Source of the DNA: a virus | Taxonomy: Duplodnaviria; Heunggongvirae; Uroviricota; Caudoviricetes | Length of the DNA stretch: 44,150 bases | Strand: one strand, 5' to 3' | IMG/VR virus record: IMGVR_UViG_3300045988_030968 | Span: 1 to 44,150 of that record | Shown here: piece by piece, positions 1-44,150 of the stretch | Numbering within the stretch: position 1 is the stretch's first letter | How the letters are laid out: each line of letters begins with the position of its first letter | The notes under the pieces: generated by a model | Database searches by the model: none | What the model was told of the DNA's origin: nothing | Seen by the model: the letters and a program-made list of their open reading frames with translations, nothing else | Position numbers and translations under genes: made by a program

Positions 1-55
1 AGGAAGCCACGACCGCGAAGTGATTATGCTCTCTGCACCGGAGGAGGCAATCTAC
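1..55. repeat. 55-bp direct repeat identical to 44096-44150 (window ends overlap; circular assembly junction)
   Basis: Exact match of first 55 bases to last 55 bases; 55 is a common assembler k-mer size. Confidence 0.9.
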
Positions 56-265
56 ACGGGGAATAGCGCACTAAAAACTGAGTTTTCATTCGGCAACGAA
101 GCAAGGCATAATGCTCAGAAGATAGTTGTTTCTTCAATCGACCCAGGCGACGACCGCACGGTCAAGATTACTGGCTACAACTATGACGACAGATTCTACA
201 AATACGACGGCGTCGCGCCATACGGCAGCGGTTTCTCCGACGGATTCAGCAATGGTTTTAATTAA
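1..265 (+). CDS. 3' end of J-like central tail fibre / tail tip gene that begins at 41856 and crosses the window junction
   Basis: Reading frame is continuous from 41856 through 44150 into 1..265 (stop TAA 263-265); track ORF 20..265 is its tail. Confidence 0.6.
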   Translation, partial: GSHDREVIMLSAPEEAIYTGNSALKTEFSFGNEARHNAQKIVVSSIDPGDDRTVKITGYNYDDRFYKYDGVAPYGSGFSDGFSNGFN

Positions 266-277
266 AGAGGACTCTAT

Positions 278-2275
278 ATGTCAAGCGGATGCGGTGACGT
301 TTTAAGCCTGGCGGATTTACAAACCGCCAAGAAACATCAGATTTTCGAGGCCGAGGTTATCACTGGCAAATCCGGCGGTGTCGCCGGTGGTGCCGATATT
401 GATTACGCGACAAATCAGGTTACTGGACAGACGCAGAAGACACTCCCCGCCGTGTTGCGTGACACTGGTTTTTCTCCTGTAGCGTGGGACTTTTCTACCG
501 GCGGCACGCTAACTGTTAATGACCGCGACAAAGTTGTTTATGACCCGGTGAGTAAAACGTGGTACTCATACGCGGGTACGCTTCCGGTTGTTGTCCCTGC
601 ATCGTTTAACCCGGTCGGTAACGCTAACTGGAAGCCGCAGACCGACCCATATCTACGCGATGATTTAGCAAACACGGATGATGTGCAACTCGGCGACGCC
701 ATGGTCGGGGTTAAATCTGTACTGGCCGGAGCCGTTGGGAGAACCCTACATAGCAAAGTTAGCGACGTGGTTAGTATTTATGACTTTGGCGCCTCATGGG
801 ATGGTGCATTACACCCGTTAAGTGAACGATTCTCCACGCTAACCGCTGCTCAGATGGTCTATCCGTTTGTAACCAGTCTTGACCAGTCTACCGACTACGC
901 AGCTATCCAGGCAGCGTGCGACTCCAAAAAGACGGTACTAATCCCCAAAGGAACTGGCTTTGTAAATTCAACTATCTATTTCAATAATAGCGTCAGAATC
1001 GTCGGGGAGAACACCGACGGCATCAACCGTGCCCAGTCGTTTATATCCGTTGACGGGAACATATCCCTCTTTGCGCTCGCTCAGGGTAGCTCTTCCGGCG
1101 GGACGAAAATGATTCAACTGTTCATTGACGGACTGTATATCTTCTACAATCCAGGAGATACGCCAACCGTCACAACAGGAAATAGTGGGAAGATAGCATT
1201 TAATTTCTATTCCACTGAAGCCGGTACTACCGGGCTTGAAATGTCTGAGATTAAAAACTGCACCGTACACGGTGCATGGCGCTGTTTCTACGACGCCACC
1301 GGAACTTACCTTACTAAGCTGCAAAACGTATGGGCGCGGAATTGCCACGACGGCTTTATCAAGGCGCTTGGTACGACCATTTTGATGGAGACTTGTTACG
1401 CATCTGGGTGTGTCTCCCCTTATCAATTTGGTGCCGTCATGACGGTAACAATGCTTAATTGTGCGATGGACCAGTCAAGCATTACGACGGCTGGTGGTTC
1501 ATTCGGTGGAGCAGGTGTCCATTTCATTAACTCGCACAGCGTTAACATTGTGGGATTTGATGCGGAAGGAAATATAATTTCCACAGATGGTAGTGGGGAT
1601 GCAACTCTTTTCCATTTTGAGAATACTAATGGCAAAATATCTGGCCTAACGGCTCATCAAAACCAGATGAAAACCGTAGCCCCCGCAGCAAGTGGCACTG
1701 TTTCTTTTATAAAGGCGTCTGGAACAAGCCAGGTTATAATCGATTCTTCTGAGGATGACTTGTCGGAGAACGCAATCCCTTACTCCGGAACGGGAGGATA
1801 CCCTATTACGATATACGCTAAGGATGCAACATCCAGAATCGACGTGTACAGCGGACGTTGGCGCGCTCCTGCAGGCGGTTCACCGGCTTTATCAGTGGTT
1901 AGCCAGGGGAATGTTAACTGGTTCTGCCCGCCGATATCCGGTACTGTTTCTGGCGGGTACACCCAACAAGTATCATCCACTGGTCTACAGACACCTGGTT
2001 TCTACACAGCAAAGGGTGCGCAAGCCGTAAGTGCCAGTACGCAAACAACATTGTTTGCATTGCCAAATATGCAGGGGATGTATCTCATTAGTGTATGGGG
2101 TTCCGGCAGCGGCACAAACTACTCTTCTACACAACTAGCGATGTATGATGGCTCATTAACGCTAACGCCATTAAAAGCTGGGGCATTCATAACATTTTCT
2201 TCATCGGGAAGGAATGTAGCGATAACAAGTCAGGGCACGGGAACATTTAACTGGACGTATACAAAACTAGGATAA
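278..2275 (+). CDS. Tailspike / receptor-binding protein (possible polysaccharide depolymerase)
   Basis: 665 aa; RBS AAAGAGG then ATG 278; N-terminal motif YSYAGTLPVVVPASFNPVGNANWKP typical of tailspike anchor domains; Gly/Ser/Thr/Asn-rich C-terminal region; lower GC than genome. Confidence 0.65.
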   Translation: MSSGCGDVLSLADLQTAKKHQIFEAEVITGKSGGVAGGADIDYATNQVTGQTQKTLPAVLRDTGFSPVAWDFSTGGTLTVNDRDKVVYDPVSKTWYSYAGTLPVVVPASFNPVGNANWKPQTDPYLRDDLANTDDVQLGDAMVGVKSVLAGAVGRTLHSKVSDVVSIYDFGASWDGALHPLSERFSTLTAAQMVYPFVTSLDQSTDYAAIQAACDSKKTVLIPKGTGFVNSTIYFNNSVRIVGENTDGINRAQSFISVDGNISLFALAQGSSSGGTKMIQLFIDGLYIFYNPGDTPTVTTGNSGKIAFNFYSTEAGTTGLEMSEIKNCTVHGAWRCFYDATGTYLTKLQNVWARNCHDGFIKALGTTILMETCYASGCVSPYQFGAVMTVTMLNCAMDQSSITTAGGSFGGAGVHFINSHSVNIVGFDAEGNIISTDGSGDATLFHFENTNGKISGLTAHQNQMKTVAPAASGTVSFIKASGTSQVIIDSSEDDLSENAIPYSGTGGYPITIYAKDATSRIDVYSGRWRAPAGGSPALSVVSQGNVNWFCPPISGTVSGGYTQQVSSTGLQTPGFYTAKGAQAVSASTQTTLFALPNMQGMYLISVWGSGSGTNYSSTQLAMYDGSLTLTPLKAGAFITFSSSGRNVAITSQGTGTFNWTYTKLG

Positions 2276-2280
2276 AACTA

Positions 2281-2303
2281 AGGCCCCTAACGGGGCCTTT
2301 TCT
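2281..2303. terminator. Bidirectional rho-independent terminator between convergent tailspike and helicase operons
   Basis: AGGCCCC-TAAC-GGGGCCT hairpin flanked by T-run on plus and A-run (T-run on minus). Confidence 0.6.
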
Positions 2304-2441
2304 CTACTCTTCTGATAATTTCTCCAGAACAAACGCCAATTGCGCGTTAGCAGCATCTCTCTGTTGCCGTAGTCGTAGAACCTCCTCCTCAAGTTCCTTG
2401 ATACGTTTTTGCAATGCCGGAATCGGGGCTATGATGTTCAT
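2304..2441 (-). CDS. Small coiled-coil protein (45 aa), hypothetical
   Basis: ATG overlaps helicase stop (ATGA); translation MNIIAPIPALQKRIKELEEEVLRLRQQRDAANAQLAFVLEKLSEE; below track size cutoff. Confidence 0.3.
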   Translation of the reverse strand: MNIIAPIPALQKRIKELEEEVLRLRQQRDAANAQLAFVLEKLSEE

Positions 2442-3874
2442 TTCTTACCTCGTCTCTTCATGTAATTAAGCAACTCTTCCTGTACCGATTTCTTCTCGTC
2501 GGTACGCGCGGCAACAACCTCGTCCAGCGTGTCTTTAGCGACGATATGATAGAGGAACACCGGGCGCTCGTGGCCCGCCTGTTTCTGGCGAACCGGGCCA
2601 ATACGCTCGACAACCTGCAAATAGTGCTCAAGGTTCCAGCCTTGCGAAATAAACGCCAGATGATGCCCGCCATCCTGTAAATTCAAACCGTGGCCCGCTG
2701 ACGCAGGGTGTACGCATAAGATTTCTATTTCACCGCGGTTCCACGCTTCCATCTGCTTATTACCTTTAGCGCCTTTGGCGAACGCCTGTGCCTGCGGGAA
2801 TCGCTTAAGAATACGCTCCAGTTCATGCTTAAACTGATAGGCTACCAGTAACGGTGCACCCTGTAACTCCTCGACAATTGACTCAAGCGCGTCCAGTTTC
2901 GTGTCGTGTACTTTCTCCCAGTCTTTCGTTGCTTCTCCGTCTGGCCCTGATACGTATACGGCACCGGATGCAATCTGCAAGCACTTAGACGTCTTCGCCG
3001 CAGCGTTAGCCGCTTCAACCTCCCCGCTTTCCAGTTCCGCGAATAGCTTCTCCTCCATATCGATGTATGCCTGACGTGCTTTCTTCGGCAGGTCGATTTC
3101 GACCGGTACAATAATCGGCGCTTCGCAGCCGAACCACTCGGCGGCGTCAATCGTGAGACTAATGTCTTTCATCCTCTGATGAATCTCATTATCCGCGCCC
3201 GGGCGTACCCGATACCTTCGTGCCATCGCAGATTTGCCTTCCTGTACCGAGTTAAACCAGCGGTCAGTGAATGCTGTGTACGAGGAACCGAGGCGCTCTC
3301 CTGCGTCGATAAACCAGTTCTGACCCCACAAGTCTTTGAGGCCATTCGGCGACGGCGTACCTGTCAGGTTGATGAAACGCTTAACCTTTCCAAATGCCAC
3401 TTTACTAAGTGCCTTTGCTCGCTTGCTACCGCCTGAACGGCTGCGGAAGGATTTAAGCTTCGTGCTCTCGTCGGCAACGATAACAGTAAAAGGCCAGTCG
3501 TCTTTGCCGTAGTAGTCAATCAGCCATTCGATAACTTCATAGTTGGTGCATACCACGTTAGCGTCAGACTCCAGCGCCGCGATGCGGCGCTTCTCTGAGC
3601 CGGTTGCATCGACGACACGCAGACACGGGAAACCCCATTTCTCTTGTTCTGCGGGCCACGTACCAGACGCAACACGCAGTGGGGCGAGGATTAACACGCG
3701 GTCGTCATCATTAAGTTGACCGTTGCGGAACAGTCGGTTAAGCACCCACATTGTCGACGAGGTCTTGCCGCCGCCCATACCGCACCAGATATTGCAACGT
3801 GGGTGCTGTAGCATAAACGACGTCATTATTTTCTGGTATTCGCGCCTTTGAAACTTAGACATGATTGGCCTCAT
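2438..3874 (-). CDS. SNF2-family (SF2) DNA helicase
   Basis: 478 aa; Walker A GMGGGKT, DExx box VADEST, C-terminal helicase motif QVVERIGPVRQ. Confidence 0.85.
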   Translation of the reverse strand: MRPIMSKFQRREYQKIMTSFMLQHPRCNIWCGMGGGKTSSTMWVLNRLFRNGQLNDDDRVLILAPLRVASGTWPAEQEKWGFPCLRVVDATGSEKRRIAALESDANVVCTNYEVIEWLIDYYGKDDWPFTVIVADESTKLKSFRSRSGGSKRAKALSKVAFGKVKRFINLTGTPSPNGLKDLWGQNWFIDAGERLGSSYTAFTDRWFNSVQEGKSAMARRYRVRPGADNEIHQRMKDISLTIDAAEWFGCEAPIIVPVEIDLPKKARQAYIDMEEKLFAELESGEVEAANAAAKTSKCLQIASGAVYVSGPDGEATKDWEKVHDTKLDALESIVEELQGAPLLVAYQFKHELERILKRFPQAQAFAKGAKGNKQMEAWNRGEIEILCVHPASAGHGLNLQDGGHHLAFISQGWNLEHYLQVVERIGPVRQKQAGHERPVFLYHIVAKDTLDEVVAARTDEKKSVQEELLNYMKRRGKK

Positions 3875-4538
3875 AAACTGCTTTTGCGAAACCCCGCGGG
3901 GTAAGGCTGCGGATTGTTTTTGTCCTCACCGATTTACCGCCTAATTTATTGTGTTGGTCAGAGTAACCGCCAACCACGGCGACACATGATTTAACAGGCA
4001 TCACAAAACCGTTACCCGCCCAAATACATGTCTTCTTAGGGTACGCGTCCCGCGGTTTTATGTATTCAGGGAACATTGGATGCGTGTCGTCTTCCGGTAA
4101 ATAGCCACCGTATTCGTATGGATTGAACGAGTAGTCAGGCTTACGCCATAAAGACGAAAGAACGCTAACCGGGTTCTCAATCATATAAGGTACGTTGTAC
4201 TTTTTAGCCAGACGCGCCGCCACTTTGCATGTAATTACGGCCTCTACCTGAAACGTGGGGTTCCTTCTCCGCTTCGTTTCGAAATGCGCAGCACCACTAA
4301 CGGCTAAATCTGTGCAAGGAGGGAACGCGAAAATAATATCCGGCACAACGTCGAAGTCGAATTTATTATCAATCCACGCGTTTGTATAGTGGATGTTCTC
4401 GTGTTCAACTTTTGCGCCCAATCGTGCGTAGTCTCCGTGGTCAGCACCGTCGTAGTTGAAACAATAGCAAGTATGGCCTGCTTCCGCCCACGGTTGGGCC
4501 ATAAGGCCCGAACCGTCAAACAATGACCAGACAATCAT
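3855..4538 (-). CDS. Short C5-cytosine methyltransferase-like protein (catalytic-domain motifs only)
   Basis: 227 aa; motif I LFDGSG, motif IV FPPC, motif VI ENPV in canonical order and spacing; overlaps helicase start by 20 nt. Confidence 0.45.
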   Translation of the reverse strand: MIVWSLFDGSGLMAQPWAEAGHTCYCFNYDGADHGDYARLGAKVEHENIHYTNAWIDNKFDFDVVPDIIFAFPPCTDLAVSGAAHFETKRRRNPTFQVEAVITCKVAARLAKKYNVPYMIENPVSVLSSLWRKPDYSFNPYEYGGYLPEDDTHPMFPEYIKPRDAYPKKTCIWAGNGFVMPVKSCVAVVGGYSDQHNKLGGKSVRTKTIRSLTPRGFAKAVYEANHV

Positions 4539-4726
4539 TTCAGCACCAGAACTAACTCTTTACGTCCGAACGCCGTAACGTTACCAGTTACATCTTCGAT
4601 AACCAGTTTACCGTTTGACTCGACGAAAACAGTATCAACGGCAACAGGACGACGTGTCTTAACGTTGAAAATCATGTCACCCGGTACGATGTCACGTGCT
4701 GGTTTGCGGTCATATTCGTGTTTCAT
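4535..4726 (-). CDS. Hypothetical protein (63 aa)
   Basis: Stop overlaps next start (ATGA); co-oriented in early operon. Confidence 0.5.
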   Translation of the reverse strand: MKHEYDRKPARDIVPGDMIFNVKTRRPVAVDTVFVESNGKLVIEDVTGNVTAFGRKELVLVLK

Positions 4727-4765
4727 TTCTCAATTCCTTATAGTTAAGGCCCCGAAGGGCCTGTA

Positions 4766-5020
4766 TTAGTTAGATAATTTGGCTTGAACTTGCTTAATAA
4801 GTTCTCCAGCCGTTGTGAAGTCTACAGACAGCCCTTTAGCGACGTCTTCCGCCAGCACCTTGCGGCCAACTGACCCGAAACCCAGGATACGGTTTACTTC
4901 CGAAACCTTCATAGACCATGAGTAATTGACTGACGCACCAGTGTATTTACAGATACGAACAGATGAATCGATTGAACCCATAACCATGGTGTTTACTGAC
5001 AGTTGAAGTTCGATAGCCAT
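4766..5020 (-). CDS. Hypothetical protein (84 aa)
   Basis: ATG 5020 preceded by AAGGAA; downstream of internal promoter at 5055-5083. Confidence 0.5.
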   Translation of the reverse strand: MAIELQLSVNTMVMGSIDSSVRICKYTGASVNYSWSMKVSEVNRILGFGSVGRKVLAEDVAKGLSVDFTTAGELIKQVQAKLSN

Positions 5021-5021
5021 T

Positions 5022-5336
5022 TTATAATTCCTTATATTGTTGGGGTATGTGCTTACTATAATAGTCCGCTATTAAGGTGTCAACCTGTTTAAACGAACCA
5101 ACGACAAAAACATCCGCACCGCGTTTACGCATCCGCTCGTGCTCTCGTAACTGGTGCGGGTCAGGCTTCGTATTTTCGTCTTTCTTAACTTCGACAAACC
5201 ATATGATGCCGCCGGGGAGAATTACCAGCAGGTCGGGAGCGCCGGAGCGCCCCTCGTACGACAGCTTACGAACTAGGCCCCCCAGGGCCTCGAACCTCTC
5301 TTTTGCATATTTCTGTACGCGGCCCTCTTTAGTCAT
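5022..5336 (-). CDS. VRR-NUC domain nuclease (PD-(D/E)xK)
   Basis: Motifs GAPDLLVILPGG and FVEVKKDENTKPDPHQLREHE; start set at ATG 5336 which overlaps upstream stop (ATGA). Confidence 0.7.
   Translation of the reverse strand: MTKEGRVQKYAKERFEALGGLVRKLSYEGRSGAPDLLVILPGGIIWFVEVKKDENTKPDPHQLREHERMRKRGADVFVVGSFKQVDTLIADYYSKHIPQQYKEL
5055..5083 (-). promoter_or_regulatory. Sigma70-type promoter with palindromic operator, embedded in 3' end of VRR-NUC CDS
   Basis: Minus strand TTGACA, 17-bp spacer, TATAGT; spacer contains TAATAG-N4-CTATTA. Confidence 0.5.
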
Positions 5337-5479
5337 GAGCGTAGGACCCAAGTAAGGAAAGCCCCTCCTAGAACGGCAACACCGACAAACTTAAAGAACA
5401 GGCCATAACAGAACATCGCGGCTATCCCCGCACCGAGCAACAGTGCGGACATGGTTACTATCGTCCAAAATACAAACAT
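5333..5479 (-). CDS. Small membrane protein (48 aa, two hydrophobic segments)
   Basis: MFVFWTIVTMSALLLGAGIAAMFCYGLFFKFVGVAVLGGAFLTWVLRS; stop overlaps VRR-NUC ATG. Confidence 0.4.
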   Translation of the reverse strand: MFVFWTIVTMSALLLGAGIAAMFCYGLFFKFVGVAVLGGAFLTWVLRS

Positions 5480-5481
5480 TG

Positions 5482-5676
5482 TCACAGCAAAGGCTCCGCG
5501 TCCGGGTTACGTAGGAAGTACGCTTGATAGATGTCGTGTTCTGAGTAGTAAACGCCTTTGTGTGTACACCCGGCGCAAGCATCACTAAAGAATCCATCGC
5601 CCATTACCATGATAAATTCCCATTCTGGCATATCCACCAACGCAGCTAGTTTCTTACTAAATGGTTTGTTACTCAT
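5482..5676 (-). CDS. Hypothetical protein (64 aa)
   Basis: Track ORF 5482..5685 trimmed to ATG 5676, which overlaps upstream stop (ATGA). Confidence 0.45.
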   Translation of the reverse strand: MSNKPFSKKLAALVDMPEWEFIMVMGDGFFSDACAGCTHKGVYYSEHDIYQAYFLRNPDAEPLL

Positions 5677-5762
5677 AACACGCACCCCTCACGTTTCGTA
5701 TGTTCAATACCGCAGCGCGGGCAGATTCGGCAGTCTTCTTCATAGAACCAGTAAATTTTCAT
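5673..5762 (-). CDS. Micro-ORF, zinc-ribbon-like (29 aa)
   Basis: MKIYWFYEEDCRICPRCGIEHTKREGCVL; ATGA overlaps on both sides. Confidence 0.3.
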   Translation of the reverse strand: MKIYWFYEEDCRICPRCGIEHTKREGCVL

Positions 5763-5890
5763 TCCAGAACCCACAGATAAATTGCGATGAACATGCCCAA
5801 TAAGGCAACCATCATGCCGTATTGACCCTCATGACAGTAGACACCAGCGGCGAATCCCGCCAGTACCGCAATAATCAGTTTACTTAGCAT
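5759..5890 (-). CDS. Small hydrophobic protein (43 aa)
   Basis: MLSKLIIAVLAGFAAGVYCHEGQYGMMVALLGMFIAIYLWVLE; start overlaps end of polymerase gene. Confidence 0.35.
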   Translation of the reverse strand: MLSKLIIAVLAGFAAGVYCHEGQYGMMVALLGMFIAIYLWVLE

Positions 5891-8153
5891 AACGGTACAC
5901 CTCTTCCCCAGCCCACGTTAACGGGAACCCTTCAGCCCATTCAGGTAATGAGCATAGCAGGTCGCCCATCTCTTTAACCGTGTACTCCGGCGTGTCTGGC
6001 GTTTCGGCGACACATTCGTCGTGTACGTGAAGCACAATTGGGTAGCCCGCTGCCTCGACCGTCAGCAGTCCGTTAACCAGTAAATCACGGCACAACGCCT
6101 GGATAATGTTTTCACACAATTTTCCGCCGTGTGTGTACAAAGTTGTCCACTGGCGGGTGGTCTGATTTTCGCCCTGGTATTTAATGCGAACGTTAGTTGT
6201 TACACGCCCGTCCTCGTCGGTCTCTTTAGTGACGCTTAAGCCTATACCAGGGTAGGACATGATGCGCCCCGACGGCAGCTCCACGCACAGCCACCAACCT
6301 GGCACAAAGTTACCCTGTCTGTCTTTCTCTTTAGTACGCCAGATGCGAATAGCTCTGTCGCCGTTGAGGCGGACTCTGGCCCCCGCCCAAAACTCTCGTC
6401 CTGGATTTCTGATTGCAGCAATCACCGAATCTTTAAGGTCGTTCCAGAATTTCACTGTTTCCGGATGGGCCTCACGCCACATGCGCTTGATAGCATCGCA
6501 AGTGCGCCAGACTTCTTTAGGCAGCACATAAGAGGCCCGTTCATCCTTTTTACCGGGTTTTGGAGGTCGCTTAGCCTCCTGGATCCGCGCCCATTCATAA
6601 CCTCGGGCAGTGGCGGCCCATATATGGTCAGGGAACGTTCCCCGCATTGTCTCCGTCATTTTAAAGAGGTCCAGCCCGTAAGTTTTAGCCATAGTCATGA
6701 AAGCTCCTACGCCGCCTTCGTAGCCGAGGCCAAGCTCGCAACATTTCCCGACCTGACGTAGGTCCTTACGGGTGGCTTTAAGCTCAATAGGATCCATACC
6801 AAACATCTCGCCCGCAGTGGCGCAATAAATATCAATCCCAGCGCGGAACGTCTCAAGGGCGGACGTCTCCCCCGCCGTCCAGGCTAACCCGCGCCCTTCC
6901 ACGTTTGAGTAGTCGGCAACGAGCAACTTATTGCCTTTTTCCGGGATGATGCAACTGCGGACAGTCGAGGCCGTTAGTTTAGATACATCGAAACGGCGAT
7001 GCGCCCGGCCCTTTAAAAGCAAATTGATGCCAAATGATAGCGGATTAAGCCTGCGGTTCCAGTCTTCATCGGACTCCCACGGCTGGCGTACAAGTTTCTT
7101 TTCCTCGTTAGTCGGGTCGTCGTGGTAGTACCCGCGCGACAGGTTCTGCGGTTGGAACCCTTTACCCGCAAATCGTAAAGTGCGCTTTGCCCCGCCGTAC
7201 TGGATGCAACCACGGCGTCGTCCGTCTTTGGACCGTCCTAGCAGGAGCGGTTTGTATTTTGTCGACGCCGTGGAGGCCGCGCCGAGGCGCATCTCAATGA
7301 TTGTGCGCGCATCGTCAGGTAAGTCGTCGTCCTCTAACAAACCTTCGAGCGTTGCTTTCTGCGCATTATAAATATTGTAGGCCGGTGCCAGTTCCCGAAG
7401 GATTGGCAGGAAATCTTTGCCCGTTAGTTTCCCGCCGAATTTCGCGCGGGCCTCGTTTTTTAGCTCTTGCTTGTGGCGTTCAACTGCCGCTACCGCCGCT
7501 TCAGCAAGCGCCGTGTCAACAAAGAAGCCTCGGTCGTTGATTAACTGGTCCAGTTCCAGTACACGGTCTTCGAACTCGGAGTTACCCCAACGCGGCAGCT
7601 TATGGAAGACTTCACGCATCGATGTGATGTCGCTAATACCGTACTTAATAAACCAGGCCCACTCGTCCGGGTGAGTTTCAGCAGTGTAACGGCGGATTTT
7701 GTAGTTCTTTGGCGTCGGTTTAGAAAAACGCTTAATCAGCGCCTTGCCGCGCTTATCCTTCGCATTGTCAGCAGACACGCCCAACACTTCGCACAATGCG
7801 TCAAGTGACCCTGGCAACGCGTGACGAAACGCCCAAATCATCGTATCAATGGTGTTGCTTACCGGGATATCAAAACCCCAGCAGTGCTTCATGATGAGCC
7901 TGTCGAACATTGAGCCGTTGTGCCACACCATCTTAATGCGACTGTTTGGCTTCACCAGACGGCGTAGTGCTCGGTGTAAACCCCCCGGCATGTCGCTGCC
8001 GTCGGTGCAATCCCACACCTGAACAGGCTCGTCGTCAAAAGCATAGGTACAGATAAGCACTTCGGTAGTAGGGTGTTCGGCGTAAGCGTAGGAACCGACT
8101 TTCTTTAAATCGGCTTCGGAGAATGTTTCAAAGTCTAAGAACAGGTAACTCAT
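5880..8153 (-). CDS. Family-A DNA polymerase with 3'-5' exonuclease domain
   Basis: 757 aa; exo motif FLDFETFS; pol motif A VADYSNVEGR, motif B RKDLRQVGKCCELGLGYEGG, motif C LHVHDE. Confidence 0.9.
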   Translation of the reverse strand: MSYLFLDFETFSEADLKKVGSYAYAEHPTTEVLICTYAFDDEPVQVWDCTDGSDMPGGLHRALRRLVKPNSRIKMVWHNGSMFDRLIMKHCWGFDIPVSNTIDTMIWAFRHALPGSLDALCEVLGVSADNAKDKRGKALIKRFSKPTPKNYKIRRYTAETHPDEWAWFIKYGISDITSMREVFHKLPRWGNSEFEDRVLELDQLINDRGFFVDTALAEAAVAAVERHKQELKNEARAKFGGKLTGKDFLPILRELAPAYNIYNAQKATLEGLLEDDDLPDDARTIIEMRLGAASTASTKYKPLLLGRSKDGRRRGCIQYGGAKRTLRFAGKGFQPQNLSRGYYHDDPTNEEKKLVRQPWESDEDWNRRLNPLSFGINLLLKGRAHRRFDVSKLTASTVRSCIIPEKGNKLLVADYSNVEGRGLAWTAGETSALETFRAGIDIYCATAGEMFGMDPIELKATRKDLRQVGKCCELGLGYEGGVGAFMTMAKTYGLDLFKMTETMRGTFPDHIWAATARGYEWARIQEAKRPPKPGKKDERASYVLPKEVWRTCDAIKRMWREAHPETVKFWNDLKDSVIAAIRNPGREFWAGARVRLNGDRAIRIWRTKEKDRQGNFVPGWWLCVELPSGRIMSYPGIGLSVTKETDEDGRVTTNVRIKYQGENQTTRQWTTLYTHGGKLCENIIQALCRDLLVNGLLTVEAAGYPIVLHVHDECVAETPDTPEYTVKEMGDLLCSLPEWAEGFPLTWAGEEVYRYAK

Positions 8154-8173
8154 TATTTTTGACCCTTAGTAAA

Positions 8174-8195
8174 AAGGCCCAATGAAGGGCCTTAG
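8174..8195 (-). terminator. Terminator/attenuator between SSB-like gene and DNA polymerase gene
   Basis: AAGGCCC-N5-GGGCCTT hairpin followed by T-run on minus strand. Confidence 0.4.
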
Positions 8196-8212
8196 TTAAA
8201 TTGATTCAGATA

Positions 8213-8839
8213 TTAACGGCGACGACGTTCGCGGCGCGGTGCTTCATCTTCTTCGTCGTCTTCCAGGTCATCGACACTTGCGGCAACTTTAGAACCGCCG
8301 AACGCTTTACCCTCGCCAACGTATTTAATTGCCAACAGGTTAACGCCGAGGACTTTATATTTCTGGCTGAACCAGATTTCAACGCTTACGTTAGCGACGC
8401 ATCCGCTGTAAACCTGTTCACCTTCAATCTGTTCGCCGTCTACGTTGAAGTCCTGCTCTACCTGAGTCTCACCTTTTTTAGAGGTTACAATCAGCGGCTG
8501 TTTCTGTGCCTTCGCTTTGAAGTAGAAGCCTTCCGGGAAGTCTTCAAACGGATTGTCGCGCTCAGCAATGTCTTTAATAGCGCATTTATCCATATGCTTG
8601 CCTTCGCCGTAGTTTGACTTCATCCACTTCTCGGCAGCGGCTGCACCTAATGCTTCTTCAACTACCGCGTAAACAGTGTCGTAGAGTGCATCGATTTGAG
8701 CGTGGTCAGACGGCAGGATAATCGTTGCGCTGTACTGACCTTTAGTGATTGAGCCATCATCGTTTTCACGGTCTTTTTCGCGTTCAAATACGTTAACCCA
8801 TGCAGTGTTTACTTTACGCAGATTCAGTTTAATACCCAT
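8213..8839 (-). CDS. DUF2815-type single-stranded DNA-binding protein
   Basis: 208 aa; pattern NPFEDFPEGFYFKAKAQKQPLIV and YSGCVANVSVEIWFSQKY; acidic DDLEDDEEDE segment near C-terminus. Confidence 0.65.
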   Translation of the reverse strand: MGIKLNLRKVNTAWVNVFEREKDRENDDGSITKGQYSATIILPSDHAQIDALYDTVYAVVEEALGAAAAEKWMKSNYGEGKHMDKCAIKDIAERDNPFEDFPEGFYFKAKAQKQPLIVTSKKGETQVEQDFNVDGEQIEGEQVYSGCVANVSVEIWFSQKYKVLGVNLLAIKYVGEGKAFGGSKVAASVDDLEDDEEDEAPRRERRRR

Positions 8840-8892
8840 CGTGATTTCTCGCTTTTCAGTTTACTCCGGGAAGCTGCCCGGCCAGTGATTTA

Positions 8893-8922
8893 ACTATAAT
8901 AGTTTGCTATTCAGGATGTCAA
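8893..8922 (-). promoter_or_regulatory. Sigma70-type promoter with palindromic operator, upstream of SSB-like gene
   Basis: Minus strand TTGACA, 17-18 bp spacer, TATAGT; spacer contains TGAATAG-N4-CTATTA. Confidence 0.5.
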
Positions 8923-8926
8923 CACT

Positions 8927-10174
8927 TTATTCCAAATCTTCTTCACTAACCTGATTCCACTCAGGACGTTTGTCATCTGCTGTTGTTACGCATGGCGCGC
9001 CTGGCTTACGGGTAATGAAGTCTTTCAGTTCTTCTTCCGGCACAACTTTAACAGCTTCGGTCGGCGTCATGAGCACTTCTTTAGTCAGCTTGTCGCCGTA
9101 GAGTTCTGCTACTTTCTCCGCATCTTTCCACGCACGATTTCCAGGACGACCCTCAACCAGCTTGTACCCAGGAACTTTCTTACCGGAATGCAATGCGGTA
9201 GCCATCGCTTTCTCAACCTTATCGATGTGCTGGCGCAACAACGGCAACTTCTCATACTCGGCTACAAGTTGCTCTGGTGTCAGTTCCAGTGCAAAATCGT
9301 CCTCCAGTTCTTCCGCCAGTACCGCGTTAACGGTTTTTGTACGCGCGGCGCACTGTTCGGAGAACCGACACCACTGGCAACCATCTACTGACGGCTTGAA
9401 GTCCGACGCTTTCAGGTTCTTCTTGCCACGGAAATACGCATCAAGGGCCATCAGTGCCCGTTTCTGCGCGAACTTAGCGAACAGTTCCAGACCTTCAACC
9501 GAGATGTCCCACTCCGATGCACTGCCAGCGTACGGCTGGAAGATGACAAGACGCACAACTGTGATGTTATAGCGTCTCTTGAGTCGGCGATAAACACCAA
9601 GAGCGTAAAGCATAAGCTGCTTGTTTTCTTTCGCTTCGACACGATGTCGTCCTGTTTTCAGGTCGCCGATGATAAGCATCGCTGAGTTACTTTCGCCCGT
9701 AAAGCCTTCTATAACAGCCACTAAGTCGGCGGTTCCGAACGTCTCAACACCTTCATAGCCAGGATGCAATACCTCAGTAAGATTGACGCGCATTTCCAGC
9801 TTAGCGTAAGTCGCTACGTCGATAATCGCTTTGCAGTAGTCGGTATATTTGCGCACCTGTTCAATCATGTCCGCCGTAATCAGTACCGCACCTTTCATCG
9901 GGCTTATTAGCGCCTTAATCTGACCTTTACCCTCATCCAGAACATACGCACCTACTTCACGTTCTAACGGCAGCGCAGTGCCTTTGATGTACTGGTTAAG
10001 GTGCACCTCCGCTATGGTGTGCATAGCTGTACCCAATACGGCGGCTTTACCCGACGTATTAGGGATATCTTTTTCACAAGCCAGTGATGCCGCACAGCTT
10101 AGCCACTTTTTAGCGCCTGACGGCGACAGTAAGGCGTGCACATCGTTATTGCCACCGCGTTCCTTTAAAATCAT
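8927..10174 (-). CDS. DUF2800 / Cas4-like PD-(D/E)xK exonuclease
   Basis: Motifs IGDLKTGR and QLMLYA; C-terminal Cys cluster CQWCRFSEQC; start set at ATG 10174 (ATGA overlap). Confidence 0.7.
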   Translation of the reverse strand: MILKERGGNNDVHALLSPSGAKKWLSCAASLACEKDIPNTSGKAAVLGTAMHTIAEVHLNQYIKGTALPLEREVGAYVLDEGKGQIKALISPMKGAVLITADMIEQVRKYTDYCKAIIDVATYAKLEMRVNLTEVLHPGYEGVETFGTADLVAVIEGFTGESNSAMLIIGDLKTGRHRVEAKENKQLMLYALGVYRRLKRRYNITVVRLVIFQPYAGSASEWDISVEGLELFAKFAQKRALMALDAYFRGKKNLKASDFKPSVDGCQWCRFSEQCAARTKTVNAVLAEELEDDFALELTPEQLVAEYEKLPLLRQHIDKVEKAMATALHSGKKVPGYKLVEGRPGNRAWKDAEKVAELYGDKLTKEVLMTPTEAVKVVPEEELKDFITRKPGAPCVTTADDKRPEWNQVSEEDLE

Positions 10175-10443
10175 ACCCTGTTCTCCCACTGGTCAATTAA
10201 ATGTCGTGTCTGGTGATGGCAATGCATAGCCCACCCATACATCGACTCGAAGACATAAAAGTCGGGTTTGGCGAAAGTTGTGCGCTTAATATGCGACACG
10301 TGACGGCCTATATCTTTAGGCCGCGGTACTTTTCCTAAGTACGCCATCTCTTCCATCTGATGCGCACCGGACGGCGCACGTAACAGCCATAGCGCCTCTG
10401 TGTTATCTCGCCTGTCTACAGCGCGGTAGAGTTGGTAAATCAT
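10171..10443 (-). CDS. Hypothetical protein (90 aa)
   Basis: ATG 10443 overlaps upstream stop (ATGA); track ORF 10171..10560 trimmed. Confidence 0.45.
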   Translation of the reverse strand: MIYQLYRAVDRRDNTEALWLLRAPSGAHQMEEMAYLGKVPRPKDIGRHVSHIKRTTFAKPDFYVFESMYGWAMHCHHQTRHLIDQWENRV

Positions 10444-10817
10444 TGCGCCTTCTCCTGCATTTTCAGAAAGACAATCATAGCGGCGTGAAGGGGGTTTTCG
10501 TGCGTACTTTCGGTGAAAGATGCAGAGTGATACGCGCGATATGTTAACGTACGCCGGCATTCAATTGATATATGATTGCGGGTGATAATTCGCCACGCAA
10601 TGTCTATGTTGTTGCACGGGTTAAATAAATTACCATTAGAAGGCCTAAAACCTTTAACAAAAGGCATTCTTGTTTGCCACACTGGACCCATGTCCGAATC
10701 ATCAGTATCACTATCAAAGTCATCGACGCCAGATGGAAAGAACAAATGCTCATTCAAATCTAATGCGACTGCCACCGCACAATTAATTTCAAAATCGCTC
10801 ATATCTTCATATTTCAT
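10440..10817 (-). CDS. Hypothetical protein (125 aa)
   Basis: ORF with ATG start downstream of acidic-protein gene terminator. Confidence 0.5.
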   Translation of the reverse strand: MKYEDMSDFEINCAVAVALDLNEHLFFPSGVDDFDSDTDDSDMGPVWQTRMPFVKGFRPSNGNLFNPCNNIDIAWRIITRNHISIECRRTLTYRAYHSASFTESTHENPLHAAMIVFLKMQEKAQ

Positions 10818-10837
10818 ATTTCCGACCCTCAGTTAAA

Positions 10838-10856
10838 GCGGCCCGAAGGCCGCGGG
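10838..10856 (-). terminator. Terminator-like hairpin after acidic-protein gene
   Basis: GCGGCC-CGAA-GGCCGC hairpin followed by TTTAACT on minus strand. Confidence 0.4.
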
Positions 10857-10860
10857 ATAG

Positions 10861-11328
10861 TTATTCTTCCTCGAAATATTTATTCTTGATTGCCGTCAGG
10901 CGTTCCAGGTACTCAGCCAGGTCTTCGTCTTTAATTGCGGCAATCTTCATCTTCTTACCGGTGAACTCTTCCAGCAGTTCATCGGAATCATCGCACGCGG
11001 CATCGCTCGGACCTTCGTTAATCGCATCATCAATAGCCTGAATCTGGTCACGAAGAGACTGATAATCGACTTCTTCTTCCTTCGCTTCTTCCGGTTCTGG
11101 CGTCGGTTCCTCTACTTTAGCTTTACGCGGCTTGCGTTTCGGCTTCTCTTCTTCTTCTGCCGGTTTGGTGTCAACGATGTCTTCACCTTCAACCGGGATT
11201 TCTTTTGTTGCAACAGTAGGTGTGATTGTTGCAGTTTCAGCAACGACAACTTGTTTCGCGCTGTTCGCAGCAATCAGTTCGTGCGCAACTACGAAACGTT
11301 CCAGTAATTTTAAGAATTGGTCTAACAT
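10861..11328 (-). CDS. Highly acidic protein with central basic patch, hypothetical
   Basis: 155 aa; long Glu/Asp runs around KPKRKPRKAK. Confidence 0.55.
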   Translation of the reverse strand: MLDQFLKLLERFVVAHELIAANSAKQVVVAETATITPTVATKEIPVEGEDIVDTKPAEEEEKPKRKPRKAKVEEPTPEPEEAKEEEVDYQSLRDQIQAIDDAINEGPSDAACDDSDELLEEFTGKKMKIAAIKDEDLAEYLERLTAIKNKYFEEE

Positions 11329-11352
11329 TATTTGTTCTCCTGTTTATTTAGG

Positions 11353-11580
11353 TTACTCGCCGTCGCCTTCTGTAAGGCTATCATCTATTAATTCAAATTT
11401 ACCGTTTTGGTGTTGAATTGCTTCTTGCCCACAATGGTCGCAAACCACCAGTTTATCGAATCCGTCAAACTCGTCTCCGACTACACAAGAAAGTACAAAC
11501 TTATGTTTTGTGCACACTTCCTGCGATTCACCGAAAATTGCTCGAAAACCTTTAGCTATGACTCCAGTGATTGTGTTCAT
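11353..11580 (-). CDS. Small Cys-containing protein (possible zinc binding), hypothetical
   Basis: 75 aa; CDHCGQ plus upstream Cys; first gene after promoter 11609-11638. Confidence 0.5.
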   Translation of the reverse strand: MNTITGVIAKGFRAIFGESQEVCTKHKFVLSCVVGDEFDGFDKLVVCDHCGQEAIQHQNGKFELIDDSLTEGDGE

Positions 11581-11608
11581 ATCTGCCTCTCTCGTTTGGT
11601 ATGTGCTA

Positions 11609-11638
11609 ACTATAATAGCGAACTATTCATGATGTCAA
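11609..11638 (-). promoter_or_regulatory. Sigma70-type promoter with palindromic operator, divergent from HTH gene
   Basis: Minus strand TTGACA, 17-18 bp spacer, TATAGT; spacer contains TGAATAG-N4-CTATTA. Confidence 0.5.
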
Positions 11639-11702
11639 TGGGCTTTTATTAAATAATTAATATGGTACTATTCACATATCAACTGACTAAGGAGTAATTG
11701 AC

Positions 11703-11918
11703 ATGCAACCATCTGAACTAGGCATCCGTGTAGAACAACGCCGTAAAGAACTTGGCATCTCACAGCGCCGTCTGGCTGTCCTTGCCGGCGTTTCTCAGGG
11801 CGCGATTAACCAGCTGGCACTTGGGGTAACTCAGGACGTCCGACCGGCGACGCTGTTTAAACTGGCGGAGGTGCTTGAAGTAGATGCCAAGTGGCTGGCG
11901 TTCGGTGAAGGGGCTTAA
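11703..11918 (+). CDS. Cro/XRE-family helix-turn-helix transcriptional regulator
   Basis: 71 aa; LGISQRRLAVLAGVSQGAINQLALG HTH; AAGGAG 8 nt before ATG; preceded by TGgTACTAT extended -10. Confidence 0.8.
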   Translation: MQPSELGIRVEQRRKELGISQRRLAVLAGVSQGAINQLALGVTQDVRPATLFKLAEVLEVDAKWLAFGEGA

Positions 11919-11933
11919 CGCCCCTTTCTTTTT
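11908..11933 (+). terminator. Rho-independent terminator after HTH gene
   Basis: GGGGC-TTAAC-GCCCC hairpin (stop codon in loop) followed by TTTCTTTTT. Confidence 0.6.
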
Positions 11934-11935
11934 AC

Positions 11936-14197
11936 CTATTCCAAATCCTCCTCTGTCACCGTTAGCATTTCATTCGGTTCATATATTGTCTTCGGAATCT
12001 TGTTATCGTTTATACCCCACGGCAACCGGTATTGCTTAGGGATCGGCCTGTTGTTGTTATCCAGCCCCGAGACTATAACCCCAGCCTCGTGCATCTCTTC
12101 CAGTTTCTTTCGAAGGTCGTTATTAGCGTTAATCGGCACACCATAACTATCTTCTTTCGCCGCTTTGACGATAGCGGACATAGAAAACCCTCGCTTGTCG
12201 TCGCCCTGCTCCTGCAATTTACCTAATGCGTAAATAACCGTAGCCTCTTTGGTGTCCAGTTTCTCGAACTGGCCTACCTTTTCTTTAACGGCTTCCTTCT
12301 GTTCGTCGGTCATACCTTCTACTTTCTTCACGAAGACAGAGAAGGCGTTAAAGTTAACAAAGACATCGATGTGCGGATTTCCCGCGTCAAAATCACGGAC
12401 ATCATCACTACTATACCCTTCCGGAAGCCCCATGAAGTTGTGAGTTGGTTCTTTCTTTTCCGGTGGCTCCGCTATCTGAATCTTCTGTATTACGAATCCT
12501 CTGGCTTTCTGCCGTTCTCCGTTTCTGTTCTTTATGTGGTACAGGTTTATCTCTAAGTTATTGTCGTTGTCCGGCTTATGGAGAAACATCCCGTTATCGA
12601 TGGAGTTGTGAAAATCGCTACCACCCTTCGGCATCATGCCGTTTTCAGATGGCACAGTTTCGTCGATGTTTTTAGTCGGGTGCACCATAGCGCCTACCGC
12701 AGCGTTAAGCGTCGACGCTATTTCGTTAAGCGCCTGTGCCGCTTCTTTCATCGACCTGTTGTCGTTCTCATCGAAGCCTGGTATGCAAGTTTGCAGGGTA
12801 TCAAACGTAACCTTTACAATTTTCTCTTCACCGGCAACACGGCGCATCATTCTCACCGCCTGGCGTCGCCATGCTTCATCAAGTAAATTACACCCATCGG
12901 CGACACAATCGATAATGTGCAAGCGGTCAAGGTTATCACCGAGGGCGATTTGCAAAGACTTTTTATGTCGTTCGAACGACTGTGCGCCTTCGCCGGCGAA
13001 AATGAACGCGTGTCCTTCTGCGACCTCTGCCCCGCCGAACGCATATCTTTTTTCAGCGGCTATAGCAGCATCAATAGCCATACTAAATGTTGACTTACCG
13101 GTATGTGACTTTGCGCAAATATAAAACGATTCATTAGTCTGCATAAGGCCATCTACGACGGAGTAAGCAGGTTCTTTTTCAACTTCCGGCTCGTCTTCAA
13201 GGTCTTCCAGCGTGCAAGTTACGGGCTCTTCGTTCTCTGTGCGGTGCAATTCCTCAATCTCTTCGTCAGGTAAATCAGGCAGAGCCGCGCGAATGCTGTT
13301 AATACTGATAGGTTGCTTGTCTACGTTAAGCTCGTCCGGAAGACCGCACATACGCAGGGCCAAATGTTGTCGGCGGTTAAGCTCGGTACAAGCACCGTTG
13401 TTTGTGTGCTGGCACACGAAGCGCACTTCTTTACCATCAAGCATGATGCTGGTGGAGCCTTTGCCTGTGTGCAGGTGTTCGTTAGGGCAAGGCACTTCAT
13501 ACCCGCGCCCAGAAGATAAAGCGTCAAGTCCGAGCTCGGCTTCGCAGAAATGCGCTATATCTGCGTTAAGCCCGTGCTCATCGGCGGCAAGCGTCTTAGC
13601 TTCGCGTTTACGCAACCCCATCTCTTCGGCTTTCTTGATGTATCGCTCGGCACGGATAACATGCCCTTCTGTAACCGTTATCTTCGACTCTTTATGTGGC
13701 AGGTAGATAAGGCGGTTGCCGTCTTCTGTGCAGTGGTCACGCAATGCCTCGTCTATTTCTAACTCAGCACAAATAGCACGTTGCACCATCCACGCGTCGT
13801 TAGAGTTAAACGGCGTGCGAGCTGGAACCAGAACGCGGAATGCGTAATCCCCGTTTTTACACGCGTGCTGGTGCGACGCCGTTGTGTGCAGGATATTGAA
13901 GAACGGCGCATTCTTGAATTTGCGTGTCAGGTCGCGATACTGTGTACGGTTGAGATGGTCGAAGTCGAACTTAACCACACTGTCTTCCAGAATCGCGTTT
14001 TTACGGCGACCGCCAACGGGGGCAATAGCCTTCTGCTTAATCTTGGCTGCGTCGTACTCTTCCTTAGTCCATGACGGGTCCACGGATAAACGCTTCGATG
14101 TATCGCAGACATACTCTACAAACTGCTCCAGCGGCATTTCACGCGCTACAGGGTTTTTATCGAATGTGTTACGCAGCGTTGCAAAAACAATATTCAT
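11936..14197 (-). CDS. Primase-helicase (AEP-type primase domain, zinc-binding region, P-loop NTPase)
   Basis: 753 aa; KFDFDHL acidic motif; Cys/His cluster CPNEHLH...CQHTNNGAC; Walker A AKSHTGKST. Confidence 0.65.
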   Translation of the reverse strand: MNIVFATLRNTFDKNPVAREMPLEQFVEYVCDTSKRLSVDPSWTKEEYDAAKIKQKAIAPVGGRRKNAILEDSVVKFDFDHLNRTQYRDLTRKFKNAPFFNILHTTASHQHACKNGDYAFRVLVPARTPFNSNDAWMVQRAICAELEIDEALRDHCTEDGNRLIYLPHKESKITVTEGHVIRAERYIKKAEEMGLRKREAKTLAADEHGLNADIAHFCEAELGLDALSSGRGYEVPCPNEHLHTGKGSTSIMLDGKEVRFVCQHTNNGACTELNRRQHLALRMCGLPDELNVDKQPISINSIRAALPDLPDEEIEELHRTENEEPVTCTLEDLEDEPEVEKEPAYSVVDGLMQTNESFYICAKSHTGKSTFSMAIDAAIAAEKRYAFGGAEVAEGHAFIFAGEGAQSFERHKKSLQIALGDNLDRLHIIDCVADGCNLLDEAWRRQAVRMMRRVAGEEKIVKVTFDTLQTCIPGFDENDNRSMKEAAQALNEIASTLNAAVGAMVHPTKNIDETVPSENGMMPKGGSDFHNSIDNGMFLHKPDNDNNLEINLYHIKNRNGERQKARGFVIQKIQIAEPPEKKEPTHNFMGLPEGYSSDDVRDFDAGNPHIDVFVNFNAFSVFVKKVEGMTDEQKEAVKEKVGQFEKLDTKEATVIYALGKLQEQGDDKRGFSMSAIVKAAKEDSYGVPINANNDLRKKLEEMHEAGVIVSGLDNNNRPIPKQYRLPWGINDNKIPKTIYEPNEMLTVTEEDLE

Positions 14198-14322
14198 TTC
14201 TTTTTCTCCGCACGTGCTAAGGCTTCCTGCATACGGCGCATTGCGCGGTTCATCTTTACCGGTGCGAAGAAATCAGCGCCGTGTTTCTGGCGGCGTAGCT
14301 GTGGAACTATTAACTTTGTCAT
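14194..14322 (-). CDS. Small basic protein (42 aa), hypothetical
   Basis: MTKLIVPQLRRQKHGADFFAPVKMNRAMRRMQEALARAEKKK; stop overlaps primase ATG (ATGA). Confidence 0.3.
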   Translation of the reverse strand: MTKLIVPQLRRQKHGADFFAPVKMNRAMRRMQEALARAEKKK

Positions 14323-14390
14323 TGTATAATCCTTGCGCTTACTTTGATGGTTTGTACTTTAGCCCCGACGTTCTGGCGTTGGGGTTTCTT

Positions 14391-14603
14391 TTACTTAACG
14401 CCAGCAATCCACGCACGCTCTGAAGTGTAGAAACGACACTTACTTAACGACTCGATTGGCATCTTAATAATCCGTGTTGTCCCTGAAAAATAATCAGGTT
14501 TGCATATTTCTGCGTAGAAACCGCTGTCAGTAATTTCTGATGCAAACTTAAACCGGTATTTAACTTTACCGTTTTCAAAGTAACAACCCATACGTCCAAT
14601 CAT
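14391..14603 (-). CDS. Hypothetical protein (70 aa)
   Basis: ORF with ATG start, overlaps upstream gene stop. Confidence 0.5.
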   Translation of the reverse strand: MIGRMGCYFENGKVKYRFKFASEITDSGFYAEICKPDYFSGTTRIIKMPIESLSKCRFYTSERAWIAGVK

Positions 14604-14782
14604 TTCACGTTCTCCTTAATCCACGCTTCAACTTTATTACGGTCAAATGTACCAGGTAAACGGCGACCCATAACCTTAATACAACAGTCAGGGAATTTAC
14701 CACTGCGTAACCAGTTATTAATTGTCTGACGTGTCACCCCGATACGCTCGGCTACTTCATTCTGCGTCATGTAATGTTGCAT
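14600..14782 (-). CDS. Small HTH DNA-binding protein (AlpA/excisionase-like fold)
   Basis: Start set at ATG 14782 with AGGAG upstream; MTQNEVAERIGVTRQTINNWLRSGKFP. Confidence 0.55.
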   Translation of the reverse strand: MQHYMTQNEVAERIGVTRQTINNWLRSGKFPDCCIKVMGRRLPGTFDRNKVEAWIKENVK

Positions 14783-14889
14783 TTTTATATCTCCTGTTTG
14801 TTTGGTGAAGCTGAGTATAGGATAGCTGGAATGTAAAAGCAACCAAAACACCACACAAAGTTACTAAGATACAAAAGATGCTACCGGTA

Positions 14890-14918
14890 TTGACTTTTAC
14901 TAAGAAATATGGTAAGCT
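14890..14918 (+). promoter_or_regulatory. Conserved promoter core, copy 1 (TTGACT-17-TAAGCT with TGg extended -10)
   Basis: Near-identical to 27337-27365. Confidence 0.45.
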
Positions 14919-15140
14919 CAGCCTGAGCTTGTGAAGTATGAACGAGCGACCGCGGCGCGCGGCAGGCGAAACGAGCACGTGTAGCGTGTGGAGTGAGGCT
15001 CGCTAGCGCGTTTGGGAGGCCCAAAGTCTATTGTAATTCCCACCTAAATATCTAAGTTACTGATTCGCCGTAAGTTATATCCGCAAGCTCACTCACTCAC
15101 TCTTGGTGCCTTCGGCACCACGTTCGTTTCGTTTCGCTCG
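14919..15140 (+). ncRNA. Candidate conserved leader / structured non-coding element, copy 1
   Basis: ORF-free; first ~60 nt conserved with 27366-27425; inverted repeat AGCTCAG-C-CTGAGCT, (CTCA)3, hairpin GGTGCC-TTCG-GCACC at 15105-15119. Confidence 0.25.
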
Positions 15141-15186
15141 CTATATCATTAAACGAAAGAATCACAACGGCAACGTAACTATTCTC

Positions 15187-15215
15187 TTGCACACCCCAAC
15201 ATAATAGGATACTAT
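15187..15215 (+). promoter_or_regulatory. Conserved promoter, copy D1 (TTGCAC-17-TACTAT with AATAG-N4-CTATT operator)
   Basis: 33-bp element repeated at 16599, 27238(-) and 36138(-); about 35 nt upstream of ATG 15250. Confidence 0.5.
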
Positions 15216-15249
15216 TCACTTATTGAAACAAGACAGAGGGGTGAGGGTT

Positions 15250-15438
15250 ATGTTTAAGAAGGGTCAGTTGGTCCGTAGTAAAAAGTCGGGATGTTTGTAC
15301 TCCGTATTTTCCACCAACAACAGAGGCAGTGCCGCCATTTGTAAACTTCGCAACGTATTTACTGGCGGCCATGCAACTGTAAGCGCGGAATATTTAAAAC
15401 TCATCGGCAACAATTTTAAATTCAAAGGGGCGAAGTGA
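15250..15438 (+). CDS. Hypothetical small protein
   Basis: ATG with GAGGGG upstream; first gene of rightward unit. Confidence 0.5.
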   Translation: MFKKGQLVRSKKSGCLYSVFSTNNRGSAAICKLRNVFTGGHATVSAEYLKLIGNNFKFKGAK

Positions 15439-15644
15439 TGGAAGAATTATTTGAAGAACTGAAACATCATAGACTGGAGAAAGTGCATTTCCAGGTAAAC
15501 AGATACGAAGTTATTTTATTCGACGGCCCAACTATTTCTTCCGGGGTATGGAAGGACCCGCTAAAAGTTTACGTGCACTCCGAACGGCATCGAATCATGA
15601 TGCTCGTGCCGACGACTCTGAGGGAGGTTGCCGTAAATGAATAA
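15438..15644 (+). CDS. Hypothetical small protein
   Basis: ATG overlaps upstream stop. Confidence 0.5.
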   Translation: MEELFEELKHHRLEKVHFQVNRYEVILFDGPTISSGVWKDPLKVYVHSERHRIMMLVPTTLREVAVNE

Positions 15645-15903
15645 CGCTGAACTGGAAAAAGTCTCTGACACCCTTCATAAGGTACGGGTCATGCGCCGGG
15701 GTGCCGGGCTGGAGCAGTTTTATAACATGTGGCGCACAGCGACGCGCGACCCTGAGTTTCTGCGGACAGGTTATTATTTCATTAAAGGCGTTATTCCGAT
15801 TCGCGCCCGCGGGGATTACGGTTGGGTGCGCGAGACACCTAATCTTATGTGGTGTTGGTACTGCGGTGAGTTTTGGGTGCGCGTTAAAGAGAAGATGGGG
15901 TGA
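15637..15903 (+). CDS. Hypothetical small protein
   Basis: Overlapping start/stop with neighbours. Confidence 0.5.
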   Translation: MNNAELEKVSDTLHKVRVMRRGAGLEQFYNMWRTATRDPEFLRTGYYFIKGVIPIRARGDYGWVRETPNLMWCWYCGEFWVRVKEKMG

Positions 15904-15906
15904 GTT

Positions 15907-16050
15907 ATGAGAGAAGCATTCGAACGGTGGGCCGTCGTCGAGGGTCTGCCCGTTAATAAGGGTTCAAAGAAAGAGTACCTGAACGTTAGGACGCGTCTCG
16001 CGTGGCGGGCGTGGAAAGCCGGTGTGCGGTATGCGATGAATACGAGGTGA
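15907..16050 (+). CDS. Hypothetical micro-protein (47 aa)
   Basis: MREAFERWAVVEGLP...; fills gap between flanking ORFs. Confidence 0.35.
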   Translation: MREAFERWAVVEGLPVNKGSKKEYLNVRTRLAWRAWKAGVRYAMNTR

Positions 16051-16053
16051 GAT

Positions 16054-16266
16054 ATGGGCGAGTGGATTAAGTGCAGCTCGAGGCTGCCGGAAGAATTCGC
16101 AGACATTCTTGTTTGCACAGAAGACAGTCAGGTGCATGAGGGTTACTACTTCGTGTATGCCGACAACACTCCTGTTTGGAAAATATATTGTTACAGCAAG
16201 CTGTATGCGAATGATGCGGGGATTGTAACTCACTGGATGCCCTTACCCGAGCCGCCGGAAGCGTGA
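16054..16266 (+). CDS. DUF551-like protein
   Basis: 70 aa; C-terminal VTHWMPLPEPP signature. Confidence 0.55.
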   Translation: MGEWIKCSSRLPEEFADILVCTEDSQVHEGYYFVYADNTPVWKIYCYSKLYANDAGIVTHWMPLPEPPEA

Positions 16267-16307
16267 TGTTATATTGTAACAATAGTTTGGGATTTTACTG
16301 AGTGACT

Positions 16308-16366
16308 TACGCTGCTACACAGCAGCGTACAACTTTAACTTAGTGTCGTCAAAAAGCGACACTTTC
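16308..16366 (+). terminator. Tandem hairpins, terminator-like
   Basis: TACGCTGCT-ACAC-AGCAGCGTA (9-bp stem) and AGTGTCG-N8-CGACACT followed by TTTC. Confidence 0.35.
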
Positions 16367-16409
16367 ACCAAACGCAACAATCGAAGCGGCTATTGCAGGA
16401 GATGCAACA

Positions 16410-16619
16410 ATGATTACTAGAGAACAGGCTGAACGACTAATCGCGTTAATCGACACGATGGTTGATGTAAAAACCGATTCAGCAACGGCAACAGAGGAAC
16501 TCGCTACTTGGTCGCTTGAAGAAAGAGAAGCAGAAGCGGAGCGCGAGTTACTGGCGTTCATCGACTCTATCACACACACACACACAAATAAAATTTACTT
16601 GCACGCTAAGATAGAATAG
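16410..16619 (+). CDS. Hypothetical small protein
   Basis: 69 aa; contains (CA)8 tract near 3' end. Confidence 0.5.
   Translation: MITREQAERLIALIDTMVDVKTDSATATEELATWSLEEREAEAERELLAFIDSITHTHTNKIYLHAKIE
16571..16586. repeat. (CA)8 dinucleotide microsatellite
   Basis: CACACACACACACACA encoding THTHT at the C-terminus of ORF 16410..16619. Confidence 0.9.
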
Positions 16620-16627
16620 GCTACTAT
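16599..16627 (+). promoter_or_regulatory. Conserved promoter, copy D2 (TTGCAC-17-TACTAT)
   Basis: TTGCACgctaagATAGAATAGGcTACTATTCA matches D1 pattern; about 32 nt upstream of ATG 16659. Confidence 0.45.
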
Positions 16628-16658
16628 TCATTTACACAAACGAGAGGAGAGACAGAAG

Positions 16659-16787
16659 ATGAAAGACTATAGCGAAGTAACTTTGGGTGAGTTGCAGGAC
16701 GAGTACGAAGATATGCTCTACCCGTTCATCTGCGACGGAGATTACAACGGCGTCTATAACGGAGTGAGCGAAGAATATGAACAGTAA
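16659..16787 (+). CDS. Hypothetical micro-protein (42 aa)
   Basis: GAGGAGAGA RBS then ATG; overlaps next start. Confidence 0.35.
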   Translation: MKDYSEVTLGELQDEYEDMLYPFICDGDYNGVYNGVSEEYEQ

Positions 16788-17433
16788 AAACGAAGTATTC
16801 GAGTACCTGATTGGCCAGCTACGGCAACACGTAAATAAGAAAGATGTGACATCTTTCAATGTGTCTGTACAGATATCCGACCTTGATGAGGTCAAGCAGG
16901 TAATCCACAATCTACAGCAGCATATCGCTGGTAAGGACGACGAAATACGTATGCTGAAAGACAGTTTACAGAAGCAGCTACCCGTCGTAGATGTAATGGG
17001 CGAAATCAAACGGTGGAGTATTGACCGTAGTATTGCTGACCGCGGCAACTATACCGACGAGGAAAACGCCATAATCGATGCTTGCATCGGCCTGGAGCAC
17101 AACCCCTACAAGCAACAGTGCGAAGACCTGGCGCATGAGGTGCAGTCACTTAAGAATCAGTTACGTGATGCATCGGCGCAGATTAAGGAGTTGCATATGG
17201 CGCTGGTTCGGGCTACTGGCGATGCAGAGGCTTACAAACTTGTGTGCAAACAGGAGCAATCCGGTTGCCGTAAGGAAGACACTCAGGAATGCTGTCACGA
17301 GTTTGTGCACAGCAAACATAAAAGCGGTTTAGTTTGCTTTAAGTGTGGGGCGCGCAAAGAGTGTGAGCACGAATGGCAATTTTACGGAGTCGGGTTTCCA
17401 TGTATGTGCCTTAAATGCGGGCTAAAGAAATGA
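16777..17433 (+). CDS. Coiled-coil protein with C-terminal Cys/His zinc-ribbon-like cluster
   Basis: 218 aa; heptad-rich middle; C-terminus CCHEF...CFKCG...CMCLKCG. Confidence 0.55.
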   Translation: MNSKNEVFEYLIGQLRQHVNKKDVTSFNVSVQISDLDEVKQVIHNLQQHIAGKDDEIRMLKDSLQKQLPVVDVMGEIKRWSIDRSIADRGNYTDEENAIIDACIGLEHNPYKQQCEDLAHEVQSLKNQLRDASAQIKELHMALVRATGDAEAYKLVCKQEQSGCRKEDTQECCHEFVHSKHKSGLVCFKCGARKECEHEWQFYGVGFPCMCLKCGLKK

Positions 17434-17633
17434 CCAGCATCTTATTTATCTGGGTATTGTCCGCAGGCCAGATGCAACTAGCGGCATCAGAAACGTTTTA
17501 CTCGATGGAGGCGTGCCAGTCAGCGGCACGCGCCGCAGAGAACGCGCACTTCCTGTTTCAGGGTGACAAGCCTAATGATTCAGAGGTACGCGCTATCTGC
17601 GCACCTAAGCGACTTGGTAAACAGGAGAAATAA
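17430..17633 (+). CDS. Small protein with N-terminal signal-peptide-like segment
   Basis: MTSILFIWVLSAGQMQLAASE; ATG overlaps upstream stop (ATGA). Confidence 0.45.
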   Translation: MTSILFIWVLSAGQMQLAASETFYSMEACQSAARAAENAHFLFQGDKPNDSEVRAICAPKRLGKQEK

Positions 17634-17926
17634 TGACTCTTGCAACTGACATCCTGAAACGAAGCGGCCTTGCGCCGCTGTCGCCGAGAGCTAAAACACA
17701 GATATACAAGCGTCGAGGTAACGCGCTGTACCCTGAGATTCAGGCCAGACGTAAGGCGGTACGCGCCTGTGGATTCCAGAACGGGAAGGCCGTGAATCTC
17801 GGTGAGTTTAAAACACAGGAACGCGCCGCTATCGCTAATCGGTTATTTAATTACTGGAAATCGCTGGGGTATGAAGATATTCCGACTAAACCACAGAGAC
17901 GACAATACATCTGGAGGCACAAATGA
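17633..17926 (+). CDS. Hypothetical basic protein
   Basis: 97 aa; ATG overlaps upstream stop. Confidence 0.5.
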   Translation: MTLATDILKRSGLAPLSPRAKTQIYKRRGNALYPEIQARRKAVRACGFQNGKAVNLGEFKTQERAAIANRLFNYWKSLGYEDIPTKPQRRQYIWRHK

Positions 17927-18363
17927 CTACTATCGCGTTCGACGGAAAGACAATGGCCTGTGACACGCGTGTTGTGTGCGGAAGTAACTGTTACAACACA
18001 GACACGAAGATATACGAGAATGATTTTGTTGTTATCGGGGCGGCTGGTGATGCCGGAGTAGGGGATATTCTCGTTGGTGATCGAGGAATTTTAGTACCTA
18101 AGCACTATGACTTCGATTTCGAAGCTCTGGTATTCGTGAAAGACACAGAAAAGGTGTATAAAGTCGCGTTCTACAAATCGTGGGATTGCGCACTTAGTTC
18201 AGTTATTCCAATCGCTGATAGCTTTGCTGCCGTAGGCTCCGGTTCTCCTTATGCATTAGCGGCTATGGAGTGCGAATATTCGGCGCATGGCGGAGTGGCC
18301 GTTGCATCGAAGTTTGACACTAACACCGGCGGCAAGATTATTACCAAACAACTATTAGGATAA
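17923..18363 (+). CDS. HslV / proteasome-beta-like Ntn-hydrolase (T1 peptidase fold)
   Basis: 146 aa; N-terminal MTTIAFDG (Thr nucleophile after Met), KIYENDFVVIGAAGDAG, and AVGSGSPYALAA matching HslV GSGGPYA region; GGAGG RBS. Confidence 0.6.
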   Translation: MTTIAFDGKTMACDTRVVCGSNCYNTDTKIYENDFVVIGAAGDAGVGDILVGDRGILVPKHYDFDFEALVFVKDTEKVYKVAFYKSWDCALSSVIPIADSFAAVGSGSPYALAAMECEYSAHGGVAVASKFDTNTGGKIITKQLLG

Positions 18364-18422
18364 TTCCTACCCGTGGTATCCTCCAGTTACTGCATACTTA
18401 ATACGCACCTGGAGGATTCATC

Positions 18423-18731
18423 TTGGATAAATTTACTGAAACAGTGACAGGCTGGCTTCTCGCTGCCGCACTCGCCGGAGGGGTAATCGGACTACGGCAG
18501 CATAAGTCCGTTATTTCTGGCCCTATCGACGGCTTCTGCTTTATCGCAACTGGCTTCACTTGCGCCGTATTTGGGGCACCTCTCGCGGCTCAATGGTTCG
18601 GTATCACTGGCGACCGTGAAATCGCTGGTCTGGGCTTTATCATCGCTATTCTCTGGATGCCTATCTATTCCCGTCTCTCCGGTATCGTCGCCGGAGAATA
18701 CATCGCACGTCGAGGAGGCCCAGATGAATGA
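18423..18731 (+). CDS. Membrane protein, putative holin
   Basis: 102 aa, three hydrophobic segments; TTG start 6 nt after GGAGGA; immediately upstream of endolysin. Confidence 0.5.
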   Translation: MDKFTETVTGWLLAAALAGGVIGLRQHKSVISGPIDGFCFIATGFTCAVFGAPLAAQWFGITGDREIAGLGFIIAILWMPIYSRLSGIVAGEYIARRGGPDE

Positions 18732-18996
18732 GTTATTCTGGTTCGGCGGTATGCTGGCAATCGGAGGCACATCGCTGTTTAACGTGTATCACCCCCGCGT
18801 TGACGATGGGCTATTTGGCCGGGTGCTCTATATCCTGACCGCTATTGTCTGCGCTGCCGGATGTATCCACCTGTTACAGGGCAGCATGTCACCTACGTTG
18901 CCTGAGACATTAATCACATTAGTTGCGCTGCGTCAGATTCGTCAGGCGTGGCTATCGTACGGAGGACATAAGCGTGTCTCGAAACATTTCAGATAA
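18724..18996 (+). CDS. Second small membrane protein (holin/antiholin candidate)
   Basis: 90 aa from internal ATG of track ORF 18571..18996; two hydrophobic segments; ATG overlaps upstream stop. Confidence 0.45.
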   Translation: MNELFWFGGMLAIGGTSLFNVYHPRVDDGLFGRVLYILTAIVCAAGCIHLLQGSMSPTLPETLITLVALRQIRQAWLSYGGHKRVSKHFR

Positions 18997-19480
18997 TGGG
19001 CTGCATTTCACCGCTGCGTTCGAGGGTTTCCGTGGAACTGCATACAAAGCAACAAAGAACGAAAAACACTGGACTATAGGCTGGGGCCATACCGGGCCTG
19101 ATGTGTACGAAGGGCAGAAGATTACCGAAGGTCAGGGGTTGCTGTTGCTGAACCGCGATATGCAGTGGGCTGTGAAAGCAGTCGATGAAGTCGCGCACCC
19201 ATCGCTGACACAGGCTCAGTTTGACGCCGTTGTTGACCTGGTGTTCAACGCAGGGACTGGCGTGATTGCGGCTACGACAGGGACGGGTAAGGCACTACGG
19301 CGGGGAGACATCCCTACATTACGGCACAAGATGAGTCAGTTCATCAACCAGCGCAACCCGAAAACCGGTAAACTTGAGCCTGTGCTCGGCCTTCGTCGCC
19401 GTACCGCCGGGCGTCTGGCACTGTTCGACGGCAAACCGTGGCGGGAGGCTGAGGCTATCGGGCGCGCGGTGAAAGGTTGA
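18974..19480 (+). CDS. Endolysin, GH24-type lysozyme (muramidase)
   Basis: GLHFTAAFEGFRGTAYKATKNEKHWTIGWGHT catalytic region; GTG 18974 preceded by GGAGGA; track ORF begins 18923. Confidence 0.75.
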   Translation: MSRNISDNGLHFTAAFEGFRGTAYKATKNEKHWTIGWGHTGPDVYEGQKITEGQGLLLLNRDMQWAVKAVDEVAHPSLTQAQFDAVVDLVFNAGTGVIAATTGTGKALRRGDIPTLRHKMSQFINQRNPKTGKLEPVLGLRRRTAGRLALFDGKPWREAEAIGRAVKG

Positions 19481-19545
19481 CACCTAAGACTAATCCGACG
19501 ATACTTAAATCACCTCCTGTTCCATCCCTATGCGCTCCAGTTTTA

Positions 19546-19579
19546 TCCCGGCCCTGACCCAGCCGGGATTTTTTTTTAT
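19546..19579 (+). terminator. Strong rho-independent terminator after lysis genes
   Basis: TCCCGGC-N9-GCCGGGA hairpin followed by a 9-T run. Confidence 0.7.
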
Positions 19580-19599
19580 CTATCCTATGTAATGACTAG

Positions 19600-19628
19600 T
19601 TGACTATTACTTACGACCCTACTATATT
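19600..19628 (+). promoter_or_regulatory. Sigma70-type promoter
   Basis: TTGACT, 17-bp spacer, TATATT; about 34 nt upstream of ATG 19662. Confidence 0.5.
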
Positions 19629-19661
19629 TACTCCATCGACAACGAGAACGGAGTAGAGAAG

Positions 19662-19895
19662 ATGGTTACAGATAAAAGCACCCTTAAACTAAAACTACGA
19701 GACGCGGTTAATTGCTCTTTGTATTCATGTACAGATGCCGAGCAGCGTGAACTTGTAAAACTAACTATAGTAGAGTTCTTCTCTGCAATAGGCATGGAGG
19801 ACAGCGATTACGTCGAAGTGCTTTCTAACTGTGGCGGATTAGATGCAGATACGGACGACGCGGTAGACGAGCTGATTAAGGAATTTGACCAATGA
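19662..19895 (+). CDS. Hypothetical small acidic protein
   Basis: 77 aa; first ORF after promoter 19600. Confidence 0.5.
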   Translation: MVTDKSTLKLKLRDAVNCSLYSCTDAEQRELVKLTIVEFFSAIGMEDSDYVEVLSNCGGLDADTDDAVDELIKEFDQ

Positions 19896-20041
19896 AAATC
19901 ACTGATATCGAAGCATTCAAAGACGCACAACTGATGGCACGCATCGCCGTTGGCAACCTGGGTGGAAGCATTCCTGCGGACTCGTTCTGGGCCGCCGCGA
20001 TGCAGGCACTGAAAGCAGCTTATGCAGGAGAGAAGAAATGA
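19892..20041 (+). CDS. Hypothetical micro-protein (49 aa)
   Basis: ATGA overlaps at both ends; ends ...AYAGEKK. Confidence 0.4.
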   Translation: MKITDIEAFKDAQLMARIAVGNLGGSIPADSFWAAAMQALKAAYAGEKK

Positions 20042-20232
20042 AAAATATAATCCCGGAAGTTGGTGAAGGTTGTTTCGTTGTTTCTTATTTAGACGGAGAT
20101 GAGTACGTTGATTGCGGCCAGTTTCAGCAATCTGAGGATGCAGGGGCTTACGCCGCGAAGCTAGTAGGTACTACGCCACTAGAAGATGTTCGTATCGTAT
20201 TCAATATAGAACTCGCAGGAGAGAAGAAATGA
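20038..20232 (+). CDS. Hypothetical small protein
   Basis: 64 aa; ends ...ELAGEKK using same 18-bp junction sequence as the preceding gene. Confidence 0.5.
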   Translation: MKNIIPEVGEGCFVVSYLDGDEYVDCGQFQQSEDAGAYAAKLVGTTPLEDVRIVFNIELAGEKK

Positions 20233-20387
20233 GCGAACAAGGTCCAGCAAACCAGCCATTACGAGTAGGCCGTAAAGTCAGTCACACCCCGTTCCCGACA
20301 CGCGAGGAACTGATGAAACGCAACAGTTTCCCGGGGCCGGACAAGAACAAGTATCTCAATCGCATGTGGGGAGAGCGTAAAGAATGA
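20229..20387 (+). CDS. Hypothetical micro-protein (52 aa)
   Basis: ATGA overlaps at both ends. Confidence 0.4.
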   Translation: MSEQGPANQPLRVGRKVSHTPFPTREELMKRNSFPGPDKNKYLNRMWGERKE

Positions 20388-20554
20388 AAAAGTTAATTGC
20401 AGATGTTGAGCTTGGTGATGTTATCCGTATTGATGACGCCTACGGCGGCTACGACGTAGTGGTGAAGTGCATCAAGTGGGATTCTATGCTGCCGTTAGTC
20501 ACGATTAACCGTGAAGTCATGTTCGCTAAAACTGATTGGGTAGAGGTTCGATAA
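20384..20554 (+). CDS. Hypothetical micro-protein (56 aa)
   Basis: ATGA overlap upstream; TAATG overlap downstream. Confidence 0.4.
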   Translation: MKKLIADVELGDVIRIDDAYGGYDVVVKCIKWDSMLPLVTINREVMFAKTDWVEVR

Positions 20555-20727
20555 TGACTAACAACGAATACGAGAAACTTAGCGTAGAAGCGGCGACCGG
20601 TGAATCTGAAATAGCGTGGATTGACGCCAACATCGAGCACTACCTACGGCAAGTAGACATCCTTATGGAACGCCGCCGCGAACTTATCAATCGCTTCAAC
20701 CTTAACAAAGGTGATACCAATGCCTAA
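20554..20727 (+). CDS. Hypothetical small protein
   Basis: Internal ATG of track ORF 20536..20727. Confidence 0.45.
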   Translation: MTNNEYEKLSVEAATGESEIAWIDANIEHYLRQVDILMERRRELINRFNLNKGDTNA

Positions 20728-20959
20728 AATCACAATCGCATCACTCGAGCGTCGTATTCTGGTGCTTGAGTCGGAGAGACAGACGTTAGGCGGGCAACTG
20801 TCAATTAACGGTGAGTTTCAACTGGAGGCGTTTAAGTTGCTTCTTGATAAGTTGAAGGCGGACGAGACGCCTTGCGAGCACGATTACTGCCTACATGTGG
20901 TCGGTGGATTACATCGAGTCACGTGCATTAAATGTGGTAAAGCGTATGGAGTCGCCTAA
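20720..20959 (+). CDS. Hypothetical small protein with C-terminal Cys/His cluster
   Basis: CEHDYCLH...CIKCG. Confidence 0.5.
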   Translation: MPKITIASLERRILVLESERQTLGGQLSINGEFQLEAFKLLLDKLKADETPCEHDYCLHVVGGLHRVTCIKCGKAYGVA

Positions 20960-21128
20960 ACCAGTAGTTATCGATGGCGTCCTGTGGAAACCCTACTCGG
21001 TTAACCACATCGACGCCGACGGGAAGAAGTTCAGCTTCTACATTTTTGCAATTAGCCGTGAGCACGCCGCTTGTGTGGTTGACGATATACGTGAAACGGC
21101 GTGGCTTGGCGATGAGATAGTGGGGTGA
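20946..21128 (+). CDS. Hypothetical small protein
   Basis: Internal ATG of track ORF 20895..21128. Confidence 0.4.
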   Translation: MESPKPVVIDGVLWKPYSVNHIDADGKKFSFYIFAISREHAACVVDDIRETAWLGDEIVG

Positions 21129-21130
21129 GT

Positions 21131-21361
21131 ATGTTTCACGAACTAAAGATATTACCTGAGCATTTTGAGCCTGTTCTGGCTGGCATTAAACTGGCGGAAC
21201 TGCGGTTAAACGACCGCGACTTCAAGGAAGATGACACTCTGTGCCTGCGAGAATACGAAAACGGTGAATACACAGGCCGTATCGTTTACCGCCGCGTTAT
21301 TCATGTTGCTGACGTAGGGGCTTACCTACCAGGGTACGTGCTATTAAGTATGGAGGATTGA
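21131..21361 (+). CDS. DUF3850 / ASCH-like small protein
   Basis: MFHELKILPEHFEPVLAGIK...LRLNDRDF...LREYENGEYTGR pattern. Confidence 0.6.
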   Translation: MFHELKILPEHFEPVLAGIKLAELRLNDRDFKEDDTLCLREYENGEYTGRIVYRRVIHVADVGAYLPGYVLLSMED

Positions 21362-21363
21362 TT

Positions 21364-21534
21364 ATGTTCAGTGACATCAACGCGGCAATCGAAGAAGCAA
21401 TCTGGCGTCGCTACAATGGCGAGCAGCAACGGCACTTCTGCCTGGTGCAACGCGGTAACATGATTGCCGTAGTGCAGGACCGCAATAACAAATATCCGAA
21501 TGCGATGTGGACAACGAGGAATTTCTTAGGATGA
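21364..21534 (+). CDS. Hypothetical micro-protein (56 aa)
   Basis: ATG 3 nt after upstream stop; ATGA overlap downstream. Confidence 0.4.
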   Translation: MFSDINAAIEEAIWRRYNGEQQRHFCLVQRGNMIAVVQDRNNKYPNAMWTTRNFLG

Positions 21535-21767
21535 TTACCAGCATTCCGAACCTGATTAAAGAATACGGCACGATGGCCGAGACTTGCCGACAAACCGGTA
21601 TCAACGAAATGACGATTGCGAAGTACAGCAAAGACGTTAACTGTGAGCGCCACGTAATTTATAACAACCGTCTGATGACGCACGTTAAGACCAGCCCGAT
21701 GTTATTTACGCGCCGTGGTATCACTAAAACTGAGCAACGCATTGCGCGAGAGTGGAGCGTGGAATGA
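21531..21767 (+). CDS. Hypothetical small protein (possible HTH regulator)
   Basis: TMAETCRQTGINEMTIAKYSKD helix-turn-helix-like segment; last but one gene before late operon. Confidence 0.4.
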   Translation: MITSIPNLIKEYGTMAETCRQTGINEMTIAKYSKDVNCERHVIYNNRLMTHVKTSPMLFTRRGITKTEQRIAREWSVE

Positions 21768-21913
21768 TTGAATTCGATGACGTTTCATTCACGGAGAACG
21801 TAGACAGGGTTGTTTTAATTGTTTCCTGGGGCCATTACGCGAAAGCATTCGAAGGCGACACGAAAGCCGATTGTATAAATCAATTACTGCAATGGGTGGC
21901 AAGCCGAAAATAA
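21764..21913 (+). CDS. Hypothetical micro-protein (49 aa)
   Basis: ATGA overlap; followed by terminator. Confidence 0.4.
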   Translation: MIEFDDVSFTENVDRVVLIVSWGHYAKAFEGDTKADCINQLLQWVASRK

Positions 21914-21923
21914 CCACACCACA

Positions 21924-21946
21924 AGCCCTCTACGGAGGGCTTTTCT
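21924..21946 (+). terminator. Rho-independent terminator ending the small-ORF unit
   Basis: AGCCCTC-TACG-GAGGGCT followed by TTTTCT. Confidence 0.65.
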
Positions 21947-22040
21947 GTACATCCCGCCCAATCCCCTTATATAATCCAATTAGACGCGTAGGGCGCGTCT
22001 GGTGCGCTCTGATGGTCAGACGCATATGCAAGGGGATTCT

Positions 22041-22586
22041 ATGAAGCTGAAACTTAAGCAGCCATCGCCAGAGGTGGTGCAAGCTGCACATGAAGAAGCT
22101 GTTAGCGCAAACCGTCGCCGTAAACGACCGCGCGGTAAACAGAGCCTTTATCAATCATCCCGTAATTCCGCCGCGTTGTGGGACCCGGACTATTGCGACG
22201 AATTGATTCGATTCTTCGACCGCACGTCATGGGAACTTGTACCCACGTCCAAAGGCGACGAACGCCCGCTGATTCAGGATAAACCACCGTCACTGGCCCG
22301 CTTTGCCTTACACATCGGCGTCACTATCCCGATTATCAAGCTGTGGCTGCGTGAGATTCCCGCATTTGCAGAAGCATATGAAACAGCACAGGCGCTGGAA
22401 GAGGCGTACTTCACTGAGACCGGGGCGGCAGGCATCTCTGCCACATTTGCCGCGGCTAAGTTGGGCCTCGGAAAAGAGAAACCGGTTGAATCAACCGAAG
22501 AAACGGCGCCGACTGAGATTATTTTCAGTGTTGCAGAGCCTGTAGGTAAAATCGTAACAACGAACATGGGCGAGGTAGAGGAATGA
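22041..22586 (+). CDS. Terminase small subunit
   Basis: Position immediately upstream of large terminase; HTH-like PSLARFALHIGVTIPIIKLWLREIP; AAGGGGA RBS. Confidence 0.6.
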   Translation: MKLKLKQPSPEVVQAAHEEAVSANRRRKRPRGKQSLYQSSRNSAALWDPDYCDELIRFFDRTSWELVPTSKGDERPLIQDKPPSLARFALHIGVTIPIIKLWLREIPAFAEAYETAQALEEAYFTETGAAGISATFAAAKLGLGKEKPVESTEETAPTEIIFSVAEPVGKIVTTNMGEVEE

Positions 22587-23833
22587 GTATCCAGCTATCC
22601 GCACCCCAGGCGCTGTTCCTGAATTGCGATAACAAGTACAAGGCCTACGTCGGCGGCTTCGGTAGCGGCAAGACGTTTGTCGGCTGTCTGGACCTGCTTA
22701 CGTTTATGCTCAAGCATCCAGGTACGCGCCTGGGATACTTTGGGCCGACGTACCCAGCTATACGCGACATCTTCTACCCAACATTTGAAGAAGCGGCTAA
22801 CCTCCTCGGCCTCGATGTTCTGGTTAAATCTGGAGACAAAGAAGTCGTTGTCACTCGCGGTAAGACGGTGCTGGGAACTGTTATCTGCCGCTCGATGGAT
22901 AACCCTGGTTCGATTGTGGGCTTCAAAATCGCGGCTGCGGTCGTCGACGAGTTGGACGTATTGAGCCGTGAAAAGGCGGAGCTGGCGTGGAACAAAATAG
23001 TAGCCCGTATGCGTCTGGTTATTCCTGGCGTAACCAACCACATCTCCGTCACCACAACGCCGGAAGGGTTCAAGTTCGTCTTTGCCAAGTTCAAAGATAA
23101 CCCGACACCGAGTTACTCAATGGTGCAGGCTTCAACACACGAGAATGCGCGGTTCCTGCCGCCGGATTACATTAGCTCGCTGACCGAGACCTACCCGGCG
23201 CAACTGATTAACGCATACCTTAACGGTGAGTTCGTTAACCTGACATCCGGCAGCGTGTATTACGCCTACGACCGCCACAAGCACCGCAGCAAAGAGACAA
23301 TCCAGCCAGGCGACACACTGTACATCGGGCAGGACTTCAACGTTACGAAGAACGCCAGCGCTGTGTATGTGCAACGTAAGGATGGCTGGCACGCGGTAGC
23401 GGAACTGAAAGGCCTGTTCGATACGCCAGATACTGTGCGCGTCATTACCGAGAAGTGGAAGTCACAGGGGCACCGCATCGTCGTTTACCCCGACGCCAGC
23501 GGCAAGAACCGTAAAACCAACTCGGCGTCAATATCTGATATAGCGTTACTCCAGCAGGCGGGGTTTGATGTTCGCGCTAAATCTGCCAACCCCCCGGTTA
23601 AAGACCGTGTTTTAGCCGTGAATACCGCACTGGAAAAAGGTAAGCTGTGGGTTAATGACCACTTATGCCCTGAGATAGCGAAGACGCTGGAGCAGCAGGC
23701 ATACGACGATAACGGGGAGCCATCCAAAGACGGCATCATCGACCATATGGCGGATGCTCTCGGCTATCCTGTAGTCTACGAGATGCCGGTGGTTAAACCA
23801 GTAATCAACATCCCGGTGACTTTCGCACTTTAA
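22583..23833 (+). CDS. Terminase large subunit
   Basis: 416 aa; Walker A GGFGSGKT; ATGA overlap with small subunit. Confidence 0.85.
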   Translation: MSIQLSAPQALFLNCDNKYKAYVGGFGSGKTFVGCLDLLTFMLKHPGTRLGYFGPTYPAIRDIFYPTFEEAANLLGLDVLVKSGDKEVVVTRGKTVLGTVICRSMDNPGSIVGFKIAAAVVDELDVLSREKAELAWNKIVARMRLVIPGVTNHISVTTTPEGFKFVFAKFKDNPTPSYSMVQASTHENARFLPPDYISSLTETYPAQLINAYLNGEFVNLTSGSVYYAYDRHKHRSKETIQPGDTLYIGQDFNVTKNASAVYVQRKDGWHAVAELKGLFDTPDTVRVITEKWKSQGHRIVVYPDASGKNRKTNSASISDIALLQQAGFDVRAKSANPPVKDRVLAVNTALEKGKLWVNDHLCPEIAKTLEQQAYDDNGEPSKDGIIDHMADALGYPVVYEMPVVKPVINIPVTFAL

Positions 23834-23845
23834 GAGGATTATTCA

Positions 23846-25327
23846 ATGTTAACTATGAACGGTCAGAATCAGGGTGTTAAGACAAAACACCGGGAATGGC
23901 TGCATCACTTCGATAAATGGCAGAAGGTACGCCACGCTCTGGAAGGCGACCTTATCCGTTATCTGCGCAATGTCGGGAAGAACGAACCCGACCCGACCTA
24001 CGCGGCGCAGCGCCAGGAAGAATATGAGAACGGCGCTATCTGCTACAACTTCACTAAACGTACCCTGGCGGGGATGGTCGGCAGTGTCATGCGCAAAGAC
24101 CCCGAGCAGATTATTCCGCCTGAACTGGAATACCTGTTACGTAATGCGGACGGTTCGGGTGTCGGTCTGTGGCAGCACGCGCAGGATACGTTAATGGAGA
24201 TTGACTCGGTGGGCCGTGGTGCGTTGCTGGTTGACGCGCCGGAGACCGCCGCGGCAACGGCGGCAGAGCAGAACGCAGGGTTATTAAACCCGGTCATCGC
24301 ATTCTACACCGCAGAGAACATCATCAACTGGCGACTGACCCGCATCGGTTCGGTTAACCGTGTGACAATGGTCGTGCTGCGGGAGATGTGGGAATACTCA
24401 GAACCGGGTGCAGAGTTTGAAACCAAGTTCGGTGAGCAATACCGCGTTCTCGATTTGATTGACGGTCGTTACCGTCAGCGCATTTACCGCTTCGATGCCG
24501 AAGGTGGCGCGCAGGATGAAGTAATCGAAATCTTCCCGGAACTCGGCGAACAGTTACGCGGCAAAATCCCGTTCACGTTCATCGGGGCAAGCAACAACGA
24601 TGCGACCATCGACGACGCCCCTTTGCTGCCGTTGGCTGAGCTAAATATCGGGCATTTCCGTAACAGCGCGGACAATGAGGAGTCCAGTTTCGTTGTGGGC
24701 CAGCCCACTCTGTTCATCGCCCCGGGCGAGAACATGAGCATGGAACAGTGGAAAGAAGCCAACCCTCACGGCGTGCACATGGGGTCACGTTCAGGTCATA
24801 ACATCGGCTACGGCGGCAATGCGTTTCTGATTCAGGCGGGAGAGAATAATCTCGCTAAGCAGAACATGCTGGATAAAGAGAATCAGGCCATCCAGATTGG
24901 TGCACAACTTATCACTCCGACGCAGCAAATCACCGCCGAATCTGCCCGCCTGCAACGCGGCGCGGATACGTCAGTTATGGCAACAATTGCTCGTAACGTA
25001 AGCATGGCGTATACAGATGCTTTGCGCTGGGTGGCGGCGATGCTTGGGCTGCGTGAAGCCACAGAGATTGAGTTCAAACTGAACATGGAGTTCTTCCTGC
25101 AACCGATGACCGCTCAGGACCGCGCTCAGTGGATGGCCGATATTAACGCGGGCCTGTTACCCGCTACGGCATATTACGCGGCATTGCGTAAGGCGGGTGT
25201 AACTGACTGGACTGACGAGGACATTCAGAACGCTATTGAGGACGCGCCGCTGCCGTTGGGCGCGGTTACTCAGGTAGCGGGAGAAATTCCACAGTCAGCA
25301 CAGCAACAAAACACCGCTCAGCAGTAA
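23846..25327 (+). CDS. Portal protein
   Basis: 493 aa directly after terminase; AAGAGGA RBS. Confidence 0.65.
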   Translation: MLTMNGQNQGVKTKHREWLHHFDKWQKVRHALEGDLIRYLRNVGKNEPDPTYAAQRQEEYENGAICYNFTKRTLAGMVGSVMRKDPEQIIPPELEYLLRNADGSGVGLWQHAQDTLMEIDSVGRGALLVDAPETAAATAAEQNAGLLNPVIAFYTAENIINWRLTRIGSVNRVTMVVLREMWEYSEPGAEFETKFGEQYRVLDLIDGRYRQRIYRFDAEGGAQDEVIEIFPELGEQLRGKIPFTFIGASNNDATIDDAPLLPLAELNIGHFRNSADNEESSFVVGQPTLFIAPGENMSMEQWKEANPHGVHMGSRSGHNIGYGGNAFLIQAGENNLAKQNMLDKENQAIQIGAQLITPTQQITAESARLQRGADTSVMATIARNVSMAYTDALRWVAAMLGLREATEIEFKLNMEFFLQPMTAQDRAQWMADINAGLLPATAYYAALRKAGVTDWTDEDIQNAIEDAPLPLGAVTQVAGEIPQSAQQQNTAQQ

Positions 25328-25363
25328 GTTCACATATAGCCCCGAAAGGGGCTTTCTTATAGT

Positions 25364-26440
25364 ATGCTATTAACTTTAGCACCACAGGGTTTATCTATGA
25401 GCTTACTTACATCCCTAATCAGCCACCAGATATGGCTGCAACGCACCGCATCCGGTGAAGTGAAAGACCTCGCGCCGTTTCTTCAGGAAATGAGGGGCGA
25501 AATAAAACGGCAGGTGCTGTTATTCGGCGACGACGGGCGAAGCACTGCGCGTCTGAATAAACTGTTACGCGACCTTGAAGAAGCACTAACCGGGCTTACA
25601 GGTGACTGGCAAGCAAAACTGGCAGAAGACCTCAAGGAACTGGCAGCGTATGAGGCCGAGTGGAACACAAAGACACTGGCAGCCAACGTTAACGCGGAAT
25701 TTGTTACGCCTACCGCTGAACAGGTGTGGGCCGCCGCCGAGTTTCAACCCTTATCATTAAGCGACAAGCCGGTCGATTTCACTAAGCTGATGTCTGGCTG
25801 GGGTGAAACGGAGGTCGCGCGCCTGGTAACTGGCGTTAAGATGGGTTTCGTTCAAGGCCAAACCACACGGCAGATTGTTAAGAATGTCGTAGGCGCTGGC
25901 GGACTGGCCGACATCTCTGAGCGCAACGCCGCTACGGTAATCCGCACCGCGCTATCTCACGTGTCCAACGAAGCCCGCAACGAGACGTACCGCCAGAACG
26001 ACGACATCATCGAGAAATATGAATGGGTGTCTACGCTTGATAGCCGTACCAGCACGATTTGCAGAGCCAGAGACGGAATGACATGGGAAATTGGTAAAGG
26101 GCCGATGCCCCCAGCCCATCCGAATTGTCGGTCGTGCACGGCTCCGGTAATCAGTTCCGAGTTCGACTTCCTCGATAAAGGCGCAAAACGCGCGGCTAAG
26201 GGCGCGAACGGCGGTACTCAGGTAAGCGCGGACACCACTTACTACGAGTTCCTGAAACAACAACCGGCATGGTTTCAGGATGAAGCACTCGGTCCTGTTC
26301 GCGGTAAGATTTTCCGTAACAGCGGTATATCGCCGGAAGAGTTTCGCGTAATATCTGTAGATGGTTTCGGGAATCCGCTCACGCTTAAGCAGATGGCGGA
26401 ACTCGATAAACGTGTTGCTGATTATCTGAAAGGGGATTAA
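25364..26440 (+). CDS. Head morphogenesis protein (Mu F / SPP1 gp7-like minor head protein)
   Basis: Conserved C-terminal region STLDSRTSTICRARDGMTW...HPNCRSC. Confidence 0.7.
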   Translation: MLLTLAPQGLSMSLLTSLISHQIWLQRTASGEVKDLAPFLQEMRGEIKRQVLLFGDDGRSTARLNKLLRDLEEALTGLTGDWQAKLAEDLKELAAYEAEWNTKTLAANVNAEFVTPTAEQVWAAAEFQPLSLSDKPVDFTKLMSGWGETEVARLVTGVKMGFVQGQTTRQIVKNVVGAGGLADISERNAATVIRTALSHVSNEARNETYRQNDDIIEKYEWVSTLDSRTSTICRARDGMTWEIGKGPMPPAHPNCRSCTAPVISSEFDFLDKGAKRAAKGANGGTQVSADTTYYEFLKQQPAWFQDEALGPVRGKIFRNSGISPEEFRVISVDGFGNPLTLKQMAELDKRVADYLKGD

Positions 26441-26901
26441 TGATGGGCTTTTTCAAAGTAACTGACGTACCGTCGCGTCGCGTAGTCCAGTACGCCCGCG
26501 TGTCTGGCTCTGGTGAGAATGTGGTGTTTATTGAAGATGAAAGTGTACTAGGTACACCGGTAGACGATATGCCGTTTGCGGATAAGACCGGTATTGCGCT
26601 ACCAGCGGCGGGCATGCTTTATGAGATTCCGTATCTGGCTGATGCTGGCGACGTGTATTTCTCTGAGCAACCGCAGGACACCGAACTGACAGACGGCAGT
26701 GCAACTCTCACTGTCGAAGTTAAAGCTGGTAAAGCACCATATGCGCTGACCTGGTACAAAGATGGTAAGGAAGTGGTCAACGCCCCAGAAGAGGCTTTGT
26801 CTCTGACGGTTAATGCGGTAGGGGAATACTTCGTTAAAGTTACCGATGCCGGTGGTGTGGAGGCTGTCAGCAAAGCGGCGAAGGTCACTAAGCCAGAATG
26901 A
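26440..26901 (+). CDS. Ig-like domain protein
   Basis: C-terminal TLTVEVKAGKAPYALTWYKDGKEV; paralogous motif in 29983..30324. Confidence 0.5.
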   Translation: MMGFFKVTDVPSRRVVQYARVSGSGENVVFIEDESVLGTPVDDMPFADKTGIALPAAGMLYEIPYLADAGDVYFSEQPQDTELTDGSATLTVEVKAGKAPYALTWYKDGKEVVNAPEEALSLTVNAVGEYFVKVTDAGGVEAVSKAAKVTKPE

Positions 26902-26904
26902 TAA

Positions 26905-26933
26905 AAGGCCCCTTCCGGGGCCTTAGTTTTATT
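26905..26933. terminator. Bidirectional terminator
   Basis: AAGGCCCC-TTCC-GGGGCCTT with T-runs on both strands; overlaps stop of minus-strand gene. Confidence 0.6.
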
Positions 26934-27213
26934 GCTTTCCTAATGCTTTCTTGATCGCGCTGTTTGCCAGATTTAATGGATGGTCTTCATGGCAATCCTC
27001 GGGAGATACCGCGCAAACATCCTCAACGTAATCGCGAAGCTGGCGAAGTGCTTCAAGTAACTCTGGTGCAGAGGAAATAAGTTTTGTGTTAGCCAATTTT
27101 ACTGAGTCCTTTTCCCTCATACTCATTACCTCCGCCACATAAACATCACCCGCCCAGATAGCAGTTCCGCGATTAACCCATGCACCGTCTGTACCTTTAA
27201 ATTCGTGTGTCAT
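26929..27213 (-). CDS. Reverse-oriented accessory (moron) gene, hypothetical 94-aa protein
   Basis: ATG 27213 with AGGAG upstream; own promoter (27238-27270) and terminator; opposite to flanking structural genes. Confidence 0.6.
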   Translation of the reverse strand: MTHEFKGTDGAWVNRGTAIWAGDVYVAEVMSMREKDSVKLANTKLISSAPELLEALRQLRDYVEDVCAVSPEDCHEDHPLNLANSAIKKALGKQ

Positions 27214-27237
27214 TTTTTCATCTCCTGTTCAAGTTAA

Positions 27238-27270
27238 CTGAATAGTACCCTATTATGTTGGGGTGTGCAA
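27238..27270 (-). promoter_or_regulatory. Conserved promoter, copy E (minus-strand TTGCAC-17-TACTAT)
   Basis: Reverse complement matches D1 at about 30 of 33 positions. Confidence 0.5.
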
Positions 27271-27336
27271 ACTATTTGTTTATGTATTCCAGTTATTCCA
27301 CTCAATTGTAAATGTTGGAATAAACTATTCGAATAG

Positions 27337-27365
27337 TTGACTTTTCACTGAAAATATGGTAAGCT
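27337..27365 (+). promoter_or_regulatory. Conserved promoter core, copy 2 (TTGACT-17-TAAGCT with TGg)
   Basis: Near-identical to 14890-14918. Confidence 0.45.
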
Positions 27366-27573
27366 CCACCTGAGCTTGTGAAGTATGAACAAGCGACCGC
27401 GGCGCGGGCAGGTAACGGAGCGGGACGTAAGTCCTGAGTGTAGTTACGCTGACGCGTTCGGAAGGGCCATAGGCTATTGCTTGTGTAAAAAGTAACTGGT
27501 TTACTGAGATTACGCCGTTTCTGTGTTTAAATGATAAGGACTAACGCCCCGCTTTATGGCGGGGCTTTACTTA
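27366..27573 (+). ncRNA. Candidate conserved leader, copy 2, ending in terminator-like hairpin
   Basis: ORF-free; 5' part conserved with copy 1; GCCCCGC-TTTATG-GCGGGGC plus TTTACTTAT at 27545-27573, just before the spanin RBS. Confidence 0.25.
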
Positions 27574-27589
27574 TCGAGAAAGGAGAAAC

Positions 27590-27976
27590 ATGAATCTTAA
27601 AGCAACTGTCGTAGCGGGAGCATGTTTCATCATCCTGGCTTACGCACACGGCATCTACCAGTATCGCAGCGGCTGGAACGAAGGCCGGGCGAATCTCGTT
27701 TCCCAGCAACAGCAGAAAGCACAGGCGGAGTTAGCGAAGAAAACACAACGGCAGCAGCAGGACGAATCAAAGGCCGCAGCCGCTGACAACGAAGGTAAGA
27801 CGAAATCAGAGGTGATTACCCGTGAAGTCGTTAAGTACATTAAAACGCCTGGTCGCAGCGTGTGCACTTTCGACGATGCTCGCGTCCTGCTCAAGTCCCG
27901 CTCCGTCGCAAACGCCAATTCCATCCCCGGATATGACAATGATGCAGCCGCCGTGCAAACTGGCGCTACCAAGTAG
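27590..27976 (+). CDS. Rz-like inner-membrane spanin (i-spanin)
   Basis: N-terminal TM VVAGACFIILAYAHGIY then Gln/Ala-rich coiled coil; AAGGAG RBS. Confidence 0.65.
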   Translation: MNLKATVVAGACFIILAYAHGIYQYRSGWNEGRANLVSQQQQKAQAELAKKTQRQQQDESKAAAADNEGKTKSEVITREVVKYIKTPGRSVCTFDDARVLLKSRSVANANSIPGYDNDAAAVQTGATK

Positions 27977-28085
27977 CGACGCGGACGAGGATTTAACTAT
28001 CGACGTCCAGAACGCCGAATGTGTACGGCAACTGAGGTTGAAAGTGTTCATGTTGCAGGATTACGTGAGGAATATTCTGGAATAG
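27822..28085 (+). CDS. Rz1-like outer-membrane lipoprotein spanin (o-spanin), overlapping Rz in another frame
   Basis: Lipobox LSTMLASC; Pro-rich mature region; starts inside Rz and extends beyond it. Confidence 0.55.
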   Translation: MKSLSTLKRLVAACALSTMLASCSSPAPSQTPIPSPDMTMMQPPCKLALPSSDADEDLTIDVQNAECVRQLRLKVFMLQDYVRNILE

Positions 28086-28167
28086 TTGCCTTGCATGTTG
28101 GAATAATTTATTCTTGACATGTAAATCCGGGTGGCCCGGATTCCAACGTCCAGGGGACATACTGACT

Positions 28168-28869
28168 ATGAATCGTTTTTTACGTTATCCGTTCCAGGAA
28201 GAAGCTGGGGCAGAAGATAAATCCGGCGGTGGTGACGCACCGAAAATGTTCACCGCTGAAGAAGTTCAGGCGATGATTGAGAAAGAAGTTGCCGGGCTTA
28301 AAGCCAATCAGGAAGCATTGCTGGCGGAGAAGAAAGAAGCCGCCCGCAAAGCAAAAGAGGCCGAAGAAGAACGGCAGCGCGCACACCAGGAGGCGTTAAA
28401 AGCCGCTGGTAAGATGGACGAGTTCGAAAAAACGATTCGTAGCCAGTATGACCCGGTGTTAGCCGAGAAAGATGGTCGCATCTCCAGAATGGCAGAGCGC
28501 ATCCTCGGCAGCGAACGTAAAGCGGTGTTAGGCTCTTTCGCTGGTGACTTCATTACCCCGGAAGCAGTAGACATTCTTGCACCGTTCGTTAAGACTGAGT
28601 TCGAAGGCGATGATGTGGTTACTAAGTTTGTCGGTGCAGATGGCAACGTAATCACGACTGACCCGGAACAGTTCCGCAAATACCTGCGTGAACACAAAGC
28701 GTTTTCGCATTTGATTAAAGCAAATGCAGCTTCCGGCGGCGGGGCTTCCGGTGGCAAAGGCGGCGGGGCCGCACCAGCGTTTAAAGACATGAGTGAAGCG
28801 GAGCGTTTAGCTCTGTATAAATCGAACCCTGCCGAATTTGAACGGCAACTTAAAGCCCTGAGGAAATAA
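28168..28869 (+). CDS. Scaffolding protein
   Basis: Ala/Glu/Lys-rich coiled coil; immediately upstream of major capsid gene; start at internal ATG of track ORF. Confidence 0.6.
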   Translation: MNRFLRYPFQEEAGAEDKSGGGDAPKMFTAEEVQAMIEKEVAGLKANQEALLAEKKEAARKAKEAEEERQRAHQEALKAAGKMDEFEKTIRSQYDPVLAEKDGRISRMAERILGSERKAVLGSFAGDFITPEAVDILAPFVKTEFEGDDVVTKFVGADGNVITTDPEQFRKYLREHKAFSHLIKANAASGGGASGGKGGGAAPAFKDMSEAERLALYKSNPAEFERQLKALRK

Positions 28870-28871
28870 TA

Positions 28872-29921
28872 ATGGCAATTACCACTATCGGCGATATCGT
28901 AACTGGCAACATCCCGGTCCTGGCGTCTTATATGACCGAGGACCCGGTAGAAAAAACCGCGTTCTTCCAGTCTGGTATTCTGACCCCTACTCCGTACGCT
29001 GCCGAGATTGCTCGTGGCCCGTCCAACATCGCTAATATTCCTTTCTGGAAAGCGATTGATACTTCTATTGAGCCGAACTACTCGAACGACGTGTATCAGG
29101 ACATCGCTACCCCGCGTAACGTGCAGACCGGCGAGATGATGGCGCGCGTTGCGTACCTGAACGAAGGTTTTGGTCAGGCGGACCTGACTGTCGAACTGAC
29201 CAGCCAGAATCCGCTGCAATCCGTGGCGTCCCGTCTGGATAACTTCTGGCAACGTCAGGCACAACGCCGTCTGATTGCCACCGCGCTCGGTCTGTACAAC
29301 GACAACGTAGCTGCTACCGATGCTTACCACGAGCAGAACGACATGGTTATCGACGTGTCCGCCACTCTTGGCTTCGATTCCGGCGCATTCATTGACGCTA
29401 CCCAGACTATGGGTGATGCTCTGATGGGTAACAGCGGTGAAGTGCTGGGCGCTATCGCGATGCACAGCTTTGTTTATGCGCAGGCGCGTAAGCAGCAGCT
29501 TATCGACTACATCCGTGATGCTGACAACAACACCATGTTCGCCACCTACCAGGGCTACCGTGTGATTGTTGACGACAGCATGACCGTAGTTGGTACTGGC
29601 GGTGGTCGTAAGTTCATCTCCATCATCTTCGGAAACGGCGCTATCGGTTACGGTGAAGGCAATCCGTCCAACCCGCTGGAATACGAACGCGAAGCGTCTC
29701 GTGGTAACGGCGGCGGCGTTGAAACTCTGTGGACTCGTAAGACCTGGCTGTTGCATCCGTTGGGCTACAGCTTCACCAGCGCGGTAACCACCGGCAACGG
29801 CACCGAGACTGTCGCACGTTCTGCTTCCTGGCAGGACCTGGCGAACGCCTCCAACTGGAACCGTGTGGTTGAGCGTAAGCACGTACCGATTGCCTTCCTG
29901 GTAACTGGTGTCGGGGCTTAA
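28872..29921 (+). CDS. Major capsid protein
   Basis: 349 aa after scaffold; strongly biased codon usage; followed by terminator. Confidence 0.7.
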   Translation: MAITTIGDIVTGNIPVLASYMTEDPVEKTAFFQSGILTPTPYAAEIARGPSNIANIPFWKAIDTSIEPNYSNDVYQDIATPRNVQTGEMMARVAYLNEGFGQADLTVELTSQNPLQSVASRLDNFWQRQAQRRLIATALGLYNDNVAATDAYHEQNDMVIDVSATLGFDSGAFIDATQTMGDALMGNSGEVLGAIAMHSFVYAQARKQQLIDYIRDADNNTMFATYQGYRVIVDDSMTVVGTGGGRKFISIIFGNGAIGYGEGNPSNPLEYEREASRGNGGGVETLWTRKTWLLHPLGYSFTSAVTTGNGTETVARSASWQDLANASNWNRVVERKHVPIAFLVTGVGA

Positions 29922-29936
29922 GGTTAAGCTATAATC

Positions 29937-29964
29937 GAGAGGGACTTCGGTCCCTCTTTTCATT
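29937..29964 (+). terminator. Rho-independent terminator after capsid gene
   Basis: GAGAGGGAC-TTCG-GTCCCTCTT followed by TTTTCATTT. Confidence 0.65.
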
Positions 29965-29982
29965 TACTAAGAGGATTCCTAA

Positions 29983-30324
29983 ATGGCAGACGTATTGAAG
30001 CGACGCATCACCGGCGTCTCCGCTGACGCCCCGGGTGCTAAGATTGACATGGCGACTATTTCTCCTGCGTCTTTCTCTACGGCACTTAACGCTACTACCG
30101 CAGTAACCGCAAGTGAAACTATGACGCTGACCGTAACGGTAGCTGGTGGTCTGGAGCCATATTCTTACCAGTGGTACAAGAATAACAACGCCATCGCGGG
30201 GGCCAACGCTGCTACCTACGCTAAAGCGTCAACCACTACCGCTGATTCTGGCACGTATAAAGTGGTTGTTCACGATGCGTATGGTAATATTATCTCCAGC
30301 AGCACCGTAGCAACTGTGTCTTAA
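29983..30324 (+). CDS. Ig-like domain protein (possible capsid decoration)
   Basis: TLTVTVAGGLEPYSYQWYKNNNAI...DSGTYKVVVHDAYGN. Confidence 0.5.
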   Translation: MADVLKRRITGVSADAPGAKIDMATISPASFSTALNATTAVTASETMTLTVTVAGGLEPYSYQWYKNNNAIAGANAATYAKASTTTADSGTYKVVVHDAYGNIISSSTVATVS

Positions 30325-30328
30325 TGAA

Positions 30329-30350
30329 ACGGCCCTTCGGGGCCTTAATA
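30329..30350 (+). terminator. Terminator-like hairpin
   Basis: GGCCC-TTCG-GGGCC; weak T-run. Confidence 0.35.
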
Positions 30351-30366
30351 AGGAAAGGTCATAATT

Positions 30367-30756
30367 ATGAACGACCAGCAAATCGAAAAAGAAATCGTTG
30401 AGAAAGGATTAACAGCGCCACGCATCACTCCACGGCACATTCAGTCACTCATTGCGGGTGAGTATTATTTTACGGCGGCAGACGGCGTACAGCAGTCGAT
30501 GCACAAGCAGGATGAGCTAACCAGGCTCGTTGGTCCACACAGAGAAATTGAATTTCTTACCTTTTGTGTCTTGGTATTGAAAAATGGATTCACAGTCACA
30601 GGTGAAAGCGCATGTGCCAGCCCTGAAAATTTCGATGCTGAAATTGGTCGGAAGATTGCCCGGCAGAATGCCGTAAACAAAATCTGGATGCTCGAAGGCT
30701 ACTTGCTGAAGCAGAAGTTGCTGGAGCAAAACAGCGAGGCCAATCATGGCAGATAA
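30367..30756 (+). CDS. Gp49/Gp66-family phage protein (function unknown)
   Basis: LTFCVLVLKNGFTVTGESACASPENFDAEIGRKIARQNAVNKIW signature. Confidence 0.55.
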   Translation: MNDQQIEKEIVEKGLTAPRITPRHIQSLIAGEYYFTAADGVQQSMHKQDELTRLVGPHREIEFLTFCVLVLKNGFTVTGESACASPENFDAEIGRKIARQNAVNKIWMLEGYLLKQKLLEQNSEANHGR

Positions 30757-30925
30757 TTACGTAATCCGCGAAAAGTACACACACGTCGACGTTGTTGGCG
30801 GTCAGGTGATGCCGGTTCGCGGTGTGGTAGAAGCGGATGAACTGGTAGCGGTTCAACCGGACAACGAAGAAGCGCACAACAACGGCGGTGGTACTAAGCG
30901 CCGTCGCCGTAAGTCAGAGGAATAA
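30746..30925 (+). CDS. Hypothetical small protein (59 aa)
   Basis: MADNYVIREKYTHVDVVGG...; basic KRRRRK C-terminus; below track cutoff. Confidence 0.4.
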   Translation: MADNYVIREKYTHVDVVGGQVMPVRGVVEADELVAVQPDNEEAHNNGGGTKRRRRKSEE

Positions 30926-30928
30926 TTT

Positions 30929-31441
30929 ATGCCGCTAATCGTGGAAGATGGGTCAATAGTACCTGGCGCTGACAGTTACATTAGTCTGGCTGACGCCCGC
31001 GCGTTAGCGGCTAATTATGGCCTTGAGCTACCGGAAGACGATACCGCCGCCGAAGTAGCCTTACGCAACGGAGCTACTTATGTTGGGCTTGCAGAACCGC
31101 AGATGTGCGGTCGTCGCGTATCCGCCGAACAGTCTCTGGCGTACCCTCGCACCGGAGTTACGTTAAATGGGTTCCCGGTGTCGAACAACGCCATCCCGAA
31201 ACAGGTAATTCTTGCGCAGGTAATCGCCTCCGCTACATATGGCGCGGGTACTGAGGTGCGGGCCAACTCAGACGGTCGCTCAGTGCAGACTGAGCGTGTA
31301 GAAGGTGCGGTGACCGTGACATACTTCAACAACGGCAACAGTGGCGCTACTACATCAATCACCGCAGCCGATGACGCCTTGCGCCAGTTACTGTGTGGCG
31401 GTCTTAACAATGGCTTCTCATTTAACGTGTATCGGGGATAA
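30929..31441 (+). CDS. Putative head-tail connector / head completion protein
   Basis: 170 aa; position between capsid and tail genes. Confidence 0.45.
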   Translation: MPLIVEDGSIVPGADSYISLADARALAANYGLELPEDDTAAEVALRNGATYVGLAEPQMCGRRVSAEQSLAYPRTGVTLNGFPVSNNAIPKQVILAQVIASATYGAGTEVRANSDGRSVQTERVEGAVTVTYFNNGNSGATTSITAADDALRQLLCGGLNNGFSFNVYRG

Positions 31442-31443
31442 AA

Positions 31444-32058
31444 ATGGCGAAGACCAAAACAGAGATGTTTACCCTTATCGGTGCAAATCTTCCCGATAAC
31501 ACTACCGGTCTTATTACCCCCGCGAAGCTACGCGAAGTAATGACCCAGATGGCGGATTCGCCTATTTACGCCACTCCCGGTGTTAAAGAGGTTGAAGTTC
31601 TCCGTGCCGCGTCGACCGTGGCACAAGCGCCTTCCGCAGTAGATACAGCATTGCAGGTATCGTTCGGCTCTGCTCAGGGAAGCGCATCTGACCCGGTAAT
31701 GATTAATGCCGCCGGGCTGGTTACATTCAACACCGCGGGTAACTACGCCGTTCGCATCAAGTTACAGGCTGGGCGCACGGGTGCTAGCGGTACCTCAATC
31801 CTTTTATCGCGCATTCTTCTTAACGGCGCTCAGTATGGTTCGCCCGCCGCCACGAAACTGGTTAGCGCCGACATAACAATCCCGATTGAGTCCCGCGTCG
31901 TTATTAACCCGACCGCAGGCCAGACGTTTGCCGTTCAGATTATGCGGGATAGTGCCGGGAGTGACTTCGGCGGCGTATACCCACAAGCGGCTACCGTAAC
32001 TGCATGGGGGACCGCGCCATCCGCGCTACTGGTTATTTCGAGACTGGAGGCCGCCTGA
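31444..32058 (+). CDS. Structural protein, hypothetical
   Basis: 204 aa; position in head-tail joining region. Confidence 0.45.
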   Translation: MAKTKTEMFTLIGANLPDNTTGLITPAKLREVMTQMADSPIYATPGVKEVEVLRAASTVAQAPSAVDTALQVSFGSAQGSASDPVMINAAGLVTFNTAGNYAVRIKLQAGRTGASGTSILLSRILLNGAQYGSPAATKLVSADITIPIESRVVINPTAGQTFAVQIMRDSAGSDFGGVYPQAATVTAWGTAPSALLVISRLEAA

Positions 32059-32417
32059 TGAGCACCTCTTTCAGTAAACGTATGCAAGGCGTTGGCACAC
32101 GCCTGCTAACCAAATTCGGTAGCACGGTATCCCTTGTTCGCGCTGGCTCGAAAGTATGGGATGAGGTTCTCGGTGAGTTCGTCTGGTCTGACGATGAAGT
32201 GTTGCCGTTGAAGGCCGTTCCGGTTCCGGTAAACGCGGGACTGGTAAACGGTACGACGATTCAGGCGGGAGACATGATTGTTAAAGCCGATTGCAGCGTC
32301 GTTCCTAAGATGGAAGACAAGGTGCAATTCGGCGGCGAGCAATGGTCTGTCGTATCCATCGAGAAGAAGATGGTTAATGATGATGTCGTGGCATACTTTA
32401 TTCAGGTGAGAAAATGA
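32058..32417 (+). CDS. Putative head-tail adaptor
   Basis: Internal ATG of track ORF; TGATG overlap with upstream stop. Confidence 0.45.
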   Translation: MSTSFSKRMQGVGTRLLTKFGSTVSLVRAGSKVWDEVLGEFVWSDDEVLPLKAVPVPVNAGLVNGTTIQAGDMIVKADCSVVPKMEDKVQFGGEQWSVVSIEKKMVNDDVVAYFIQVRK

Positions 32418-32914
32418 GTTTCGCTCTTGATGTCTCTAAGTTTGTGGAAAAGGCGAAGAAGAATCCCGAGAAGGTGATGCGTCAGGTGTCTATCAAGCTG
32501 TTTTCCGCTATCATAAAGGCGAGTCCGGTAGATACGGGCCGCTTTCGTATGAACTGGATGGCATCCGGCAGTGCTCCGGCTTCCGGTACAAGTCGCGGTA
32601 CCGACCCTAGCGGGGCGAACGCAATAAGTGCCATGGTTTCTACCGTGTCGGGTTTACCCGACTGGAGCGAGTTCACCCTGACAAATAACCTGCCGTATGC
32701 GGAAGTTATAGAGTTCGGGGGTTACGCTTCCGGCTTCCACGGCCCTAAGCGCCCTTCTAACTTAGGCTCTAAATTTGTTGGGCCATTAAGGCCGAAAGCG
32801 CCAAGCAGAACAACCACAGACGGGTATTCACTCCAGGCCCCGCAAGGTGTTGTCCGGGTTAACGTTCAGCGATTCAATAAACTGCTGGAAGAAGAAGCGA
32901 GGAAGTATAAATAA
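32414..32914 (+). CDS. HK97 gp10-like tail-completion / neck protein
   Basis: SPVDTGRFRMNW motif. Confidence 0.55.
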   Translation: MSFALDVSKFVEKAKKNPEKVMRQVSIKLFSAIIKASPVDTGRFRMNWMASGSAPASGTSRGTDPSGANAISAMVSTVSGLPDWSEFTLTNNLPYAEVIEFGGYASGFHGPKRPSNLGSKFVGPLRPKAPSRTTTDGYSLQAPQGVVRVNVQRFNKLLEEEARKYK

Positions 32915-33327
32915 TGGGCTACTTTGAGGACTTAACAAAAGCGTTCGATGTGCCGCTGGTAGCCTTCGGAACCGCCAACGGCATCAGGGTAGCGCTTGAA
33001 AATATCGACGCGCCGACGTCAACCGATACACCGTATCTGGCAAGTTACATGCTACTTGCGGATACGGAACAGGCTGATTTGTTCTTCACGGAACAACGCT
33101 CTGGCGTCTATCAGGTAGATATTAACTACGCGTCGGTGAAAGGTAGCGCACCAATCAATAAAATGGCAGACTTACTTAACACGGCGTTTAAAGCAGGTAA
33201 GTCATTTTCACGTAACGACATCTGCGCCGAGGTTCAATCGGTTAGCCTGGGGCCGCTGATTGTAGAAAACGGATGGGCCAAACGGCCATTGTCAATTAAC
33301 TTTATTGCATTCACCAAGAGGCTGTGA
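32914..33327 (+). CDS. Putative tail terminator protein
   Basis: 137 aa immediately upstream of major tail protein. Confidence 0.45.
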   Translation: MGYFEDLTKAFDVPLVAFGTANGIRVALENIDAPTSTDTPYLASYMLLADTEQADLFFTEQRSGVYQVDINYASVKGSAPINKMADLLNTAFKAGKSFSRNDICAEVQSVSLGPLIVENGWAKRPLSINFIAFTKRL

Positions 33328-34496
33328 ATATGGCTACAACTCCTTTTAAGGGCGCGACTACCGCGCAATTCTATGTGGCGGAAGTCACCCCGGGCGTAAC
33401 ACCGGCTAACCCTGTCTGGTCGCCGTTGCGTAACACTGGCGGTGTTCCTGCTATCACCCGCGACACGCTGACCTCCAACGAACTGGACGGCAGCCGTGAA
33501 ACTACATCCATCCGCACCGGTAACAAACAGGTTAGCGGTGAATACGCGATCGAGCTTAGCTCGAAAAGCCAGGACGACTGGCTGGCGGGTGCTTTAGGCT
33601 CTACGTGGCAATCAGGTGTATCCTTGACTGACCTGTCAATTACCGTCGCACCGGCGGGCAAGACGTTCACCCGTGCTGATGGCAGCTTTATTTCTGATGG
33701 CGTTGAAGTAGGCGACCTGATCGCGTTCACCGACTTAACGGGCGACAACGCTAAACCGTTCATCGTAACCGAGGTAAGTGCGACTGTTGTCACAGGCGCC
33801 GGCATCCAACATACTCTGACCACTGAGACCGTAACAACCGACGCTAAAACCGGCGACAAACTGGAAACTGGTAACGCGTGTAAGACGTTCTCTATCCTCA
33901 CCTGGTACAAAGGCCAGTGCGGCGGGGCCGACGCGTACACGCTAACCAAAGGCGTGGAAGTTTCCGGTTTTACCGTGGAGCAGGCCGTTAACGCGATGGT
34001 AACGGGCAGCTTCCCGTTCATCGGGCGCAGCCAGGAGATTCTCGCGACGCCGCCGTCTGGTTCTGACTTCTCCTCTGTTACGTTTACTGATGAGCCGTTC
34101 TCCTCGGTCGACGTTTCTGTGTTCGACGGTTCTACGCCGTTGCGTTGCGATAGCCTGACCATCACCAACGACAACAGTGCATCCGCGCAGTTCGAACTTG
34201 GCAACACTAACGTGGCCTTTGTGGAACGTAGCCGCGCGGCTAACACCTTCTCCATCTCTGGTAAACTGTACGACATGGCGATGATTCAGAAGTTTATCAA
34301 CGAGCAGCAGGTAGAGATTAACTCTATTCTGGCTGGGGTAAACGGGGCTATGTCTTTCAGTTTGAAACGTGCAGAGCTTACGGCGGTTACACCTGAGATT
34401 GGCGGGCCTGAGTCAATCACTCAGAGCATAGAAGGACAGTCCACAGGCAATCAATATCAATCCTCTATCGTAATTCAGCGTATCACCTACGCATAA
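33324..34496 (+). CDS. Major tail protein
   Basis: 390 aa, Thr/Ser/Gly-rich; upstream of chaperone and tape measure genes. Confidence 0.6.
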   Translation: MNMATTPFKGATTAQFYVAEVTPGVTPANPVWSPLRNTGGVPAITRDTLTSNELDGSRETTSIRTGNKQVSGEYAIELSSKSQDDWLAGALGSTWQSGVSLTDLSITVAPAGKTFTRADGSFISDGVEVGDLIAFTDLTGDNAKPFIVTEVSATVVTGAGIQHTLTTETVTTDAKTGDKLETGNACKTFSILTWYKGQCGGADAYTLTKGVEVSGFTVEQAVNAMVTGSFPFIGRSQEILATPPSGSDFSSVTFTDEPFSSVDVSVFDGSTPLRCDSLTITNDNSASAQFELGNTNVAFVERSRAANTFSISGKLYDMAMIQKFINEQQVEINSILAGVNGAMSFSLKRAELTAVTPEIGGPESITQSIEGQSTGNQYQSSIVIQRITYA

Positions 34497-34500
34497 AACT

Positions 34501-34525
34501 AAGGCCCCGAAAGGGGCCTTTTCTT
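34501..34525. terminator. Bidirectional terminator
   Basis: AAGGCCCC-GAAA-GGGGCCTT with T-runs on both strands. Confidence 0.65.
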
Positions 34526-34754
34526 ACTCATCAATATTGCTTCGATACTCCCGTAACTTCTCCAGACTTTCAATTGCTTCTGCTAAGTCGGTCCCGGTGT
34601 CCTTGTGGCCGCGCAAGCCCATACACAATAGCTTCTTCAATGCGTGCTGTAGCGCCGGGTCGCGGATATCGAAGGCGCGTAGCACGTCATAAACGTCTAC
34701 TGCCATAGTGCTGCCGTGAGTGTTTGTCATTGTGCGGTTATATTTTGAAGTCAT
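34524..34754 (-). CDS. Hypothetical small protein, last gene of reverse-oriented cassette
   Basis: 76 aa; ATG overlaps upstream stop (ATGA). Confidence 0.5.
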   Translation of the reverse strand: MTSKYNRTMTNTHGSTMAVDVYDVLRAFDIRDPALQHALKKLLCMGLRGHKDTGTDLAEAIESLEKLREYRSNIDE

Positions 34755-35881
34755 CCCAGCATCTCCGGTGAAATAGTTAAACGTGCGACCTCGCCGTATT
34801 CGGCGCTATAAGTAATTACGTTTGCACTGCGGCCTGACATCCATCCGCCGCGGGAGGCGTAGGCGTCTTTAGCCGCTAAGGTGCGGTGTTGCTCAACAAT
34901 CATGTTACGGCTTTCTACAATCTTCTGGTGATGCAGGTGGCCTACGTGAGCGTAGCTGTACTCGCTTTCCCCGAATGCTTTTCTGAACTTAGATATCATA
35001 ATTGGTTCGACCACCTCAAACCGACATTTATGACCATGTGTGAAGAACAGCGTCGTTTTGCCGTGGCGCACCATCTTGTACACATCCGGCGACGTATCAA
35101 CGAACACACGCGGCTCGTTGTCATACAGCGTACTGAACATCTCCGCTAACCAAATCATACCCGATTCGTCGTGGTTTCCTTGCACGATAAGCAAGCGAAC
35201 ATTTTTATGCTTAACCAGAGCCATATCAACAACACGGCGCACCATACGAATCATGTAGCGCACCAGTTTCTGATAGCGGGTGTCCGCATCAAGAATATGA
35301 CCACTCGCTGGCGTAACGGCATCAAGACTATCGAAGTGCGCGAGGTCGCCAAGCAGGTTAATAACCCCAGTTCCCGCGTCCGGTGCTTTCTGAAATGCAG
35401 CATCGAACCAGCGAGAAAACAGGTCTTCAGCAATCTTCATATCCCAGTCGTCGCCGCTTTCATCGGCCCAGGCCAGCATACCGAGATGGAAATCAGATAC
35501 CGTGTAAAGATTGAGTAGTTTATCGTCGCGTTTAGCCCGAATGGCTTTAACAGGAGCAACGGGGGTAATCTCCGACTTCATCCCTTCGATTACGGCTTTC
35601 ATCAACTCTACCTGACGTTCGGCATCGGTGTCGGTCTTAACCCATTGCAGCTTAGTGTTGCCGAACTCGTCCACAAGTGACGACGTGCCTTTAATCTTGT
35701 AGCCGTCTGGTACAAGGTGACTAACGTCGCGCCCGTGGCCCACGCCTTTCTTTGCCAGCTTCGCTTTACGGATACGAATAACGCGGTCTGAGATGCCGTA
35801 TTTACGGGCGATATCGATATTCTTCATCCCGGCGTTCAATTCTTCCTGTAACTGTTCGTCGGTTATTTTCTTCTGGGCCAT
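34751..35881 (-). CDS. HTH-containing calcineurin-like metallophosphoesterase
   Basis: 376 aa; N-terminal HTH KNIDIARKYGISDRVIRIRKAKL; phosphoesterase motifs DFH, GDLAHFD, GNHDE, THGH, GHLHH. Confidence 0.6.
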   Translation of the reverse strand: MAQKKITDEQLQEELNAGMKNIDIARKYGISDRVIRIRKAKLAKKGVGHGRDVSHLVPDGYKIKGTSSLVDEFGNTKLQWVKTDTDAERQVELMKAVIEGMKSEITPVAPVKAIRAKRDDKLLNLYTVSDFHLGMLAWADESGDDWDMKIAEDLFSRWFDAAFQKAPDAGTGVINLLGDLAHFDSLDAVTPASGHILDADTRYQKLVRYMIRMVRRVVDMALVKHKNVRLLIVQGNHDESGMIWLAEMFSTLYDNEPRVFVDTSPDVYKMVRHGKTTLFFTHGHKCRFEVVEPIMISKFRKAFGESEYSYAHVGHLHHQKIVESRNMIVEQHRTLAAKDAYASRGGWMSGRSANVITYSAEYGEVARLTISPEMLG

Positions 35882-35919
35882 GCTTACTTCCTCGTGTTTA
35901 GGATTTGTCCTATGCTAGC

Positions 35920-36111
35920 TCACTTCTCGTTAACATTCGAGTTGCACGCCCAGATTAAAATAAAGACCCACGGCAGCAGAACCCAACCAAGAAACAGATT
36001 AGCCGTGAATATCGCCAACTTCGCTTTATGGTTGCGGAAATACGCAACCAGGAAAGGCGCGAAATAAGCGAGAAGTGCAAACAGAATTAAGGAAACTGGT
36101 AAACTGGACAT
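35920..36111 (-). CDS. Superinfection immunity protein (T4 Imm-like small membrane protein)
   Basis: Start at ATG 36111 after AAGGGG; LILFALLAYFAPFLVAYFRNHKAKLAIFTANLFLGWVLLPWVFILIW matches Imm-family pattern. Confidence 0.6.
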   Translation of the reverse strand: MSSLPVSLILFALLAYFAPFLVAYFRNHKAKLAIFTANLFLGWVLLPWVFILIWACNSNVNEK

Positions 36112-36137
36112 TTTAAACCCCTTCATTGTTGGTGTAA

Positions 36138-36170
36138 GTGAATAGTACCCTATTATATTGGGGTGTGCAA
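36138..36170 (-). promoter_or_regulatory. Conserved promoter, copy F (minus-strand TTGCAC-17-TACTAT)
   Basis: Differs from copy E at 2 of 33 positions. Confidence 0.5.
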
Positions 36171-36277
36171 GTAGTGTGTTAGAATAAGTTTGCGCCTAGT
36201 GTCGCACACGAAAAGCGGGTGGTTCCCGTCTGGCGCATTTTCCTTAACCTGTAACCTCTTAACCAAAGGATTAAAGA

Positions 36278-36694
36278 ATGAAACTTTCTGATTTTTATTT
36301 CGAAGAGAAAGCACTGGTAGGCAAGAAGATGCCGATTCTGCTGCCGAATGGTGAAGACTCCGGTGAGTGGCTTAACGTTGTAAGCCCTGATGCTGATGCC
36401 GCTGTTAAAGCTGGTCGTGCTTTCATTATTGCGTACCGTCGCGGGTTGGCGCGTTTCGAAGAACTGGAAAAAGTCGCCAAAGAAACCGGCGACTATACTG
36501 AATATAACCTGGCGGTTAACGAACTGGCGGAAGACCTCAACCGACAACTCGCGGCAGAAGTCGTAAACGGCTGGAGCTTTGACGAGCCTTTCTCTAAGGA
36601 AGCGTTTAACAAATTGCTCGACCAGTTCAAGGCATTAGGTACACAGGTAGCAGCGTTCCATAACGCTGAGCGCAAAGCATTACAGGAAAAGTAG
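36278..36694 (+). CDS. Tail assembly chaperone (gpG-like)
   Basis: 138 aa directly upstream of tape measure gene; ends at slippery GGAAAAG. Confidence 0.65.
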   Translation: MKLSDFYFEEKALVGKKMPILLPNGEDSGEWLNVVSPDADAAVKAGRAFIIAYRRGLARFEELEKVAKETGDYTEYNLAVNELAEDLNRQLAAEVVNGWSFDEPFSKEAFNKLLDQFKALGTQVAAFHNAERKALQEK

Positions 36695-37059
36695 ACGCGC
36701 TGTACAGGTTCGCCACCTACGAGTTCGTTGATAAGCATAAAATCAGAGAGTTTGATTCTATAGCCGACGGACATGAACAGGCGCTTATCGCGATGGGTGT
36801 AATCGATAAGAAAAAACGTGCAGCGCGACGGGGTGGGCCGGAATGCCCGCCCCTTTTTATATCCACCTTTGAGACGTATTGCGACATTAAGTTTACGCGA
36901 CACGTGCGCGAGGACGCTGTAGTATTGTTTGCAAGAGAATCCGTTACGTGGCAAGACCTGAAAGCCTATCTCGATGTTACGCAAAAACAGCTTAGCCTGT
37001 TCGAGATAGACATTATCATGGGCTTAGAAGCAATCTTTGAAGGTAGAAATCATGGCTGA
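36278..37059 (+). CDS. Tail assembly chaperone frameshift product (gpGT-like, -1 shift at 36685-36691)
   Basis: -1 frame is open from 36670 to 37059; heptamer G GAA AAG immediately before G stop. Confidence 0.5.
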
Positions 37060-39475
37060 TACCGCTAGTTTGATAGTACGAGTATCATCGACCGGCGTCG
37101 ATAAAACCACATCACAACTGAACGGGCTTACTAAGGCGGCGGGGGCTGCCGCGGCAGCCGTCGTTAGTCTGGAAACCGCTAAGCAGGTGTTCAGTGCGCT
37201 GGTGGACTCCCAGCGCAACTTCGATAAGCTGAATTCCGGCCTCATCACGATGACCGGGAGCGCTGAGAACGCGGCTAAGGCTTTCAGCGTCCTGCAACAG
37301 TTCGCAAAAGAAACCCCATACGGGCTTAACCAGGCAGTGGAAGGCTTTACTAAGCTGGTGGCTCTGGGCCTGAACCCCAGCAAAGAAGCGTTAATCTCCT
37401 ACGGCAACACCGCCGCGGCTATGGGTAAAGACCTTAATCAAATGATTGAGGCTGTGGCGGACGCCAGTACCTTTGAATTTGAGCGCTTAAAAGAGTTCGG
37501 CATCAAGTCCTCCCAACAGGCAGATACAGTGTCGTTCACGTTCCGCGGCGTAACGACTACTGTTAAAAAGAACTCCGAAGAGATTCAGAAATACCTTCTG
37601 AACATCGGCAACACGGATTTCGCCGGGGCGATGGAGACGCGCTCTAAGACGTTAGACGGGCAGTTATCCAGCCTAGCGGACTCCTTTGACGGCCTTGTAC
37701 TCGCGGTGGCGCAATCAGGTTTCGGCGACGCCGTAGGCGAGCAAGCTGCGACCGCGGAAGATGCTATCACGGCGCTTACCGACGCCATCGCGTCTAATGA
37801 GATAGCCGCTACACTCCAGGATTGGGTGACACTGTTCAATGAATCGTTCAAGTTTATTTCTGATGCCTTGAACGACCTGGCATTTGACACCGAGGACAAA
37901 TCCGCGGATATGTCCGACTCGCTAGGGACTATACCGGACGCCATCCGTGAGTGGTTGCCTGACATCCAGCAGACATTCCACGAGGTTATTGCGTGGTTCC
38001 AGCGCATTGACGATTACGCGGTAGCGTTAGGCCAGACCCTTGCCGACGTGTTTGACCCGAGCAAAACGGCAGCGCTCACATTTAAAAACCTAACCGCAGA
38101 GGCTGACGCTGCGTACGCCGCCAGTATAAAACGTGCAGAGGCTGAATCACAGGCCATCACCAACAGGTCTAAGCAGCGTAAGAAAGAAATTGAGGAACAG
38201 CGCAAGCAGTATGACGAGCGCAAGAAGCAAGAAATTGACTTAGCCAGCCTTGTTAATAAAAAGGGCGGAACTGGCGGAACCGGAAATACCAACGACAAAG
38301 ACGCGAAAGCCGCTGCTAAGAAAGCGGAGCAATTGCGCAAACAGGCCCAGGATTATCTGGACACTTTGGCGCGTCAGAACAACGATGAGTTAAAGGCTAT
38401 TGACGCGCAGGAACAGCAGAAACTTAAAGAGGCCGCTAAATACCGAAAAGAAGGGGCGCTAACCGCTGAAGAGTATGAAAAGGCGAAAACCGCAATAGTT
38501 CTTCAATACGGACAAAAGCGCCAGGACGCTCTTGATAAAGAGTTAGCCGAGGAGCAGAAAAAACTGCAACAAGGCGTGGCTGTTCTGGCGTCAATCGACC
38601 CTATCGCAAACTTACAGCTCGAGCGGCAGAAGAGACTCGCAGTTATAGAGGAATACGAGGCCCAAGAAAACTCAGTACATGAAGTCGCGTTGCAAGCACG
38701 GGCAGAACTGGACAAGCAATACAACGAAGGGTTGGCCGCCGCAGCTGAGGAGCGTTTCCGCAGCCAATCCGAATGGAACAACATGTTAATGGACTCCCTC
38801 GATGCGGTTGGTGCATCCGCGTCCAGTTCCATAGTCGGTCTTATTAACGGCACACAGACCGCGAGTGAGGCAATGGCAAACTTGGGCAGCGCCATTCTAT
38901 CCTCAGTCGTTTCAGGGCTAACACAGATGGGGGTGGAGTACCTGAAAAACATGATTATCGGGCAAACGGCATCCGCGGCGACTATCGCGACCGCATCGGC
39001 TACCGGCGCGGCGATTGCTGCAGCGTATGCCCCCGCCGCAGCGATGGCGTCCCTGGCTACTCTCGGGACAAACAGCGCCCCAGCGATGGCGGGCATCACA
39101 TCAACGGTGGCGAGTACCCAAGCGTTGGCCCTAACTGGATTCCGTGAACAAGGCGGGCAAATGAACGCTGGCGGCAGCTATCTTGTCGGCGAGCGTGGCC
39201 CTGAGATTATCAAGATGGCGGGGGCAGGGCGTGCGGTAAACGCAAGCCAAACACGGCAACAGTTAAACGGTAATAATAACGGAAATAGTGGGCCAGCCAA
39301 TATCAGCATTATAAATAACACCAGCGCACAAATTGGAAATACCAGTGTTGAGCAGGATGATGAAGGCCGTTTGCGTATCATCATAGAGGAGCAAGTTGCC
39401 GCTTCGCTGCAGAATAGTAACAGCAAAATATCGAAAGCGAGGAAGGCTACAAGAAACGCCCCTGGCTTTAAGTGA
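37052..39475 (+). CDS. Tail tape measure protein
   Basis: About 808 aa, Ala/Gln/Glu-rich coiled coil; start at internal ATG of track ORF. Confidence 0.8.
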   Translation: MADTASLIVRVSSTGVDKTTSQLNGLTKAAGAAAAAVVSLETAKQVFSALVDSQRNFDKLNSGLITMTGSAENAAKAFSVLQQFAKETPYGLNQAVEGFTKLVALGLNPSKEALISYGNTAAAMGKDLNQMIEAVADASTFEFERLKEFGIKSSQQADTVSFTFRGVTTTVKKNSEEIQKYLLNIGNTDFAGAMETRSKTLDGQLSSLADSFDGLVLAVAQSGFGDAVGEQAATAEDAITALTDAIASNEIAATLQDWVTLFNESFKFISDALNDLAFDTEDKSADMSDSLGTIPDAIREWLPDIQQTFHEVIAWFQRIDDYAVALGQTLADVFDPSKTAALTFKNLTAEADAAYAASIKRAEAESQAITNRSKQRKKEIEEQRKQYDERKKQEIDLASLVNKKGGTGGTGNTNDKDAKAAAKKAEQLRKQAQDYLDTLARQNNDELKAIDAQEQQKLKEAAKYRKEGALTAEEYEKAKTAIVLQYGQKRQDALDKELAEEQKKLQQGVAVLASIDPIANLQLERQKRLAVIEEYEAQENSVHEVALQARAELDKQYNEGLAAAAEERFRSQSEWNNMLMDSLDAVGASASSSIVGLINGTQTASEAMANLGSAILSSVVSGLTQMGVEYLKNMIIGQTASAATIATASATGAAIAAAYAPAAAMASLATLGTNSAPAMAGITSTVASTQALALTGFREQGGQMNAGGSYLVGERGPEIIKMAGAGRAVNASQTRQQLNGNNNGNSGPANISIINNTSAQIGNTSVEQDDEGRLRIIIEEQVAASLQNSNSKISKARKATRNAPGFK

Positions 39476-39520
39476 TAATATGGATATTAGGTTAACATCC
39501 AATCTATCGAGGTTCAAATA

Positions 39521-40918
39521 ATGAGCGAAGTATATTTCCCACGTAGCCTTAAGCCGGTGGTATCGAAAGGCTACTCAATGACCAGACGTAACAACGTCTG
39601 GAGTGTTGATTTAGCCGGCGGCGGTGTACGTCAGGGGCGCGACACGTATTACGACGTGTTCCCTATAAGCGTAACCCTGGTTACATCGGCGCTGGGGCGG
39701 CAGGCGTTTCTGTCGTTCCTCGAAAAAGTCGATGGTGGTGCGTCAAGTTTCTGGATGGCGCATGACTTCGGCATGGGTATTCAGGATTACCAAGTAACAA
39801 TCACGTCAACCATCGCAGAGTCCACAGAAGACGGCATTAACTGGACGATTACTTTCACGGCAACCGCTGAGAAATCGCCGTTCCAGAACCTCGAGAACCA
39901 GTGCCTGATTAACAATCTGCCCGATTTGTACGGCTGCTATGGTGACTGCCTGGGTAGTTTCCTGAAAATATATGCTAACTATGAGACGACATTCCCGCGC
40001 ATTTGGAGTAACGAAGGCCCTGCTGGCTATCCGCCGATTAACCTTCTGGCATCTACACTGGATAGCCGAGTCATTTACGAAGGGCCGCAGATTTACTATA
40101 TCAACCGCAACGGCAATCTTGTGCAATCAGCGGTTAATCAATGGCCTCTTACGTTTATCGGTGGTGTTGCTGTTGGGCGCGTTCCCCCTGAAGCCGCAGC
40201 GGAAAACAGAATCAAATTTTCAGATGATTTCTCTAACGGTATATGGACCGGAAACAGGCGTGTCACAATAACAAAAGTATCTGATTCTGGGTATGAGAAT
40301 GCCTTTAGCTTAGTGGCTCCCAACTCTGAAAATAATAACCACCAACTTGGGCAAACTGTCGTCCTTGATGACTTTAGCTCAATAGTGCTTTCTGTGTTTG
40401 TGAAACCAGATGGGTATAACATCATTCGTTTACGCCTGACAGACCCCATATCGTTGTGGCGAGATGTAGTTATCAATATATCAACCGGCGACAAAATATC
40501 GGGAACTGGAGAATACCATCTGACAGAAGTTGGTAACGGATGGAAAAGATTGTCCCTTTATGTATCCCCGAGAGAGGAGGCTGGGTTATCACGCATTATA
40601 TACGGAATATGGATATATTCTAATGATGGGCAACCTGACTTTTCTGGCGATGGTGCGTCAGGAATACTCGCGTATGGGGCGCAGGTTGAAATCGGCGGTC
40701 AGCCTTCATCATTAATTGCAACAGAAAGCAATTATAGGGCCCGACCGTCGGCATCGGCAAAAGTAGCCATGAATGGTGCGACAAGCATCGACATTACATA
40801 CTCTGATGGTTCTACCGTAAACGTGCCCGCAGTAGATAACTACGCCACCATCCCCCAAGCCGATTCGGCGTGGGGCAGTAAATATATTACTCGTATCGAC
40901 TTTAATGTGGACGGTTAA
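39521..40918 (+). CDS. Minor tail protein, gpM-like N-terminus with large C-terminal extension
   Basis: N-terminal SKGYSM...AFLSFLEKVDGGASSFW resembles lambda M; residues ~240-410 encoded by low-GC DNA. Confidence 0.55.
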   Translation: MSEVYFPRSLKPVVSKGYSMTRRNNVWSVDLAGGGVRQGRDTYYDVFPISVTLVTSALGRQAFLSFLEKVDGGASSFWMAHDFGMGIQDYQVTITSTIAESTEDGINWTITFTATAEKSPFQNLENQCLINNLPDLYGCYGDCLGSFLKIYANYETTFPRIWSNEGPAGYPPINLLASTLDSRVIYEGPQIYYINRNGNLVQSAVNQWPLTFIGGVAVGRVPPEAAAENRIKFSDDFSNGIWTGNRRVTITKVSDSGYENAFSLVAPNSENNNHQLGQTVVLDDFSSIVLSVFVKPDGYNIIRLRLTDPISLWRDVVINISTGDKISGTGEYHLTEVGNGWKRLSLYVSPREEAGLSRIIYGIWIYSNDGQPDFSGDGASGILAYGAQVEIGGQPSSLIATESNYRARPSASAKVAMNGATSIDITYSDGSTVNVPAVDNYATIPQADSAWGSKYITRIDFNVDG

Positions 40919-40921
40919 TTT

Positions 40922-41437
40922 ATGAGCCAGGAATCAGTAGAAGCCGCCTATCGCCGTAAGCTGGCCTCAAATCCCGACGGCGAGATGGACTACATAACGT
41001 TGCAAATAAGCCACCCGTTGCTGTCAAAGACGTACTATCTTGTGCGCGGGCTGCAGGAACTTACGGCAACACTGGAGACAGGCGAAACAATCACGTTCGA
41101 GCCAACCCCGATGGAAGCGTCGGGAGCGGCCAACAACAGTGATATGGACCAGACGACGACGTTTACTTTACCGGATATTCTCAATCAACTGGATGATGAG
41201 ATGGGTAAAATCCCGATGAGTAACACCGAGTTGCCGAAGTTCGTCTTCCGCCGTTACGTCAGCTCCGACCTGTCTTATCCTGCTGACGGCCCTGTCGTGT
41301 ACGAGCTACAGGCCATCAACCAAGAGAAAGGTGAGTTCTCCGCTGATGTCGGTACGCCTATGCTGAACCAACGAAGCACTGGTATACTGATGACACCTAA
41401 AGAGATACCGTTATTACGCGGCCTGTTGACCACATGA
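40922..41437 (+). CDS. Minor tail protein (gpL-like position)
   Basis: 171 aa between gpM-like and gpK-like genes. Confidence 0.45.
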   Translation: MSQESVEAAYRRKLASNPDGEMDYITLQISHPLLSKTYYLVRGLQELTATLETGETITFEPTPMEASGAANNSDMDQTTTFTLPDILNQLDDEMGKIPMSNTELPKFVFRRYVSSDLSYPADGPVVYELQAINQEKGEFSADVGTPMLNQRSTGILMTPKEIPLLRGLLTT

Positions 41438-41799
41438 ATATTAACGACTACACGGGCATACCTTACGACTTTCGTAAACGCAATTGCTGGCATCACGTTC
41501 GCATTGTCCGCGCGGATGCCGGATTAGAGACCCCCGCGTTCGACGTTACAAGCCCAACGGCGATTAACGATGCGTTCGACGAAGGGCATCGCGATACAAA
41601 GGGGCTTACAAAAATCGATAGGCCTGAAAACTTCTGTGCCGTGCTTATGGGGTATCGCCGTGGTGGTCGTATCGTGTGGCACGCGGGAGTTTACTTTGAC
41701 GGGATGGTGAGTCATTGCGAACTTGCCTCACGTCAGGTACGGCTTGACAGGCTGGCGGACCTCAGAGACACGTACACGGAGATTGAATTTTGGCGATAA
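41434..41799 (+). CDS. Tail assembly protein, gpK-like NlpC/P60-type
   Basis: Cys/His signature NCWHHV and WHAGVY. Confidence 0.55.
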   Translation: MNINDYTGIPYDFRKRNCWHHVRIVRADAGLETPAFDVTSPTAINDAFDEGHRDTKGLTKIDRPENFCAVLMGYRRGGRIVWHAGVYFDGMVSHCELASRQVRLDRLADLRDTYTEIEFWR

Positions 41800-41855
41800 T
41801 CCTGCACTACACGCGAAACGCCGACGGGGCTTTCGACCGTACAAAACACGTCGGG

Positions 41856-44150
41856 ATGCCGATGGAGTTTGTCGTTAACCACATTCCCGACGGCGTACCT
41901 GTACGCGTCTACCTCGGCGAGATTGGCGATGATACTGATGTCACCGACGACTTCGACGCGCTTAAAGACGAAGACGCTGTGTACCACATTATTGAGGGTG
42001 CTGGTGGTGGCATCGGCGACGCTATCGGGAGTGTATTCAGTTTCATCCTTAAGCCAATTGCCAAGTTGTTCGGGCTTAACACCGCGGCTAACGCGAATTA
42101 TTCTGCTACCAACAACCAGGCTACGTCGCCTAACAACAGTCTCACCGACCGCTCAAACAAACCCCGTCCTTATGAGCGCTCCTATGATATATGCGGGACA
42201 GTGCAGACTATCCCCAATGACCTGATGCAGACGTATAAGGTGTTTAATGCCGCAGGGGCGCTTATTGAATACGCATACTATGACGCCGGTCGAGGGTATC
42301 TGCATATTGAGGAAGACGGTGTAACCGAGGCAGATACCAGAATCAGCGAGATAACTGGCTCGTCGGTGACGGTATATTCTCCTTACACTTCGCCGAATAA
42401 TACCAGCGCCCCACAATTGCATATCGGCGACCCGATAGACCAGAAGTTGTACATTACATTTAAAAATGCCGATGTCGATGGCGCTGTTCTTCCTGCGCCT
42501 AATGACATCGCGATAGACGTCGCTCTGTATACTGTACAACGGCAGGGCCCAACAGGCATTGTCGTTGGTAGTGATGCCGGTTTTGACGAAATAATTTCAG
42601 TAGGTGACTTGGTCTATTTTGACAACGTCTACGCAGATACGACTCCAACCTATCAAGGCGATGAAGTTAACCTGGATGGTCGCTATACGGTACTTTCAGT
42701 GAGCGAGACCACACTTATCGTTGATATAAGCCCAAATCAATCGGTATGGAACCAAATAGGAACCGCCCAATGGGAAATAGACGCCAACGTAGGTAATCAT
42801 CTTATCGGCCCGGCGGACACTTACGCGGCTTCTCTCTCTGAATGGGCGTACATCACCCGCGGTACTGTCGACCGTGTTGTAGCCAATGTCGCCGCCAGCA
42901 ACGGCATGTATAAATACAACGGCGATTATAATCGTGCCTCCGTAACGGTGGAACTGCAATACCAGATGGTGGACGAATTGAAACAGCCCGTTGGCGATAT
43001 ATTCACCGTGCAAGGCACTGTTACAGGGAGAAACACTGATTACACTGGTATCACCTTATATGGTAGTTTGCCTACTGCTTCCCGATTCCGCGCCCGTATG
43101 CGTCGTGTTTCTGACACCGATAAAGATTTTGAGGGTACTGTTAGTGACGAGGTTACTTTCACTAATCTGTACGGGCAGTCACTGGATACAACCCCGCACT
43201 ACGGCAACCGCACTACCGTACACTGCGCTCGTAAACAAACGCCACGTGCCGCGGAGGTGTCCGAACCGGAACTACGCATGATTGCTACCGAGATGTGCTA
43301 CAAATACCTCGGAAATGGCGTATTCGATACGGCAATGACACCGAACACTCAGGCCGTGCAGTCACTAATCCGCTTGGCTCGCGACCCCGCGGTGGGTAAT
43401 CTGGAACTGACAACGGCAAACATGGACAAGTTACTCGCCGTTCAGGAAGAAATTGAGTCTTATTTTGGTAGTAAATTAGCTGGACAATTCTGCTACACGT
43501 TCGACGATTACGACACAACTATGCAGGACATTGTTCAGACCATAGCGGAAGCCGTGTTCTGTACAGCGTACCGTAAAGGTGCAGATATTATGCTGCGATT
43601 CGACCGTCCGGTCGCGGGGCCGGAGATGGTGTTCACTCACCGCAGCAAAACGACCGGTACAGAGAAATGGACGCGCACGTTCAACGATTCGACAACCTAC
43701 GATAGCCTGTCGTTCTCGTACATCGACCCGGATACGAACGTACAGGAGACAATTTATATCCCGGAAGAACTCGGTGCAAATACCGAGGAGTACGAATCGA
43801 AGGGCGTGCGCAATTATCAGCAGGCTTACTGGCAGGCGTGGCGTCGATATCAGCGCAACACGTTAAGTAAAGTTGTCGTAGAGTTCGAAGCTACTGAAGA
43901 AGGGGCGCTCGCTACACCCGGCGGCGTAATCAGCGTGGTTAAAGGTTCACGTATTGCTCCGCAGGATGGTTATGTTGTTGCCGTTAATGGGCTTACGCTG
44001 ACGCTGTCGCAGCCGGTTATGTTCACCCCCGGCGACGACCACTCCATCATCCTCAAGAAGCGCGATGGCTCGGTGCAGAGTATCTCCGTTATCAAAGGAA
44101 GCCACGACCGCGAAGTGATTATGCTCTCTGCACCGGAGGAGGCAATCTAC
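41856..44150 (+). CDS. J-like central tail fibre / tail tip protein, 5' part (continues into 1..265)
   Basis: Frame open from ATG 41856 to window end and in phase with ORF 20..265; Gly-rich hydrophobic N-terminal segment; no stop in window so absent from ORF track. Confidence 0.6.
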   Translation, partial: MPMEFVVNHIPDGVPVRVYLGEIGDDTDVTDDFDALKDEDAVYHIIEGAGGGIGDAIGSVFSFILKPIAKLFGLNTAANANYSATNNQATSPNNSLTDRSNKPRPYERSYDICGTVQTIPNDLMQTYKVFNAAGALIEYAYYDAGRGYLHIEEDGVTEADTRISEITGSSVTVYSPYTSPNNTSAPQLHIGDPIDQKLYITFKNADVDGAVLPAPNDIAIDVALYTVQRQGPTGIVVGSDAGFDEIISVGDLVYFDNVYADTTPTYQGDEVNLDGRYTVLSVSETTLIVDISPNQSVWNQIGTAQWEIDANVGNHLIGPADTYAASLSEWAYITRGTVDRVVANVAASNGMYKYNGDYNRASVTVELQYQMVDELKQPVGDIFTVQGTVTGRNTDYTGITLYGSLPTASRFRARMRRVSDTDKDFEGTVSDEVTFTNLYGQSLDTTPHYGNRTTVHCARKQTPRAAEVSEPELRMIATEMCYKYLGNGVFDTAMTPNTQAVQSLIRLARDPAVGNLELTTANMDKLLAVQEEIESYFGSKLAGQFCYTFDDYDTTMQDIVQTIAEAVFCTAYRKGADIMLRFDRPVAGPEMVFTHRSKTTGTEKWTRTFNDSTTYDSLSFSYIDPDTNVQETIYIPEELGANTEEYESKGVRNYQQAYWQAWRRYQRNTLSKVVVEFEATEEGALATPGGVISVVKGSRIAPQDGYVVAVNGLTLTLSQPVMFTPGDDHSIILKKRDGSVQSISVIKGSHDREVIMLSAPEEAIY
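44096..44150. repeat. 55-bp direct repeat identical to 1-55
   Basis: Exact identity. Confidence 0.9.

Follow-up and report, generated by a model that had tools for sequence, protein, structure and literature searches.

A probable Dcm-like C5-cytosine DNA methyltransferase encoded beside the SNF2 helicase gene of a Kagunavirus-like phage

The minus-strand gene at positions 3855-4538 of the window (the whole stretch of viral DNA that was analysed, 44,150 nt, from a Kagunavirus-like siphophage) very likely codes for an active DNA cytosine-5 methyltransferase, an orphan (stand-alone) enzyme that depends on SAM and belongs to PHROG 757, the 'Dcm-like' family of phages. Activity of the 227-aa protein itself is suggested by analogy with a 56%-identical homologue that makes 5-methylcytosine (5mC) in vivo; the fold and this published activity together indicate that the enzyme class given in the initial annotation, a C5-cytosine-methyltransferase-like protein, is right despite weak profile evidence. 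The gene is of an already known kind, an accessory orphan C5 DNA methyltransferase of a widespread, annotated phage family. We consider it interesting but not new, because the family had already been annotated and one of its members had been shown to make 5-methylcytosine. The annotation name 'phage Dcm-like C5-cytosine DNA methyltransferase' is merited.

Gene layout and expression signals

The open reading frame runs from ATG at 4538-4536 to TAA at 3857-3855 and belongs to a gene string in the order 84aa-63aa-methyltransferase-helicase.

3855..4538, minus strand: CDS of the phage Dcm-like C5-cytosine DNA methyltransferase (PHROG 757 family), 227 aa, from the open reading frame
4535..4726, minus strand: upstream ORF, 63 aa, hypothetical in the SZH-1 annotation; its TGA overlaps the methyltransferase ATG
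2438..3862, minus strand: downstream SNF2-related helicase, 474 aa from the conserved ATG 3862, longest ORF from 3874 (PF00176, 3.7e-12)
5055..5083, minus strand: candidate sigma-70-like promoter, TTGACA-17-TATAGT, 11/12 matches, from a consensus scan alone
2280..2299, minus strand: GC-rich hairpin with T-run, terminator-like site at the operon end, from a site scan and the ORF layout

The 84-aa ORF at the head of the string begins ~35 nt downstream of the candidate promoter, whose function is predicted from the consensus scan; the terminator-like hairpin is common to the operon and a convergent tailspike gene (stop at 2275). The start of the methyltransferase gene overlaps the stop of the 63-aa ORF in the ATGA at 4535-4538, and its own stop is overlapped by the helicase start over 8 nt, ATGTCTAA, counted from the conserved ATG 3862. 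Upstream of this ATG, GAGG occupies 3872-3869 and leaves a spacer of 6 nt; the helicase starts here both in the SZH-1 annotation and in relatives that have no methyltransferase (MSKF...), BUCT789 included. The initial annotation had described a helicase overlap of 20 nt; the overlap was confirmed, while its length had been counted from the first in-frame ATG, 3874, and is to be corrected. We would expect the enzyme to be co-made with replication genes, from one overlapping string of the 63-aa ORF, the methyltransferase and the SNF2 helicase.

Motifs and architecture

Six elements of the protein could be placed against canonical C5-methyltransferases.

4506..4523, minus strand: motif I, LFDGSG, aa 6-11, SAM-binding loop after strand beta-1 (Pfam and hhalign alignment to M.HhaI/M.HaeIII)
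4314..4325, minus strand: motif IV, FPPC, aa 72-75, with catalytic Cys75 (codons checked; tgc at 4316-4314)
4167..4178, minus strand: motif VI, ENPV, aa 121-124, with Glu121 (equivalent to E128 of K42 Dcm)
4020..4052, minus strand: block RDAYPKKTCIW, aa 163-173, at the motif VIII position (conservation; strand 170-175 in the AF2 model)
3915..4013, minus strand: vestigial target-recognition region, aa 176-208, ~33 aa (length from motif positions)
3864..3914, minus strand: C-terminal block IRSLTPRGFAKAVYEAN, aa 209-225, sole counterpart of motifs IX and X (conservation, hhalign)

LFDGSG, FPPC and ENPV are present as had initially been reported, and motif I, motif IV with the catalytic Cys and motif VI follow each other in canonical order, with spacings of 66 aa (I to IV) and 46 aa (IV to VI) as compared with 62 and 38 in M.HhaI. 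Motif VI has P in place of the usual V. Family-wide, motif I is degenerate, [LF][FY]D.[ST]G, and the proline beside the Cys of motif IV is variable, FP[PVED]C. Among 102 family representatives Cys75 is conserved in 100, E121 in 101, N122 in 96, P123 in 100 and K168 in 97, with K169 present in 47 (and R in another 20); the acidic residue of motif II is D in 93 of the 102 and N28 here. Such conservation indicates that the catalytic residues Cys75, E121, N122, P123 and K168 are under selection.

The family invariants D164, Y166, K168, T170 and W173 stand where the canonical QxRxR would be. The target-recognition region that follows holds a conserved P181 and a KLGGKS..TK block; distant family members carry a second sequence variant of it, H..PPG..R. 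Next comes a single conserved C-terminal block, IRSLTPRGFAKAV, with the protein ending 6 residues beyond; its R210, P214 and G216 are >=90% conserved. This block was aligned by hhalign to motif IX of M.HhaI, RKLHPRECARV, and on inspection the match to motif X (IGNAVPxxLAxxI) is just as good; the AF2 model (one domain, pTM 0.90) shows it as the terminal helix 215-225. The protein would then have kept the Rossmann-type catalytic core (motif I loop, Cys75 in FPPC, Glu121 in ENP) with a D-x-Y-x-K-K-T strand in the QxRxR place, its target-recognition domain being apparently cut to ~33 residues and one C-terminal block probably standing in for motifs IX and X.

Family membership and distance from canonical profiles

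The protein matches phrog_757 'DNA methyltransferase' with E-value 9.6e-86 (287.9 bits, residues 1-226 against profile positions 15-219 of 247). Homologues were found by tblastn in at least 1517 phage records, and clustering of the family gives 7187 groups at 90% identity and 2027 at 50%; judged by this E-value and by these counts, the motif similarity is well beyond chance. Nearly all full-length members have 205-260 aa, a range that includes the 227-aa protein, and its shortness is therefore the family norm. In a Pfam scan of ten longer members for informative fusions we found one fusion of Dam type (D12-class N6-adenine DNA methyltransferase) and one HNH fusion; the remaining eight gave no Pfam hit. 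Members are often labelled 'hypothetical', e.g. in KP36, Stevie and GEC-3S.

Canonical profiles recognise the family poorly. The protein scores 16.1 bits on PF00145 against a cut-off of 22, over residues 3-102 alone (motifs I-IV); three members of its sub-family reach 24.7-28.5 bits with the same N-terminal part, seven distant members had no PF00145 hit in the Pfam scan, and Pfam misses most of the family altogether. The NCBIfam search with the protein gave no hit. Among PDB sequences the protein recovered no C5-methyltransferase, and neither did the family profile at E<10; the sole PDB sequence hit, XisI-like (E 0.69), was rejected as spurious. With hhalign, the alignment to M.HhaI alone extended over motifs I-IV at 2% probability, and that of the 102-sequence family profile to M.HhaI+M.HaeIII over residues 1-221 at 49-74%, with QxRxR unaligned. 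At the level of sequence, the outcome that the initial annotation had named as counting against it, no profile match to C5-methyltransferases, was thus closely approached, with Pfam below threshold, distant members lacking a hit and PDB silent. Since the family is invisible to Pfam and NCBIfam, surveys of m5C methyltransferases via PF00145 miss it.

The characterised homologue and retron Ec86

The protein aligns to bas06_0055 of phage KarlJaspers with 56% identity (E 3e-95, residues 2-225 against 5-234), a 711-bp gene annotated as 'Dcm-like C5 cytosine methyltransferase'. Its orthologue in K42 is the Dcm characterised by experiment; the K42 genome, with a dcm gene of 711 bp, is 95.4% identical to Bas06 (bioRxiv 10.1101/2023.08.16.553469). 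Residues C82, E128, K175 and K176 of the K42/Bas06 Dcm correspond to C75, E121, K168 and K169 here at a constant offset of 7. Another protein, P0072, shares the C82/E128/K175/K176 numbering but was rejected as the K42/KarlJaspers protein, its best match being Salmonella phage Sasha (87.5%).

It was demonstrated by LC-MS that K42 Dcm, also when plasmid-expressed alone, raises 5mC on the msDNA of retron Ec86 and triggers defence, while its C82A/E128A/K175A/K176A mutant gave no rise (bioRxiv 10.1101/2023.08.16.553469). In the same study phages escaping Ec86 bore dcm mutations, 34 of 35 Ec86-sensitive phages encoded Dcm, and altering CCTGG in the msDNA (variants AATGG, ACTGG, CATGG) abolished the defence; the work was done in dcm+ MG1655, where the empty vector gave low msDNA 5mC and no toxicity. 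The peer-reviewed version is Wang et al., Cell Rep 2024;43:114857. For the homologue, methylation of Ec86/Eco1 msDNA carries a known cost, the triggering of abortive infection, and possession of the methyltransferase gene predicts sensitivity to hosts with this retron, such as E. coli BL21.

Activity, site and benefit

As judged from the homologue, the enzyme would methylate C5 of cytosine on replicating phage DNA, the most likely site being CCWGG, as proposed for the homologue; this specificity is suggested by analogy with host Dcm and by the msDNA mutants. In cells whose own Dcm is missing or acts too slowly, methylation might shield the phage from EcoRII-type restriction and from similar methylation-sensitive systems, and a role in self-protection is plausible. 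The annotation of the close relative SZH-1 contains no further DNA-modification gene. Phage KP36, which has an unannotated homologue (46% identity) and a CCWGG observed/expected ratio of 0.99, has DNA that EcoRII left uncut at 155 CCWGG sites, a resistance for which host Dcm could account. CCWGG avoidance did not follow the gene, with observed/expected ratios of 0.69 and 0.78 in two Kagunaviruses with it and 0.71 and 0.68 in two without, a comparison of few, closely related genomes and so of little power. The literature on methylome or restriction phenotype of Kagunavirus, Dhillonvirus and Drexlerviridae C5-methyltransferases yielded genome-announcement-style statements and a remark of the BASEL study, that these methyltransferase genes have no simple relation to restriction resistance.

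Association with the SNF2 helicase

We sampled the helicase partnership over 80 IMG/VR loci and observed an SNF2 gene beside the methyltransferase in seven of them, direct adjacency being confined to Kagunavirus and Dhillonvirus. In Dhillonvirus an orthologous helicase (65-67% identity) overlaps the methyltransferase gene directly, in opposite order; in rV5-like phages an AAA ATPase gene is located directly downstream of it; in T1-like, T4-like and Arthrobacter phages its neighbours are small early genes. Natural relatives within Kagunavirus have kept the helicase with the methyltransferase precisely absent (a clean indel); in one of these genomes, BUCT789, the 63-aa ORF is retained and directly abuts the helicase. 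The methyltransferase is an accessory gene. A conserved helicase partnership as a family property was rejected on the frequency of adjacency, and an obligate methyltransferase-SNF2 link of the DNMT5-like kind was not found at these loci. Of the coupling claimed in the initial annotation, what holds is one translationally coupled gene string; the coupling is no property of the family, and natural Kagunavirus relatives keep the helicase without the methyltransferase.

Alternative explanations

The same active C5 enzyme may have a site other than CCWGG: a shorter or relaxed one (CC, CCW, CWG), hairpin, single-stranded or replicating DNA, or a site read by a DNMT3A-like dimer. We regard this as possible, if on the unlikely side. 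Only ~33 aa separate the motif VIII position from the C-terminal block, and the closest structural matches are DNMT3A/B, whose target-recognition domain is the smallest and which act as dimers on a 2-bp site. Low msDNA 5mC and absence of toxicity with the empty vector in dcm+ MG1655, where Ec86 stayed untriggered until the phage enzyme was expressed, leave room for another preference of site or substrate; also, the defence was lost with all three msDNA variants alike, a result that would follow equally from methyltransferase recognition and from effector sensing, and BASEL reported no simple restriction phenotype. On the other hand, both the published authors and the BASEL annotators name the enzyme Dcm-like, and the KP36 DNA was refractory to EcoRII, though host Dcm is a possible cause. 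Many of these phages were grown on mcrBC+ K-12 hosts. McrBC cuts R-5mC, and a very relaxed enzyme would be expected to create targets for it. A more far-reaching reading, which we find rather doubtful, is that of the smallest working C5 DNA methyltransferase, not a simple copy of Dcm, with no target-recognition domain, one of motifs IX/X and an unusual specificity; this specificity may stem from DNMT3-like dimerisation, from a preference for DNA in hairpins (e.g. msDNA stem-loops) or at replication forks, or from assistance by the SNF2 motor. Its true site would then differ from that of host Dcm, which would account for the triggering of Ec86 by the phage enzyme and not by dcm+ hosts.

A functional pairing of the methyltransferase with the SNF2 helicase next to it, in which the ATPase would load or move the enzyme as in fused DNMT5 and so offset the missing target-recognition domain, we consider improbable. 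The stop/start overlap, its counterpart in Dhillonvirus and the AAA ATPase of rV5-like phages would agree with such a pair, as would a 1397-aa uncultured-phage protein, 'Helicase/UvrB N-terminal', whose N-terminal part resembles the fold (28% identity, TMq 0.66). Still, the rarity of SNF2 adjacency, the early-gene setting in other phages, the Kagunaviruses that retain the helicase alone and the K42 enzyme working when expressed by itself all argue against it, and placement in a replication module accounts for the neighbourhood with no interaction between the two proteins. Transfer of a group other than methyl (e.g. carboxymethyl, for which E. coli produces the donor Cx-SAM) or action mainly on a substrate other than DNA (tRNA, cf. 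DNMT2) would fit the altered elements of the SAM pocket, with one of motifs IX/X missing and motif I degenerate family-wide; it is very hard to reconcile with the LC-MS detection of 5mC, against a standard, in msDNA with the 56%-identical homologue, and with the family member fused to a DNA adenine methyltransferase. Moreover, 8yf3 is an ordinary PF00145-type protein (M.HaeIII hit 3e-23), no closer to the family than M.HhaI. Least credible of all is a catalytically dead, degenerate domain with a structural or regulatory role, cf. DNMT3L. The sub-threshold Pfam score, the absence of QxRxR, N28 for the usual Asp, the truncated C-terminus and the inactivity in E. coli of most phage proteins with disrupted motifs VIII-X (Burke et al., PMC8256090) could be read that way; yet the catalytic Cys, ENP and Lys strand hardly vary in ~100 divergent representatives, and the active homologue, which also has N at the motif II position, depends on the equivalent residues. 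Between the two options of the initial annotation, a minimal active enzyme and a degenerate domain, the need of the homologue for the equivalents of C75, E121, K168 and K169 favours the active one. A link to TET-dependent hypermodification was rejected, as the annotation of the close relative SZH-1 lists neither a TET nor a glycosyltransferase gene.

Comparison with known systems

The active C5-methyltransferase that we favour has the catalytic-domain fold of this class. With the canonical type II C5 enzymes (M.HhaI, M.HaeIII) it shares the order motif I/Cys/EN(V/P), a similar spacing and presumably the chemistry. It departs from them in failing the PF00145 gathering threshold, in having DxYxKKT for the canonical QxRxR, in the want of a target-recognition domain of ~80-200 aa and in the absence of one of motifs IX and X. 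M.HhaI has 327 aa and M.HaeIII 330 aa (PDB sequences), the phage protein being ~100 aa shorter, and the region between motifs VIII and IX takes ~90-100 aa in M.HhaI (hhalign) against ~33 aa here; the unusual shortness and the little room for target recognition that had been noted initially are borne out. E. coli Dcm, with 472 aa, is 245 aa longer than the phage protein. The family shows to what extent a C5-methyltransferase can shrink and yet work, a matter relevant to enzyme engineering and to target recognition without a target-recognition domain.

With DNMT3A/DNMT3B the phage protein has in common SLFDG in motif I, PCxDL(S/A) after the catalytic Cys and a very small target-recognition domain. 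Identity is 13-17% and TM-score 0.4-0.55, and there is no sign of common descent closer than the superfamily, nor of oligomerisation of the phage protein. DNMT3 carries both motifs IX and X and works as dimers or tetramers with regulatory partners.

The TET-associated phage C5-methyltransferases of clades III-VI (Burke et al. 2021, PMC8256090), mostly inactive in E. coli, have likewise kept the motif IV cysteine with motifs VIII-X lacking or disrupted; they differ in being Pfam-annotated and located beside TET/JBP dioxygenase genes, whereas one member of the Dcm-like family is active. No TET gene is found in this phage type, according to the annotation of its close relative SZH-1. The small phage Dam methyltransferases (PF05869; KP36_058, Pubbukkers gp33) are also compact orphan accessory genes in replication modules of the same phage groups, often in one genome with members of the Dcm-like family, and Dam methylation of msDNA is cited as the trigger of other retrons; they belong to the N6-adenine class, with another fold topology and GATC as target. 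The phage of the window lacks a Dam gene and is almost devoid of GATC sites.

The K42/Bas06 Dcm is of the same sub-type as the protein studied here, with SLFDGSG, CFNYD.ADHGDY, FPPCTDL, IENPV, YxKKTC and IRSLTPRGFA in common, N likewise at the motif II position and, for both, DNMT3A as the best modelling template. It has 236 aa as compared with 227 aa; KarlJaspers belongs to Drexlerviridae (Hanrivervirus) and the present phage to the Kagunavirus group, and the dcm gene of KarlJaspers stands among small genes ~0.7 kb upstream of a putative helicase, with no SNF2 overlap.

Methyltransferase gene and its neighbors

The window comes from a Kagunavirus-like siphophage (Guernseyvirinae). In the region of 3.6 kb surrounding the methyltransferase gene, identity to Escherichia phage SZH-1 is ∼91%, and the SZH-1 copy is annotated as 'DNA cytosine methyltransferase'; GenBank copies 95–97% identical to the window gene are annotated as DNA cytosine methyltransferase or Dcm. 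The gene belongs to a string of replication genes, all on the minus strand and ordered as follows:

Minus strand, family A DNA polymerase
Minus strand, VRR-NUC nuclease
Minus strand, 84-aa ORF
Minus strand, 63-aa ORF
3855–4538, minus strand, methyltransferase, 227 aa (ATG at 4538, TAA at 3857–3855), with LFDGSG (residues 6–11), FPPC (72–75) and ENPV (121–124)
2438–3862, minus strand, SNF2-related helicase
2304–2441, minus strand, 45-aa ORF
End of the string, after the 45-aa ORF, hairpin terminator common to the convergent tailspike gene

The ORF and the three motifs described in the initial annotation were confirmed in the sequence; the Cys75 codon (tgc, minus strand, 4316–4314) was read directly. 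A good sigma-70-like promoter candidate (consensus match only) is situated just upstream of the 84-aa ORF, and the stop of the 63-aa ORF shares bases with the methyltransferase start (ATGA). We also observed a perfect GC-rich hairpin, AGGCCCCGAAGGGCCT (4747–4762), in the interval separating the 84-aa ORF from the 63-aa ORF, immediately before the ribosome-binding site of the 63-aa ORF; it is not a canonical terminator, as no T-run follows it on the coding (minus) strand. The 45-aa ORF, hypothetical in relatives, shares bases with the helicase stop and has weak coiled-coil-type Pfam matches (DUF1192 at 8.5e-5, below threshold).

The methyltransferase stop does overlap the helicase start, but not by the 20 nt first proposed, a length based on ATG 3874, the first in-frame candidate. 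The second, ATG 3862, is likelier, since GAGG is located six bases upstream, the SZH-1 annotation uses the same start and relatives devoid of the methyltransferase start there (MSKF...); this shortens the overlap to 8 nt, ATGTCTAA. Co-expression of the two genes can fairly be inferred whichever start is used.

A tested prototype and a further homolog

Phage K42, a strain of KarlJaspers (Bas06), was studied in connection with retron Ec86 (bioRxiv 10.1101/2023.08.16.553469; later published as Wang et al., Cell Rep 2024;43:114857). All K42 escape mutants affected one 711-bp gene, 'Dcm-like C5 cytosine methyltransferase', an enzyme encoded by 34 of the 35 Ec86-sensitive phages; its expression was toxic only with Ec86 present. 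By LC-MS, 5mC in msDNA was high with the wild-type enzyme and not with the C82A/E128A/K175A/K176A mutant, and changing CCTGG in the msDNA stem-loop abolished defense (same preprint). The KarlJaspers gene bas06_0055 (MZ501090; 711 bp) has the same annotation and, by direct count, C82, E128, K175 and K176. The window protein is 56% identical to its product over the full length (E 3e-95), and in the alignment the four residues fall on C75, E121, K168 and K169; this places the window gene in a family whose prototype has been tested. The feature is thus already known, and its initial interpretation as a whole is partly supported.

Another homolog is KP36_073 of Klebsiella phage KP36 (JF501022, our record L008; 47552–48244, minus strand), annotated as 'hypothetical protein' (46% identity, E 3e-64). 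The 2013 KP36 paper reported 155 CCWGG sites uncut by EcoRII, said that the phage had no cytosine methyltransferase and ascribed the resistance to host Dcm. The phage does, in KP36_073, encode a homolog of the window methyltransferase.

Proposed function

Most likely, the protein would act as an orphan enzyme that, with SAM as donor, methylates phage DNA at C5 post-replicatively. We infer CCWGG as its target from the name, the msDNA mutants and the KP36 DNA uncut by EcoRII. The enzyme may differ from host Dcm in its site or in its substrate preference, as control msDNA in dcm+ MG1655 contained little 5mC (bioRxiv 10.1101/2023.08.16.553469). The self-protection suggested earlier is plausible as a role; the BASEL study saw no simple relation of such genes to restriction phenotypes, and in a small test of Kagunaviruses with and without the gene we saw no differential CCWGG avoidance.

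Separately, GATC is extremely avoided in the window (1–44150), with 7 sites in 44 kb versus ∼160 expected by a maximal-order Markov model (z ∼ −17). Kagunavirus relatives likewise have 4–10 sites; KP36 encodes a Dam enzyme and has 302 versus 318 expected. The window is also depleted in CTAG, CATG and several 6-bp palindromes (GGCGCC, AAGCTT, GGTACC), with no CGGCCG or AGTACT sites.

Linkage to the helicase

The overlap raised the possibility of a functional link to the helicase. In Kagunavirus the methyltransferase precedes the helicase; in Dhillonvirus an orthologous helicase (65–67% identity) comes first and the methyltransferase second, with codons again overlapping. A different helicase is located 0.7–1.1 kb downstream in T1-like phages, an AAA ATPase gene directly follows in rV5-like phages, a primase-helicase lies ∼1.3 kb downstream in aquatic podovirus-like contigs, and small genes surround the methyltransferase gene in one T4-like and one Arthrobacter phage. 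An SNF2 gene adjoined it in only 7 of 80 sampled IMG/VR loci. Compared with the window, the methyltransferase gene is missing from the Kagunaviruses Henuyfy11N and BUCT789. In BUCT789 (L095, 34298–34301; window 3863–4534) the 63-aa ORF homolog abuts the helicase directly; the methyltransferase gene is therefore a clean presence/absence cassette of ∼680 nt within Kagunavirus. Henuyfy11N (L094, 19786–20012) is devoid of the 63-aa ORF as well, and a 227-nt gap remains. Also, the K42 prototype works when expressed alone (bioRxiv 10.1101/2023.08.16.553469). We rejected a helicase link as a family trait; the neighborhood is best explained by placement in a replication module, giving the right timing. 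A functional link stays a small possibility, as the modeled fold matches a phage 'Helicase/UvrB' protein of 1397 aa in its N-terminal part.

That protein is one of two BFVD entries from uncultured phages, A0A6J5SE15_1 (1397 aa) and A0A6J5NPY6_2 (1126 aa), parts of which resemble the window protein fold (24–28% identity, TMq 0.63–0.66; one named 'Helicase/UvrB, N-terminal'); the model matches suggest methyltransferase-helicase fusions of DarB type. In Dhillonvirus Pubbukkers (L003, 2065–4516; also records L018–L020) the methyltransferase overlaps the opposite helicase end; an HNH endonuclease gene comes next, again overlapping, with a small Dam-type methyltransferase ∼0.85–1.1 kb beyond.

Family size and relation to ordinary C5-methyltransferases

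With a HMMER profile, 2027 clusters (E<1e-3) were found among 1.84 billion cluster representatives, and a word-indexed search gave 7187 family clusters at 90% identity. By tblastn the gene was found in 1517 phage records, including Kagunavirus, Jerseyvirus, Dhillonvirus, Drexlerviridae (with Webervirus), rV5-like myoviruses, Vibrio and Arthrobacter phages, and a T4-like Krischvirus. Full-length members have 205–260 aa; thus the shortness noted initially is real but typical of the family and does not reflect truncation.

Two proteins from the representatives search are apparent fusions as gene-called: P0250 (563 aa) joins the family domain (residues 5–177) to a complete D12-class N6-adenine DNA methyltransferase (PF02086, 2.5e-48), and P0251 (348 aa) has an HNH_2 endonuclease domain after it. 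The homolog matches included 37 unannotated records of 22–47 kb labeled 'Campylobacter phage', e.g. MG065663 (A134), MG065688 (A110b) and MG065638 (A15a), with homologs 45–75% identical to the window protein, which is of enterobacterial-phage type; these may be mislabeled or contaminant coliphage-like sequences.

The profile search was less favorable to the C5-methyltransferase assignment than the fold. Pfam PF00145 scored 16.1 bits (cut-off 22), covering residues 3–102 only (motifs I–IV), and NCBIfam gave no match. Among ten other members, three close ones narrowly passed PF00145, in the N-terminal part only (24.7–28.5 bits), and the seven that are distant gave no match; PDB sequences searched with the window protein and a 50-sequence family profile yielded no C5-methyltransferase even at E<10. 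The sequence-level link is thus thin. The predicted fold, as modeled, gives a clear one: a confident AlphaFold2 model from a 50-sequence alignment (pLDDT 91.7, pTM 0.90) had DNMT3A/B/C as its top 50 Foldseek matches. The hhalign alignment of the family profile with M.HhaI and M.HaeIII (sequences exactly matching PDB) spans residues 1–221 (E 1.7e-4, probability 49%), setting the C-terminal block IRSLTPRGFAKAV on motif IX; by inspection motif X fits about equally.

Residual interest lies in the extreme reduction of C5-methyltransferase architecture, in a family unseen by standard profile libraries, and in its sequence specificity, presumably CCWGG. Across 102 divergent representatives, nearly invariant positions are G21, the motif II Asp (N28 in the window protein's sub-family), F72, P73, C75 (present in 100), G82, K89, A100, E121, N122, P123, R132, P140, D164, Y166, K168, T170, W173, P181, R210, P214 and G216. 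Set against the canonical ten-motif plan, the family has a degenerate motif I ([LF][FY]D.[ST]G), FP[PVED]C instead of an invariable PC as motif IV, ENP as motif VI and a D-x-Y-x-K-K-T strand in place of QxRxR; the place of the target-recognition domain holds only ∼33 residues, and the protein ends in a single block where both motifs IX and X would be expected.

Follow-up and report, generated by a model that had tools for sequence, protein, structure and literature searches.

The window analysed here, a stretch of 44,150 nt taken at its full length, is the genome of a Kagunavirus-type (Guernseyvirinae) virulent E. coli siphophage, in which three leftward promoters have one palindromic element in common. 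P1 (5055..5083, minus strand) consists of TTGACA at 5083..5078, a 17-bp spacer and TATAGT at 5060..5055, with a predicted start at ~5048, and is followed by an 84-aa gene (4766..5020), a 63-aa ORF, a methyltransferase-like ORF and a SNF2 helicase. P2 (8893..8922, minus strand; TTGACA 8922..8917, 18-bp spacer, TATAGT 8898..8893, predicted start ~8886) precedes the genes for the ssDNA-binding protein (8213..8839) and DNA polymerase (5880..8153), and P3 (11609..11638, minus strand; TTGACA 11638..11633, 18-bp spacer, TATAGT 11614..11609, predicted start ~11602) lies divergent from cro, upstream of the ORFs 11353..11580 and 10861..11328 and of a DUF2800/PD-(D/E)XK exonuclease gene (8927..10189). 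All three were found exactly where the initial annotation had placed them, and in a scan of bases 1-20000 they gave the top three sigma-70-like scores, with 11/12 matches each. Their spacers hold AATAG-N4-CTATT, as the putative operators AATAGCGGACTATT (5073..5060), AATAGCAAACTATT (8911..8898) and AATAGTTCGCTATT (11627..11614), and the base before AATAG, previously given as G/A, reads T, G and G at the three sites, i.e., G/T. In this arrangement, here called class A, the dyad fills the spacer and spans about -25 to -12, with its final T serving as the initial T of the -10 hexamer. The assignment of these promoters to the leftward replication genes stands except for the helicase-primase gene (11936..14197), for which an operator-bearing promoter was not found.

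P1 was also described as lying inside the last 20 codons of a VRR-NUC gene (ORF 5022..5351), an overlap that we confirm and that is conserved in related phages. The VRR_NUC Pfam match of this ORF falls under the curated cut-off (E = 9e-4, 19.7 vs 23.8 bits), and Golestan has a homologue labelled Holliday junction resolvase. Within the overlap the residues L-I..Y-Y-S are fixed and a rare ATA codon is used, both of which we ascribe to the DNA constraint of the P1 dyad on the C-terminus, and the codon across the dyad centre varies freely. If the model set out below holds, P1 is also a clean case of a promoter and an operator evolving within coding sequence.

The exact dyad AATAG-N4-CTATT occurs seven times in the window against 0.01 copies expected, and 11 copies were counted against 1.03 expected when up to one mismatch was allowed. 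The half-site GAATAG/CTATTC alone, for which the initial annotation had asked for a frequency above expectation, is at chance (21 observed vs 17.9 +/- 4.2 expected in the window), and since the dyad is far above chance, half-site frequency is the wrong statistic for the refutation test proposed there. Three of the seven exact dyads belong to class A and the other four to promoters with TTGCAC at -35, here placed in class B, in which the same element had been noted as a half-site and which all carry the full dyad (15203, 16615, 27241 and 36141). PB1 (15187..15216, plus strand; TTGCAC 15187-15192, 17-bp spacer, TACTAT 15210-15215, putative operator AATAGGATACTATT at 15203-15216, predicted start ~15222) precedes a 62-aa gene starting at 15250, and PB2 (16599..16628, plus strand; TTGCAC 16599-16604, 17-bp spacer, TACTAT 16622-16627, putative operator AATAGGCTACTATT at 16615-16628, predicted start ~16634) precedes ORF 16659..16787 and further genes. 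On the minus strand, PB3 (27241..27270; TTGCAC 27270..27265, 17-bp spacer, TACTAT 27247..27242, putative operator 27254..27241, predicted start ~27235) is followed by a 94-aa gene (26929..27213), and PB4 (36141..36170; TTGCAC 36170..36165, 17-bp spacer, TACTAT 36147..36142, putative operator 36154..36141, predicted start ~36135) by a superinfection-immunity gene (35920..36126, or with a start at 36111) and a 376-aa ORF (34751..35881).

An eighth copy with one mismatch, the putative operator AATATGGTACTATT (11659..11672, plus strand), overlaps the cro promoter, whose -10 TACTAT lies at 11666-11671 and whose start is predicted at ~11678. A good -35 is absent from this promoter, and the TGG at 11663-11665 before TACTAT makes it an extended -10 promoter, with the "mismatch" T of AATATGGTACTATT creating the TG. 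Class B comprises this promoter and the four TTGCAC promoters; its dyads overlap TACTAT and extend from about -19 to about -6. With 8/12 matches the TTGCAC/TACTAT pairs are weak and stay under the threshold of the consensus scan, yet their register is conserved. Each exact dyad stands in a fixed register to a -35/-10 pair. Read in the direction of transcription, all eight sites lead to a start codon, the first ATG coming 14-53 nt after the site (or its -10); most of these starts are preceded by a Shine-Dalgarno-like purine run. Rfam and tRNA scans gave no matches.

The motif itself is already published, in one genome paper, where it was misassigned to phage RNA polymerase: PHIRE found seven copies in fBC-Eco01, which were listed as "Phage RNAP promoter" PP1-PP7 (e.g., TGAATAGTACCCTATTATAT; consensus tgAATAGTa-ccTATTat-T; PMC9825357). 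Neither the dyad symmetry nor the sigma-70 register nor a link to Cro is noted in that paper. Seven PHIRE promoters are also reported for Golestan (PMC7203180), and identity of the motif is established for fBC-Eco01 only. Promoters for a phage-encoded RNA polymerase are, however, effectively refuted as an explanation, and we assign this reading a negligible likelihood, as the motif sits in ordinary -35/-10 promoters, an RNA polymerase domain is absent from the ten large ORFs scanned (the six longest included), and fully annotated relatives list no RNA polymerase gene.

Conservation was followed in 48 related Kagunavirus and Jerseyvirus loci, with alignments anchored outside the dyad (for PB1 on the -35 side, indels having spoiled the start-codon anchor). 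Across these loci the half-sites are near-invariant, and the central bases and flanks drift. At the ssb promoter, changes fell in 2/320 half-site cells vs 12/128 central cells (32 Kagunavirus loci), and at the cro-divergent promoter in 0/360 vs 17/144 (36 loci). The class B alignments gave half-site changes of 4/350 and 3/270 vs 9/70 and 8/54 at central positions 1-2, with central positions 3-4 (TA) fixed, as expected if these are -12/-11 of TACTAT. The dyad also extends beyond the genus, with Jerseyvirus SP-101 carrying five exact copies at homologous promoters (0.05 expected) and phiEap-2 carrying AATAG-N4-[CG]TATT at four sites (0.10 expected). Cornellvirus has a different palindrome, TATTA[GC]-N4-[GC]TAATA, and in both Cornellvirus and phiEap-2 the left half-site of the ssb promoter is degenerate.

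These patterns bear on whether a dedicated phage regulator is needed at all, as the dyad might instead be part of a promoter cassette, favoured by RNA polymerase or a host protein, or copied by recombination. Several observations would suit a cassette: in both classes the -10 shares bases with the right half-site, class A reads TATAAT on its reverse strand, groups lacking a clear dyad still retain TATTATAGT-like -10 regions, and the genes after P1, P3 and PB2 are mosaic (common to only 6-7 loci) with conserved promoters. The left half-site, however, lies in spacer that sigma-70 does not read and is invariant while the bases on either side drift, including a variable segment between -35 and dyad. 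Furthermore, the eight sites resemble each other in the half-sites only; their differing flanks and central bases show that they are not recent copies. Different palindromes are carried by Jerseyvirus and Cornellvirus although both infect Salmonella, which argues for a phage rather than a host factor and makes a host-factor site unlikely; to our knowledge, no E. coli regulator has an AATAG-N4-CTATT consensus. Moreover, all sites together switched their outer operator base between Kagunavirus and Jerseyvirus. Overall, we regard a cassette working without a phage regulator as improbable.

The best candidate for a dimeric regulator is the 71-aa Cro-like HTH_3 protein encoded at 11703..11918 (plus strand) and followed by an intrinsic terminator at 11907-11927. 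It matches Pfam HTH_3 with E = 2e-12, and its best PDB sequence match is 434 Cro, of equal length (E = 5e-7; ~38-41% identity in the structural alignment). Roughly 560 Guernseyvirinae genomes contain a homologue. An AF2 model built from the single sequence has five helices, and its top Foldseek matches are 2cro (TM 0.73-0.79) and 3cro. The dyads at 11614-11627 and 11659-11672, both conserved in 36 loci, bracket the 122-bp cro intergenic region, on the other side of which the divergent gene encodes a 75-aa protein. Homologues whose recognition helix is 434-like served as a positive control: in 12 loci they adjoin 434-type 14-bp operators, ACAA-N6-TTGT, which in most of these loci lie 35 and 62 bp upstream of the cro gene. 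Perfect-palindrome scans of more distant Cro groups, with helix types GLSQSALSF and GWSQGCFGH, found no clear multi-copy operator.

A different binder has to be weighed here, namely a small HTH_17 (excisionase/AlpA-like) protein encoded at 14600..14854 (minus strand), which would be made first, bind the dyad and switch a "middle" class of promoters on or off. Its gene has no AATAG dyad upstream, and its distribution matches that of the strict AATAG-N4-CTATT exactly, both being present in Kagunavirus and Jerseyvirus; in the other Guernseyvirinae-type Cro groups the protein went undetected, apart from marginal matches at two loci of the 434-like group (39% identity, E = 0.005). Timing would also suit it. 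In the one Kagunavirus RNA-seq study, of K1B4 and with gene-level data only, the four earliest genes include one with an HTH domain (008), and the order 004, 005 (AAA domain), 008 fits HTH_17, so that by gene order this HTH gene may be HTH_17 rather than Cro. In phiEap-2, however, the dyad is kept at homologous promoters with no HTH_17 homologue detectable, and within Kagunavirus several HTH_17 helix variants go with one common operator. Small Xis/AlpA-type proteins usually bind direct repeats, which sets them apart from the 14-bp dyad seen here, and a site in the core promoter would be an unusual placement for an activator. MerR-style activation in particular calls for spacers of 19-20 bp and for a dimerisation/effector domain; the spacers here are 17-18 bp, and in this protein of about 56-84 aa the Pfam and PHROG matches span the HTH region only, neither of which fits activation of this type.

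The outer operator base separates the two candidates further. It is T in 78/78 Jerseyvirus half-sites and G at most unconstrained Kagunavirus half-sites, a split that tracks the type of Cro recognition helix (QGAINQ vs QSLITH) and does not track the HTH_17 helix; the latter is the same in the Jerseyvirus loci and 11 Kagunavirus loci, which speaks against HTH_17 as the reader of this base. Since the contrast between Kagunavirus and Jerseyvirus is one evolutionary split, the effective n of this covariation argument is 1. The Cro proteins of the two genera are ~51% identical and differ at 4/6 recognition-helix positions, with the AATAG core common to both nonetheless. Taken together, we consider HTH_17 an unlikely binder.

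Our inference is that these promoters are active and that they are repressed when the Cro-like protein binds the dyad. According to this model, at least eight non-structural transcription units would start at promoters of the host sigma-70 RNA polymerase, each with the 14-bp AATAG-N4-CTATT in its core. The Cro-like protein would bind the dyad as a dimer, placing one recognition helix on each half-site and leaving the central 4 bp uncontacted, and RNA polymerase would be blocked by the dimer in place. Rising Cro levels would turn down cro itself and all other operator-bearing units together, as in the early phase under other Cro proteins but with no CI as counterpart. We put the probability that the dyad in these at least eight host sigma-70 promoters is the operator of a 434-Cro-like repressor of the phage acting in this way at roughly 0.6. 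Points against it are the weak class B hexamers, the degenerate left half-site at the ssb promoter of Cornellvirus and phiEap-2, the confinement of the strict dyad to the two groups with HTH_17, the divergence of the two Cro proteins under one AATAG core, and the early HTH gene of K1B4 that may be HTH_17.

The reach of this regulation is probably smaller than first proposed. The initial annotation had one dimeric regulator controlling most of the genome; a dimeric phage regulator is still the best reading, while "most" does not hold, as we estimate from the positions of ORFs and terminators that the eight operator-bearing units cover about 16 of the 44 kb (roughly a third), and the helicase-primase operon and the structural genes lie outside them. 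Likewise, the recurrences of the operator cited at 27321-27336 and 28083-28110 proved to be GGAATA repeat clusters and a GAATAAnTTATTC palindrome adjoining rightward promoters. They were rejected as operators, since Cornellvirus and phiEap-2 conserve these clusters too but have different or relaxed palindromes at their early promoters.

The closest known parallels to the proposed circuit are 434 Cro with its OR/OL operators and the Cro proteins of lambda and P22. As in 434 Cro, the protein is a five-helix HTH_3 protein, here of 71 aa; as in 434 OR/OL, the putative operators are promoter-overlapping dyads of 14 bp whose outer bases are conserved and whose central bases are free, and as in the 434 system the cro promoter and the divergent promoter each have one of them. 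The role, too, is likely to be shared, i.e., lowering early transcription in lytic growth. In contrast to 434, the annotations of the relatives examined list neither a CI repressor nor an integrase, and lysogeny genes are reported to be absent from Golestan (PMC7203180). The cro region here has two putative operators 45 bp apart instead of three in tandem, the half-site is AATAG instead of ACAA, and the putative operators are dispersed, with at least eight promoters across the genome carrying one.

In this dispersal the circuit resembles that of phage P1, where the operator of one repressor, C1, is scattered over many promoters and many operons respond together, as is proposed here for the Cro-like protein. 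The operators of phage P1, however, are asymmetric and 17 bp long, C1 is large and unrelated to the Cro-like protein, and phage P1 is temperate. The C proteins of restriction-modification systems, which are among the Foldseek matches of the Cro-like protein, are likewise small XRE-family dimers (C.AhdI, C.BclI) that bind palindromes at their own promoter and serve as timing switches, but they act at a single locus, both activate and repress, and are linked to restriction genes, whereas a restriction gene was not identified here. The proposed circuit is of a textbook kind, suggested here on sequence grounds for a phage group in which it lacks a prior description; the literature searched held no experimental characterisation of gene regulation in Kagunavirus or Jerseyvirus.

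Phages of both genera are isolated widely as agents against E. coli and Salmonella. If the model is true, at least eight promoters are mapped together with their predicted transcription starts, a candidate regulator is named, the published annotation of "phage RNAP promoters" is corrected, and one operator and one repressor become available as an engineering handle. On a wider scale, it is conceivable, although we rate this at slightly less than even odds, that a strictly virulent subfamily kept a CI-less 434-type Cro and that its operator spread into every early/middle promoter core, one of them within the C-terminal helix of a nuclease, with a single autoregulated repressor as the global early-to-late switch and with operator and helix co-evolving between genera. 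The operator variants in this scenario are GAATAG in Kagunavirus, TAATAG in Jerseyvirus, and AATAC and ATTAG elsewhere.

Additionally, a possible ninth, weaker putative operator with one mismatch, ACTAGTTGACTATT, lies at 19595..19628 (plus strand), where it overlaps the -35 of a promoter reading TTGACT, 17 bp, TATATT that comes after a T-run terminator. This site is conserved in the Kagunavirus loci, and its version in the Jerseyvirus loci is AATAGTTGACTAGT.

The three minus-strand promoters that the initial annotation had placed ahead of the leftward replication genes, at 5055..5083 (P1), 8893..8922 (P2, ssb) and 11609..11638 (P3, divergent to cro), were borne out in position and form (TTGACA, 17 or 18 bp, TATAGT) and represent the three top sigma-70-like matches (11/12) within the first 20 kb. 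The palindrome they were said to share is present in each spacer as a 14-bp dyad, AATAG-N4-CTATT, whose final T is also the first T of the -10. Furthermore, the suggested match to TTGCAC-type promoters is in fact the full dyad, of which four further exact copies (15203, 16615, 27241, 36141) lie inside these class B promoters (TTGCAC, 17 bp, TACTAT; 15187..15216 and 16599..16628 on the plus strand, 27241..27270 and 36141..36170 on the minus strand) with the right half-site falling within the -10, so that the dyad spans about -19 to -6 in class B and about -25 to -12 in the replication promoters (class A). A short (CA)8 run lies at 16571-16586, just upstream of the 16599..16628 promoter (PB2). 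Overall, the window holds seven exact dyads versus 0.01 expected from shuffles, and 11 versus 1.03 when one mismatch is allowed, while the half-site alone occurs at chance (21 versus 17.9 +/- 4.2 expected); half-site frequency, by which the operator was to be judged, would have misled, as the non-random thing is the arrangement of the half-sites.

Reading in the direction of transcription, every exact dyad is followed by a start codon, the first ATG lying 14-53 nt beyond the site (or beyond its -10). An eighth dyad with one mismatch (AATATGGTACTATT, 11659-11672) overlies the Cro-like gene's promoter. That promoter lacks a good -35 and gains a TGn extended -10 (TGGTACTAT) through the mismatched T; the site is unchanged across 36 related loci. 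A possible ninth (19595-19608) overlaps the -35 of a promoter reading TTGACT, 17 bp, TATATT and is kept within both Kagunavirus and Jerseyvirus with one mismatch each, on opposite halves. The dyad search of the window returned none upstream of the helicase-primase operon, and the eight units amount to roughly one third of the genome, estimated from ORF and terminator positions, rather than most of it as previously suggested.

Bases 4500-12500 of the window are 84-91% identical to the E. coli Kagunavirus phages SZH-1, Golestan and K1ind, and the remainder matches the same group. The gene order is the usual one of Guernseyvirinae, comprising replication genes that point leftward, a small Cro-like gene that points rightward, further small genes also pointing rightward, the lysis and structural genes, and a few islands in leftward orientation; tRNA and Rfam scans of the window gave no matches. 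The comparison drew on five GenBank genomes and on 80 IMG/VR loci surrounding Cro homologues. AATAG-N4-CTATT ranked first among 5-N4-5 palindromes in every Kagunavirus locus and first or equal first in all Jerseyvirus-type loci but one, and Jerseyvirus SP-101 carries it at the homologous promoters (five exact copies versus 0.05 expected). In alignments anchored outside the dyad, half-site positions changed in 2/320 cases at ssb (32 loci) and 0/360 at the cro-divergent promoter (36 loci), versus 12/128 and 17/144 in the central N4, and the stretch between the -35 and the dyad was also variable. For the class B promoters, half-site changes numbered 4/350 at the 15187..15216 type (PB1, 35 loci) and 3/270 at the PB2 type (27 loci), with 9/70 and 8/54 at central positions 1-2 and 1/70 and 0/54 at positions 3-4, the fixed TA being expected if it forms -12/-11 of the TACTAT hexamer. 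The left half-site sits in the promoter spacer, a stretch that RNA polymerase leaves unread, and its invariance therefore calls for more than promoter function; conserved ends with a drifting centre are the signature of a dimeric protein reading both ends of the site and not its centre.

The first genes after P1, P3 and PB2 (4766..5020, 11353..11580 and 16659..16787) are mosaic, with homologues in only 6-7 fetched loci, unlike the promoters themselves, which are kept in nearly all loci and behave like fixed junctions beside swappable genes. Several Kagunavirus relatives (L007-L041) additionally carry, outside the window, an exact dyad, caggtcAATAG(G/C/T)TTACTATTtgg, after GGTGTAACAGG repeats, with no obvious -35 and possibly within a coding region.

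The repeat itself is already known: seven PHIRE matches with the consensus tgAATAGTa-ccTATTat-T were labelled phage RNA polymerase promoters in fBC-Eco01 (PMC9825357), and seven PHIRE promoters were likewise reported for Golestan (PMC7203180). This label is ruled out, since neither domain scans of ten large window ORFs nor the annotated relatives revealed an RNA polymerase gene. The palindrome also differs between phages of one host, being TATTA[GC]-N4-[GC]TAATA in Cornellvirus SP-031 and St162 (Salmonella hosts, like Jerseyvirus), and therefore the factor reading it would most simply be phage-encoded rather than a host protein. One metagenomic relative has AATAC-N4-GTATT, and phiEap-2 has AATAG-N4-[CG]TATT at four sites versus 0.10 expected.

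The window encodes two small HTH proteins that could bind the dyad. The 71-aa ORF 11703..11918 (+) belongs to Pfam HTH_3, its closest solved structure is 434 Cro, likewise of 71 aa (E = 5e-7), and a five-helix AF2 model built from the sequence alone (pLDDT 84) has 2cro, the 434 repressor domain and the 3cro Cro/OR1 complex as top structural matches. 434 operators are also 14-bp dyads, reading however ACAA-N6-TTGT, and as a control, 12 fetched homologues with a 434-like recognition helix have this motif just upstream of cro, mostly at -35 and -62. In all six aligned Cro-type proteins the recognition helix begins with Gln, and every operator variant seen has A as its outermost base; by analogy with 434 structures, the two may be linked. 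The main rival is the excisionase-like HTH_17 protein (14600..14854, minus strand), whose occurrence in Kagunavirus and Jerseyvirus, but not detectably in other Guernseyvirinae-type groups, at first sight tracks the strict dyad; yet phiEap-2 keeps the dyad with no detectable HTH_17 homologue. Moreover, the outer operator base is T in 78/78 Jerseyvirus half-sites and G at most unconstrained Kagunavirus half-sites, a split that follows the Cro helix type even in 11 Kagunavirus loci in which the HTH_17 helix is the same as in Jerseyvirus, although as a single split between two groups this covariation is weak, and the two Cro helices differ at 4/6 positions while sharing the AATAG core. Together, we favour Cro over HTH_17 as the binder, with a probability of roughly 60%. 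The mechanism is textbook, whereas the testable assignment of the dyad to Cro is new in this phage group; a literature search of incomplete coverage did not find it proposed.

As the dyad lies within the core promoter in both classes, occlusion, and hence repression, would be the natural reading. Because its own promoter carries a dyad, Cro would be autoregulated and would turn down every operator-bearing unit in concert, in the way that lambda-type Cro lowers transcription during lytic growth. The four earliest genes in the only Kagunavirus time-course, a coarse one of K1B4, include an HTH gene that by gene order may be HTH_17.

The overlap of P1 with the last 20 codons of the VRR-NUC gene (5022..5351; Pfam match under the curated cut-off) was correctly described and is conserved in relatives. 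In the C-terminus (KQ VDT LIA DYY SKHIPQQYKEL, then stop), GTT GAC gives the -35, (C/T)TA ATA G the left half-site, and the following codons, ending TAT TAT AGT, the right half-site and -10. Most Kagunavirus and Jerseyvirus relatives have the stop codon immediately after TATAGT, the window having a 10-codon read-through. Distant relatives end in QVDxLVKELFP with no promoter at that spot, which indicates that the promoter arose in a pre-existing C-terminal segment, the protein becoming L-I-x-x-Y-Y-S. The rare ATA codon is retained in all but one of the listed Kagunavirus and Jerseyvirus variants, the residue over the dyad centre is variously N, D, S, G or H, and in one locus a synonymous TAT-to-TAC change disrupts the dyad.

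The supposed half-site recurrences at 27321-27336 and 28083-28110 instead fall within GGAATA repeat clusters (27285-27322, 28069-28105). These are accompanied by a 13-bp palindrome, GAATAAnTTATTC, exact at 28101-28113, where it abuts TTGACA, and with one mismatch at 27318, and the composite elements (27285-27336, 28069-28113) lie directly upstream of rightward promoters at 27337 (TTGACT) and 28114 (TTGACA). At the latter the palindrome is centred near -41.5, a classic activator position. All four further Guernseyvirinae genomes examined (SP-101, SP-031, St162, phiEap-2) keep the element, even where the exact AATAG-N4-CTATT dyad is absent; its retention in Cornellvirus and phiEap-2 sets these sites apart from the operator as a separate element, probably one for late-gene control.

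Two paralogous units of ~200 nt (14890-15125 and 27337-27570, both plus strand) each have their own promoter (TTGACT, 17 bp, TAAGCT, preceded by TGG) and intrinsic terminator. The two are almost the same over the promoter and the first ~60 transcribed nt, and share 75% identity over the first ~110 nt; the second unit is 96% identical in Jerseyvirus SP-101. With RNA fold z-scores of -2.7 and -1.7, a common long hairpin differing in inner stem sequence and no Rfam match, they may form a phage small RNA or leader family; since on the minus strand both copies of their conserved block additionally carry TTCACA, 18 bp, CATATT, the block may act as a bidirectional promoter. Within the 5' leader of the gene for the ssDNA-binding protein lies a hairpin, CACTGGCCGGGCAGCTTCCCGG (8860-8885, minus strand), kept in four groups (Kagunavirus, Jerseyvirus, Cornellvirus and phiEap-2) amid differing flanks, which may be a translational or stability element. 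Finally, an identical bidirectional terminator, AAGGCCCC-N4-GGGGCCTT, occurs at three gene junctions (2280-2299, 26905-26924, 34501-34520), with a related copy near 8175.

Follow-up and report, generated by a model that had tools for sequence, protein, structure and literature searches.

The stretch of DNA analysed here (the window, 44,150 bp) comprises the complete genome of a siphophage, circularly permuted; a repeat search found bases 1-55 again at 44096-44150. It was assigned to the genus Kagunavirus, subfamily Guernseyvirinae, and is an E. coli phage. Phages such as Golestan, Snoke and RP180 are 90-95% identical to it over the region around the element described below, and the capsid protein is 89-97% identical in more than 460 Guernseyvirinae records. 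The gene order is that of the annotated phage Jersey. Replication genes are transcribed leftward (2438-14854). A first rightward block (15250-26901) carries small genes, holin, endolysin, terminase, portal and head genes, and a second (27590-34496) carries spanins, scaffold, major capsid and tail genes. After a short leftward insert (34524-36126), the remaining tail genes run rightward from 36278 across the junction to 2275. No tRNA or tmRNA was found in the window with ARAGORN.

Two ORF-free gaps of about 370-395 bp are located at 14855-15249 and 27214-27589. The initial annotation described such gaps as the longest in the genome, and this holds, since the one larger apparent gap is a tail-fibre ORF over the window junction (41790..44360 in the circularised genome). 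Each gap contains one copy of a promoter followed by a conserved leader. Alignment of copy 1 (14890-14980) with copy 2 (27337-27425) gave 78 identical positions out of 91 (85.7%), in agreement with the first estimate of roughly 85% over about 90 bp, and the repeat search of the window returned 14890-14959 and 27337-27406 as a 70-nt repeat of 87% identity. Identity is 88.6% in the promoter (-35 to -1), is highest from +1 to +35 (97.1%), and then falls to 68.9% in the remainder of the structured domain and 50% beyond it, which corresponds to the weaker downstream similarity seen at the outset. The 22-nt core CCTGAGCTTGTGAAGTATGAAC occurs exactly twice in the window and in none of 100 shuffles. 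The motifs GTGAAGTATGAAC and CCGCGGCGCG were confirmed in the sequence, and the features originally ascribed to copy 1 were all located: (CTCA)3 at 15088-15099, (CGTTT)2, and a GGTGCC-TTCG-GCACC hairpin at 15104-15120. A single regulatory module is present in two paralogous copies, one in each region.

Promoters and terminators around the module

The promoter of copy 1, named P_A, consists of a -35 hexamer TTGACT (14890-14895), a 17-nt spacer ending in TGg and a -10 hexamer TAAGCT (14913-14918), with a predicted start at about G14925 on the plus strand. Copy 2 has the same elements, as first described, with TTGACT at 27337-27342, a 17-nt spacer with TGg, TAAGCT at 27360-27365 and a predicted start at about G27372 on the plus strand. 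In 34 distinct upstream regions of related phages the hexamers, the TG and the 17-nt spacing are kept while the spacer bases vary; the Jerseyvirus promoter reads TAGACT/TTGACT and TGnTACGCT. This conservation pattern, read from sequence with predicted start sites, is that expected of a working extended -10 sigma-70 promoter. A simple promoter scan overlooks P_A because TAAGCT has only 3 of the 6 consensus bases. An antisense promoter, TTCACA-18-CATATT, was proposed by promoter scan; its -10 lies within the variable spacer of P_A and it is probably a chance match.

A DNA palindrome, AAGCTCAG-C-CTGAGCTT, is located at 14914..14930 and spans the -10 hexamer and +1 to +6. The initial annotation had reported AGCTCAG-C-CTGAGCT in each copy and had placed it in the transcribed segment. 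Copy 1 does carry this form, whereas copy 2 has only AGCTC-CACCT-GAGCT, and in relatives only the AAGCTC/GAGCTT arms are found, around a variable centre of 4-6 nt. The assignment to the transcript was not upheld: the palindrome straddles the -10 hexamer and +1, and as one half falls within the hexamer, ahead of the predicted start, it is a feature of the DNA rather than an RNA hairpin. It is possibly an operator, or possibly a by-product of the -10 hexamer lying next to an arm of the first RNA hairpin (P1, see below).

Between copy 1 and the first gene (ATG 15250) lies a second plus-strand promoter, TTGCAC-N17-TACTAT (15187-15215), which together with an AATAG-N4-CTATT palindrome occupies 15187..15222. 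This type, class B, is repeated in inverted orientation at 27235-27270 and 36135-36170, and other class B promoters are found inside the first rightward block and ahead of leftward genes. The window contains 11 matches to the AATAG-N4-CTATT palindrome, at 9 sites, compared with 0.19 expected; the palindrome sits over the -10 region of the phage's other promoters. The motif was given as a 'phage polymerase promoter' consensus in the fBC-Eco01 paper (PMC9825357); despite this label, no polymerase is encoded by these phages. The motif is missing from P_A, which carries a palindrome of its own, AAGCTC-N5-GAGCTT, over -10/+1 and thus forms a separate regulatory class. As initially proposed, both copies lie upstream of long plus-strand blocks (with internal terminators inside them), but in copy 1 the second promoter intervenes before the first gene.

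Terminator-like intergenic hairpins were found after the portal gene (25338-25353) and after the capsid gene (29937-29958; Jersey counterpart 9859-9876), and a strong one (-19.2 kcal/mol, followed by T5) precedes the tape-measure gene. Further such hairpins stand at the ends of the blocks headed by P_A. A bidirectional terminator and 1.6 kb of genes on the opposite strand stand before the tail block at 36278, ahead of which no sigma-70-like promoter was found. Another conserved, apparently structured segment precedes this distal tail block.

Fold and covariation of the leader RNA

Relatives of the element were gathered from viral contigs by an exact core pattern and a gapped pattern, and a covariance model (CM R1) was built; 66 matches, 37 of them distinct, were aligned. 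From a MAFFT alignment RNAalifold predicted a P1 hairpin from +3 to +23, followed after a 2-nt linker by one long irregular hairpin (the rod), so that the two form adjacent stem-loops. The outer part of the rod consists of P2a (CCG/CGG), a bulged C, P2b (GGCGCG/CGCGUU) and a GG/A internal loop. The inner part consists of P3 (CAG+GUAAC/GUUAC+CUG), a second internal loop (5' GGA-GC, 3' GA-GU-GUA) and P4. Both the GG/A loop and the GGA/GUA-type loop are conserved.

In copy 1 the structured domain is 109 nt long (14925..15033, plus strand), as assigned from the CM R1 match (90.2 bits, E 8e-20), the RNAalifold consensus and the pair counts. It contains P1 (14927-14932/14942-14947, loop GAAGUAUGA), the rod (14950-15015; P2a CCG/UGG, P2b GGCGCG/CGCGUU, P3, internal loop, P4), which takes the common architecture when folded alone, and a purine-rich tail GAGGCCC...CUAUUG (15016-15033). 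The 108-nt domain of copy 2 (27372..27479, plus strand) matches CM R1 at 133 bits and comprises P1 (27374-27379/27389-27394), a 23-bp rod with the P4 loop GUAA (27397-27461) and a tail AAGGGCC...CUAUUG (27462-27479). The minimum free energy structure of the 204-nt copy 2 leader has the same fold, with z = -2.73.

In the MAFFT-only, structure-blind alignment (A2), 97.0% of cells were paired compared with 90.5% in shuffles, and the covariation score was 0.191 compared with 0.081 (0/500 shuffles reaching it). When the partners were slid by 1-3 columns as controls, the score was at most 0.089. In the 37 distinct CM-aligned sequences, 97.2% of cells were paired, 12 of the 25 pairs change on both sides, and the score was 0.340 compared with 0.111 in shuffles (0/500), in an alignment that leans towards structure because it was fitted to the model. 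Three Watson-Crick forms are seen at one pair of P2b (C:G, U:A and A:U) and at one of P3 (U:A, A:U and G:C), and P4 occurs as GGAC/GUCC, GUGC/GCAC, GGGC/GCCC, CACG/CGUG and GUGCC/GGCAC. All 24 distinct rods, each folded alone, took the same minimum free energy architecture at -26 to -37 kcal/mol. Several columns of the CM alignment are predominantly G:U; these would be C-A mismatches on the opposite strand, so the fold belongs to the plus-strand transcript and is therefore an RNA fold. As judged from sequence covariation, these comparisons demonstrate selection on the RNA fold. The initial annotation had taken conservation past the start site as a sign of RNA and had suggested an alignment with related phages to look for conservation and compensatory changes; the covariation and the strand-specific G:U pairs bear out a structured RNA, which is kept in related phages.

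The GC-rich hairpin of that annotation needs revision. CCGCGGCGCG is mainly the 5' strand of the long-range helix of the rod, about 23 bp, and a local hairpin CCGCG-N-CGCGG can also form, in every variant, in competition with the long-range P2 helix. One variant keeps the local hairpin by a double change (CCGUG-U-CACGG), and variant L014 favours it. Covariation in the sequences, with three Watson-Crick types at one pair, favours the long-range P2, and the local hairpin may be a co-transcriptional intermediate.

The terminal loops are variable. The P1 loop is GAAGUAUGA, GAGAUAUC or UUC, and that of P4 is GUAA, GUUA, GUCA, CUCG, UGUAG, AUUA or UCACAA. Pairing of the P1 loop (AGUAUG) with the tail (CAUACU) as a pseudoknot was considered and rejected, as any of the four bases can stand at the key position of the tail and such a loop is missing from Jerseyvirus. 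The resemblance of CUCUAUUG to boxA was likewise set aside, since its CUCU is not conserved. After the rod comes the purine-rich part of the tail (CGGAAGGG, GGGAGG or GGGGA), then 5-8 variable bases and (C/A)UAUU(G/C). A role of the tail as Shine-Dalgarno sequence plus start codon, for a leader peptide or a start-stop, was rejected, as one variant no longer has the UUG, two lineages have no AUU, and the peptides show no conservation. The tail is described here as purine-rich and SD-like.

A second conserved block, GAUUCGCCGUA-like, follows the tail, and a GC hairpin comes next. The distal leader of copy 1 (15034..15186, plus strand) contains the block GAUUCGCCGUAAG, the (CTCA)3 repeat and the GC hairpin at 15104-15120 (-10.5 kcal/mol), which is followed by CGUUCGUUUCGUUUCG and not by a canonical U tract. 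The segment between tail and hairpin is C-rich and G-poor (25 C to 12 G), a composition like that of Rho sites. At the copy 1 site the hairpin varies from phage to phage, with GGUGCC... or GGGGUGGGC...CCCACCC in the same position, and a U tract is lacking. In copy 2 the distal leader (27480..27589, plus strand) contains the block GAGAUUACGCCGU, a hairpin and the RBS GAAAGGAG of the spanin gene (ATG 27590), whose product is Rz-like (phrog_2536). The copy 2 hairpin, GCCCCGC-UUUAUG-GCGGGGC (27546-27565, -16.5 kcal/mol), is followed by UUUACUUAU and is terminator-like. It is kept by compensatory changes (GCCCUGC/GCAGGGC, GCCCGAC/GUCGGGC and, in Jersey, GCCCGGC/GCCGGGC); the Jersey stem has no U tract. 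The distance from start to hairpin is 197 nt in copy 1 and 194 nt in copy 2.

Distribution among Guernseyvirinae

The Kagunavirus-type element was found in 181 phage records, at two places in many Kagunavirus genomes. In Jerseyvirus a single copy is detectable, with 90-100% identity across 269 records. In phage Jersey the element lies at 7307-7401 (34.5 bits, E 3e-6), upstream of the spanin gene and within an annotated 'gp08 hypothetical protein'. In both genera an element is always found upstream of the spanin-scaffold-capsid-tail operon. The rod of one element at the copy 2 site (L012) is that of an element at the copy 1 site of another phage (L022), which points to exchange between the two sites and to functional equivalence of the copies.

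Other Guernseyvirinae lineages have leaders of similar architecture at the same site. Cornellvirus SE1 gave no significant match to the covariance model; its leader at this site is very stable (z = -5.2) and has a P1-like hairpin, a rod CAGGGAC/GUCCCUG capped by GGCC-GUAA-GGCC, and a tail AUAGUCUAUU. Further variants, with a common CGGAAGGG tail, occur in Pantoea AH01, GRNsp27, phiEap-2 and Hafnia TS33, where matches to the model are weak (12-13 bits) yet in the right place and order. Retrieval of the locus by its spanin gene brought no further lineages. A host origin is not supported, as a search of 5,426 complete E. coli genomes did not find the element.

The Rfam search proposed in the initial annotation gave no match in the window at gathering thresholds (Rfam 15), and in E-value mode only chance-level ones (E 0.5-6, at most 17 bits compared with thresholds of 35-59). 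Our own covariance model recovers the element in relatives. Published work includes genome reports with predicted promoters and terminators and one gene-level Kagunavirus transcriptome; we found no description of the leader in the literature on Kagunavirus and Jerseyvirus promoters, transcriptomes and host factors. With no published description, we treat the element as a new RNA family, a phage cis-regulatory leader in its general kind. We consider it very probable that the module as a whole is a sigma-70 extended -10 promoter, P_A, of a class distinct from the phage's others, joined to a leader of about 200 nt in which a fold of about 95 nt under selection (P1 and a rod of about 23 bp) is followed by the tail and a GC hairpin, and that it is specific to Guernseyvirinae and heads the late structural operon.

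Possible functions of the leader

The function we favour, tentatively, is that of a cis-acting nascent-RNA element which makes the elongation complex resistant to terminators or to Rho, alone or with a partner. The element would work on the polymerase or transcript that produces it. The structured nascent RNA, by itself like HK022 put or with a phage or host protein like lambda nut with N, would modify the elongation complex; the modified complex would resist the leader hairpin or terminator, Rho on the long untranslated leader, and the intrinsic terminators in and between the late blocks; and the distal capsid, tail and lysis genes would be reached only by transcripts started at P_A. We favour this reading because it accounts for the fusion to the promoter, the duplication ahead of two multi-terminator blocks, the interchangeability of the rods, and a downstream hairpin that is kept while its sequence changes. 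The element begins at +3 of a conserved promoter (as counted from the predicted start) whose class differs from the other promoters of the phage. A leader hairpin kept by compensatory changes, and terminator-like in copy 2, lies between the RNA and the first gene, and the distal leader of copy 1 is Rho-site-like. Terminator-like hairpins lie inside the blocks, and the distal tail block has no recognisable sigma-70 promoter.

Several observations count against it. Most leader hairpins (copy 1, Jersey) have no U tract and so may not terminate at all, and copy 1 has a gene-proximal promoter after it, which leaves no obvious need for read-through from P_A at that site. Phages without an antitermination system commonly have internal terminators after their capsid genes. 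The 40 small proteins scanned against PHROGs, 10 of them also against Pfam, include two HTH regulators and one ASCH/DUF3850 protein and no antitermination protein of the N or Q family, and no homology to put was seen. The 5' domain differs considerably between genera, which fits a generic structural role as well as a specific one.

The likeness to HK022 put is one of logic. The put RNA is about 70 nt long, and its two adjacent stem-loops form a V that binds the beta' zinc-binding domain and gives factor-independent antitermination. The internal loops of these stem-loops are functionally important, terminators lie downstream, and no phage protein is required; putL, with its two stem-loops, follows PL immediately and begins at +2/+3 (PMC9378689). 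The Kagunavirus element likewise is a duplicated cis element just past two promoters with terminators downstream. It differs in being about 95 nt long, in combining a short hairpin with a long rod where put has two comparable stems with a triplex, and in belonging to a virulent phage and not a lambdoid prophage. CM R1, run unfiltered over the whole HK022 genome, found nothing at PL or PR, and Rfam holds no put family. An inverted-repeat search of HK022 did not locate putL or putR. In the only match of CM R1 in HK022, a weak one of 17 bits at PR', nothing but P1 is aligned, with a DNA palindrome across the -10 hexamer, and we did not take this as a sign of homology. That the element is a put-like, protein-free RNA family of virulent siphophages, evolutionarily independent, which binds the RNA polymerase of E. 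coli or Salmonella and confers resistance to terminators and Rho, is unlikely on the whole.

Like lambda nutL/nutR, which act with N, the element is an RNA site that is duplicated and lies close to the 5' end in each of two operons, where it would mark the polymerase for read-through of terminators. It has no boxA consensus, the sole boxA-like stretch CUCUAUUG varying at key positions, and its P4 terminal loop, unlike boxB, is not conserved. No arginine-rich N-like protein for a nut-type system was found among the 40 small proteins scanned.

A role in RNA processing or stability is the main alternative to the read-through function, and we regard it as possible but rather doubtful. The rod would be a substrate of the RNase III type and/or the ...CUAUUG of the tail an RNase E site, P1 would guard against 5'-end-dependent decay, and the element would set the half-life or stoichiometry of the late mRNA. 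RNase III substrates belong to a length class of irregular helices of about 20 bp or more with an internal loop, and the 23-bp rod, made of coaxial helices with internal loops, falls into this class. P1 starts at +1 to +3 in every lineage; the tail is single-stranded, A/U-rich and adjoins a stem; and in Jersey AU|AUU fits the RNase E preference RN|WUU. The stable 5'-end hairpins also stay while the architecture of the 5' domain drifts between genera. The rod resembles the T7 RNase III sites (R0.3, R1.1 and others): these recur within the T7 genome as irregular hairpins that span about two helical turns and contain an asymmetric internal loop, and one of them lies in the 5' leader after the early promoters. 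Unlike these, it is fused to a promoter, has P1 ahead of it and occurs in only one or two copies per genome; the covariance model found no copy in other intergenic regions of the phage. A nuclease site, moreover, needs neither conserved internal-loop sequences nor fusion to a special promoter class.

Each module could instead be a stand-alone small RNA gene, yielding an RNA of about 195-200 nt that ends at the GC hairpin (14925-~15121 and 27372-~27570), or a processed 5' fragment of about 105 nt, which would act in trans on a host protein or on mRNAs. This would suit the fact that each module has its own promoter and a 3' hairpin at a similar distance (197 and 194 nt), that a separate gene promoter follows copy 1, and that the hairpin of copy 2 is terminator-like, at -16.5 kcal/mol before UUUACUUAU. 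The absence of U tracts after the hairpins of copy 1 and Jersey argues against it, as does the fact that in all genera the element sits immediately ahead of the late operon and in one orientation, which an RNA acting in trans does not need. Moreover, no seed-like invariant single-stranded segment is common to all lineages, the P1 loop being variable. We consider this explanation improbable.

Control on the DNA in the manner of lambda Q appears more improbable still. A phage protein would load onto the polymerase at P_A through the -10/+1 palindrome or a promoter-proximal sigma-dependent pause and would take it past the leader terminator; the terminated RNA of about 195 nt would be an analogue of lambda 6S, and its fold secondary. 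The layout of promoter, leader of about 195 nt, hairpin and late genes does mirror that of the lambdoid PR', 6S and tR', which share a constitutive-looking promoter with -35 TTGACT and an untranslated leader of about 195 nt ending in a hairpin before lysis and morphogenesis genes, and HK022 PR' and P_A both have a palindrome over the -10 region. The Jerseyvirus -10 hexamer, TACGCT, recurs exactly 3 nt downstream, at about +1. In Kagunavirus, however, the corresponding repeat is TGAGCT, without the A that is critical at position 2 of a -10-like element, and the P1 stem also explains the repeat. The lambdoid Q system relies on recognition at the DNA and of a paused complex, and we know of no conserved leader fold there, whereas the leader fold here covaries, which means selection on the RNA fold itself; no Q family match was found among the proteins scanned. 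The module is put-like in logic and PR'-6S-tR'-like in layout, and is a member of neither group.

A sensor (riboswitch, thermosensor or attenuator), whose 5' domain would refold in response to a ligand or condition and so decide whether the downstream hairpin forms, is the least credible of these explanations and very improbable: such a hairpin is present and the local hairpin can compete with P2 in all variants, with its one double change, but 60-90 nt separate the structured domain from the downstream hairpin, whose sequence is wholly different between the copies and so allows no shared alternative pairing, a rod with small internal loops is not aptamer-like, and there is no Rfam match.

Guernseyvirinae (Kagunavirus, Jerseyvirus, Cornellvirus) include hundreds of sequenced E. 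coli and Salmonella phages, many of them under development for therapy or biocontrol. Their transcription programme is essentially unstudied, and the region of the element is unannotated or called a hypothetical ORF. A covariation-supported leader RNA with a special promoter class, placed ahead of the late operon, offers a concrete and testable handle on the timing and driving of late expression in a phage without its own polymerase. If the element is a processing or stability element, it would still explain the longest non-coding regions of these genomes and correct their annotation. If it modifies the polymerase, it would join the single phage RNA family so far known to do this without a dedicated protein, and would be useful for studies of elongation control and as a portable read-through part. 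Should the protein-free action on RNA polymerase prove true, the element would define which transcripts reach the late genes.

Distal leader of copy 1 and a candidate protein partner

The distal part of the copy 1 leader contains a (CTCA)n tract, set in a C-rich, G-poor stretch, which behaves as a microsatellite. The number of units differs among phages, with three in the window (15088-15099) and six in the related phage sequence L038. In the copy 1 leader of the window (15066-15073 and 15167-15174) and in copy 1 leaders of the L018 type (L018 being another of the phage sequences compared), GUUGCCGU and ACGGCAAC are complementary to each other and lie one on each side of the GC hairpin; GUUGCCGU reads UCGCCGU in the phage of the window. 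The same two sequences make a hairpin in Cornellvirus-type leaders, with the spanin gene downstream. Pairing of GUUGCCGU with ACGGCAAC may give the leader an additional conserved helix.

The scan of small genes gave a single predicted RNA-binding protein, 78 amino acids long and encoded on the plus strand at 21125-21361, which matches DUF3850/ASCH (PF12961, E 3e-18) and phrog_986 ('RNA-binding protein'). This makes it a candidate for a protein that partners the leader RNA.

Conserved segment and hairpins near the tail genes

A segment of about 50 nt (36189-36236, plus strand) precedes the gene for the tail-assembly chaperone at 36278. It is kept across Kagunavirus, phage Jersey and Cornellvirus, and sequence comparison revealed apparent compensatory changes in it. 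The outer helix occurs as GCGCC..GGCGC, GCGUC..GGCGC or GCGGC..GCCGC, and the inner helix as GCGGG-UGGUU-CCCGY or GCAGA..ACUGC. The segment possibly represents another structured RNA element, in addition to the leader. No sigma-70-like promoter was seen in front of the tail-gene block at 36278.

A strong terminator-like hairpin, GGGGTGGGC-CGGAAT-GCCCGCCCC followed by TTTTT (36830-36853, plus strand; -19.2 kcal/mol), lies directly before the tape-measure gene, within the tail chaperone's -1 frame 'T' extension; phage Jersey has no counterpart at the corresponding position. Bidirectional terminator hairpins of the form AAGGCCCC-N4-GGGGCCTT, near-identical to one another, are located at 2272-2303, 8172-8206, 26897-26928 and 34493-34524, where converging transcription blocks end.

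Palindrome of the other promoters

The palindrome GAATAG-N4-CTATTA gave 11 matches at nine sites in the window, compared with 0.19 expected: 5059-5074, 8897-8912, 11613-11628, 11658-11673, 15202-15217, 16614-16629, 19594-19609, 27240-27255 and 36140-36155. In the other promoters of the phage it overlaps the -10 region, and it is probably an operator for a phage regulator. Published genome papers label this motif a 'phage RNA polymerase promoter', yet the phages carry no polymerase gene.

Record ends and annotation

Positions 1-55 and 44096-44150 are identical, and the record is therefore an assembly that closes into a circle of 44,095 bp; a tail-fibre ORF of 856 codons spans the junction. In phage Jersey, the ORF annotated as 'gp08 hypothetical protein' (7265-7456) covers the same stretch as the promoter, structured RNA and leader, and is therefore probably not a gene. 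Hypothetical proteins are also annotated across the element in several Kagunavirus records.

Follow-up and report, generated by a model that had tools for sequence, protein, structure and literature searches.

A 14-bp dyad, AATAG-N4-CTATT, recurs at about 11 sites in the genome of a Kagunavirus-like phage, and we propose, with a probability of roughly 0.55, that it is the operator of a 434-Cro-like protein encoded by the same phage, shared by three classes of predicted promoters and by the promoter of the protein's own gene. We infer binding, transcription, repression, and timing from the sites and their statistics, registers, and conservation, together with the family and fold of the protein.

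The window (i.e., the whole stretch of DNA that was analyzed, 44,150 nucleotides) is the complete genome of a siphophage that is Kagunavirus-like (Guernseyvirinae). Positions 1-55 recur exactly, as a direct repeat of 55 bp, at 44096-44150; this is an assembly overlap, and the genome is circular or circularly permuted, with a length of ~44,095 bp. In a megablast search with an 8-kb test stretch, many Escherichia phages matched at ~89% identity over 60-74% of the stretch, with Salmonella Jerseyviruses more distant, and the gene order agrees with that of the annotated relatives Bas73, KMB36, G AB-2017, and Ent2. A scan of the whole window against Rfam at gathering thresholds gave zero matches, so the repeats correspond to no known RNA element. 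The features discussed below are collected in Table 1.

Table 1. Features of the window; promoters are predicted from sequence, and dyad positions are given with the promoter that carries them.
Feature	Position	Strand	Remarks
Leftward replication genes	2.3-14.8 kb		
Divergent region	near 15 kb		GC skew flips there too
Rightward small genes and lysis genes	15.2-19.5 kb		
Packaging, head, and tail genes		rightward	Broken by two short leftward blocks
Class B promoter TTGACA-N17-TATAGT	5055..5083	-	Dyad 5060-5073; inside 3' end of Holliday-junction resolvase gene (5022-5351)
Class B promoter TTGACA-N18-TATAGT	8893..8922	-	Dyad 8898-8911; upstream of Gp2.5-like ssDNA-binding protein and DNA polymerase genes
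Class B promoter TTGACA-N18-TATAGT	11609..11638	-	Dyad 11614-11627 in spacer; divergent from HTH gene
Predicted promoter of HTH gene	11659..11674	+	One-mismatch dyad AATATGGTACTATT over -10 (TACTAT 11666-11671, preceded by TGg)
Cro/C1-type HTH protein, 71 aa	11703..11918	+	Proposed dyad binder; followed by terminator 11907-11927
Xis/HTH_17-like small DNA-binding protein	14603..14782	-	Rival candidate binder
Class A copy 1	15187..15218	+	-35 TTGCAC 15187-15192; dyad AATAGGATACTATT 15203-15216; -10 TACTAT 15210-15215
Class A copy 2	16599..16630	+	Hexamers and dyad as in copy 1 (dyad 16615-16628); 5' spacer different
Class C promoter TTGACT-N17-TATATT	19595..19628	+	One-mismatch dyad ACTAGTTGACTATT (19595-19608) over -35
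94-aa cargo gene (phrog_1273)	26929..27213	-	Followed by bidirectional terminator 26905-26924
Class A copy 3	27239..27270	-	Dyad 27241-27254; heads moron cassette
Class C promoter TTGACT-N17-TAAGCT	27332..27365	+	One-mismatch dyad AATAGTTGACTTTT (27332-27345) over -35; start of D1b element
Reverse block	34524..36126	-	Ends at bidirectional terminator 34501-34520
76-aa ORF	34524-34754	-	
SbcD-like DNA repair exonuclease	34751-35881	-	
Superinfection-immunity-like (Imm) membrane protein	35920-36126	-	Likely start 36111
Class A copy 4	36139..36170	-	Dyad 36141-36154; heads reverse block in tail module

A 14-bp dyad in three promoter registers

An earlier note on this DNA had taken a 33-bp promoter element, present four times, as the repeated unit. 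The unit that recurs is instead the 14-bp dyad, which is found at about 11 sites, in three registers, and also in the three strongest sigma-70-like promoters of the genome. AATAG-N4-CTATT occurs exactly seven times (starting at 5060, 8898, 11614, 15203, 16615, 27241, and 36141), where 0.05 occurrences are expected, and four more times with one mismatch (11659, 19595, 25358, and 27332). It is the commonest 5+5 palindrome in the genome, ahead of the terminator hairpins. The earlier note had missed the exact dyads in the leftward promoters (5060, 8898, and 11614) as well as the one-mismatch dyads at 19595, 27332, and 25358. Each promoter carries a single site, except for the pair 11614/11659, whose members lie 45 bp apart.

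Hereafter, we refer to the promoters as class A, B, or C according to the position of the dyad, whose center lies at ~-12.5, ~-18.5, and ~-33.5, respectively. The class C value was counted from coordinates, and the other two come from automatic two-strand promoter scoring, which is noisy for class A and was used for register estimates only. Because the dyad keeps its symmetry while shifting against the hexamers, it is an element separate from the -35 and the -10. All three positions would occlude RNA polymerase and are classic positions for a repressor. A hairpin or other RNA role for the dyad was considered and rejected, since the dyad lies upstream of the predicted starts and a 5-bp AT-rich stem would presumably be unstable.

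Class A comprises the sequence TTGCAC-N17-TACTAT, which the earlier note had reported four times and which we found exactly four times, at 15187-15215(+), 16599-16627(+), 27242-27270(-), and 36142-36170(-). The count stays at four when one mismatch is allowed, and shuffled sequences contained on average 0.16 copies, with four or more in 0 of 100 shuffles. The palindrome AATAG-N4-CTATT overlaps the -10 in all four copies, as had been claimed. A conserved spacer, also claimed for all four, is present in the copies at 15187, 27270, and 36170, which differ by at most one base over 32 nt and whose similarity extends over 36-46 nt; it does not extend to the copy at 16599, which has only the two hexamers and AATAGGnTACTATTCA in common with the others and differs in the 5' half of the spacer. 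Between the end of the -10 and the start codon lie 34, 31, and 28 nt in the copies at 15187, 16599, and 27270, and in the 36170 copy either 15 nt (ATG 36126) or 30 nt (ATG 36111), where the latter ATG, which has a GAAGGGG ribosome-binding site, is the likelier start as judged from the sequence. The 15187 copy precedes ATG 15250, the first gene of the rightward small-gene cluster, and the 16599 copy precedes ATG 16659, at the head of a unit that extends through an HslV-like peptidase, holins, and an endolysin.

Against the sigma-70 consensus, class A hexamers score 3/6 and 4/6 (7/12), which is weak and lies under the threshold of the scanner. Among 70 unique class A copies, however weak their match, the TTG of the -35 and T1, A2, and T6 of the -10 are invariant. 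The class A 32-mer occurs at 408 places in 207 phage records, all within this phage group. Both in sequence and in comparison with relatives, the four copies resemble promoters and precede genes, as the earlier note had held, and they are most likely sigma-70-type promoters of one family for the host RNA polymerase. A (CA)8 run (16571-16586), absent from the homologous copies in other loci, lies in the 3' end of ORF 16410-16619 and closely precedes the 16599 promoter. On the strand opposite class A, at 36141-36160(+) and 27241-27260(+), we noted CCCTATTAT(A/G)T, the same -10 context as in the late promoter at 19617-19628. The reverse-oriented class A copies might fire rightward too, for example for the tail chaperone operon at 36278, for which there is no other candidate promoter.

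The class B promoters are the three best sigma-70 matches genome-wide (11/12), and they precede the leftward replication genes for exonuclease, ssDNA-binding protein, DNA polymerase, and helicase. When 19 unique class B copies were compared along with the 70 class A copies, hexamers and half-sites were near-invariant and the dyad center and 5' spacer were variable. Near-invariant half-sites around a variable center form the pattern of an operator whose center is not contacted. Upstream of the HTH gene, the partial copy AATATGGTACTATTCA that the earlier note had pointed out is indeed present (11659-11674), and its dyad is a putative autoregulatory site of that gene.

The class C promoters are the two late ones: the one at 19595 is upstream of small genes, terminase, and head genes, and the one at 27332 is upstream of spanin and late structural (capsid/tail) genes. 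Abutting the -35 of the latter is a perfect 12-bp palindrome, CTATTCGAATAG (27325-27336), in which the same half-sites are inverted and joined without a gap. The remaining one-mismatch dyad, TATAGTATGCTATT (25358-25371), is centered on the annotated ATG of a head-morphogenesis gene. It follows the terminator 25338-25353 directly, no ribosome-binding site is visible there, and the other three complete Kagunavirus genomes have conserved it.

Conservation of the dyad and a symmetric half-site switch

To follow the dyad through relatives, we used annotated genomes and 80 IMG/VR loci anchored on the HTH gene; these replaced an IMG/VR scan for ATAATAG-N4-CTATTCA, which had returned mostly chance matches in unrelated contigs and fragmentary loci. 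In three further genomes of Kagunavirus, the dyad is present at the orthologous sites, with six to seven exact copies each, as it is in the Jerseyvirus Ent2, with four exact copies plus near copies. A Serratia relative has one exact dyad, and Cornellvirus SP-031 has none. Wherever the HTH protein is at least 51% identical to that of the window (Kagunavirus, locus L159, and Jerseyvirus), at least two exact dyads are present (46/46 loci), and in all 46 the dyad is the top AT-rich palindrome. Among the 20 loci tabulated with an HTH protein of at most 49% identity, 17 lack the dyad and 3 have one copy. These distant loci are mostly without the dyad yet retain the orthologous divergent promoter pair, which argues that the dyad is an added operator and not a part of polymerase recognition. 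By sequence and by comparison, the palindrome behaves as an operator would, in line with the earlier note, which had read its arrangement as that expected for a repressor operator.

One distant locus, L170, showed a symmetric change of the half-sites. Its HTH protein is 44% identical to that of the window, with the recognition helix TQGGIGHI, and its dyad reads AATAC-N4-GTATT, i.e., both half-sites have changed together. This variant sits at the orthologous leftward promoter, over the -10 in front of the locus's own HTH gene, and in one more promoter. L202, a temperate element that is unrelated, has the AATAC dyad too, in the intergenic region of a divergent cro-like/cI-like pair whose HTH_3 proteins have recognition helices (SQGTIGHI and SQGAISHI) similar to that of L170. 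At the orthologous late promoter, each lineage differs from its own dyad by one mismatch: ACTAG..CTATT in Kagunavirus, AATAG..CTAGT in Jerseyvirus, and AATAC..CTATT in L170. To judge from these sequences, the late-promoter site looks like a maintained weak site.

Other palindromes were considered in the more distant HTH groups. TAAGA-N4-TCTTA was rejected as an alternative dyad, as its copies lie mostly in coding sequence and are not promoter-associated. GAATAA-N-TTATTC occurs in three copies in Cornellvirus SP-031, one of which is a start-codon/signal-peptide coincidence.

The HTH protein and its competitor as candidate dyad binders

The product of the HTH gene matches Pfam HTH_3 (E = 2e-12), and its best match in the PDB is 434 Cro, over the full length (phmmer, E = 5e-7). 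An AF2 model (pLDDT 84) has five helices, and its best Foldseek matches are 2cro and 1pra (434 Cro/repressor), with TM scores of 0.73-0.79 at 36-40% identity. The gene was found in 7/7 complete genomes compared. In Bas73 (locus L119, PQ850603.1), it lies at 34027-34239, is 96% identical to that of the window, and is unannotated; the record instead annotates a 31-aa ORF on the strand opposite the gene.

In phage 434, the operators are dyads of 14 bp whose outer 4 bp are conserved and whose center varies. The system described here resembles 434 in several respects: the protein has the same length as 434 Cro (71 aa) and shares its HTH_3 family and fold; the sites, like the 434 OR/OL sites (ACAA-N6-TTGT), are 14-bp dyads with conserved outer bases and a variable center that overlap promoters, here predicted ones; and one predicted site lies on the regulator's own promoter. 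It differs in that the phage of the window has no cI partner, no integrase, and no tripartite OR/OL arrangement, and in that single sites are spread over ~11 promoters genome-wide in a phage regarded as virulent. The half-site is also different (AATAG), and the binder is proposed here from sequence and fold. Of the syntenic relatives Bas73, KMB36, G AB-2017, and Ent2, none has an annotated cI-like or integrase gene. According to two genome papers, on fBC-Eco01 and Golestan, lysogeny genes are absent (PMC9825357, PMC7203180).

The dyad might instead be the operator of another factor, either a host transcription factor or the Xis/HTH_17-like protein, the latter maybe as an activator or an AlpA/Q-like loader at class A promoters. 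The Xis-like protein, which has an HTH_17 match and weak MerR-type matches, accompanies the dyad in the majority of Kagunavirus and Jerseyvirus loci, is missing from lineages that have no dyad, and, at 82% identity between the two genera, is better conserved than the HTH protein. The weak class A hexamers would suit activation, and a switch made of two HTH genes has been put forward as a speculation (PMC8790156). Across loci, both candidates track the dyad, and only two loci, L142 and L151, separate them. These two have an HTH protein that is 97% identical to that of the window and retain three to six exact dyads, but they have unrelated genes in place of the Xis-like gene, so the Xis-like protein is dispensable as a dyad binder. 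The variant dyads of L170 and L202 likewise go with Cro/CI-type HTH proteins and with no Xis-like ORF. Activation is also hard to fit to the promoters: those of class B are near-consensus (11/12) and do not need an activator, and a dyad at -12.5 or within a 17- to 18-bp spacer is not in the position of a MerR-kind activator. MerR-type activation uses spacers of 19-20 bp. A host factor, for its part, would not explain the lineage-specific G-to-C switch. For these reasons, we regard a reader other than the HTH protein as unlikely.

The Xis-like gene is the first of the leftward unit, and its own promoter is without a dyad. In L142 (3624-4209) and L151 (12559-13144), this gene and its neighbor are replaced by genes for a 47-aa CxxC...CxxC (zinc-finger-like) protein and a 149-aa protein, which shows that the first genes of the leftward early unit are exchangeable.

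By sequence and by comparison among loci, the HTH protein, already suggested as the repressor in the earlier note, is the best candidate for the dyad binder, given the loci L142 and L151, the switch in L170, the late-promoter sites, and the likeness to 434 Cro. Two observations speak against it. Between Kagunavirus and Jerseyvirus, four of the eight recognition-helix positions differ (SQGAINQL vs SQSLITHL) despite an identical operator. Cornellvirus-like phages retain an HTH homolog and have no recognizable dyad, which means that this HTH family is not always accompanied by the regulon.

The dyad and the published promoter motif

The motif itself is already in print, and the operator reading describes a familiar kind of circuit. 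In fBC-Eco01, PHIRE returned seven 20-mers (PP1-PP7) with the consensus tgAATAGTa-ccTATTat-T, which were labeled "phage RNAP promoters" (PMC9825357), and seven PHIRE promoters were also listed for Golestan (PMC7203180). The fBC-Eco01 consensus is the reverse complement of the dyad core in the window; all of PP1-PP7 fit it, and PP5 is of the HTH-promoter type. That paper ascribed the motif to a phage-encoded RNA polymerase and contains no operator, regulator, or register analysis (PMC9825357). The literature searched contained neither a study of operators or regulators nor a mapping of transcripts for the subfamily, and no transcription-start, expression, or binding data for Guernseyvirinae phages.

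The PHIRE label corresponds to a second alternative, in which the dyad is an intrinsic promoter signal, read by a phage polymerase or a phage-modified host polymerase, or consists of the back-to-back -10s of bidirectional promoters. Some sites lend themselves to such a reading. In class A, a -10-like hexamer is found in one half-site (TACTAT) and another on the opposite strand (TATTAT), and part of the class A symmetry could indeed come from opposed elements of this kind; the Ent2 site at 15796 allows a reading as a pair of opposed promoters with the dyad in common; and CCCTATTATAT serves as the -10 region of the late promoter. However, the window has no RNA polymerase gene among its ORFs of >400 aa, every one of which is otherwise assigned (tailspike, helicases, DNA polymerase, exonuclease, helicase-primase, terminase, tape measure, and tail proteins), and none is annotated in the relatives. 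With no RNA polymerase encoded, the label "phage RNAP promoter" cannot be right. The dyad moreover stands in three registers relative to good sigma-70 hexamers, neither half-site coincides with the -10 in class B, orthologous promoters persist without it in distant relatives, and the G/C switch in L170, being symmetric, suggests that the reader is a dimer. An intrinsic signal is very unlikely.

Class A copies at the borders of variable genes

The earlier note had assigned the class A copies at 27270 and 36170 to two reverse-oriented insertions. This holds for 27270, which heads a true accessory cassette, and does not hold for 36170, where the block is conserved from Kagunavirus to Jerseyvirus and, being shared by two genera, is no recent insertion. 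At 27270, the promoter and the 94-aa gene are both absent from KMB36, G AB-2017, and Ent2, the same promoter is followed at this site by an unrelated gene in Bas73, and the 94-aa gene is found in only 19 phage records. The predicted promoter, gene, and terminator, on the strand opposite to their surroundings, form a moron cassette. Among relatives, variation in the 36170 block is confined to the first gene and to additional cargo.

At class A positions, the promoter and leader are constant and the first gene is variable, which suggests that the cassettes serve as recombination borders. The 27270 cassette is like a lambdoid moron in that it lies on the opposite strand, is variably present, and has its own predicted promoter and terminator. 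It is unlike one in that the cassette promoters carry the phage's own operator, such that the cargo would share the regulation of the early genes, whereas a moron is expressed from a repressed prophage. A conserved class A promoter and leader flanking variable genes are also reminiscent of T4-type PeSL elements, although no stem-loop partner was identified at the class A cassettes.

One might go further and regard class A identity as a matter of recombination linkers altogether, i.e., of mobile promoter cassettes bordering variable genes with regulation as a secondary feature. The near-identity of three copies over 32-46 nt, including spacer bases without an assigned function, would fit this, as would the variation of the first gene after a shared promoter and leader (the 16599-type copy is followed by at least 10 different starts), the unrelated cargo of Bas73 at the 27270 site, and the rarity of the 27270 cargo, which is shared with Skatevirus-type phages. 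As a full account, this is nevertheless improbable: it leaves unexplained both the dyad in class B and C promoters, which have no other sequence in common with class A, and the lineage-specific half-site switch, and it can hold alongside the operator model instead of competing with it.

Proposed circuit and possible uses

In the operator model, host RNA polymerase would start at the class A and class B promoters and at the HTH promoter early in infection. As the Cro-like dimer accumulates, it would occupy the perfect dyads and block RNA polymerase, thereby turning down the rightward early and lysis genes, the leftward replication genes, and the two reverse blocks, and, more weakly, the transcription of its own gene. 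The imperfect class C sites would leave late transcription running for longer. Repression of late promoters through these sites is hard to rationalize unless the sites are truly weak. Duplication or recombination has probably spread the three near-identical class A copies in the form of promoter cassettes, and a gene that comes to lie behind such a copy would join the same regulon.

Guernseyvirinae are classed as strictly virulent. A single-repressor regulon, in which one Cro-like protein with operators on essentially all early and middle promoters can silence an incoming genome, might give them an episomal carrier or pseudolysogenic state with superinfection immunity, a possibility that we consider decidedly doubtful. 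If true, cargo captured behind class A promoters would join the silencing regulon automatically. For the Jerseyvirus SGP-C, an anecdotal report describes plaques that are turbid and "lysogens" that are immune and possibly episomal (PMC8790156).

One 14-bp operator on almost all promoters, together with a probable 434-Cro-like reader, amounts to a testable regulon map, and the operator reading sets right the label "phage RNA polymerase promoter" under which the motif was published. Cocktails for therapy and biocontrol commonly include Kagunavirus and Jerseyvirus phages, which also offer a small chassis for phage engineering. Class A cassettes would provide well-defined, regulated promoters for the insertion of payloads, and over-expression of the HTH repressor might confer immunity or a carrier state. 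The gain is one of annotation and usability more than of principle.

Other noncoding elements

Two paralogous noncoding elements, which we call D1, lie at 14890-15135(+) and 27337-27572(+) and are ~73% identical over ~180 nt. Each has a strong extended -10 promoter, TTGACT-N17-TAAGCT, at its start and an intrinsic terminator at its end (15104-15120 and 27546-27565, respectively), and one of the two closely precedes the spanin/late structural operon. When 12 unique copies from Kagunavirus were folded to a consensus, 26 pairs resulted, 6 of them with compensatory double changes, and the elements belong to no Rfam family. Their layout of promoter, structured RNA, terminator, and long operon recalls a cis-acting antitermination RNA (HK022 put) or a small RNA. 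Back to back over both D1 promoters, the minus strand carries the promoter-like sequence TTCACA-N18-CATATT, at 14906-14935(-) and 27353-27382(-), and the D1 promoters may be bidirectional. The site at 14935 would then drive the Xis-like gene and the helicase-primase unit, both of which are without a dyad.

A family of bidirectional terminator hairpins of near-identical sequence, AAGGCCCC-N4-GGGGCCTT flanked on either side by T-tracts, was found at 2272-2303, 8172-8206, 26897-26928, and 34493-34524, where convergent transcription units meet.

Follow-up and report, generated by a model that had tools for sequence, protein, structure and literature searches.

Introduction

The closest described relatives of the protein analysed here are the PPH proteins (phage mini-proteasome homologs) of tailed phages, a family described in 2021 by Fuchs et al. 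(PMC8665760). According to that description, PPH proteins are encoded by tailed phages or prophages, have about 140 residues in a single domain, are built on a proteasome-like beta-sheet core (S1-S11) with flanking helices, carry Thr1, Asp17 and Lys33 together with Gly47, and lack both a propeptide and helix H2; in the authors' words, 'PPH/RPC lacks the second helix (H2)' (PMC8665760). The authors assigned the family to 'group I', which also holds HslV and the beta-proteobacterial proteasome homolog BPH, and saw it radiate from the cluster of BPH; WP_042125023.1 represents the PPH set, and AAH, RPC and CPH are separate sets (PMC8665760). No co-occurrence of PPH with an AAA+ gene was seen in the same study (PMC8665760). 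Our literature searches found no experimental or biochemical work on any PPH, be it purification, assay or knockout.

We analysed a PPH-type gene in a window of 44,150 nucleotides, the whole stretch of virus DNA under study, which looks like a near-complete genome of the Kagunavirus type, a coliphage. An earlier note on this DNA had read the gene as encoding an HslV- or proteasome-beta-like peptidase with an N-terminal Thr and without a cognate ATPase.

The locus and its surroundings

The 146-residue open reading frame described in the earlier note is present where it was placed and begins as stated, behind a strong Shine-Dalgarno sequence. It comes directly ahead of the lysis genes (holin, holin, endolysin), also as claimed. 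The features of the locus are as follows.

17633..17926, plus strand: upstream gene of 97 aa, function unassigned, phrog_9632; its stop overlaps the PPH start by ATGA
17913..17917, plus strand: Shine-Dalgarno sequence GGAGG, 5 nt before ATG 17923, read directly from the sequence
17923..18363, plus strand: coding sequence of the PPH-type proteasome homolog (N-terminal-Thr Ntn-hydrolase), 146 aa, based on the ORF, profiles, AF2 model and dN/dS
18378..18417, plus strand: hairpin in the spacer between PPH and holin, dG -23.8 kcal/mol, z -3.4, with its 3' arm over the holin Shine-Dalgarno sequence
18423..19480, plus strand: lysis cassette, with holin I at 18423-18731, holin II at 18724-18996 and endolysin at about 18974-19480

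ATG 17923 is the earliest start available downstream of a stop codon, and the GGAGG in front of it fixes the PPH N-terminus as Met-Thr-Thr (the translation opens with MTTIAFDGKTMACDT..., reading MTTIAFDG). Among the top 150 family representatives, MT stands at the N-terminus in 141, and the median length is 147 aa. Both segments that had been quoted as HslV-type, KIYENDFVVIGAAGDAG and AVGSGSPYALAA, were found in the product.

The gene sits within a block of small unassigned ORFs that separates the replication module from the lysis module. The lysis genes were recognised by PHROG matches (holin 3.8e-29, endolysin ~1e-36), and their order is the same as in the annotations of Ent2, RP180 and EC3-1. 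The spacer between PPH and holin is near-identical in four Kagunaviruses, although pS in the gene is ~0.5. In Jerseyvirus a terminator-like hairpin lies between the PPH gene and the lysis genes. Across phage lineages the context of the PPH gene differs from one to another. We rejected the translationally coupled upstream gene as a conserved partner of PPH, since the flanking proteins, phrog_9632 among them, have homologs in Guernseyvirinae alone. A role as prohead protease was likewise rejected, given the distance between the gene and the head module and the presence of a family member in the T7-like podophage Paz. Promoter-like and terminator-like counts showed no excess over shuffled controls, so 'early' timing cannot be read from the sequence; the sole Kagunavirus transcriptome paper does not resolve the PPH gene.

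Profiles and a structural model identify the proteasome fold

The product matched PHROG 1040 at E=4.8e-35. Its relationship to the proteasome fold was far less visible when the sequence was used singly. As a single query it reached E=1.2e-4 and 22.2 bits against the Pfam Proteasome model PF00227 (MEROPS T1 superfamily level), just short of the gathering cut-off of 22.4, and E=0.05-0.2 against HslV and beta chains in the PDB. Single-sequence and shallow-profile searches of the PDB returned nothing significant, and hhalign with a shallow alignment gave just 50% probability. A deep alignment from an exhaustive search was required for significant HslV and beta matches. The resulting profile of 98 family sequences matched the PDB entries of HslV (1m4y, 3.6e-11), beta5 (5e-11) and BPH (5ovs, 3.4e-10), and hhalign against E. 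coli HslV gave 96.9% probability and E=1.3e-10, with residues 1-136 aligned to 1-165 and Thr on Thr. PF00227 was matched by 54 of the 98 members, the best at 1.4e-10. Judged by these alignments, the HslV resemblance of the product exceeds chance, though it is visible just with profiles, and the product is roughly as far from HslV as it is from 20S beta and from BPH.

The AF2 model of the protein had a pLDDT of 94.7 and a pTM of 0.89; with 36 close homologs alone the pLDDT was 52 and the model was not usable. A Foldseek search of the PDB with the AF2 model brought up solely HslV, 20S beta and Anbu, the highest TMq being 0.69. In BFVD, 37 phage structure clusters share the PPH fold by Foldseek, with matches to the T1 family only. 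Profile search and structure prediction, which had been proposed as checks, thus both led to the T1 fold (family profile ~1e-10 to 1e-11; AF2 and Foldseek). The profile and fold evidence is decisive for the superfamily: the 146-aa product is a genuine proteasome-type Ntn-hydrolase.

The catalytic set is conserved and the gene is under purifying selection

We assessed conservation in two sets, A1 with the 36 close homologs and A2 with 98 diverse homologs at 29-39% identity. The positions that correspond to the catalytic constellation of the proteasome family are listed below.

17926..17928, plus strand: Thr2 codon, the predicted nucleophile (Thr1 once Met is removed); invariant in A1, at least 90% in A2; aligns with HslV Thr1
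17962..17964, plus strand: Asp14 codon, equivalent to proteasome/HslV Asp17; invariant in A1 and A2; hhalign alignment
18007..18009, plus strand: Lys29 codon, equivalent to Lys33; invariant in A1 and A2; family-profile and hhalign alignments
18037..18048, plus strand: G39-A-A-G42 motif; G39 and G42 invariant in A1, G42 invariant in A2
18235..18243, plus strand: G105-S106-G107 motif; in A2, G105 and G107 invariant and S106 at least 90%
18316..18333, plus strand: D132-T-N-T135-G-G motif; D132, T135 and G137 invariant in A1, D132 at least 90% in A2

In the hhalign alignment, G39 and G42 fall on HslV G45 and G48, the oxyanion-hole glycine region that holds Gly47 in proteasome numbering. The G105-S106-G107 motif corresponds to HslV G123-S124-G125 and to proteasome Ser129 in the PDB, profile and hhalign alignments. 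The D132-T-N-T135-G-G motif aligns with Asp166, Ser169 and Gly170 of proteasome beta subunits ('..rDaySGG' of beta5 in the family profile), and hhalign showed no such motif at the same position of E. coli HslV. The protein has the proteasome-beta fold and the full catalytic set, with no propeptide. The gene is under strong purifying selection, with dN/dS of 0.056-0.15.

The H1/H2 face is largely lost

The region that sets the protein apart structurally from HslV is given below.

18058..18117, plus strand: residues 46-65, a 6-residue H1 remnant and a loop replacing H2; from AF2 secondary structure and the hhalign gap

Between strands 36-42 and 66-72 the AF2 model contains a single helix at residues 46-51, followed by coil, and in the hhalign alignment PPH has a gap of ~30 residues against H1/H2 of HslV. 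The short H1 and the absent H2 are the structural hallmark that parts PPH from HslV. The pocket of HslV that receives the C-terminal tail of HslU has been described as F54, F57, A79, K80 and Q114 (PMC6429459). By hhalign, D48, V51 and I95 stand opposite F54, F57 and Q114, and the positions of A79 and K80 are deleted, so that none of the five is kept, in a poorly conserved region where the alignment is of low confidence. The NCBIfam HslV models TIGR03692 and NF003964 gave no match to the query at E<=0.01 (~20 bits, where hundreds are needed); 31 of the 98 relatives matched them weakly, the best at 2.5e-7 and far under the cut-off, as against 42 of 98 that matched the archaeal beta model. Lacking H2 and the greater part of H1, retaining none of the five pocket residues and falling far short of the NCBIfam HslV cut-offs, the phage protein is not an HslV orthologue. 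The earlier reading of the protein was supported with respect to an N-terminal-Thr peptidase of the HslV/proteasome-beta kind, on the strength of profile, fold, catalytic residues and genome content; the specifically HslV-type assignment did not hold, since PPH forms a separate clade (PMC8665760). Recent capture of host hslV as an auxiliary metabolic gene was rejected on similar grounds: the protein falls short of the HslV models, H2 is absent and the clade is deep and phage-wide.

PHROG scans of all large ORFs found no AAA+ unfoldase or HslU-like gene in the whole window, which bears out the claim that a cognate ATPase is missing. Nor did an unfoldase adjoin the family gene in 10 other phage lineages. 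One family member was found in a Microbacterium phage, that is, an actinophage, and no HslV is listed for Actinobacteria in Table 1 of Fuchs et al. (PMC8665760). We conclude that PPH probably acts without HslU. It had been proposed that the protein may use a host unfoldase or work alone. The missing H2 and the lost pocket residues disfavour host HslU, and acting alone is the half of that proposal that is now favoured.

An ordinary member of a widespread phage family

The product showed the described features of PPH: its length, the Ntn fold, the missing H2, the catalytic set without a propeptide, and a phage gene without AAA+. On these features it is almost certainly a PPH-type T1 hydrolase. 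We detected no departure from the family, and the gene is an ordinary member of a group that is already known and routinely annotated. The novelty that the earlier note implied has fallen away: the family was named in 2021, and near-identical phage proteins in GenBank, at 93-96%, already carry the label "peptidase HslV family".

Homologs were found in 298-539 phage records. PPH is a near-core gene of Guernseyvirinae (298 records), and many phage groups unrelated to one another contain scattered members. The exhaustive search returned 4,662 clusters at 50% identity and E<=1e-3, compared with 324 nr90 sequences reported in 2021. This suggests that the PPH clade is much larger than in that report, with a cluster set that probably takes in the neighbouring RPC and AAH-like groups. 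The Cassita protein, for instance, may belong to a clade neighbouring PPH and lie outside PPH proper, since it has ~176 aa and an insert of full-length H1/H2 size. JSS1_004 was rejected as a characterised homolog: it is a gp0.7-type kinase from the T7-like JSS1, and the "hslV" of that paper refers to host genes.

Proposed mode of action and its alternatives

The best overall explanation, to which we assign a probability of about 0.6, is that PPH is a cytoplasmic, homo-oligomeric peptidase independent of HslU and ATP. It is probably catalytically active. Host methionine aminopeptidase would take off Met1, leaving Thr2 as a free N-terminal nucleophile that needs no autoprocessing. The Thr O-gamma would then attack the peptide (amide) carbonyl, aided by Lys29 and Asp14, with an oxyanion hole formed from the G39/G42 region and the site braced by Ser106, Asp132 and Thr135. 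The substrates might be disordered polypeptides, or one specific host or phage protein. A cytoplasmic location is expected, as the protein lacks a signal peptide and its N-terminus has to be free. H3 and H4 make the ring-ring contacts in beta subunits, and the H1/H2 face is the docking site of HslU or the alpha ring. Since PPH keeps helices H3 and H4 and has largely lost the H1/H2 face, a homo-oligomer independent of HslU and ATP would be expected. Against this explanation, isolated proteasome-family subunits are usually inactive before assembly. HslV is nearly inactive without HslU, and PPH may therefore need an activator.

One alternative retains the host unfoldase: PPH would take the place of HslV on the HslU hexamer or compete with it there, and would either make up a hybrid ATP-dependent protease of altered specificity or titrate HslU away. 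The identical MTTI N-terminus of PPH and E. coli HslV points this way, as does the E. coli host, which encodes HslU (hslV and hslU are adjacent there). We counted these two observations against the best explanation. It also draws on the position of PPH in 'group I' beside HslV and BPH (PMC8665760), and on the hosts of the sampled PPH-carrying phages, nearly all of them Proteobacteria, which possess HslUV. We nevertheless consider it distinctly unlikely, given the absence of H2 and most of H1, the loss of all five pocket residues, a profile that does not favour HslV over beta5 or BPH, the actinophage member and the published lack of AAA+ co-occurrence (PMC8665760). A different chemistry can also be imagined, in which PPH resembles connectase and is a ligase or transpeptidase with sequence specificity, or in which it works as an amidase on a non-protein substrate. 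Among proteasome homologs, helices on the H1/H2 face are lost only in connectase (H1 and H2) and in PPH/RPC (H2); connectase is a monomeric, highly specific ligase, and the Ntn-hydrolase clan is chemically versatile (PMC8665760). However, the two-helix S3/S4 insertion of connectase is absent, the PPH model running from strand to strand at residues 16-32; the sequence and fold neighbours of PPH are proteases; and no candidate substrate gene co-occurs with it, so that this reading seems very improbable. A catalytically dead scaffold, comparable to proteasome alpha subunits, is extremely improbable in view of catalytic positions conserved over 98 sequences at ~30% identity, a Thr next to the start codon in 141 of 150 representatives and dN/dS of 0.06-0.15.

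Other alternatives concern the purpose of the activity. In line with the host-takeover or anti-defence role suggested in the earlier note, PPH might degrade a particular host protein early in infection, for example a defence effector or a factor involved in stress or regulation, which would be compatible with the chemistry of the best explanation. The location in a small-ORF block between replication and lysis modules, a spread that resembles a mobile single-gene module (unrelated phages, no conserved neighbours) and the Jerseyvirus hairpin that parts PPH from the lysis genes fit this role. Yet no PADLOC family is similar to PPH, and near-core status in Guernseyvirinae with strong purifying selection is unlike typical anti-defence genes with their fast turnover; the role is unlikely, and both it and the 'early' timing are pure speculation. 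PPH might instead tune lysis timing by processing or degrading a lysis regulator, be it holin or antiholin, endolysin, a spanin precursor or a host protein for envelope maintenance. The gene lies directly 5' of holin-holin-endolysin throughout Guernseyvirinae and directly 3' of endolysin and spanins in Xylella phage Paz, the next gene in Providencia PSTCR4 has a muralytic domain (6.6e-40), the nieznany gene is two genes away from a lysozyme, and the holin spacer is highly conserved with a hairpin that occludes the Shine-Dalgarno sequence. This reading is quite improbable all the same: lysis genes are absent nearby in Ccr32, SPFM13, Vibrio 424E50-1, PEi21, VLCpiM12a and Cassita, other lineages have PPH next to DNA ligase, PNK, HNH or terminase, accessory genes gather anyway at module borders, where lysis cassettes sit, and the protein would be cytoplasmic. 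A more far-reaching idea, which we also regard as unlikely, makes PPH a functional type of its own among the proteasome homologs, one that is independent of an unfoldase, possibly assembles openly or to a low order, and cuts or ligates a host or phage protein at one specific site. With its H1/H2 docking face gone, it would be nearer to connectase than to HslV in its logic, and its recurrent neighbourhood to lysis genes, seen in four unrelated lineages, could then be a sign that it controls lysis or the homeostasis of the envelope.

The gene alone adds nothing new to a family already described. The family is large: hundreds of phages with sequenced genomes carry it, Salmonella and E. coli phages that are candidates for therapy among them, and it makes up thousands of metagenome clusters. 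To learn what a minimal proteasome homolog does during infection when it has no unfoldase, a Kagunavirus that grows on E. coli K-12-type hosts is a convenient choice, and Bas73, a close relative, belongs to the BASEL collection. PPH could reveal how much of the proteasome fold suffices for activity and assembly.

Comparison with described systems

HslV (ClpQ) is the peptidase subunit of bacterial HslUV and forms a dodecameric double ring under allosteric activation by HslU. With HslV, PPH shares the Ntn fold, a Thr1 exposed by Met removal alone behind the same MTTI, the Asp17, Lys33 and G-S-G motifs, and a compact build without S12 or H5. It differs in being 30 aa shorter (146 vs 176, in agreement with the claim that it is shorter than bacterial HslV), in lacking H2, in an H1 cut to 6 residues, in having no adjacent hslU, and in a proteasome-beta-like D-x-x-T-G-G that is absent in E. 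coli HslV. BPH (5ovs) is likewise a group I homolog, apparently free of an unfoldase, and its profile similarity (3.4e-10) is like that of HslV. However, BPH has ~200 aa, both H1 and H2, a long acidic pore loop and a tetradecameric assembly, whereas PPH lacks H2.

The 20S beta subunits (archaeal, actinobacterial and eukaryotic beta5) resemble PPH in fold and in every part of the catalytic constellation, the Asp166/Ser169-type motif among them. These subunits lose an N-terminal propeptide by autocatalysis and assemble together with alpha subunits. PPH differs from them in having no propeptide, with Thr directly after Met, no H2 and no C-terminal H5, and is ~50-60 aa shorter; PHROG scans of the large ORFs found no alpha-subunit-like gene in the window. 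Connectase, an archaeal proteasome-like protein ligase, lacks H1 and H2 and carries a two-helix S3-S4 lid, whereas PPH has neither feature: it keeps a short H1, and its residues 16-32 form short strands and turns only in the AF2 model. PPH and connectase are alike in that the H1/H2 side of the sandwich has lost helices and that neither has an unfoldase.

The gene and its start

The earlier note had described an HslV- or proteasome-beta-like peptidase encoded apart from any cognate ATPase. Its open reading frame was present exactly as claimed, and both HslV-type motifs quoted for it occurred in the 146-aa product. We refer to the gene as PPH, after the phage proteasome homolog family; its surroundings are as follows.

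Features of the PPH region
17633..17926, + strand: upstream gene of 97 codons, its stop overlapping the PPH start by ATGA
17913-17917, + strand: Shine-Dalgarno GGAGG, 5-nt spacing to the PPH ATG
17923..18363, + strand: PPH coding sequence, 146 codons, beginning MTTIAFDGKTMACDT
18364-18422: spacer of 59 nt, PPH stop to holin start codon (TTG)
18378-18386 and 18409-18417: arms of a spacer hairpin (dG -23.8 kcal/mol, z -3.4)
18724-18996: second holin, probable ATG at 18724 by alignment with annotated relatives
18974-19480: endolysin, probable GTG at 18974 by the same alignment

The ATG at 17923 is the earliest possible start past the in-frame stop and, together with the GGAGG and the ATGA overlap, leaves the N-terminus well defined as Met-Thr-Thr. 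Of the 150 best family representatives, 141 begin Met-Thr and 124 begin MTT, so the family has no propeptide; propeptides are confined to beta subunits and HslV (Fuchs et al., PMC8665760). A 4-nt ATGA-type overlap with the upstream stop was seen at 17923-17926 and in the PPH loci L003, L004, L005, L008 and L009 (3501-3504) of other phages. These are six unrelated lineages whose upstream proteins are not mutually homologous, a recurrence that suggests repeated selection of translational coupling for the PPH gene.

Family assignment and predicted fold

Judged from the single PPH sequence, the resemblance to HslV appeared borderline. The Pfam Proteasome model PF00227 matched at E=1.2e-4 with 22.2 bits (gathering score 22.4), and phmmer against PDB chains returned 0.047 for proteasome beta and 0.19 for HslV. 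A profile built from 36 close homologs gave no improvement over the single-sequence search. In PHROGs, phrog_1040 ('peptidase HslV family') matched the product at 4.8e-35. An exhaustive HMM search covering 1.84 billion cluster representatives yielded 4,662 relatives at E<=1e-3, of which 379 passed E<=1e-10; most were 135-160 aa long and aligned from residue 1. From these relatives, 98 with 29-39% identity to the query made up a diverse alignment, A2. PF00227 was matched individually by 54 of the 98 (best 1.4e-10), and the A2 profile matched the solved structures of HslV (1m4y, 3.6e-11), human beta5 (5e-11) and the beta-proteobacterial homolog BPH (5ovs, 3.4e-10). With hhalign, the PPH family aligned to E. 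coli HslV at 96.9% probability (E=1.3e-10; residues 1-136 against 1-165), Thr being paired with Thr. These A2-based matches settled the question of HslV resemblance, so that the profile search proposed in the earlier note ended in significant T1-type matches.

Structure prediction, also proposed there, agreed. AlphaFold2 reached a pLDDT of 52 on a shallow alignment and of 94.7 (pTM 0.89) on A2, and Foldseek matched the model to T1-family chains only in the PDB: HslV 6kui and 1m4y (TMq 0.67-0.69), eukaryotic, archaeal and mycobacterial beta subunits, and Anbu. In the model, N-terminal strands lead into a helix of six residues (46-51), residues 52-65 form a loop in place of the remainder of H1 and the whole of H2 of HslV, and four strands are followed by helices 108-116 and 121-131 (H3 and H4) and a last strand. 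In BFVD, 37 clusters of phage proteins share the fold. The best viral structural match, A0A1W6DWU9 (54% identity over 131 columns), is nearly twice as long at 263 aa and might represent a fusion, a wrongly called start or another architecture.

According to Fuchs et al. (PMC8665760), all proteasome homologs keep a Thr1/Asp17/Lys33 triad and Gly47, and 'PPH/RPC ... lacks the second helix (H2)'. Each published defining feature of PPH, checked one by one, was found in the window protein, which on these features is an ordinary family member. The gene is therefore not novel, the family having been described in 2021 and already annotated. No experimental study of PPH turned up in the searchable literature; JSS1_004, considered as a studied homolog, was rejected as an unrelated T7-type kinase. 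What remains of interest is only what PPH does, and phages of this coliphage lineage would make a convenient model for that.

Distribution and gene context

The PPH region shows ~87% DNA identity with E. coli Kagunavirus phages of the Guernseyvirinae (for example UTEC10, KMB36, phiEc3 and BASEL Bas73). PHROG scans of all large ORFs showed a near-complete siphophage genome, encoding terminase, portal, head, tape-measure and tail proteins, tailspike, helicase, methyltransferase, DNA polymerase, SSB, exonuclease and helicase-primase. No unfoldase of HslU, ClpX or Lon type was among these ORFs, confirming that a cognate ATPase is absent. The central reading of the earlier note is supported. Fuchs et al. 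(PMC8665760) found no AAA+ partner co-occurring with PPH and no genomic context that was informative.

With the PPH protein as query, tblastn returned 298 phage records (258 Salmonella Jerseyvirus-type, ~30 E. coli Kagunavirus) labelled 'peptidase HslV family', 'ATP-dependent protease', 'protease', 'NTN-hydrolase superfamily protein' or hypothetical. More distant members as queries returned 400-540 records, including rV5-like myophages, jumbo phages of Erwinia, Salmonella, Proteus and Pseudomonas, giant siphophages of Caulobacter and Brevundimonas, and phages of Xylella, Xanthomonas, Ralstonia, Rhizobium, Vibrio, Klebsiella, Edwardsiella and Providencia. Throughout the Guernseyvirinae, the window included, the order is small ORFs, a 97-121-aa ORF, PPH, holin, holin, endolysin. 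The context was also sampled in ten other lineages.

PPH neighbourhoods outside the Guernseyvirinae
Xylella Paz: directly after endolysin, i-spanin and o-spanin
Providencia PSTCR4: followed by a gene with a muralytic domain
nieznany: lysozyme two genes away
PEi21, VLCpiM12a: within a small island amid tail genes
Ccr32, SPFM13, Vibrio 424E50-1, Cassita: amid unknowns or nucleotide-metabolism genes
other lineages: adjoining DNA ligase, PNK, HNH or terminase

Neighbour proteins were homologous only inside the Guernseyvirinae, which indicates that PPH moves as a single-gene module. In two unrelated large myophages, Escherichia phage nieznany (L006:2198-4184) and Vibrio phage 424E50-1 (L010:1834-4367), a PhoH-like ATPase is followed by a small ORF and then by a long PPH-like protein. 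The long proteins, of 230 and 288 aa, carry an acidic C-terminal extension and are possibly of the 'RPC' type. PhoH belongs to the P-loop ATPases and not to the AAA+ unfoldases.

In the window the lysis genes overlap each other, and the probable starts of the second holin and endolysin lie inside longer mechanical ORFs (18571.. and 18923..). The GGAGG Shine-Dalgarno of the holin sits in the 3' arm of the spacer hairpin, which may control translation of the holin. KMB36, RP180 and EC3-1 carry virtually the same spacer sequence, while synonymous sites of the adjacent gene differ by ~50%. In the Salmonella Jerseyvirus vB_SenS-Ent2, the gap between gp48 and the holin gp49 (L001:4475-4513) holds a 12-bp hairpin followed by the U-run UUUUUUAUU, of classic intrinsic-terminator shape (z -2.9) and unrelated in sequence to the window spacer. 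This hints that in Ent2 PPH ends the upstream transcription unit and the lysis genes open a new one. A promoter-like site (18314-18341; TTGACA, 16 nt, GATTAT; 10/12 matches) lies within the last part of the PPH gene, a short way ahead of the holin; promoter-like counts in the PPH region showed no excess over shuffled expectation. Such sequence signals gave no timing for PPH, and the one Kagunavirus transcriptome paper does not single the gene out.

Catalytic residues and proposed mechanism

D14, K29, G42, G105 and G107 were invariant in all 98 A2 sequences, and M1, T2, S106 and D132 were conserved in at least 90%; among the 36 close homologs, T2, D14, K29, G39, G42, G105, G107, D132, T135 and G137 were invariant. 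By alignment, the conserved positions correspond to Thr1, Asp17, Lys33, the Gly45/47 region and Ser129 (HslV Ser124), and also to the Asp166/Ser169/Gly170 motif of proteasome beta subunits. Bacterial methionine aminopeptidase cleaves Met preceding Thr, the source of Thr1 in HslV. In PPH, Met removal would expose Thr2, whose hydroxyl would attack the peptide carbonyl aided by Lys29 and Asp14, and the glycine-rich loop with a Ser106/Asp132/Thr135 network would complete a proteasome-type active site.

In beta subunits, ring-ring contacts run through H3 and H4 (PMC8665760). Both helices are kept in PPH, and the H1/H2 face is mostly lost. This face is the docking side for the alpha ring or HslU. 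From this pattern in the model we would expect a cytoplasmic homo-oligomer, active without ATP and without HslU, that might act on disordered polypeptides or on one specific target.

Five rivals were named: hijacking of host HslU, a protease for anti-defence or host takeover, a regulator of lysis, ligase chemistry like that of connectase, and a pseudo-enzyme. By its dN/dS values of 0.056-0.15 against four relatives (synonymous sites close to saturation), PPH is under constraint and almost certainly a functional enzyme, as opposed to a decaying capture or a pseudo-enzyme. Regulation of lysis draws on the adjacency to lysis genes, which occurs in about 4 of 15 lineages and is suggestive at most. 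For an anti-defence role, PADLOC defence families showed no link to PPH. Hijack of host HslU bears on the relation to HslV, taken up below; the evidence there favours a PPH that acts without HslU.

Relation to HslV and HslU

The window PPH is not an HslV orthologue. The A2 profile is about equally far from HslV, beta5 and BPH, and in NCBIfam the archaeal beta model was touched by 42 of the 98 A2 members and the HslV models by 31 and 30, all far under cut-off. The HslV residues with a reported role in holding the HslU C-terminus, F54, F57, A79, K80 and Q114 (PMC6429459), correspond in PPH to D48, V51, two deleted positions (H2) and I95, so that 0 of 5 are kept in this low-confidence hhalign segment, a loss that argues against orthology, short of proof.

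Microbacterium phage Cassita carries a clear family member (hhalign 99.4%), and Table 1 of Fuchs et al. (PMC8665760) lists no HslV for Actinobacteria, which argues indirectly that the wider group does not strictly depend on HslU as a partner. The Cassita protein, ~176 aa, may belong to a neighbouring clade. Its gene 16 'protease' (L014:2216-2746) has an annotated GTG start that yields a protein without the catalytic Thr. In frame upstream lies AGAAGGAGA-gtaatc-ATC-ACT-ACC-ATT-GCG, reading (M)TTIA behind a strong Shine-Dalgarno, so translation probably begins at a non-canonical ATC codon, with the annotated start in error. The H1/H2 segment of the Cassita protein has the length of that of HslV. 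PPH and proteasome beta subunits share the Asp166/Ser169/Gly170-type motif, whereas E. coli HslV has none at the aligned position.

Follow-up and report, generated by a model that had tools for sequence, protein, structure and literature searches.

An 18-bp stop/start junction repeated around a small ORFan gene probably marks a point of cassette gain and loss in Kagunavirus-like phages

Results

Organisation of the genome and of the small-gene array

The window, that is, the whole 44,150-nucleotide stretch of DNA analysed here, was placed by megablast as a complete Kagunavirus-like genome (Guernseyvirinae; K1G-like coliphages). Its nucleotides 1-55 are identical to nucleotides 44096-44150, and because of these identical ends the sequence can be taken as a circularly assembled genome of about 44.1 kb. 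The 55-nt identity represents the overlap of a circular assembly, so that the real genome measures about 44,095 bp and is contained whole in the window. In a search with a 23.6-kb query, the best genome-wide matches covered about 80% of it at about 90% identity, and since the nearest sequenced genomes are that distant, a recent gain or loss event cannot be reconstructed from them.

The locus of interest is found directly past the lysis cassette, whose endolysin ORF ends at 19480 (Table 1). The intrinsic terminator of that cassette has a loop longer than 8 nt and was for this reason missed by the automated terminator scan; a terminator is annotated at the homologous position in phage Schulenburg. 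About 12 tiny genes on the same strand then follow, up to the small terminase gene at 22002, and the layout of this array is identical in Schulenburg, a well-annotated relative. The initial annotation called these small genes early, which is plausible given the candidate sigma-70-like promoter that precedes them. The first gene of the array sits in a variable slot between the leader and the 49-aa gene, and the gene was otherwise found among the sampled loci in L041 only (L numbers designate loci and f numbers families of slot genes).

Table 1. Positions of the genes and sequence elements considered in this study
Feature	Position	Strand	Remarks
gp2.5-like ssDNA-binding/annealing protein	8213..8839	-	PHROG 112; candidate annealase, putative role at the junction
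Exonuclease	8927..10189	-	PHROG 69; candidate recombination machinery, putative role at the junction
Intrinsic terminator, end of lysis cassette	19545..19578	+	stem ATCCCGGC/GCCGGGAT, 9-nt loop, T-run; read by eye
Candidate sigma-70-like promoter, head of small-gene array	19600..19628	+	TTGACT-17-TATATT; 10/12 consensus matches, called by consensus alone
77-aa first gene of the array, variable slot 1	19662..19895	+	match to PHROG 14587, annotated 'anti-restriction protein'
49-aa conserved gene	19892..20041	+	PHROG 2180; last 5 codons and stop form junction copy 1
Junction copy 1, GCAGGAGAGAAGAAATGA	20024..20041	+	codons A-G-E-K-K-stop, SD GGAG, ATGA overlap with next start
64-aa ORFan accessory gene (cassette)	20038..20232	+	ends in ELAGEKK-stop
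Junction copy 2, identical 18-mer	20215..20232	+	source of SD and ATG for the DUF2737 gene
52-aa DUF2737 gene	20229..20387	+	PF10930, 39 bits against a cut-off of 25; PHROG 4684, E = 3.8e-32
Degenerate junction relative at 3' end of DUF2737 gene	20370..20387	+	GGAGAGCGTAAAGAATGA, WGERKE-stop
56-aa accessory gene, slot 3, family f26	20384..20554	+	52% identity to slot-2 homologue of other phages

Other elements of the genome deserve mention in their own right. The genes of the exonuclease and of the gp2.5-like annealing SSB adjoin on the minus strand (8213-10189), so that this siphophage has a recombination pair in the style of T7. Two plus-strand copies of a direct repeat of 70 nt, 87% identical, occur at 14890-14959 and 27337-27406 and start with TTGACTTTT; the repeat looks like a duplicated promoter with a conserved leader placed before two different gene blocks. 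A further direct repeat of 36 nt, 94% identical, is present at 27235-27270 and 36135-36170. GGCCCC-loop-GGGGCC hairpins followed by T-runs recur at 2272-2303, 26897-26928 and 34493-34524, as well as at 25339-25355, and look like a family of near-identical terminators.

Anatomy of the repeated junction

The 18-bp sequence GCAGGAGAGAAGAAATGA is present on the plus strand in two exact copies, at 20024-20041 and 20215-20232. The distance of 194 bp first reported for them needs correction, as their starts are 191 bp apart and 173 bp separate the two copies. The ORFs confirm the rest of the initial description: each copy encodes AGEKK and the stop codon of one gene, and then provides the ribosome-binding site and the ATG of the next. 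The 49-aa protein ends in AYAGEKK and the 64-aa protein in ELAGEKK, the stop and start codons overlap as ATGA at 20038-20041 and 20229-20232, and GGAG is found 7 nt 5' of each ATG. The 191-bp unit corresponds to one gene, that of the 64-aa ORFan, together with one copy of the junction.

Both copies have the features of a stop/start overlap junction, namely consecutive ORFs on the same strand, a 4-nt ATGA overlap and a Shine-Dalgarno sequence (SD) within 5-9 nt of the ATG. As judged from its sequence, the junction is first of all a putative translational-coupling element, composed of GGAG, a 7-nt A-rich spacer and the ATGA overlap. Neither copy folds into an RNA structure (z = +0.71 and +0.35), in line with what an open ribosome site should look like. 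A promoter scan found no promoter-like site overlapping either copy, and a search for inverted repeats around the cassette gave nothing meaningful, terminal inverted repeats being absent.

The duplication of the 18-mer is far beyond chance. No further site was found in the window with up to 3 mismatches allowed, 0.03 matches are expected in shuffled sequence, and none of 100 shuffles contained two or more matches. The same 18-mer was recovered as family D4/D6 in a repeat search. As a stricter null, we considered all 17 ATGA stop/start junctions of the window (136 pairs) and compared the 14 nt located 5' of ATGA. The pair under study is identical at 14 of 14 positions, and every other ATGA pair at no more than 9 of 14; the identity of the repeat is therefore not due to a generic likeness between ribosome sites, and it stands out also against the other ATGA junctions of the window.

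The proteins on either side of the junctions appear unrelated. BLASTP gave zero alignments between the 49-aa and 64-aa proteins and between the 64-aa and 52-aa proteins, all three form separate families in an all-against-all clustering, and nucleotide identity breaks off sharply at each edge of the 18-mer.

Conservation of the junction and occupancy of the slot among relatives

Allowing at most one mismatch, the 15-nt core of the junction is present on the plus strand in 78 of 90 loci, and on the minus strand in none of the 90. Nearly all Kagunavirus loci have it where the 49-aa gene ends. The 18-mer has a mean column conservation of 0.955, slightly above the 0.91 of the rest of that gene's 3' end. 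A scan of IMG/VR for the exact 18-mer largely recovered the same Guernseyvirinae contigs, with little that was new. Literature searches, which were limited and in one case poorly targeted, found no Guernseyvirinae-specific description of this junction. The initial annotation had named two observations that would speak against its proposal: the lack of similarity between the flanking proteins beyond the junction, which is indeed what we found, and a lack of conservation of the repeat in relatives, which is not the case.

A query of 311 nt that takes in both copies had matches in 443 phage records. Among the matches listed, only four records cover it fully, MirsaeidiM_Esher4, LF7074P1 (two records) and LF7074P3, and most of the 60 listed records have both flanks within a 120-nt span, which corresponds to 311 minus 191. 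A tblastn search with the 64-aa protein returned the same four records and no others. In the sequences of K1G and Schulenburg, which we read directly, the 49-aa gene adjoins the DUF2737 gene via a single copy of the 18-mer.

The collection of loci harbouring both flanking genes comprises 60 members, drawn from IMG/VR contigs, fetched reference-phage loci and the window itself. The slot between the two genes is empty in 25 of them, and the remainder contain representatives of about ten unrelated small-gene families, with one gene per occupied slot except in phage ST20, where there are two. For the family of the window's cassette (f29) as well as for f22, f51 and f66, the right boundary of the slot gene is the junction core GGAGAGAAGAAATGA, and for f43 it is the same core with two mismatches. 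The length in common with the left copy ranges between 15 and 19 nt. In L008, the right copy is located past the stop codon of the cassette gene and is hence untranslated. Families f20, f24, f26 and f85 have their own, different SD-ATGA junctions at their right ends; with about half of the slot families ending differently in this manner, the 18-mer is not needed for insertion.

Reuse of the junction extends beyond this slot. ST20 has four copies in series, between the 49-aa, 69-aa, 94-aa, DUF2737 and 79-aa genes. The DUF2737 gene itself is bracketed by the junction in L005, L040, L044 and L046, and some relatives have the exact junction GGAGAGAAGAAATGA, encoding WGEKK and a stop codon, at the 3' end of that gene. 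The junction is thus a sequence conserved at the same boundary that flanks non-homologous modules, and the breakpoints of homology coincide with it. As for the genes that it flanks, they are ORFans that differ between close relatives and are found, between repeats, in a plastic region. Recombination, which the initial annotation had proposed between small early genes, is supported at the junction by the precise presence or absence of 191 bp and by the occurrence of the same junction around other, unrelated slot genes.

More distant DUF2737 genes, with 45-74% protein identity, were observed in phage and prophage contigs (L060-L089, around 3088-3160). They end in W(L/F)GAKK and a stop codon via GGAGCGAAGAAATGA, which is one mismatch away from the Kagunavirus junction core, and variable genes are located downstream. 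Because these distant genes natively end in GGAGCGAAGAAATGA, the sequences suggest that the junction motif is old in this gene neighbourhood.

Cassettes found in different slots and genomes

Two families of slot genes occupy different positions in different phages. Members of f26 lie between the 49-aa and DUF2737 genes in L025, L026 and L042, and after the DUF2737 gene in the window (Table 1) and in L033; the two versions are 52% identical (E = 3e-18). Similarly, f22 is usually found in the slot between the 49-aa and DUF2737 genes, where its product has the tail FKFAGEKK. L045 has it after a DUF2737 gene ending with the junction, and its tail there is not GEKK but FTFVGGVESD. In the Jerseyvirus locus L050, f22 is placed between two copies of the local Jerseyvirus variant of the junction, GCAGGAGAACAAAAATGA and GCAAGAGAACAAAAATGA, so that both copies co-vary within a genome. 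Just downstream of f22 in the same locus (2960-3003), f24, a 52-aa gene, survives as a remnant of 38 nt, the remainder having been lost by deletion between two 7-bp CGGATGG repeats. In L051, the sister of L050 (2845-3003), f24 is intact and f22 is absent. Taken together, the sequences are best read as indicating that the junction belongs to the locus and not to the protein.

The window's cassette is 95.9% identical to that of L002, and its 49-aa gene is 85.6% identical to that of L002 and 92.4% identical to that of L012, in which the slot is empty. The identities of cassette and 49-aa gene do not agree, and the histories on the two sides of the junction are therefore discordant.

Two of the loci compared contain premature stop codons. 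TAA is found at codon 3 of the DUF2737 gene in L033 (3001-3010), and in L045 (2978-2990) a TAG interrupts the 49-aa gene three codons before it normally ends. Each may reflect pseudogenisation or a sequencing error.

The cassette protein and its occurrence outside Kagunavirus

Pfam and PHROG searches matched the 64-aa protein to no family. Homologues are rare: 5.8 billion proteins yielded just 17 clusters, all at least 80% identical. The C-terminal tail is GEKK in 15 of these clusters, AGNNHV in one and SLHPGGL in another. An AlphaFold model of moderate confidence (pLDDT 70, pTM 0.51) predicts a beta-beta-alpha-beta fold that would end at residue 59, with its last strand at residues 51-59 and residues 62-64 disordered. 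Foldseek found no match at E <= 0.001 in viral and PDB libraries. Phage Dmd and p56, its weak top matches, were unusable as structural relatives, and we claim no function for the cassette.

The AGNNHV form is present in divergent Guernseyvirinae-like contigs (L147/L148), with a gene of the 49-aa type on one side and a DUF2737 gene on the other; the junctions around the cassette are different there and are not repeated. The SLHPGGL form comes from L149, a 994-bp contig whose flanks match the podophages P64441 and PAS7 (Slopekvirinae, Autographivirales). The 64-aa gene occupies positions 100-294 of that contig, and the match to Kagunavirus, at 80% nucleotide identity, is confined to positions 99-269, which run from the ATG to about codon 57. 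Podophage relatives (L150, L151; P64441, PAS7) have an empty site that reads ATCTAATGAACTTCG. In L149, the gene has been inserted precisely at the TAATGA overlap; compared with the empty relatives it is flanked by a 7-bp duplication, TAATGAA, and the insert brings its own GGAGG 5' of the downstream start.

The transferable unit is thus the core of the ORF, with the last 5-7 codons coming from, or being adapted to, each site. The position of the junction-encoded tail outside the predicted fold is consistent with this proposal. The matching sequences also indicate that the 64-aa ORFan has passed between siphophage and podophage lineages, that is, across families.

Discussion

Our comparison of genomes establishes the anatomy of the junction and a precise presence/absence polymorphism of the cassette; it also shows that the slot has many alternative occupants, that the junction is reused and that the cassette is found in other contexts. 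We consider it likely that the 18-mer is the junction module of an array of translationally coupled tiny genes, and that its two copies delimit a unit, the 191-bp gene cassette. The repeat probably also marks the crossover point of cassette gain or loss, and can probably serve as such. Cassettes would then enter, leave or change slots by recombination at or beside the junctions. The 15-19 nt common to several boundaries, together with the many phages that co-circulate, would offer microhomology from which viable, coupled products can arise. In co-infecting phages, an exchange at a common junction would insert a cassette or swap it for another. Within a single genome, annealing or replication slippage between the direct copies would delete 191 bp and leave one junction, the product being the empty state seen in most of the listed relatives. 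The downstream gene would keep a functional ribosome site in every product, which is why recombinants would survive selection.

As for the machinery, short-homology annealing could be performed by the exonuclease and the gp2.5-like annealase, or the copies could simply slip during replication. The junction may itself have been the substrate of the crossover, and the cassette may have been gained in this genome or lost in its relatives, since the sequences are compatible with either direction. Some observations weigh against too strict a model. In L147/L148, the cassette lies between the same neighbours without a repeated junction, and the podophage insertion displays a duplication of 7 bp only. 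It is possible that copy 2 persists simply as the native ribosome site of the DUF2737 gene, and 18 bases are short for efficient homologous recombination.

How else might the two copies have arisen? The initial annotation suggested, as one of two possibilities, a tandem duplication of small genes, which would make the 64-aa protein a paralogue, since diverged, of either the 49-aa or the 52-aa protein. Apart from the AGEKK tail and the identical 18 nt that they have in common, there is no detectable likeness between them; their separate clustering, the abrupt ends of nucleotide identity and the finding of the 64-aa gene elsewhere with other tails and other neighbours make this proposal extremely improbable, and we reject it as far as sequence can tell. 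It is also very unlikely that selection produced the same optimal combination of Shine-Dalgarno sequence, spacer and ATGA independently twice. The junction does look like a good ribosome site, with its GGAG, 7-nt A-rich spacer, ATGA and absence of structure, but the other 15 ATGA junctions resemble one another or the 18-mer at 9 of 14 bases at most, quite different junction sequences are found in the same operon, and the identity covers synonymous positions as well as the GCA codon 5' of the SD. A direct repeat around a segment that is missing in relatives could suggest the target-site duplication of a mobile element, be it a transposon, a homing endonuclease cassette or an integron-type insertion. 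However, the 173 bp between the copies are taken up by one 64-aa ORF without a transposase or endonuclease match, no terminal inverted repeats were found, and the length in common is not fixed but amounts to 0, 7 or 15-19 nt. Neither does the site fold into a hairpin or attC-like structure, nor is an integrase annotated in Schulenburg, a relative of the phage studied here. A mobile element is very improbable; transposon-type duplication, integron-like insertion, convergence and chance are each unlikely.

The main rival is of a different nature. The cassette might have entered near the boundary by illegitimate, homology-independent recombination, with the right copy being the ribosome site of DUF2737 kept by selection and the repeat not serving as a substrate at all. 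We regard this as doubtful, yet it has several facts on its side. Many cassettes of the slot lack the junction on their right side, the Slopekvirinae insertion duplicates just 7 bp and that of L147/L148 nothing, and the right copy of L008 is non-coding, as if it were part of the DUF2737 leader. Furthermore, illegitimate recombination followed by selection is the prevailing general model (PMC3029335). What it leaves unexplained are the in-frame GEKK codons at the ends of unrelated proteins, the junction at the 3' end of DUF2737 ahead of further variable genes, the four copies of ST20 and the local variant found on both sides in Jerseyvirus. Nor would an insertion placed precisely at ATGA be enough to duplicate the 15-19 nt located 5' of it.

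Recombination at a shared junction, the explanation that we favour, has precedents. The present case is phage mosaicism of the 'short conserved boundary sequence' type, to which belong the modular theory of Susskind and Botstein and the boundary ('linker') sequences at the module junctions of lambdoid phages, as recounted in PMC3029335. A near-exact precedent is gene 68 of mycobacteriophage Island3, an 85-residue ORFan absent from Brujita, in which the last 18 residues (about 50 bp) are a copy of the C-terminal end of the gene upstream; its authors proposed recombination between the repeats in either direction, by intramolecular deletion or by intermolecular insertion through general recombination (PMC3029335). 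In both cases a short boundary sequence is held in common, one phage has an extra ORFan, and C-terminal codons repeat those of the upstream gene. However, our repeat measures 18 bp instead of about 50, coincides with an SD/ATGA translational-coupling junction, and is reused by several unrelated cassettes in several slots and in dozens of genomes, whereas that of Island3 is known from one pair.

In the hyperplastic regions of T4-type phages, recombination between near copies of PeSL cassettes shuffles ORFans (PMC2839356, PMC4122927) and could release an ORFan for transfer (PMC2839356). There as here, repeated short motifs flank non-essential ORFans in a plastic region, with insertions, deletions and replacements between relatives. 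Nevertheless, PeSLs are intergenic and consist of a promoter and a stem-loop terminator; our repeated unit has neither, is itself part of the coding sequence and works through translation, and we do not count it among them. Deletions between short direct repeats are on record for T7, lambda and Sf6, as cited in PMC5630979. Short direct repeats likewise flank losable segments in our loci, including the 7-bp case beside the cassette of L050. Those deletions represent laboratory loss of dispensable DNA, whereas here the repeat is a ribosome site, the polymorphism is that of natural isolates, and there are alternative occupants.

The resemblance to integrons is no closer than an analogy. Integrons are promoter-proximal arrays of small, promoterless, exchangeable genes with a recurring short sequence between them, and the phage array could be described in much the same terms. 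Unlike in integrons, there is no attC-like folded site, the repeats are translated, no site-specific mechanism is indicated, and the annotation of the relative contains no integrase.

It is tempting to go further and to imagine the SD/ATGA junction as a dedicated, recombinase-independent 'docking site' for tiny host-takeover ORFans that travel as junction-bounded mini-cassettes, although we think this improbable. In the same, similarly tentative picture, such cassettes would circulate from slot to slot within a genome and between coliphage families that are not related (Kagunavirus, Jerseyvirus, Slopekvirinae). They might move as excised units of about 190 bp or through annealase-driven template switching. 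Such a docking site would be the translational counterpart of PeSL mini-circles or of integron cassettes.

The principle that short boundary sequences accompany phage mosaicism is already established, and the conceptual gain of our observations is small. Particular to this case is a translated SD/ATGA junction that adds a GEKK tail to unrelated proteins. For annotation, this means that the GEKK tails common to such proteins are junction artefacts and not a motif. The region is a hot spot in which three or more slots vary, and it could be mined for host-takeover or anti-defence candidates, the first gene of the array matching an 'anti-restriction' PHROG. One 64-aa ORFan is documented in both siphophage and podophage lineages. 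Compared across genomes, the locus illustrates cleanly how tiny accessory genes are gained, lost and reshuffled in virulent phages with operon expression left intact, the joints falling on stop/start ribosome-site junctions and a single junction sequence being reused many times.
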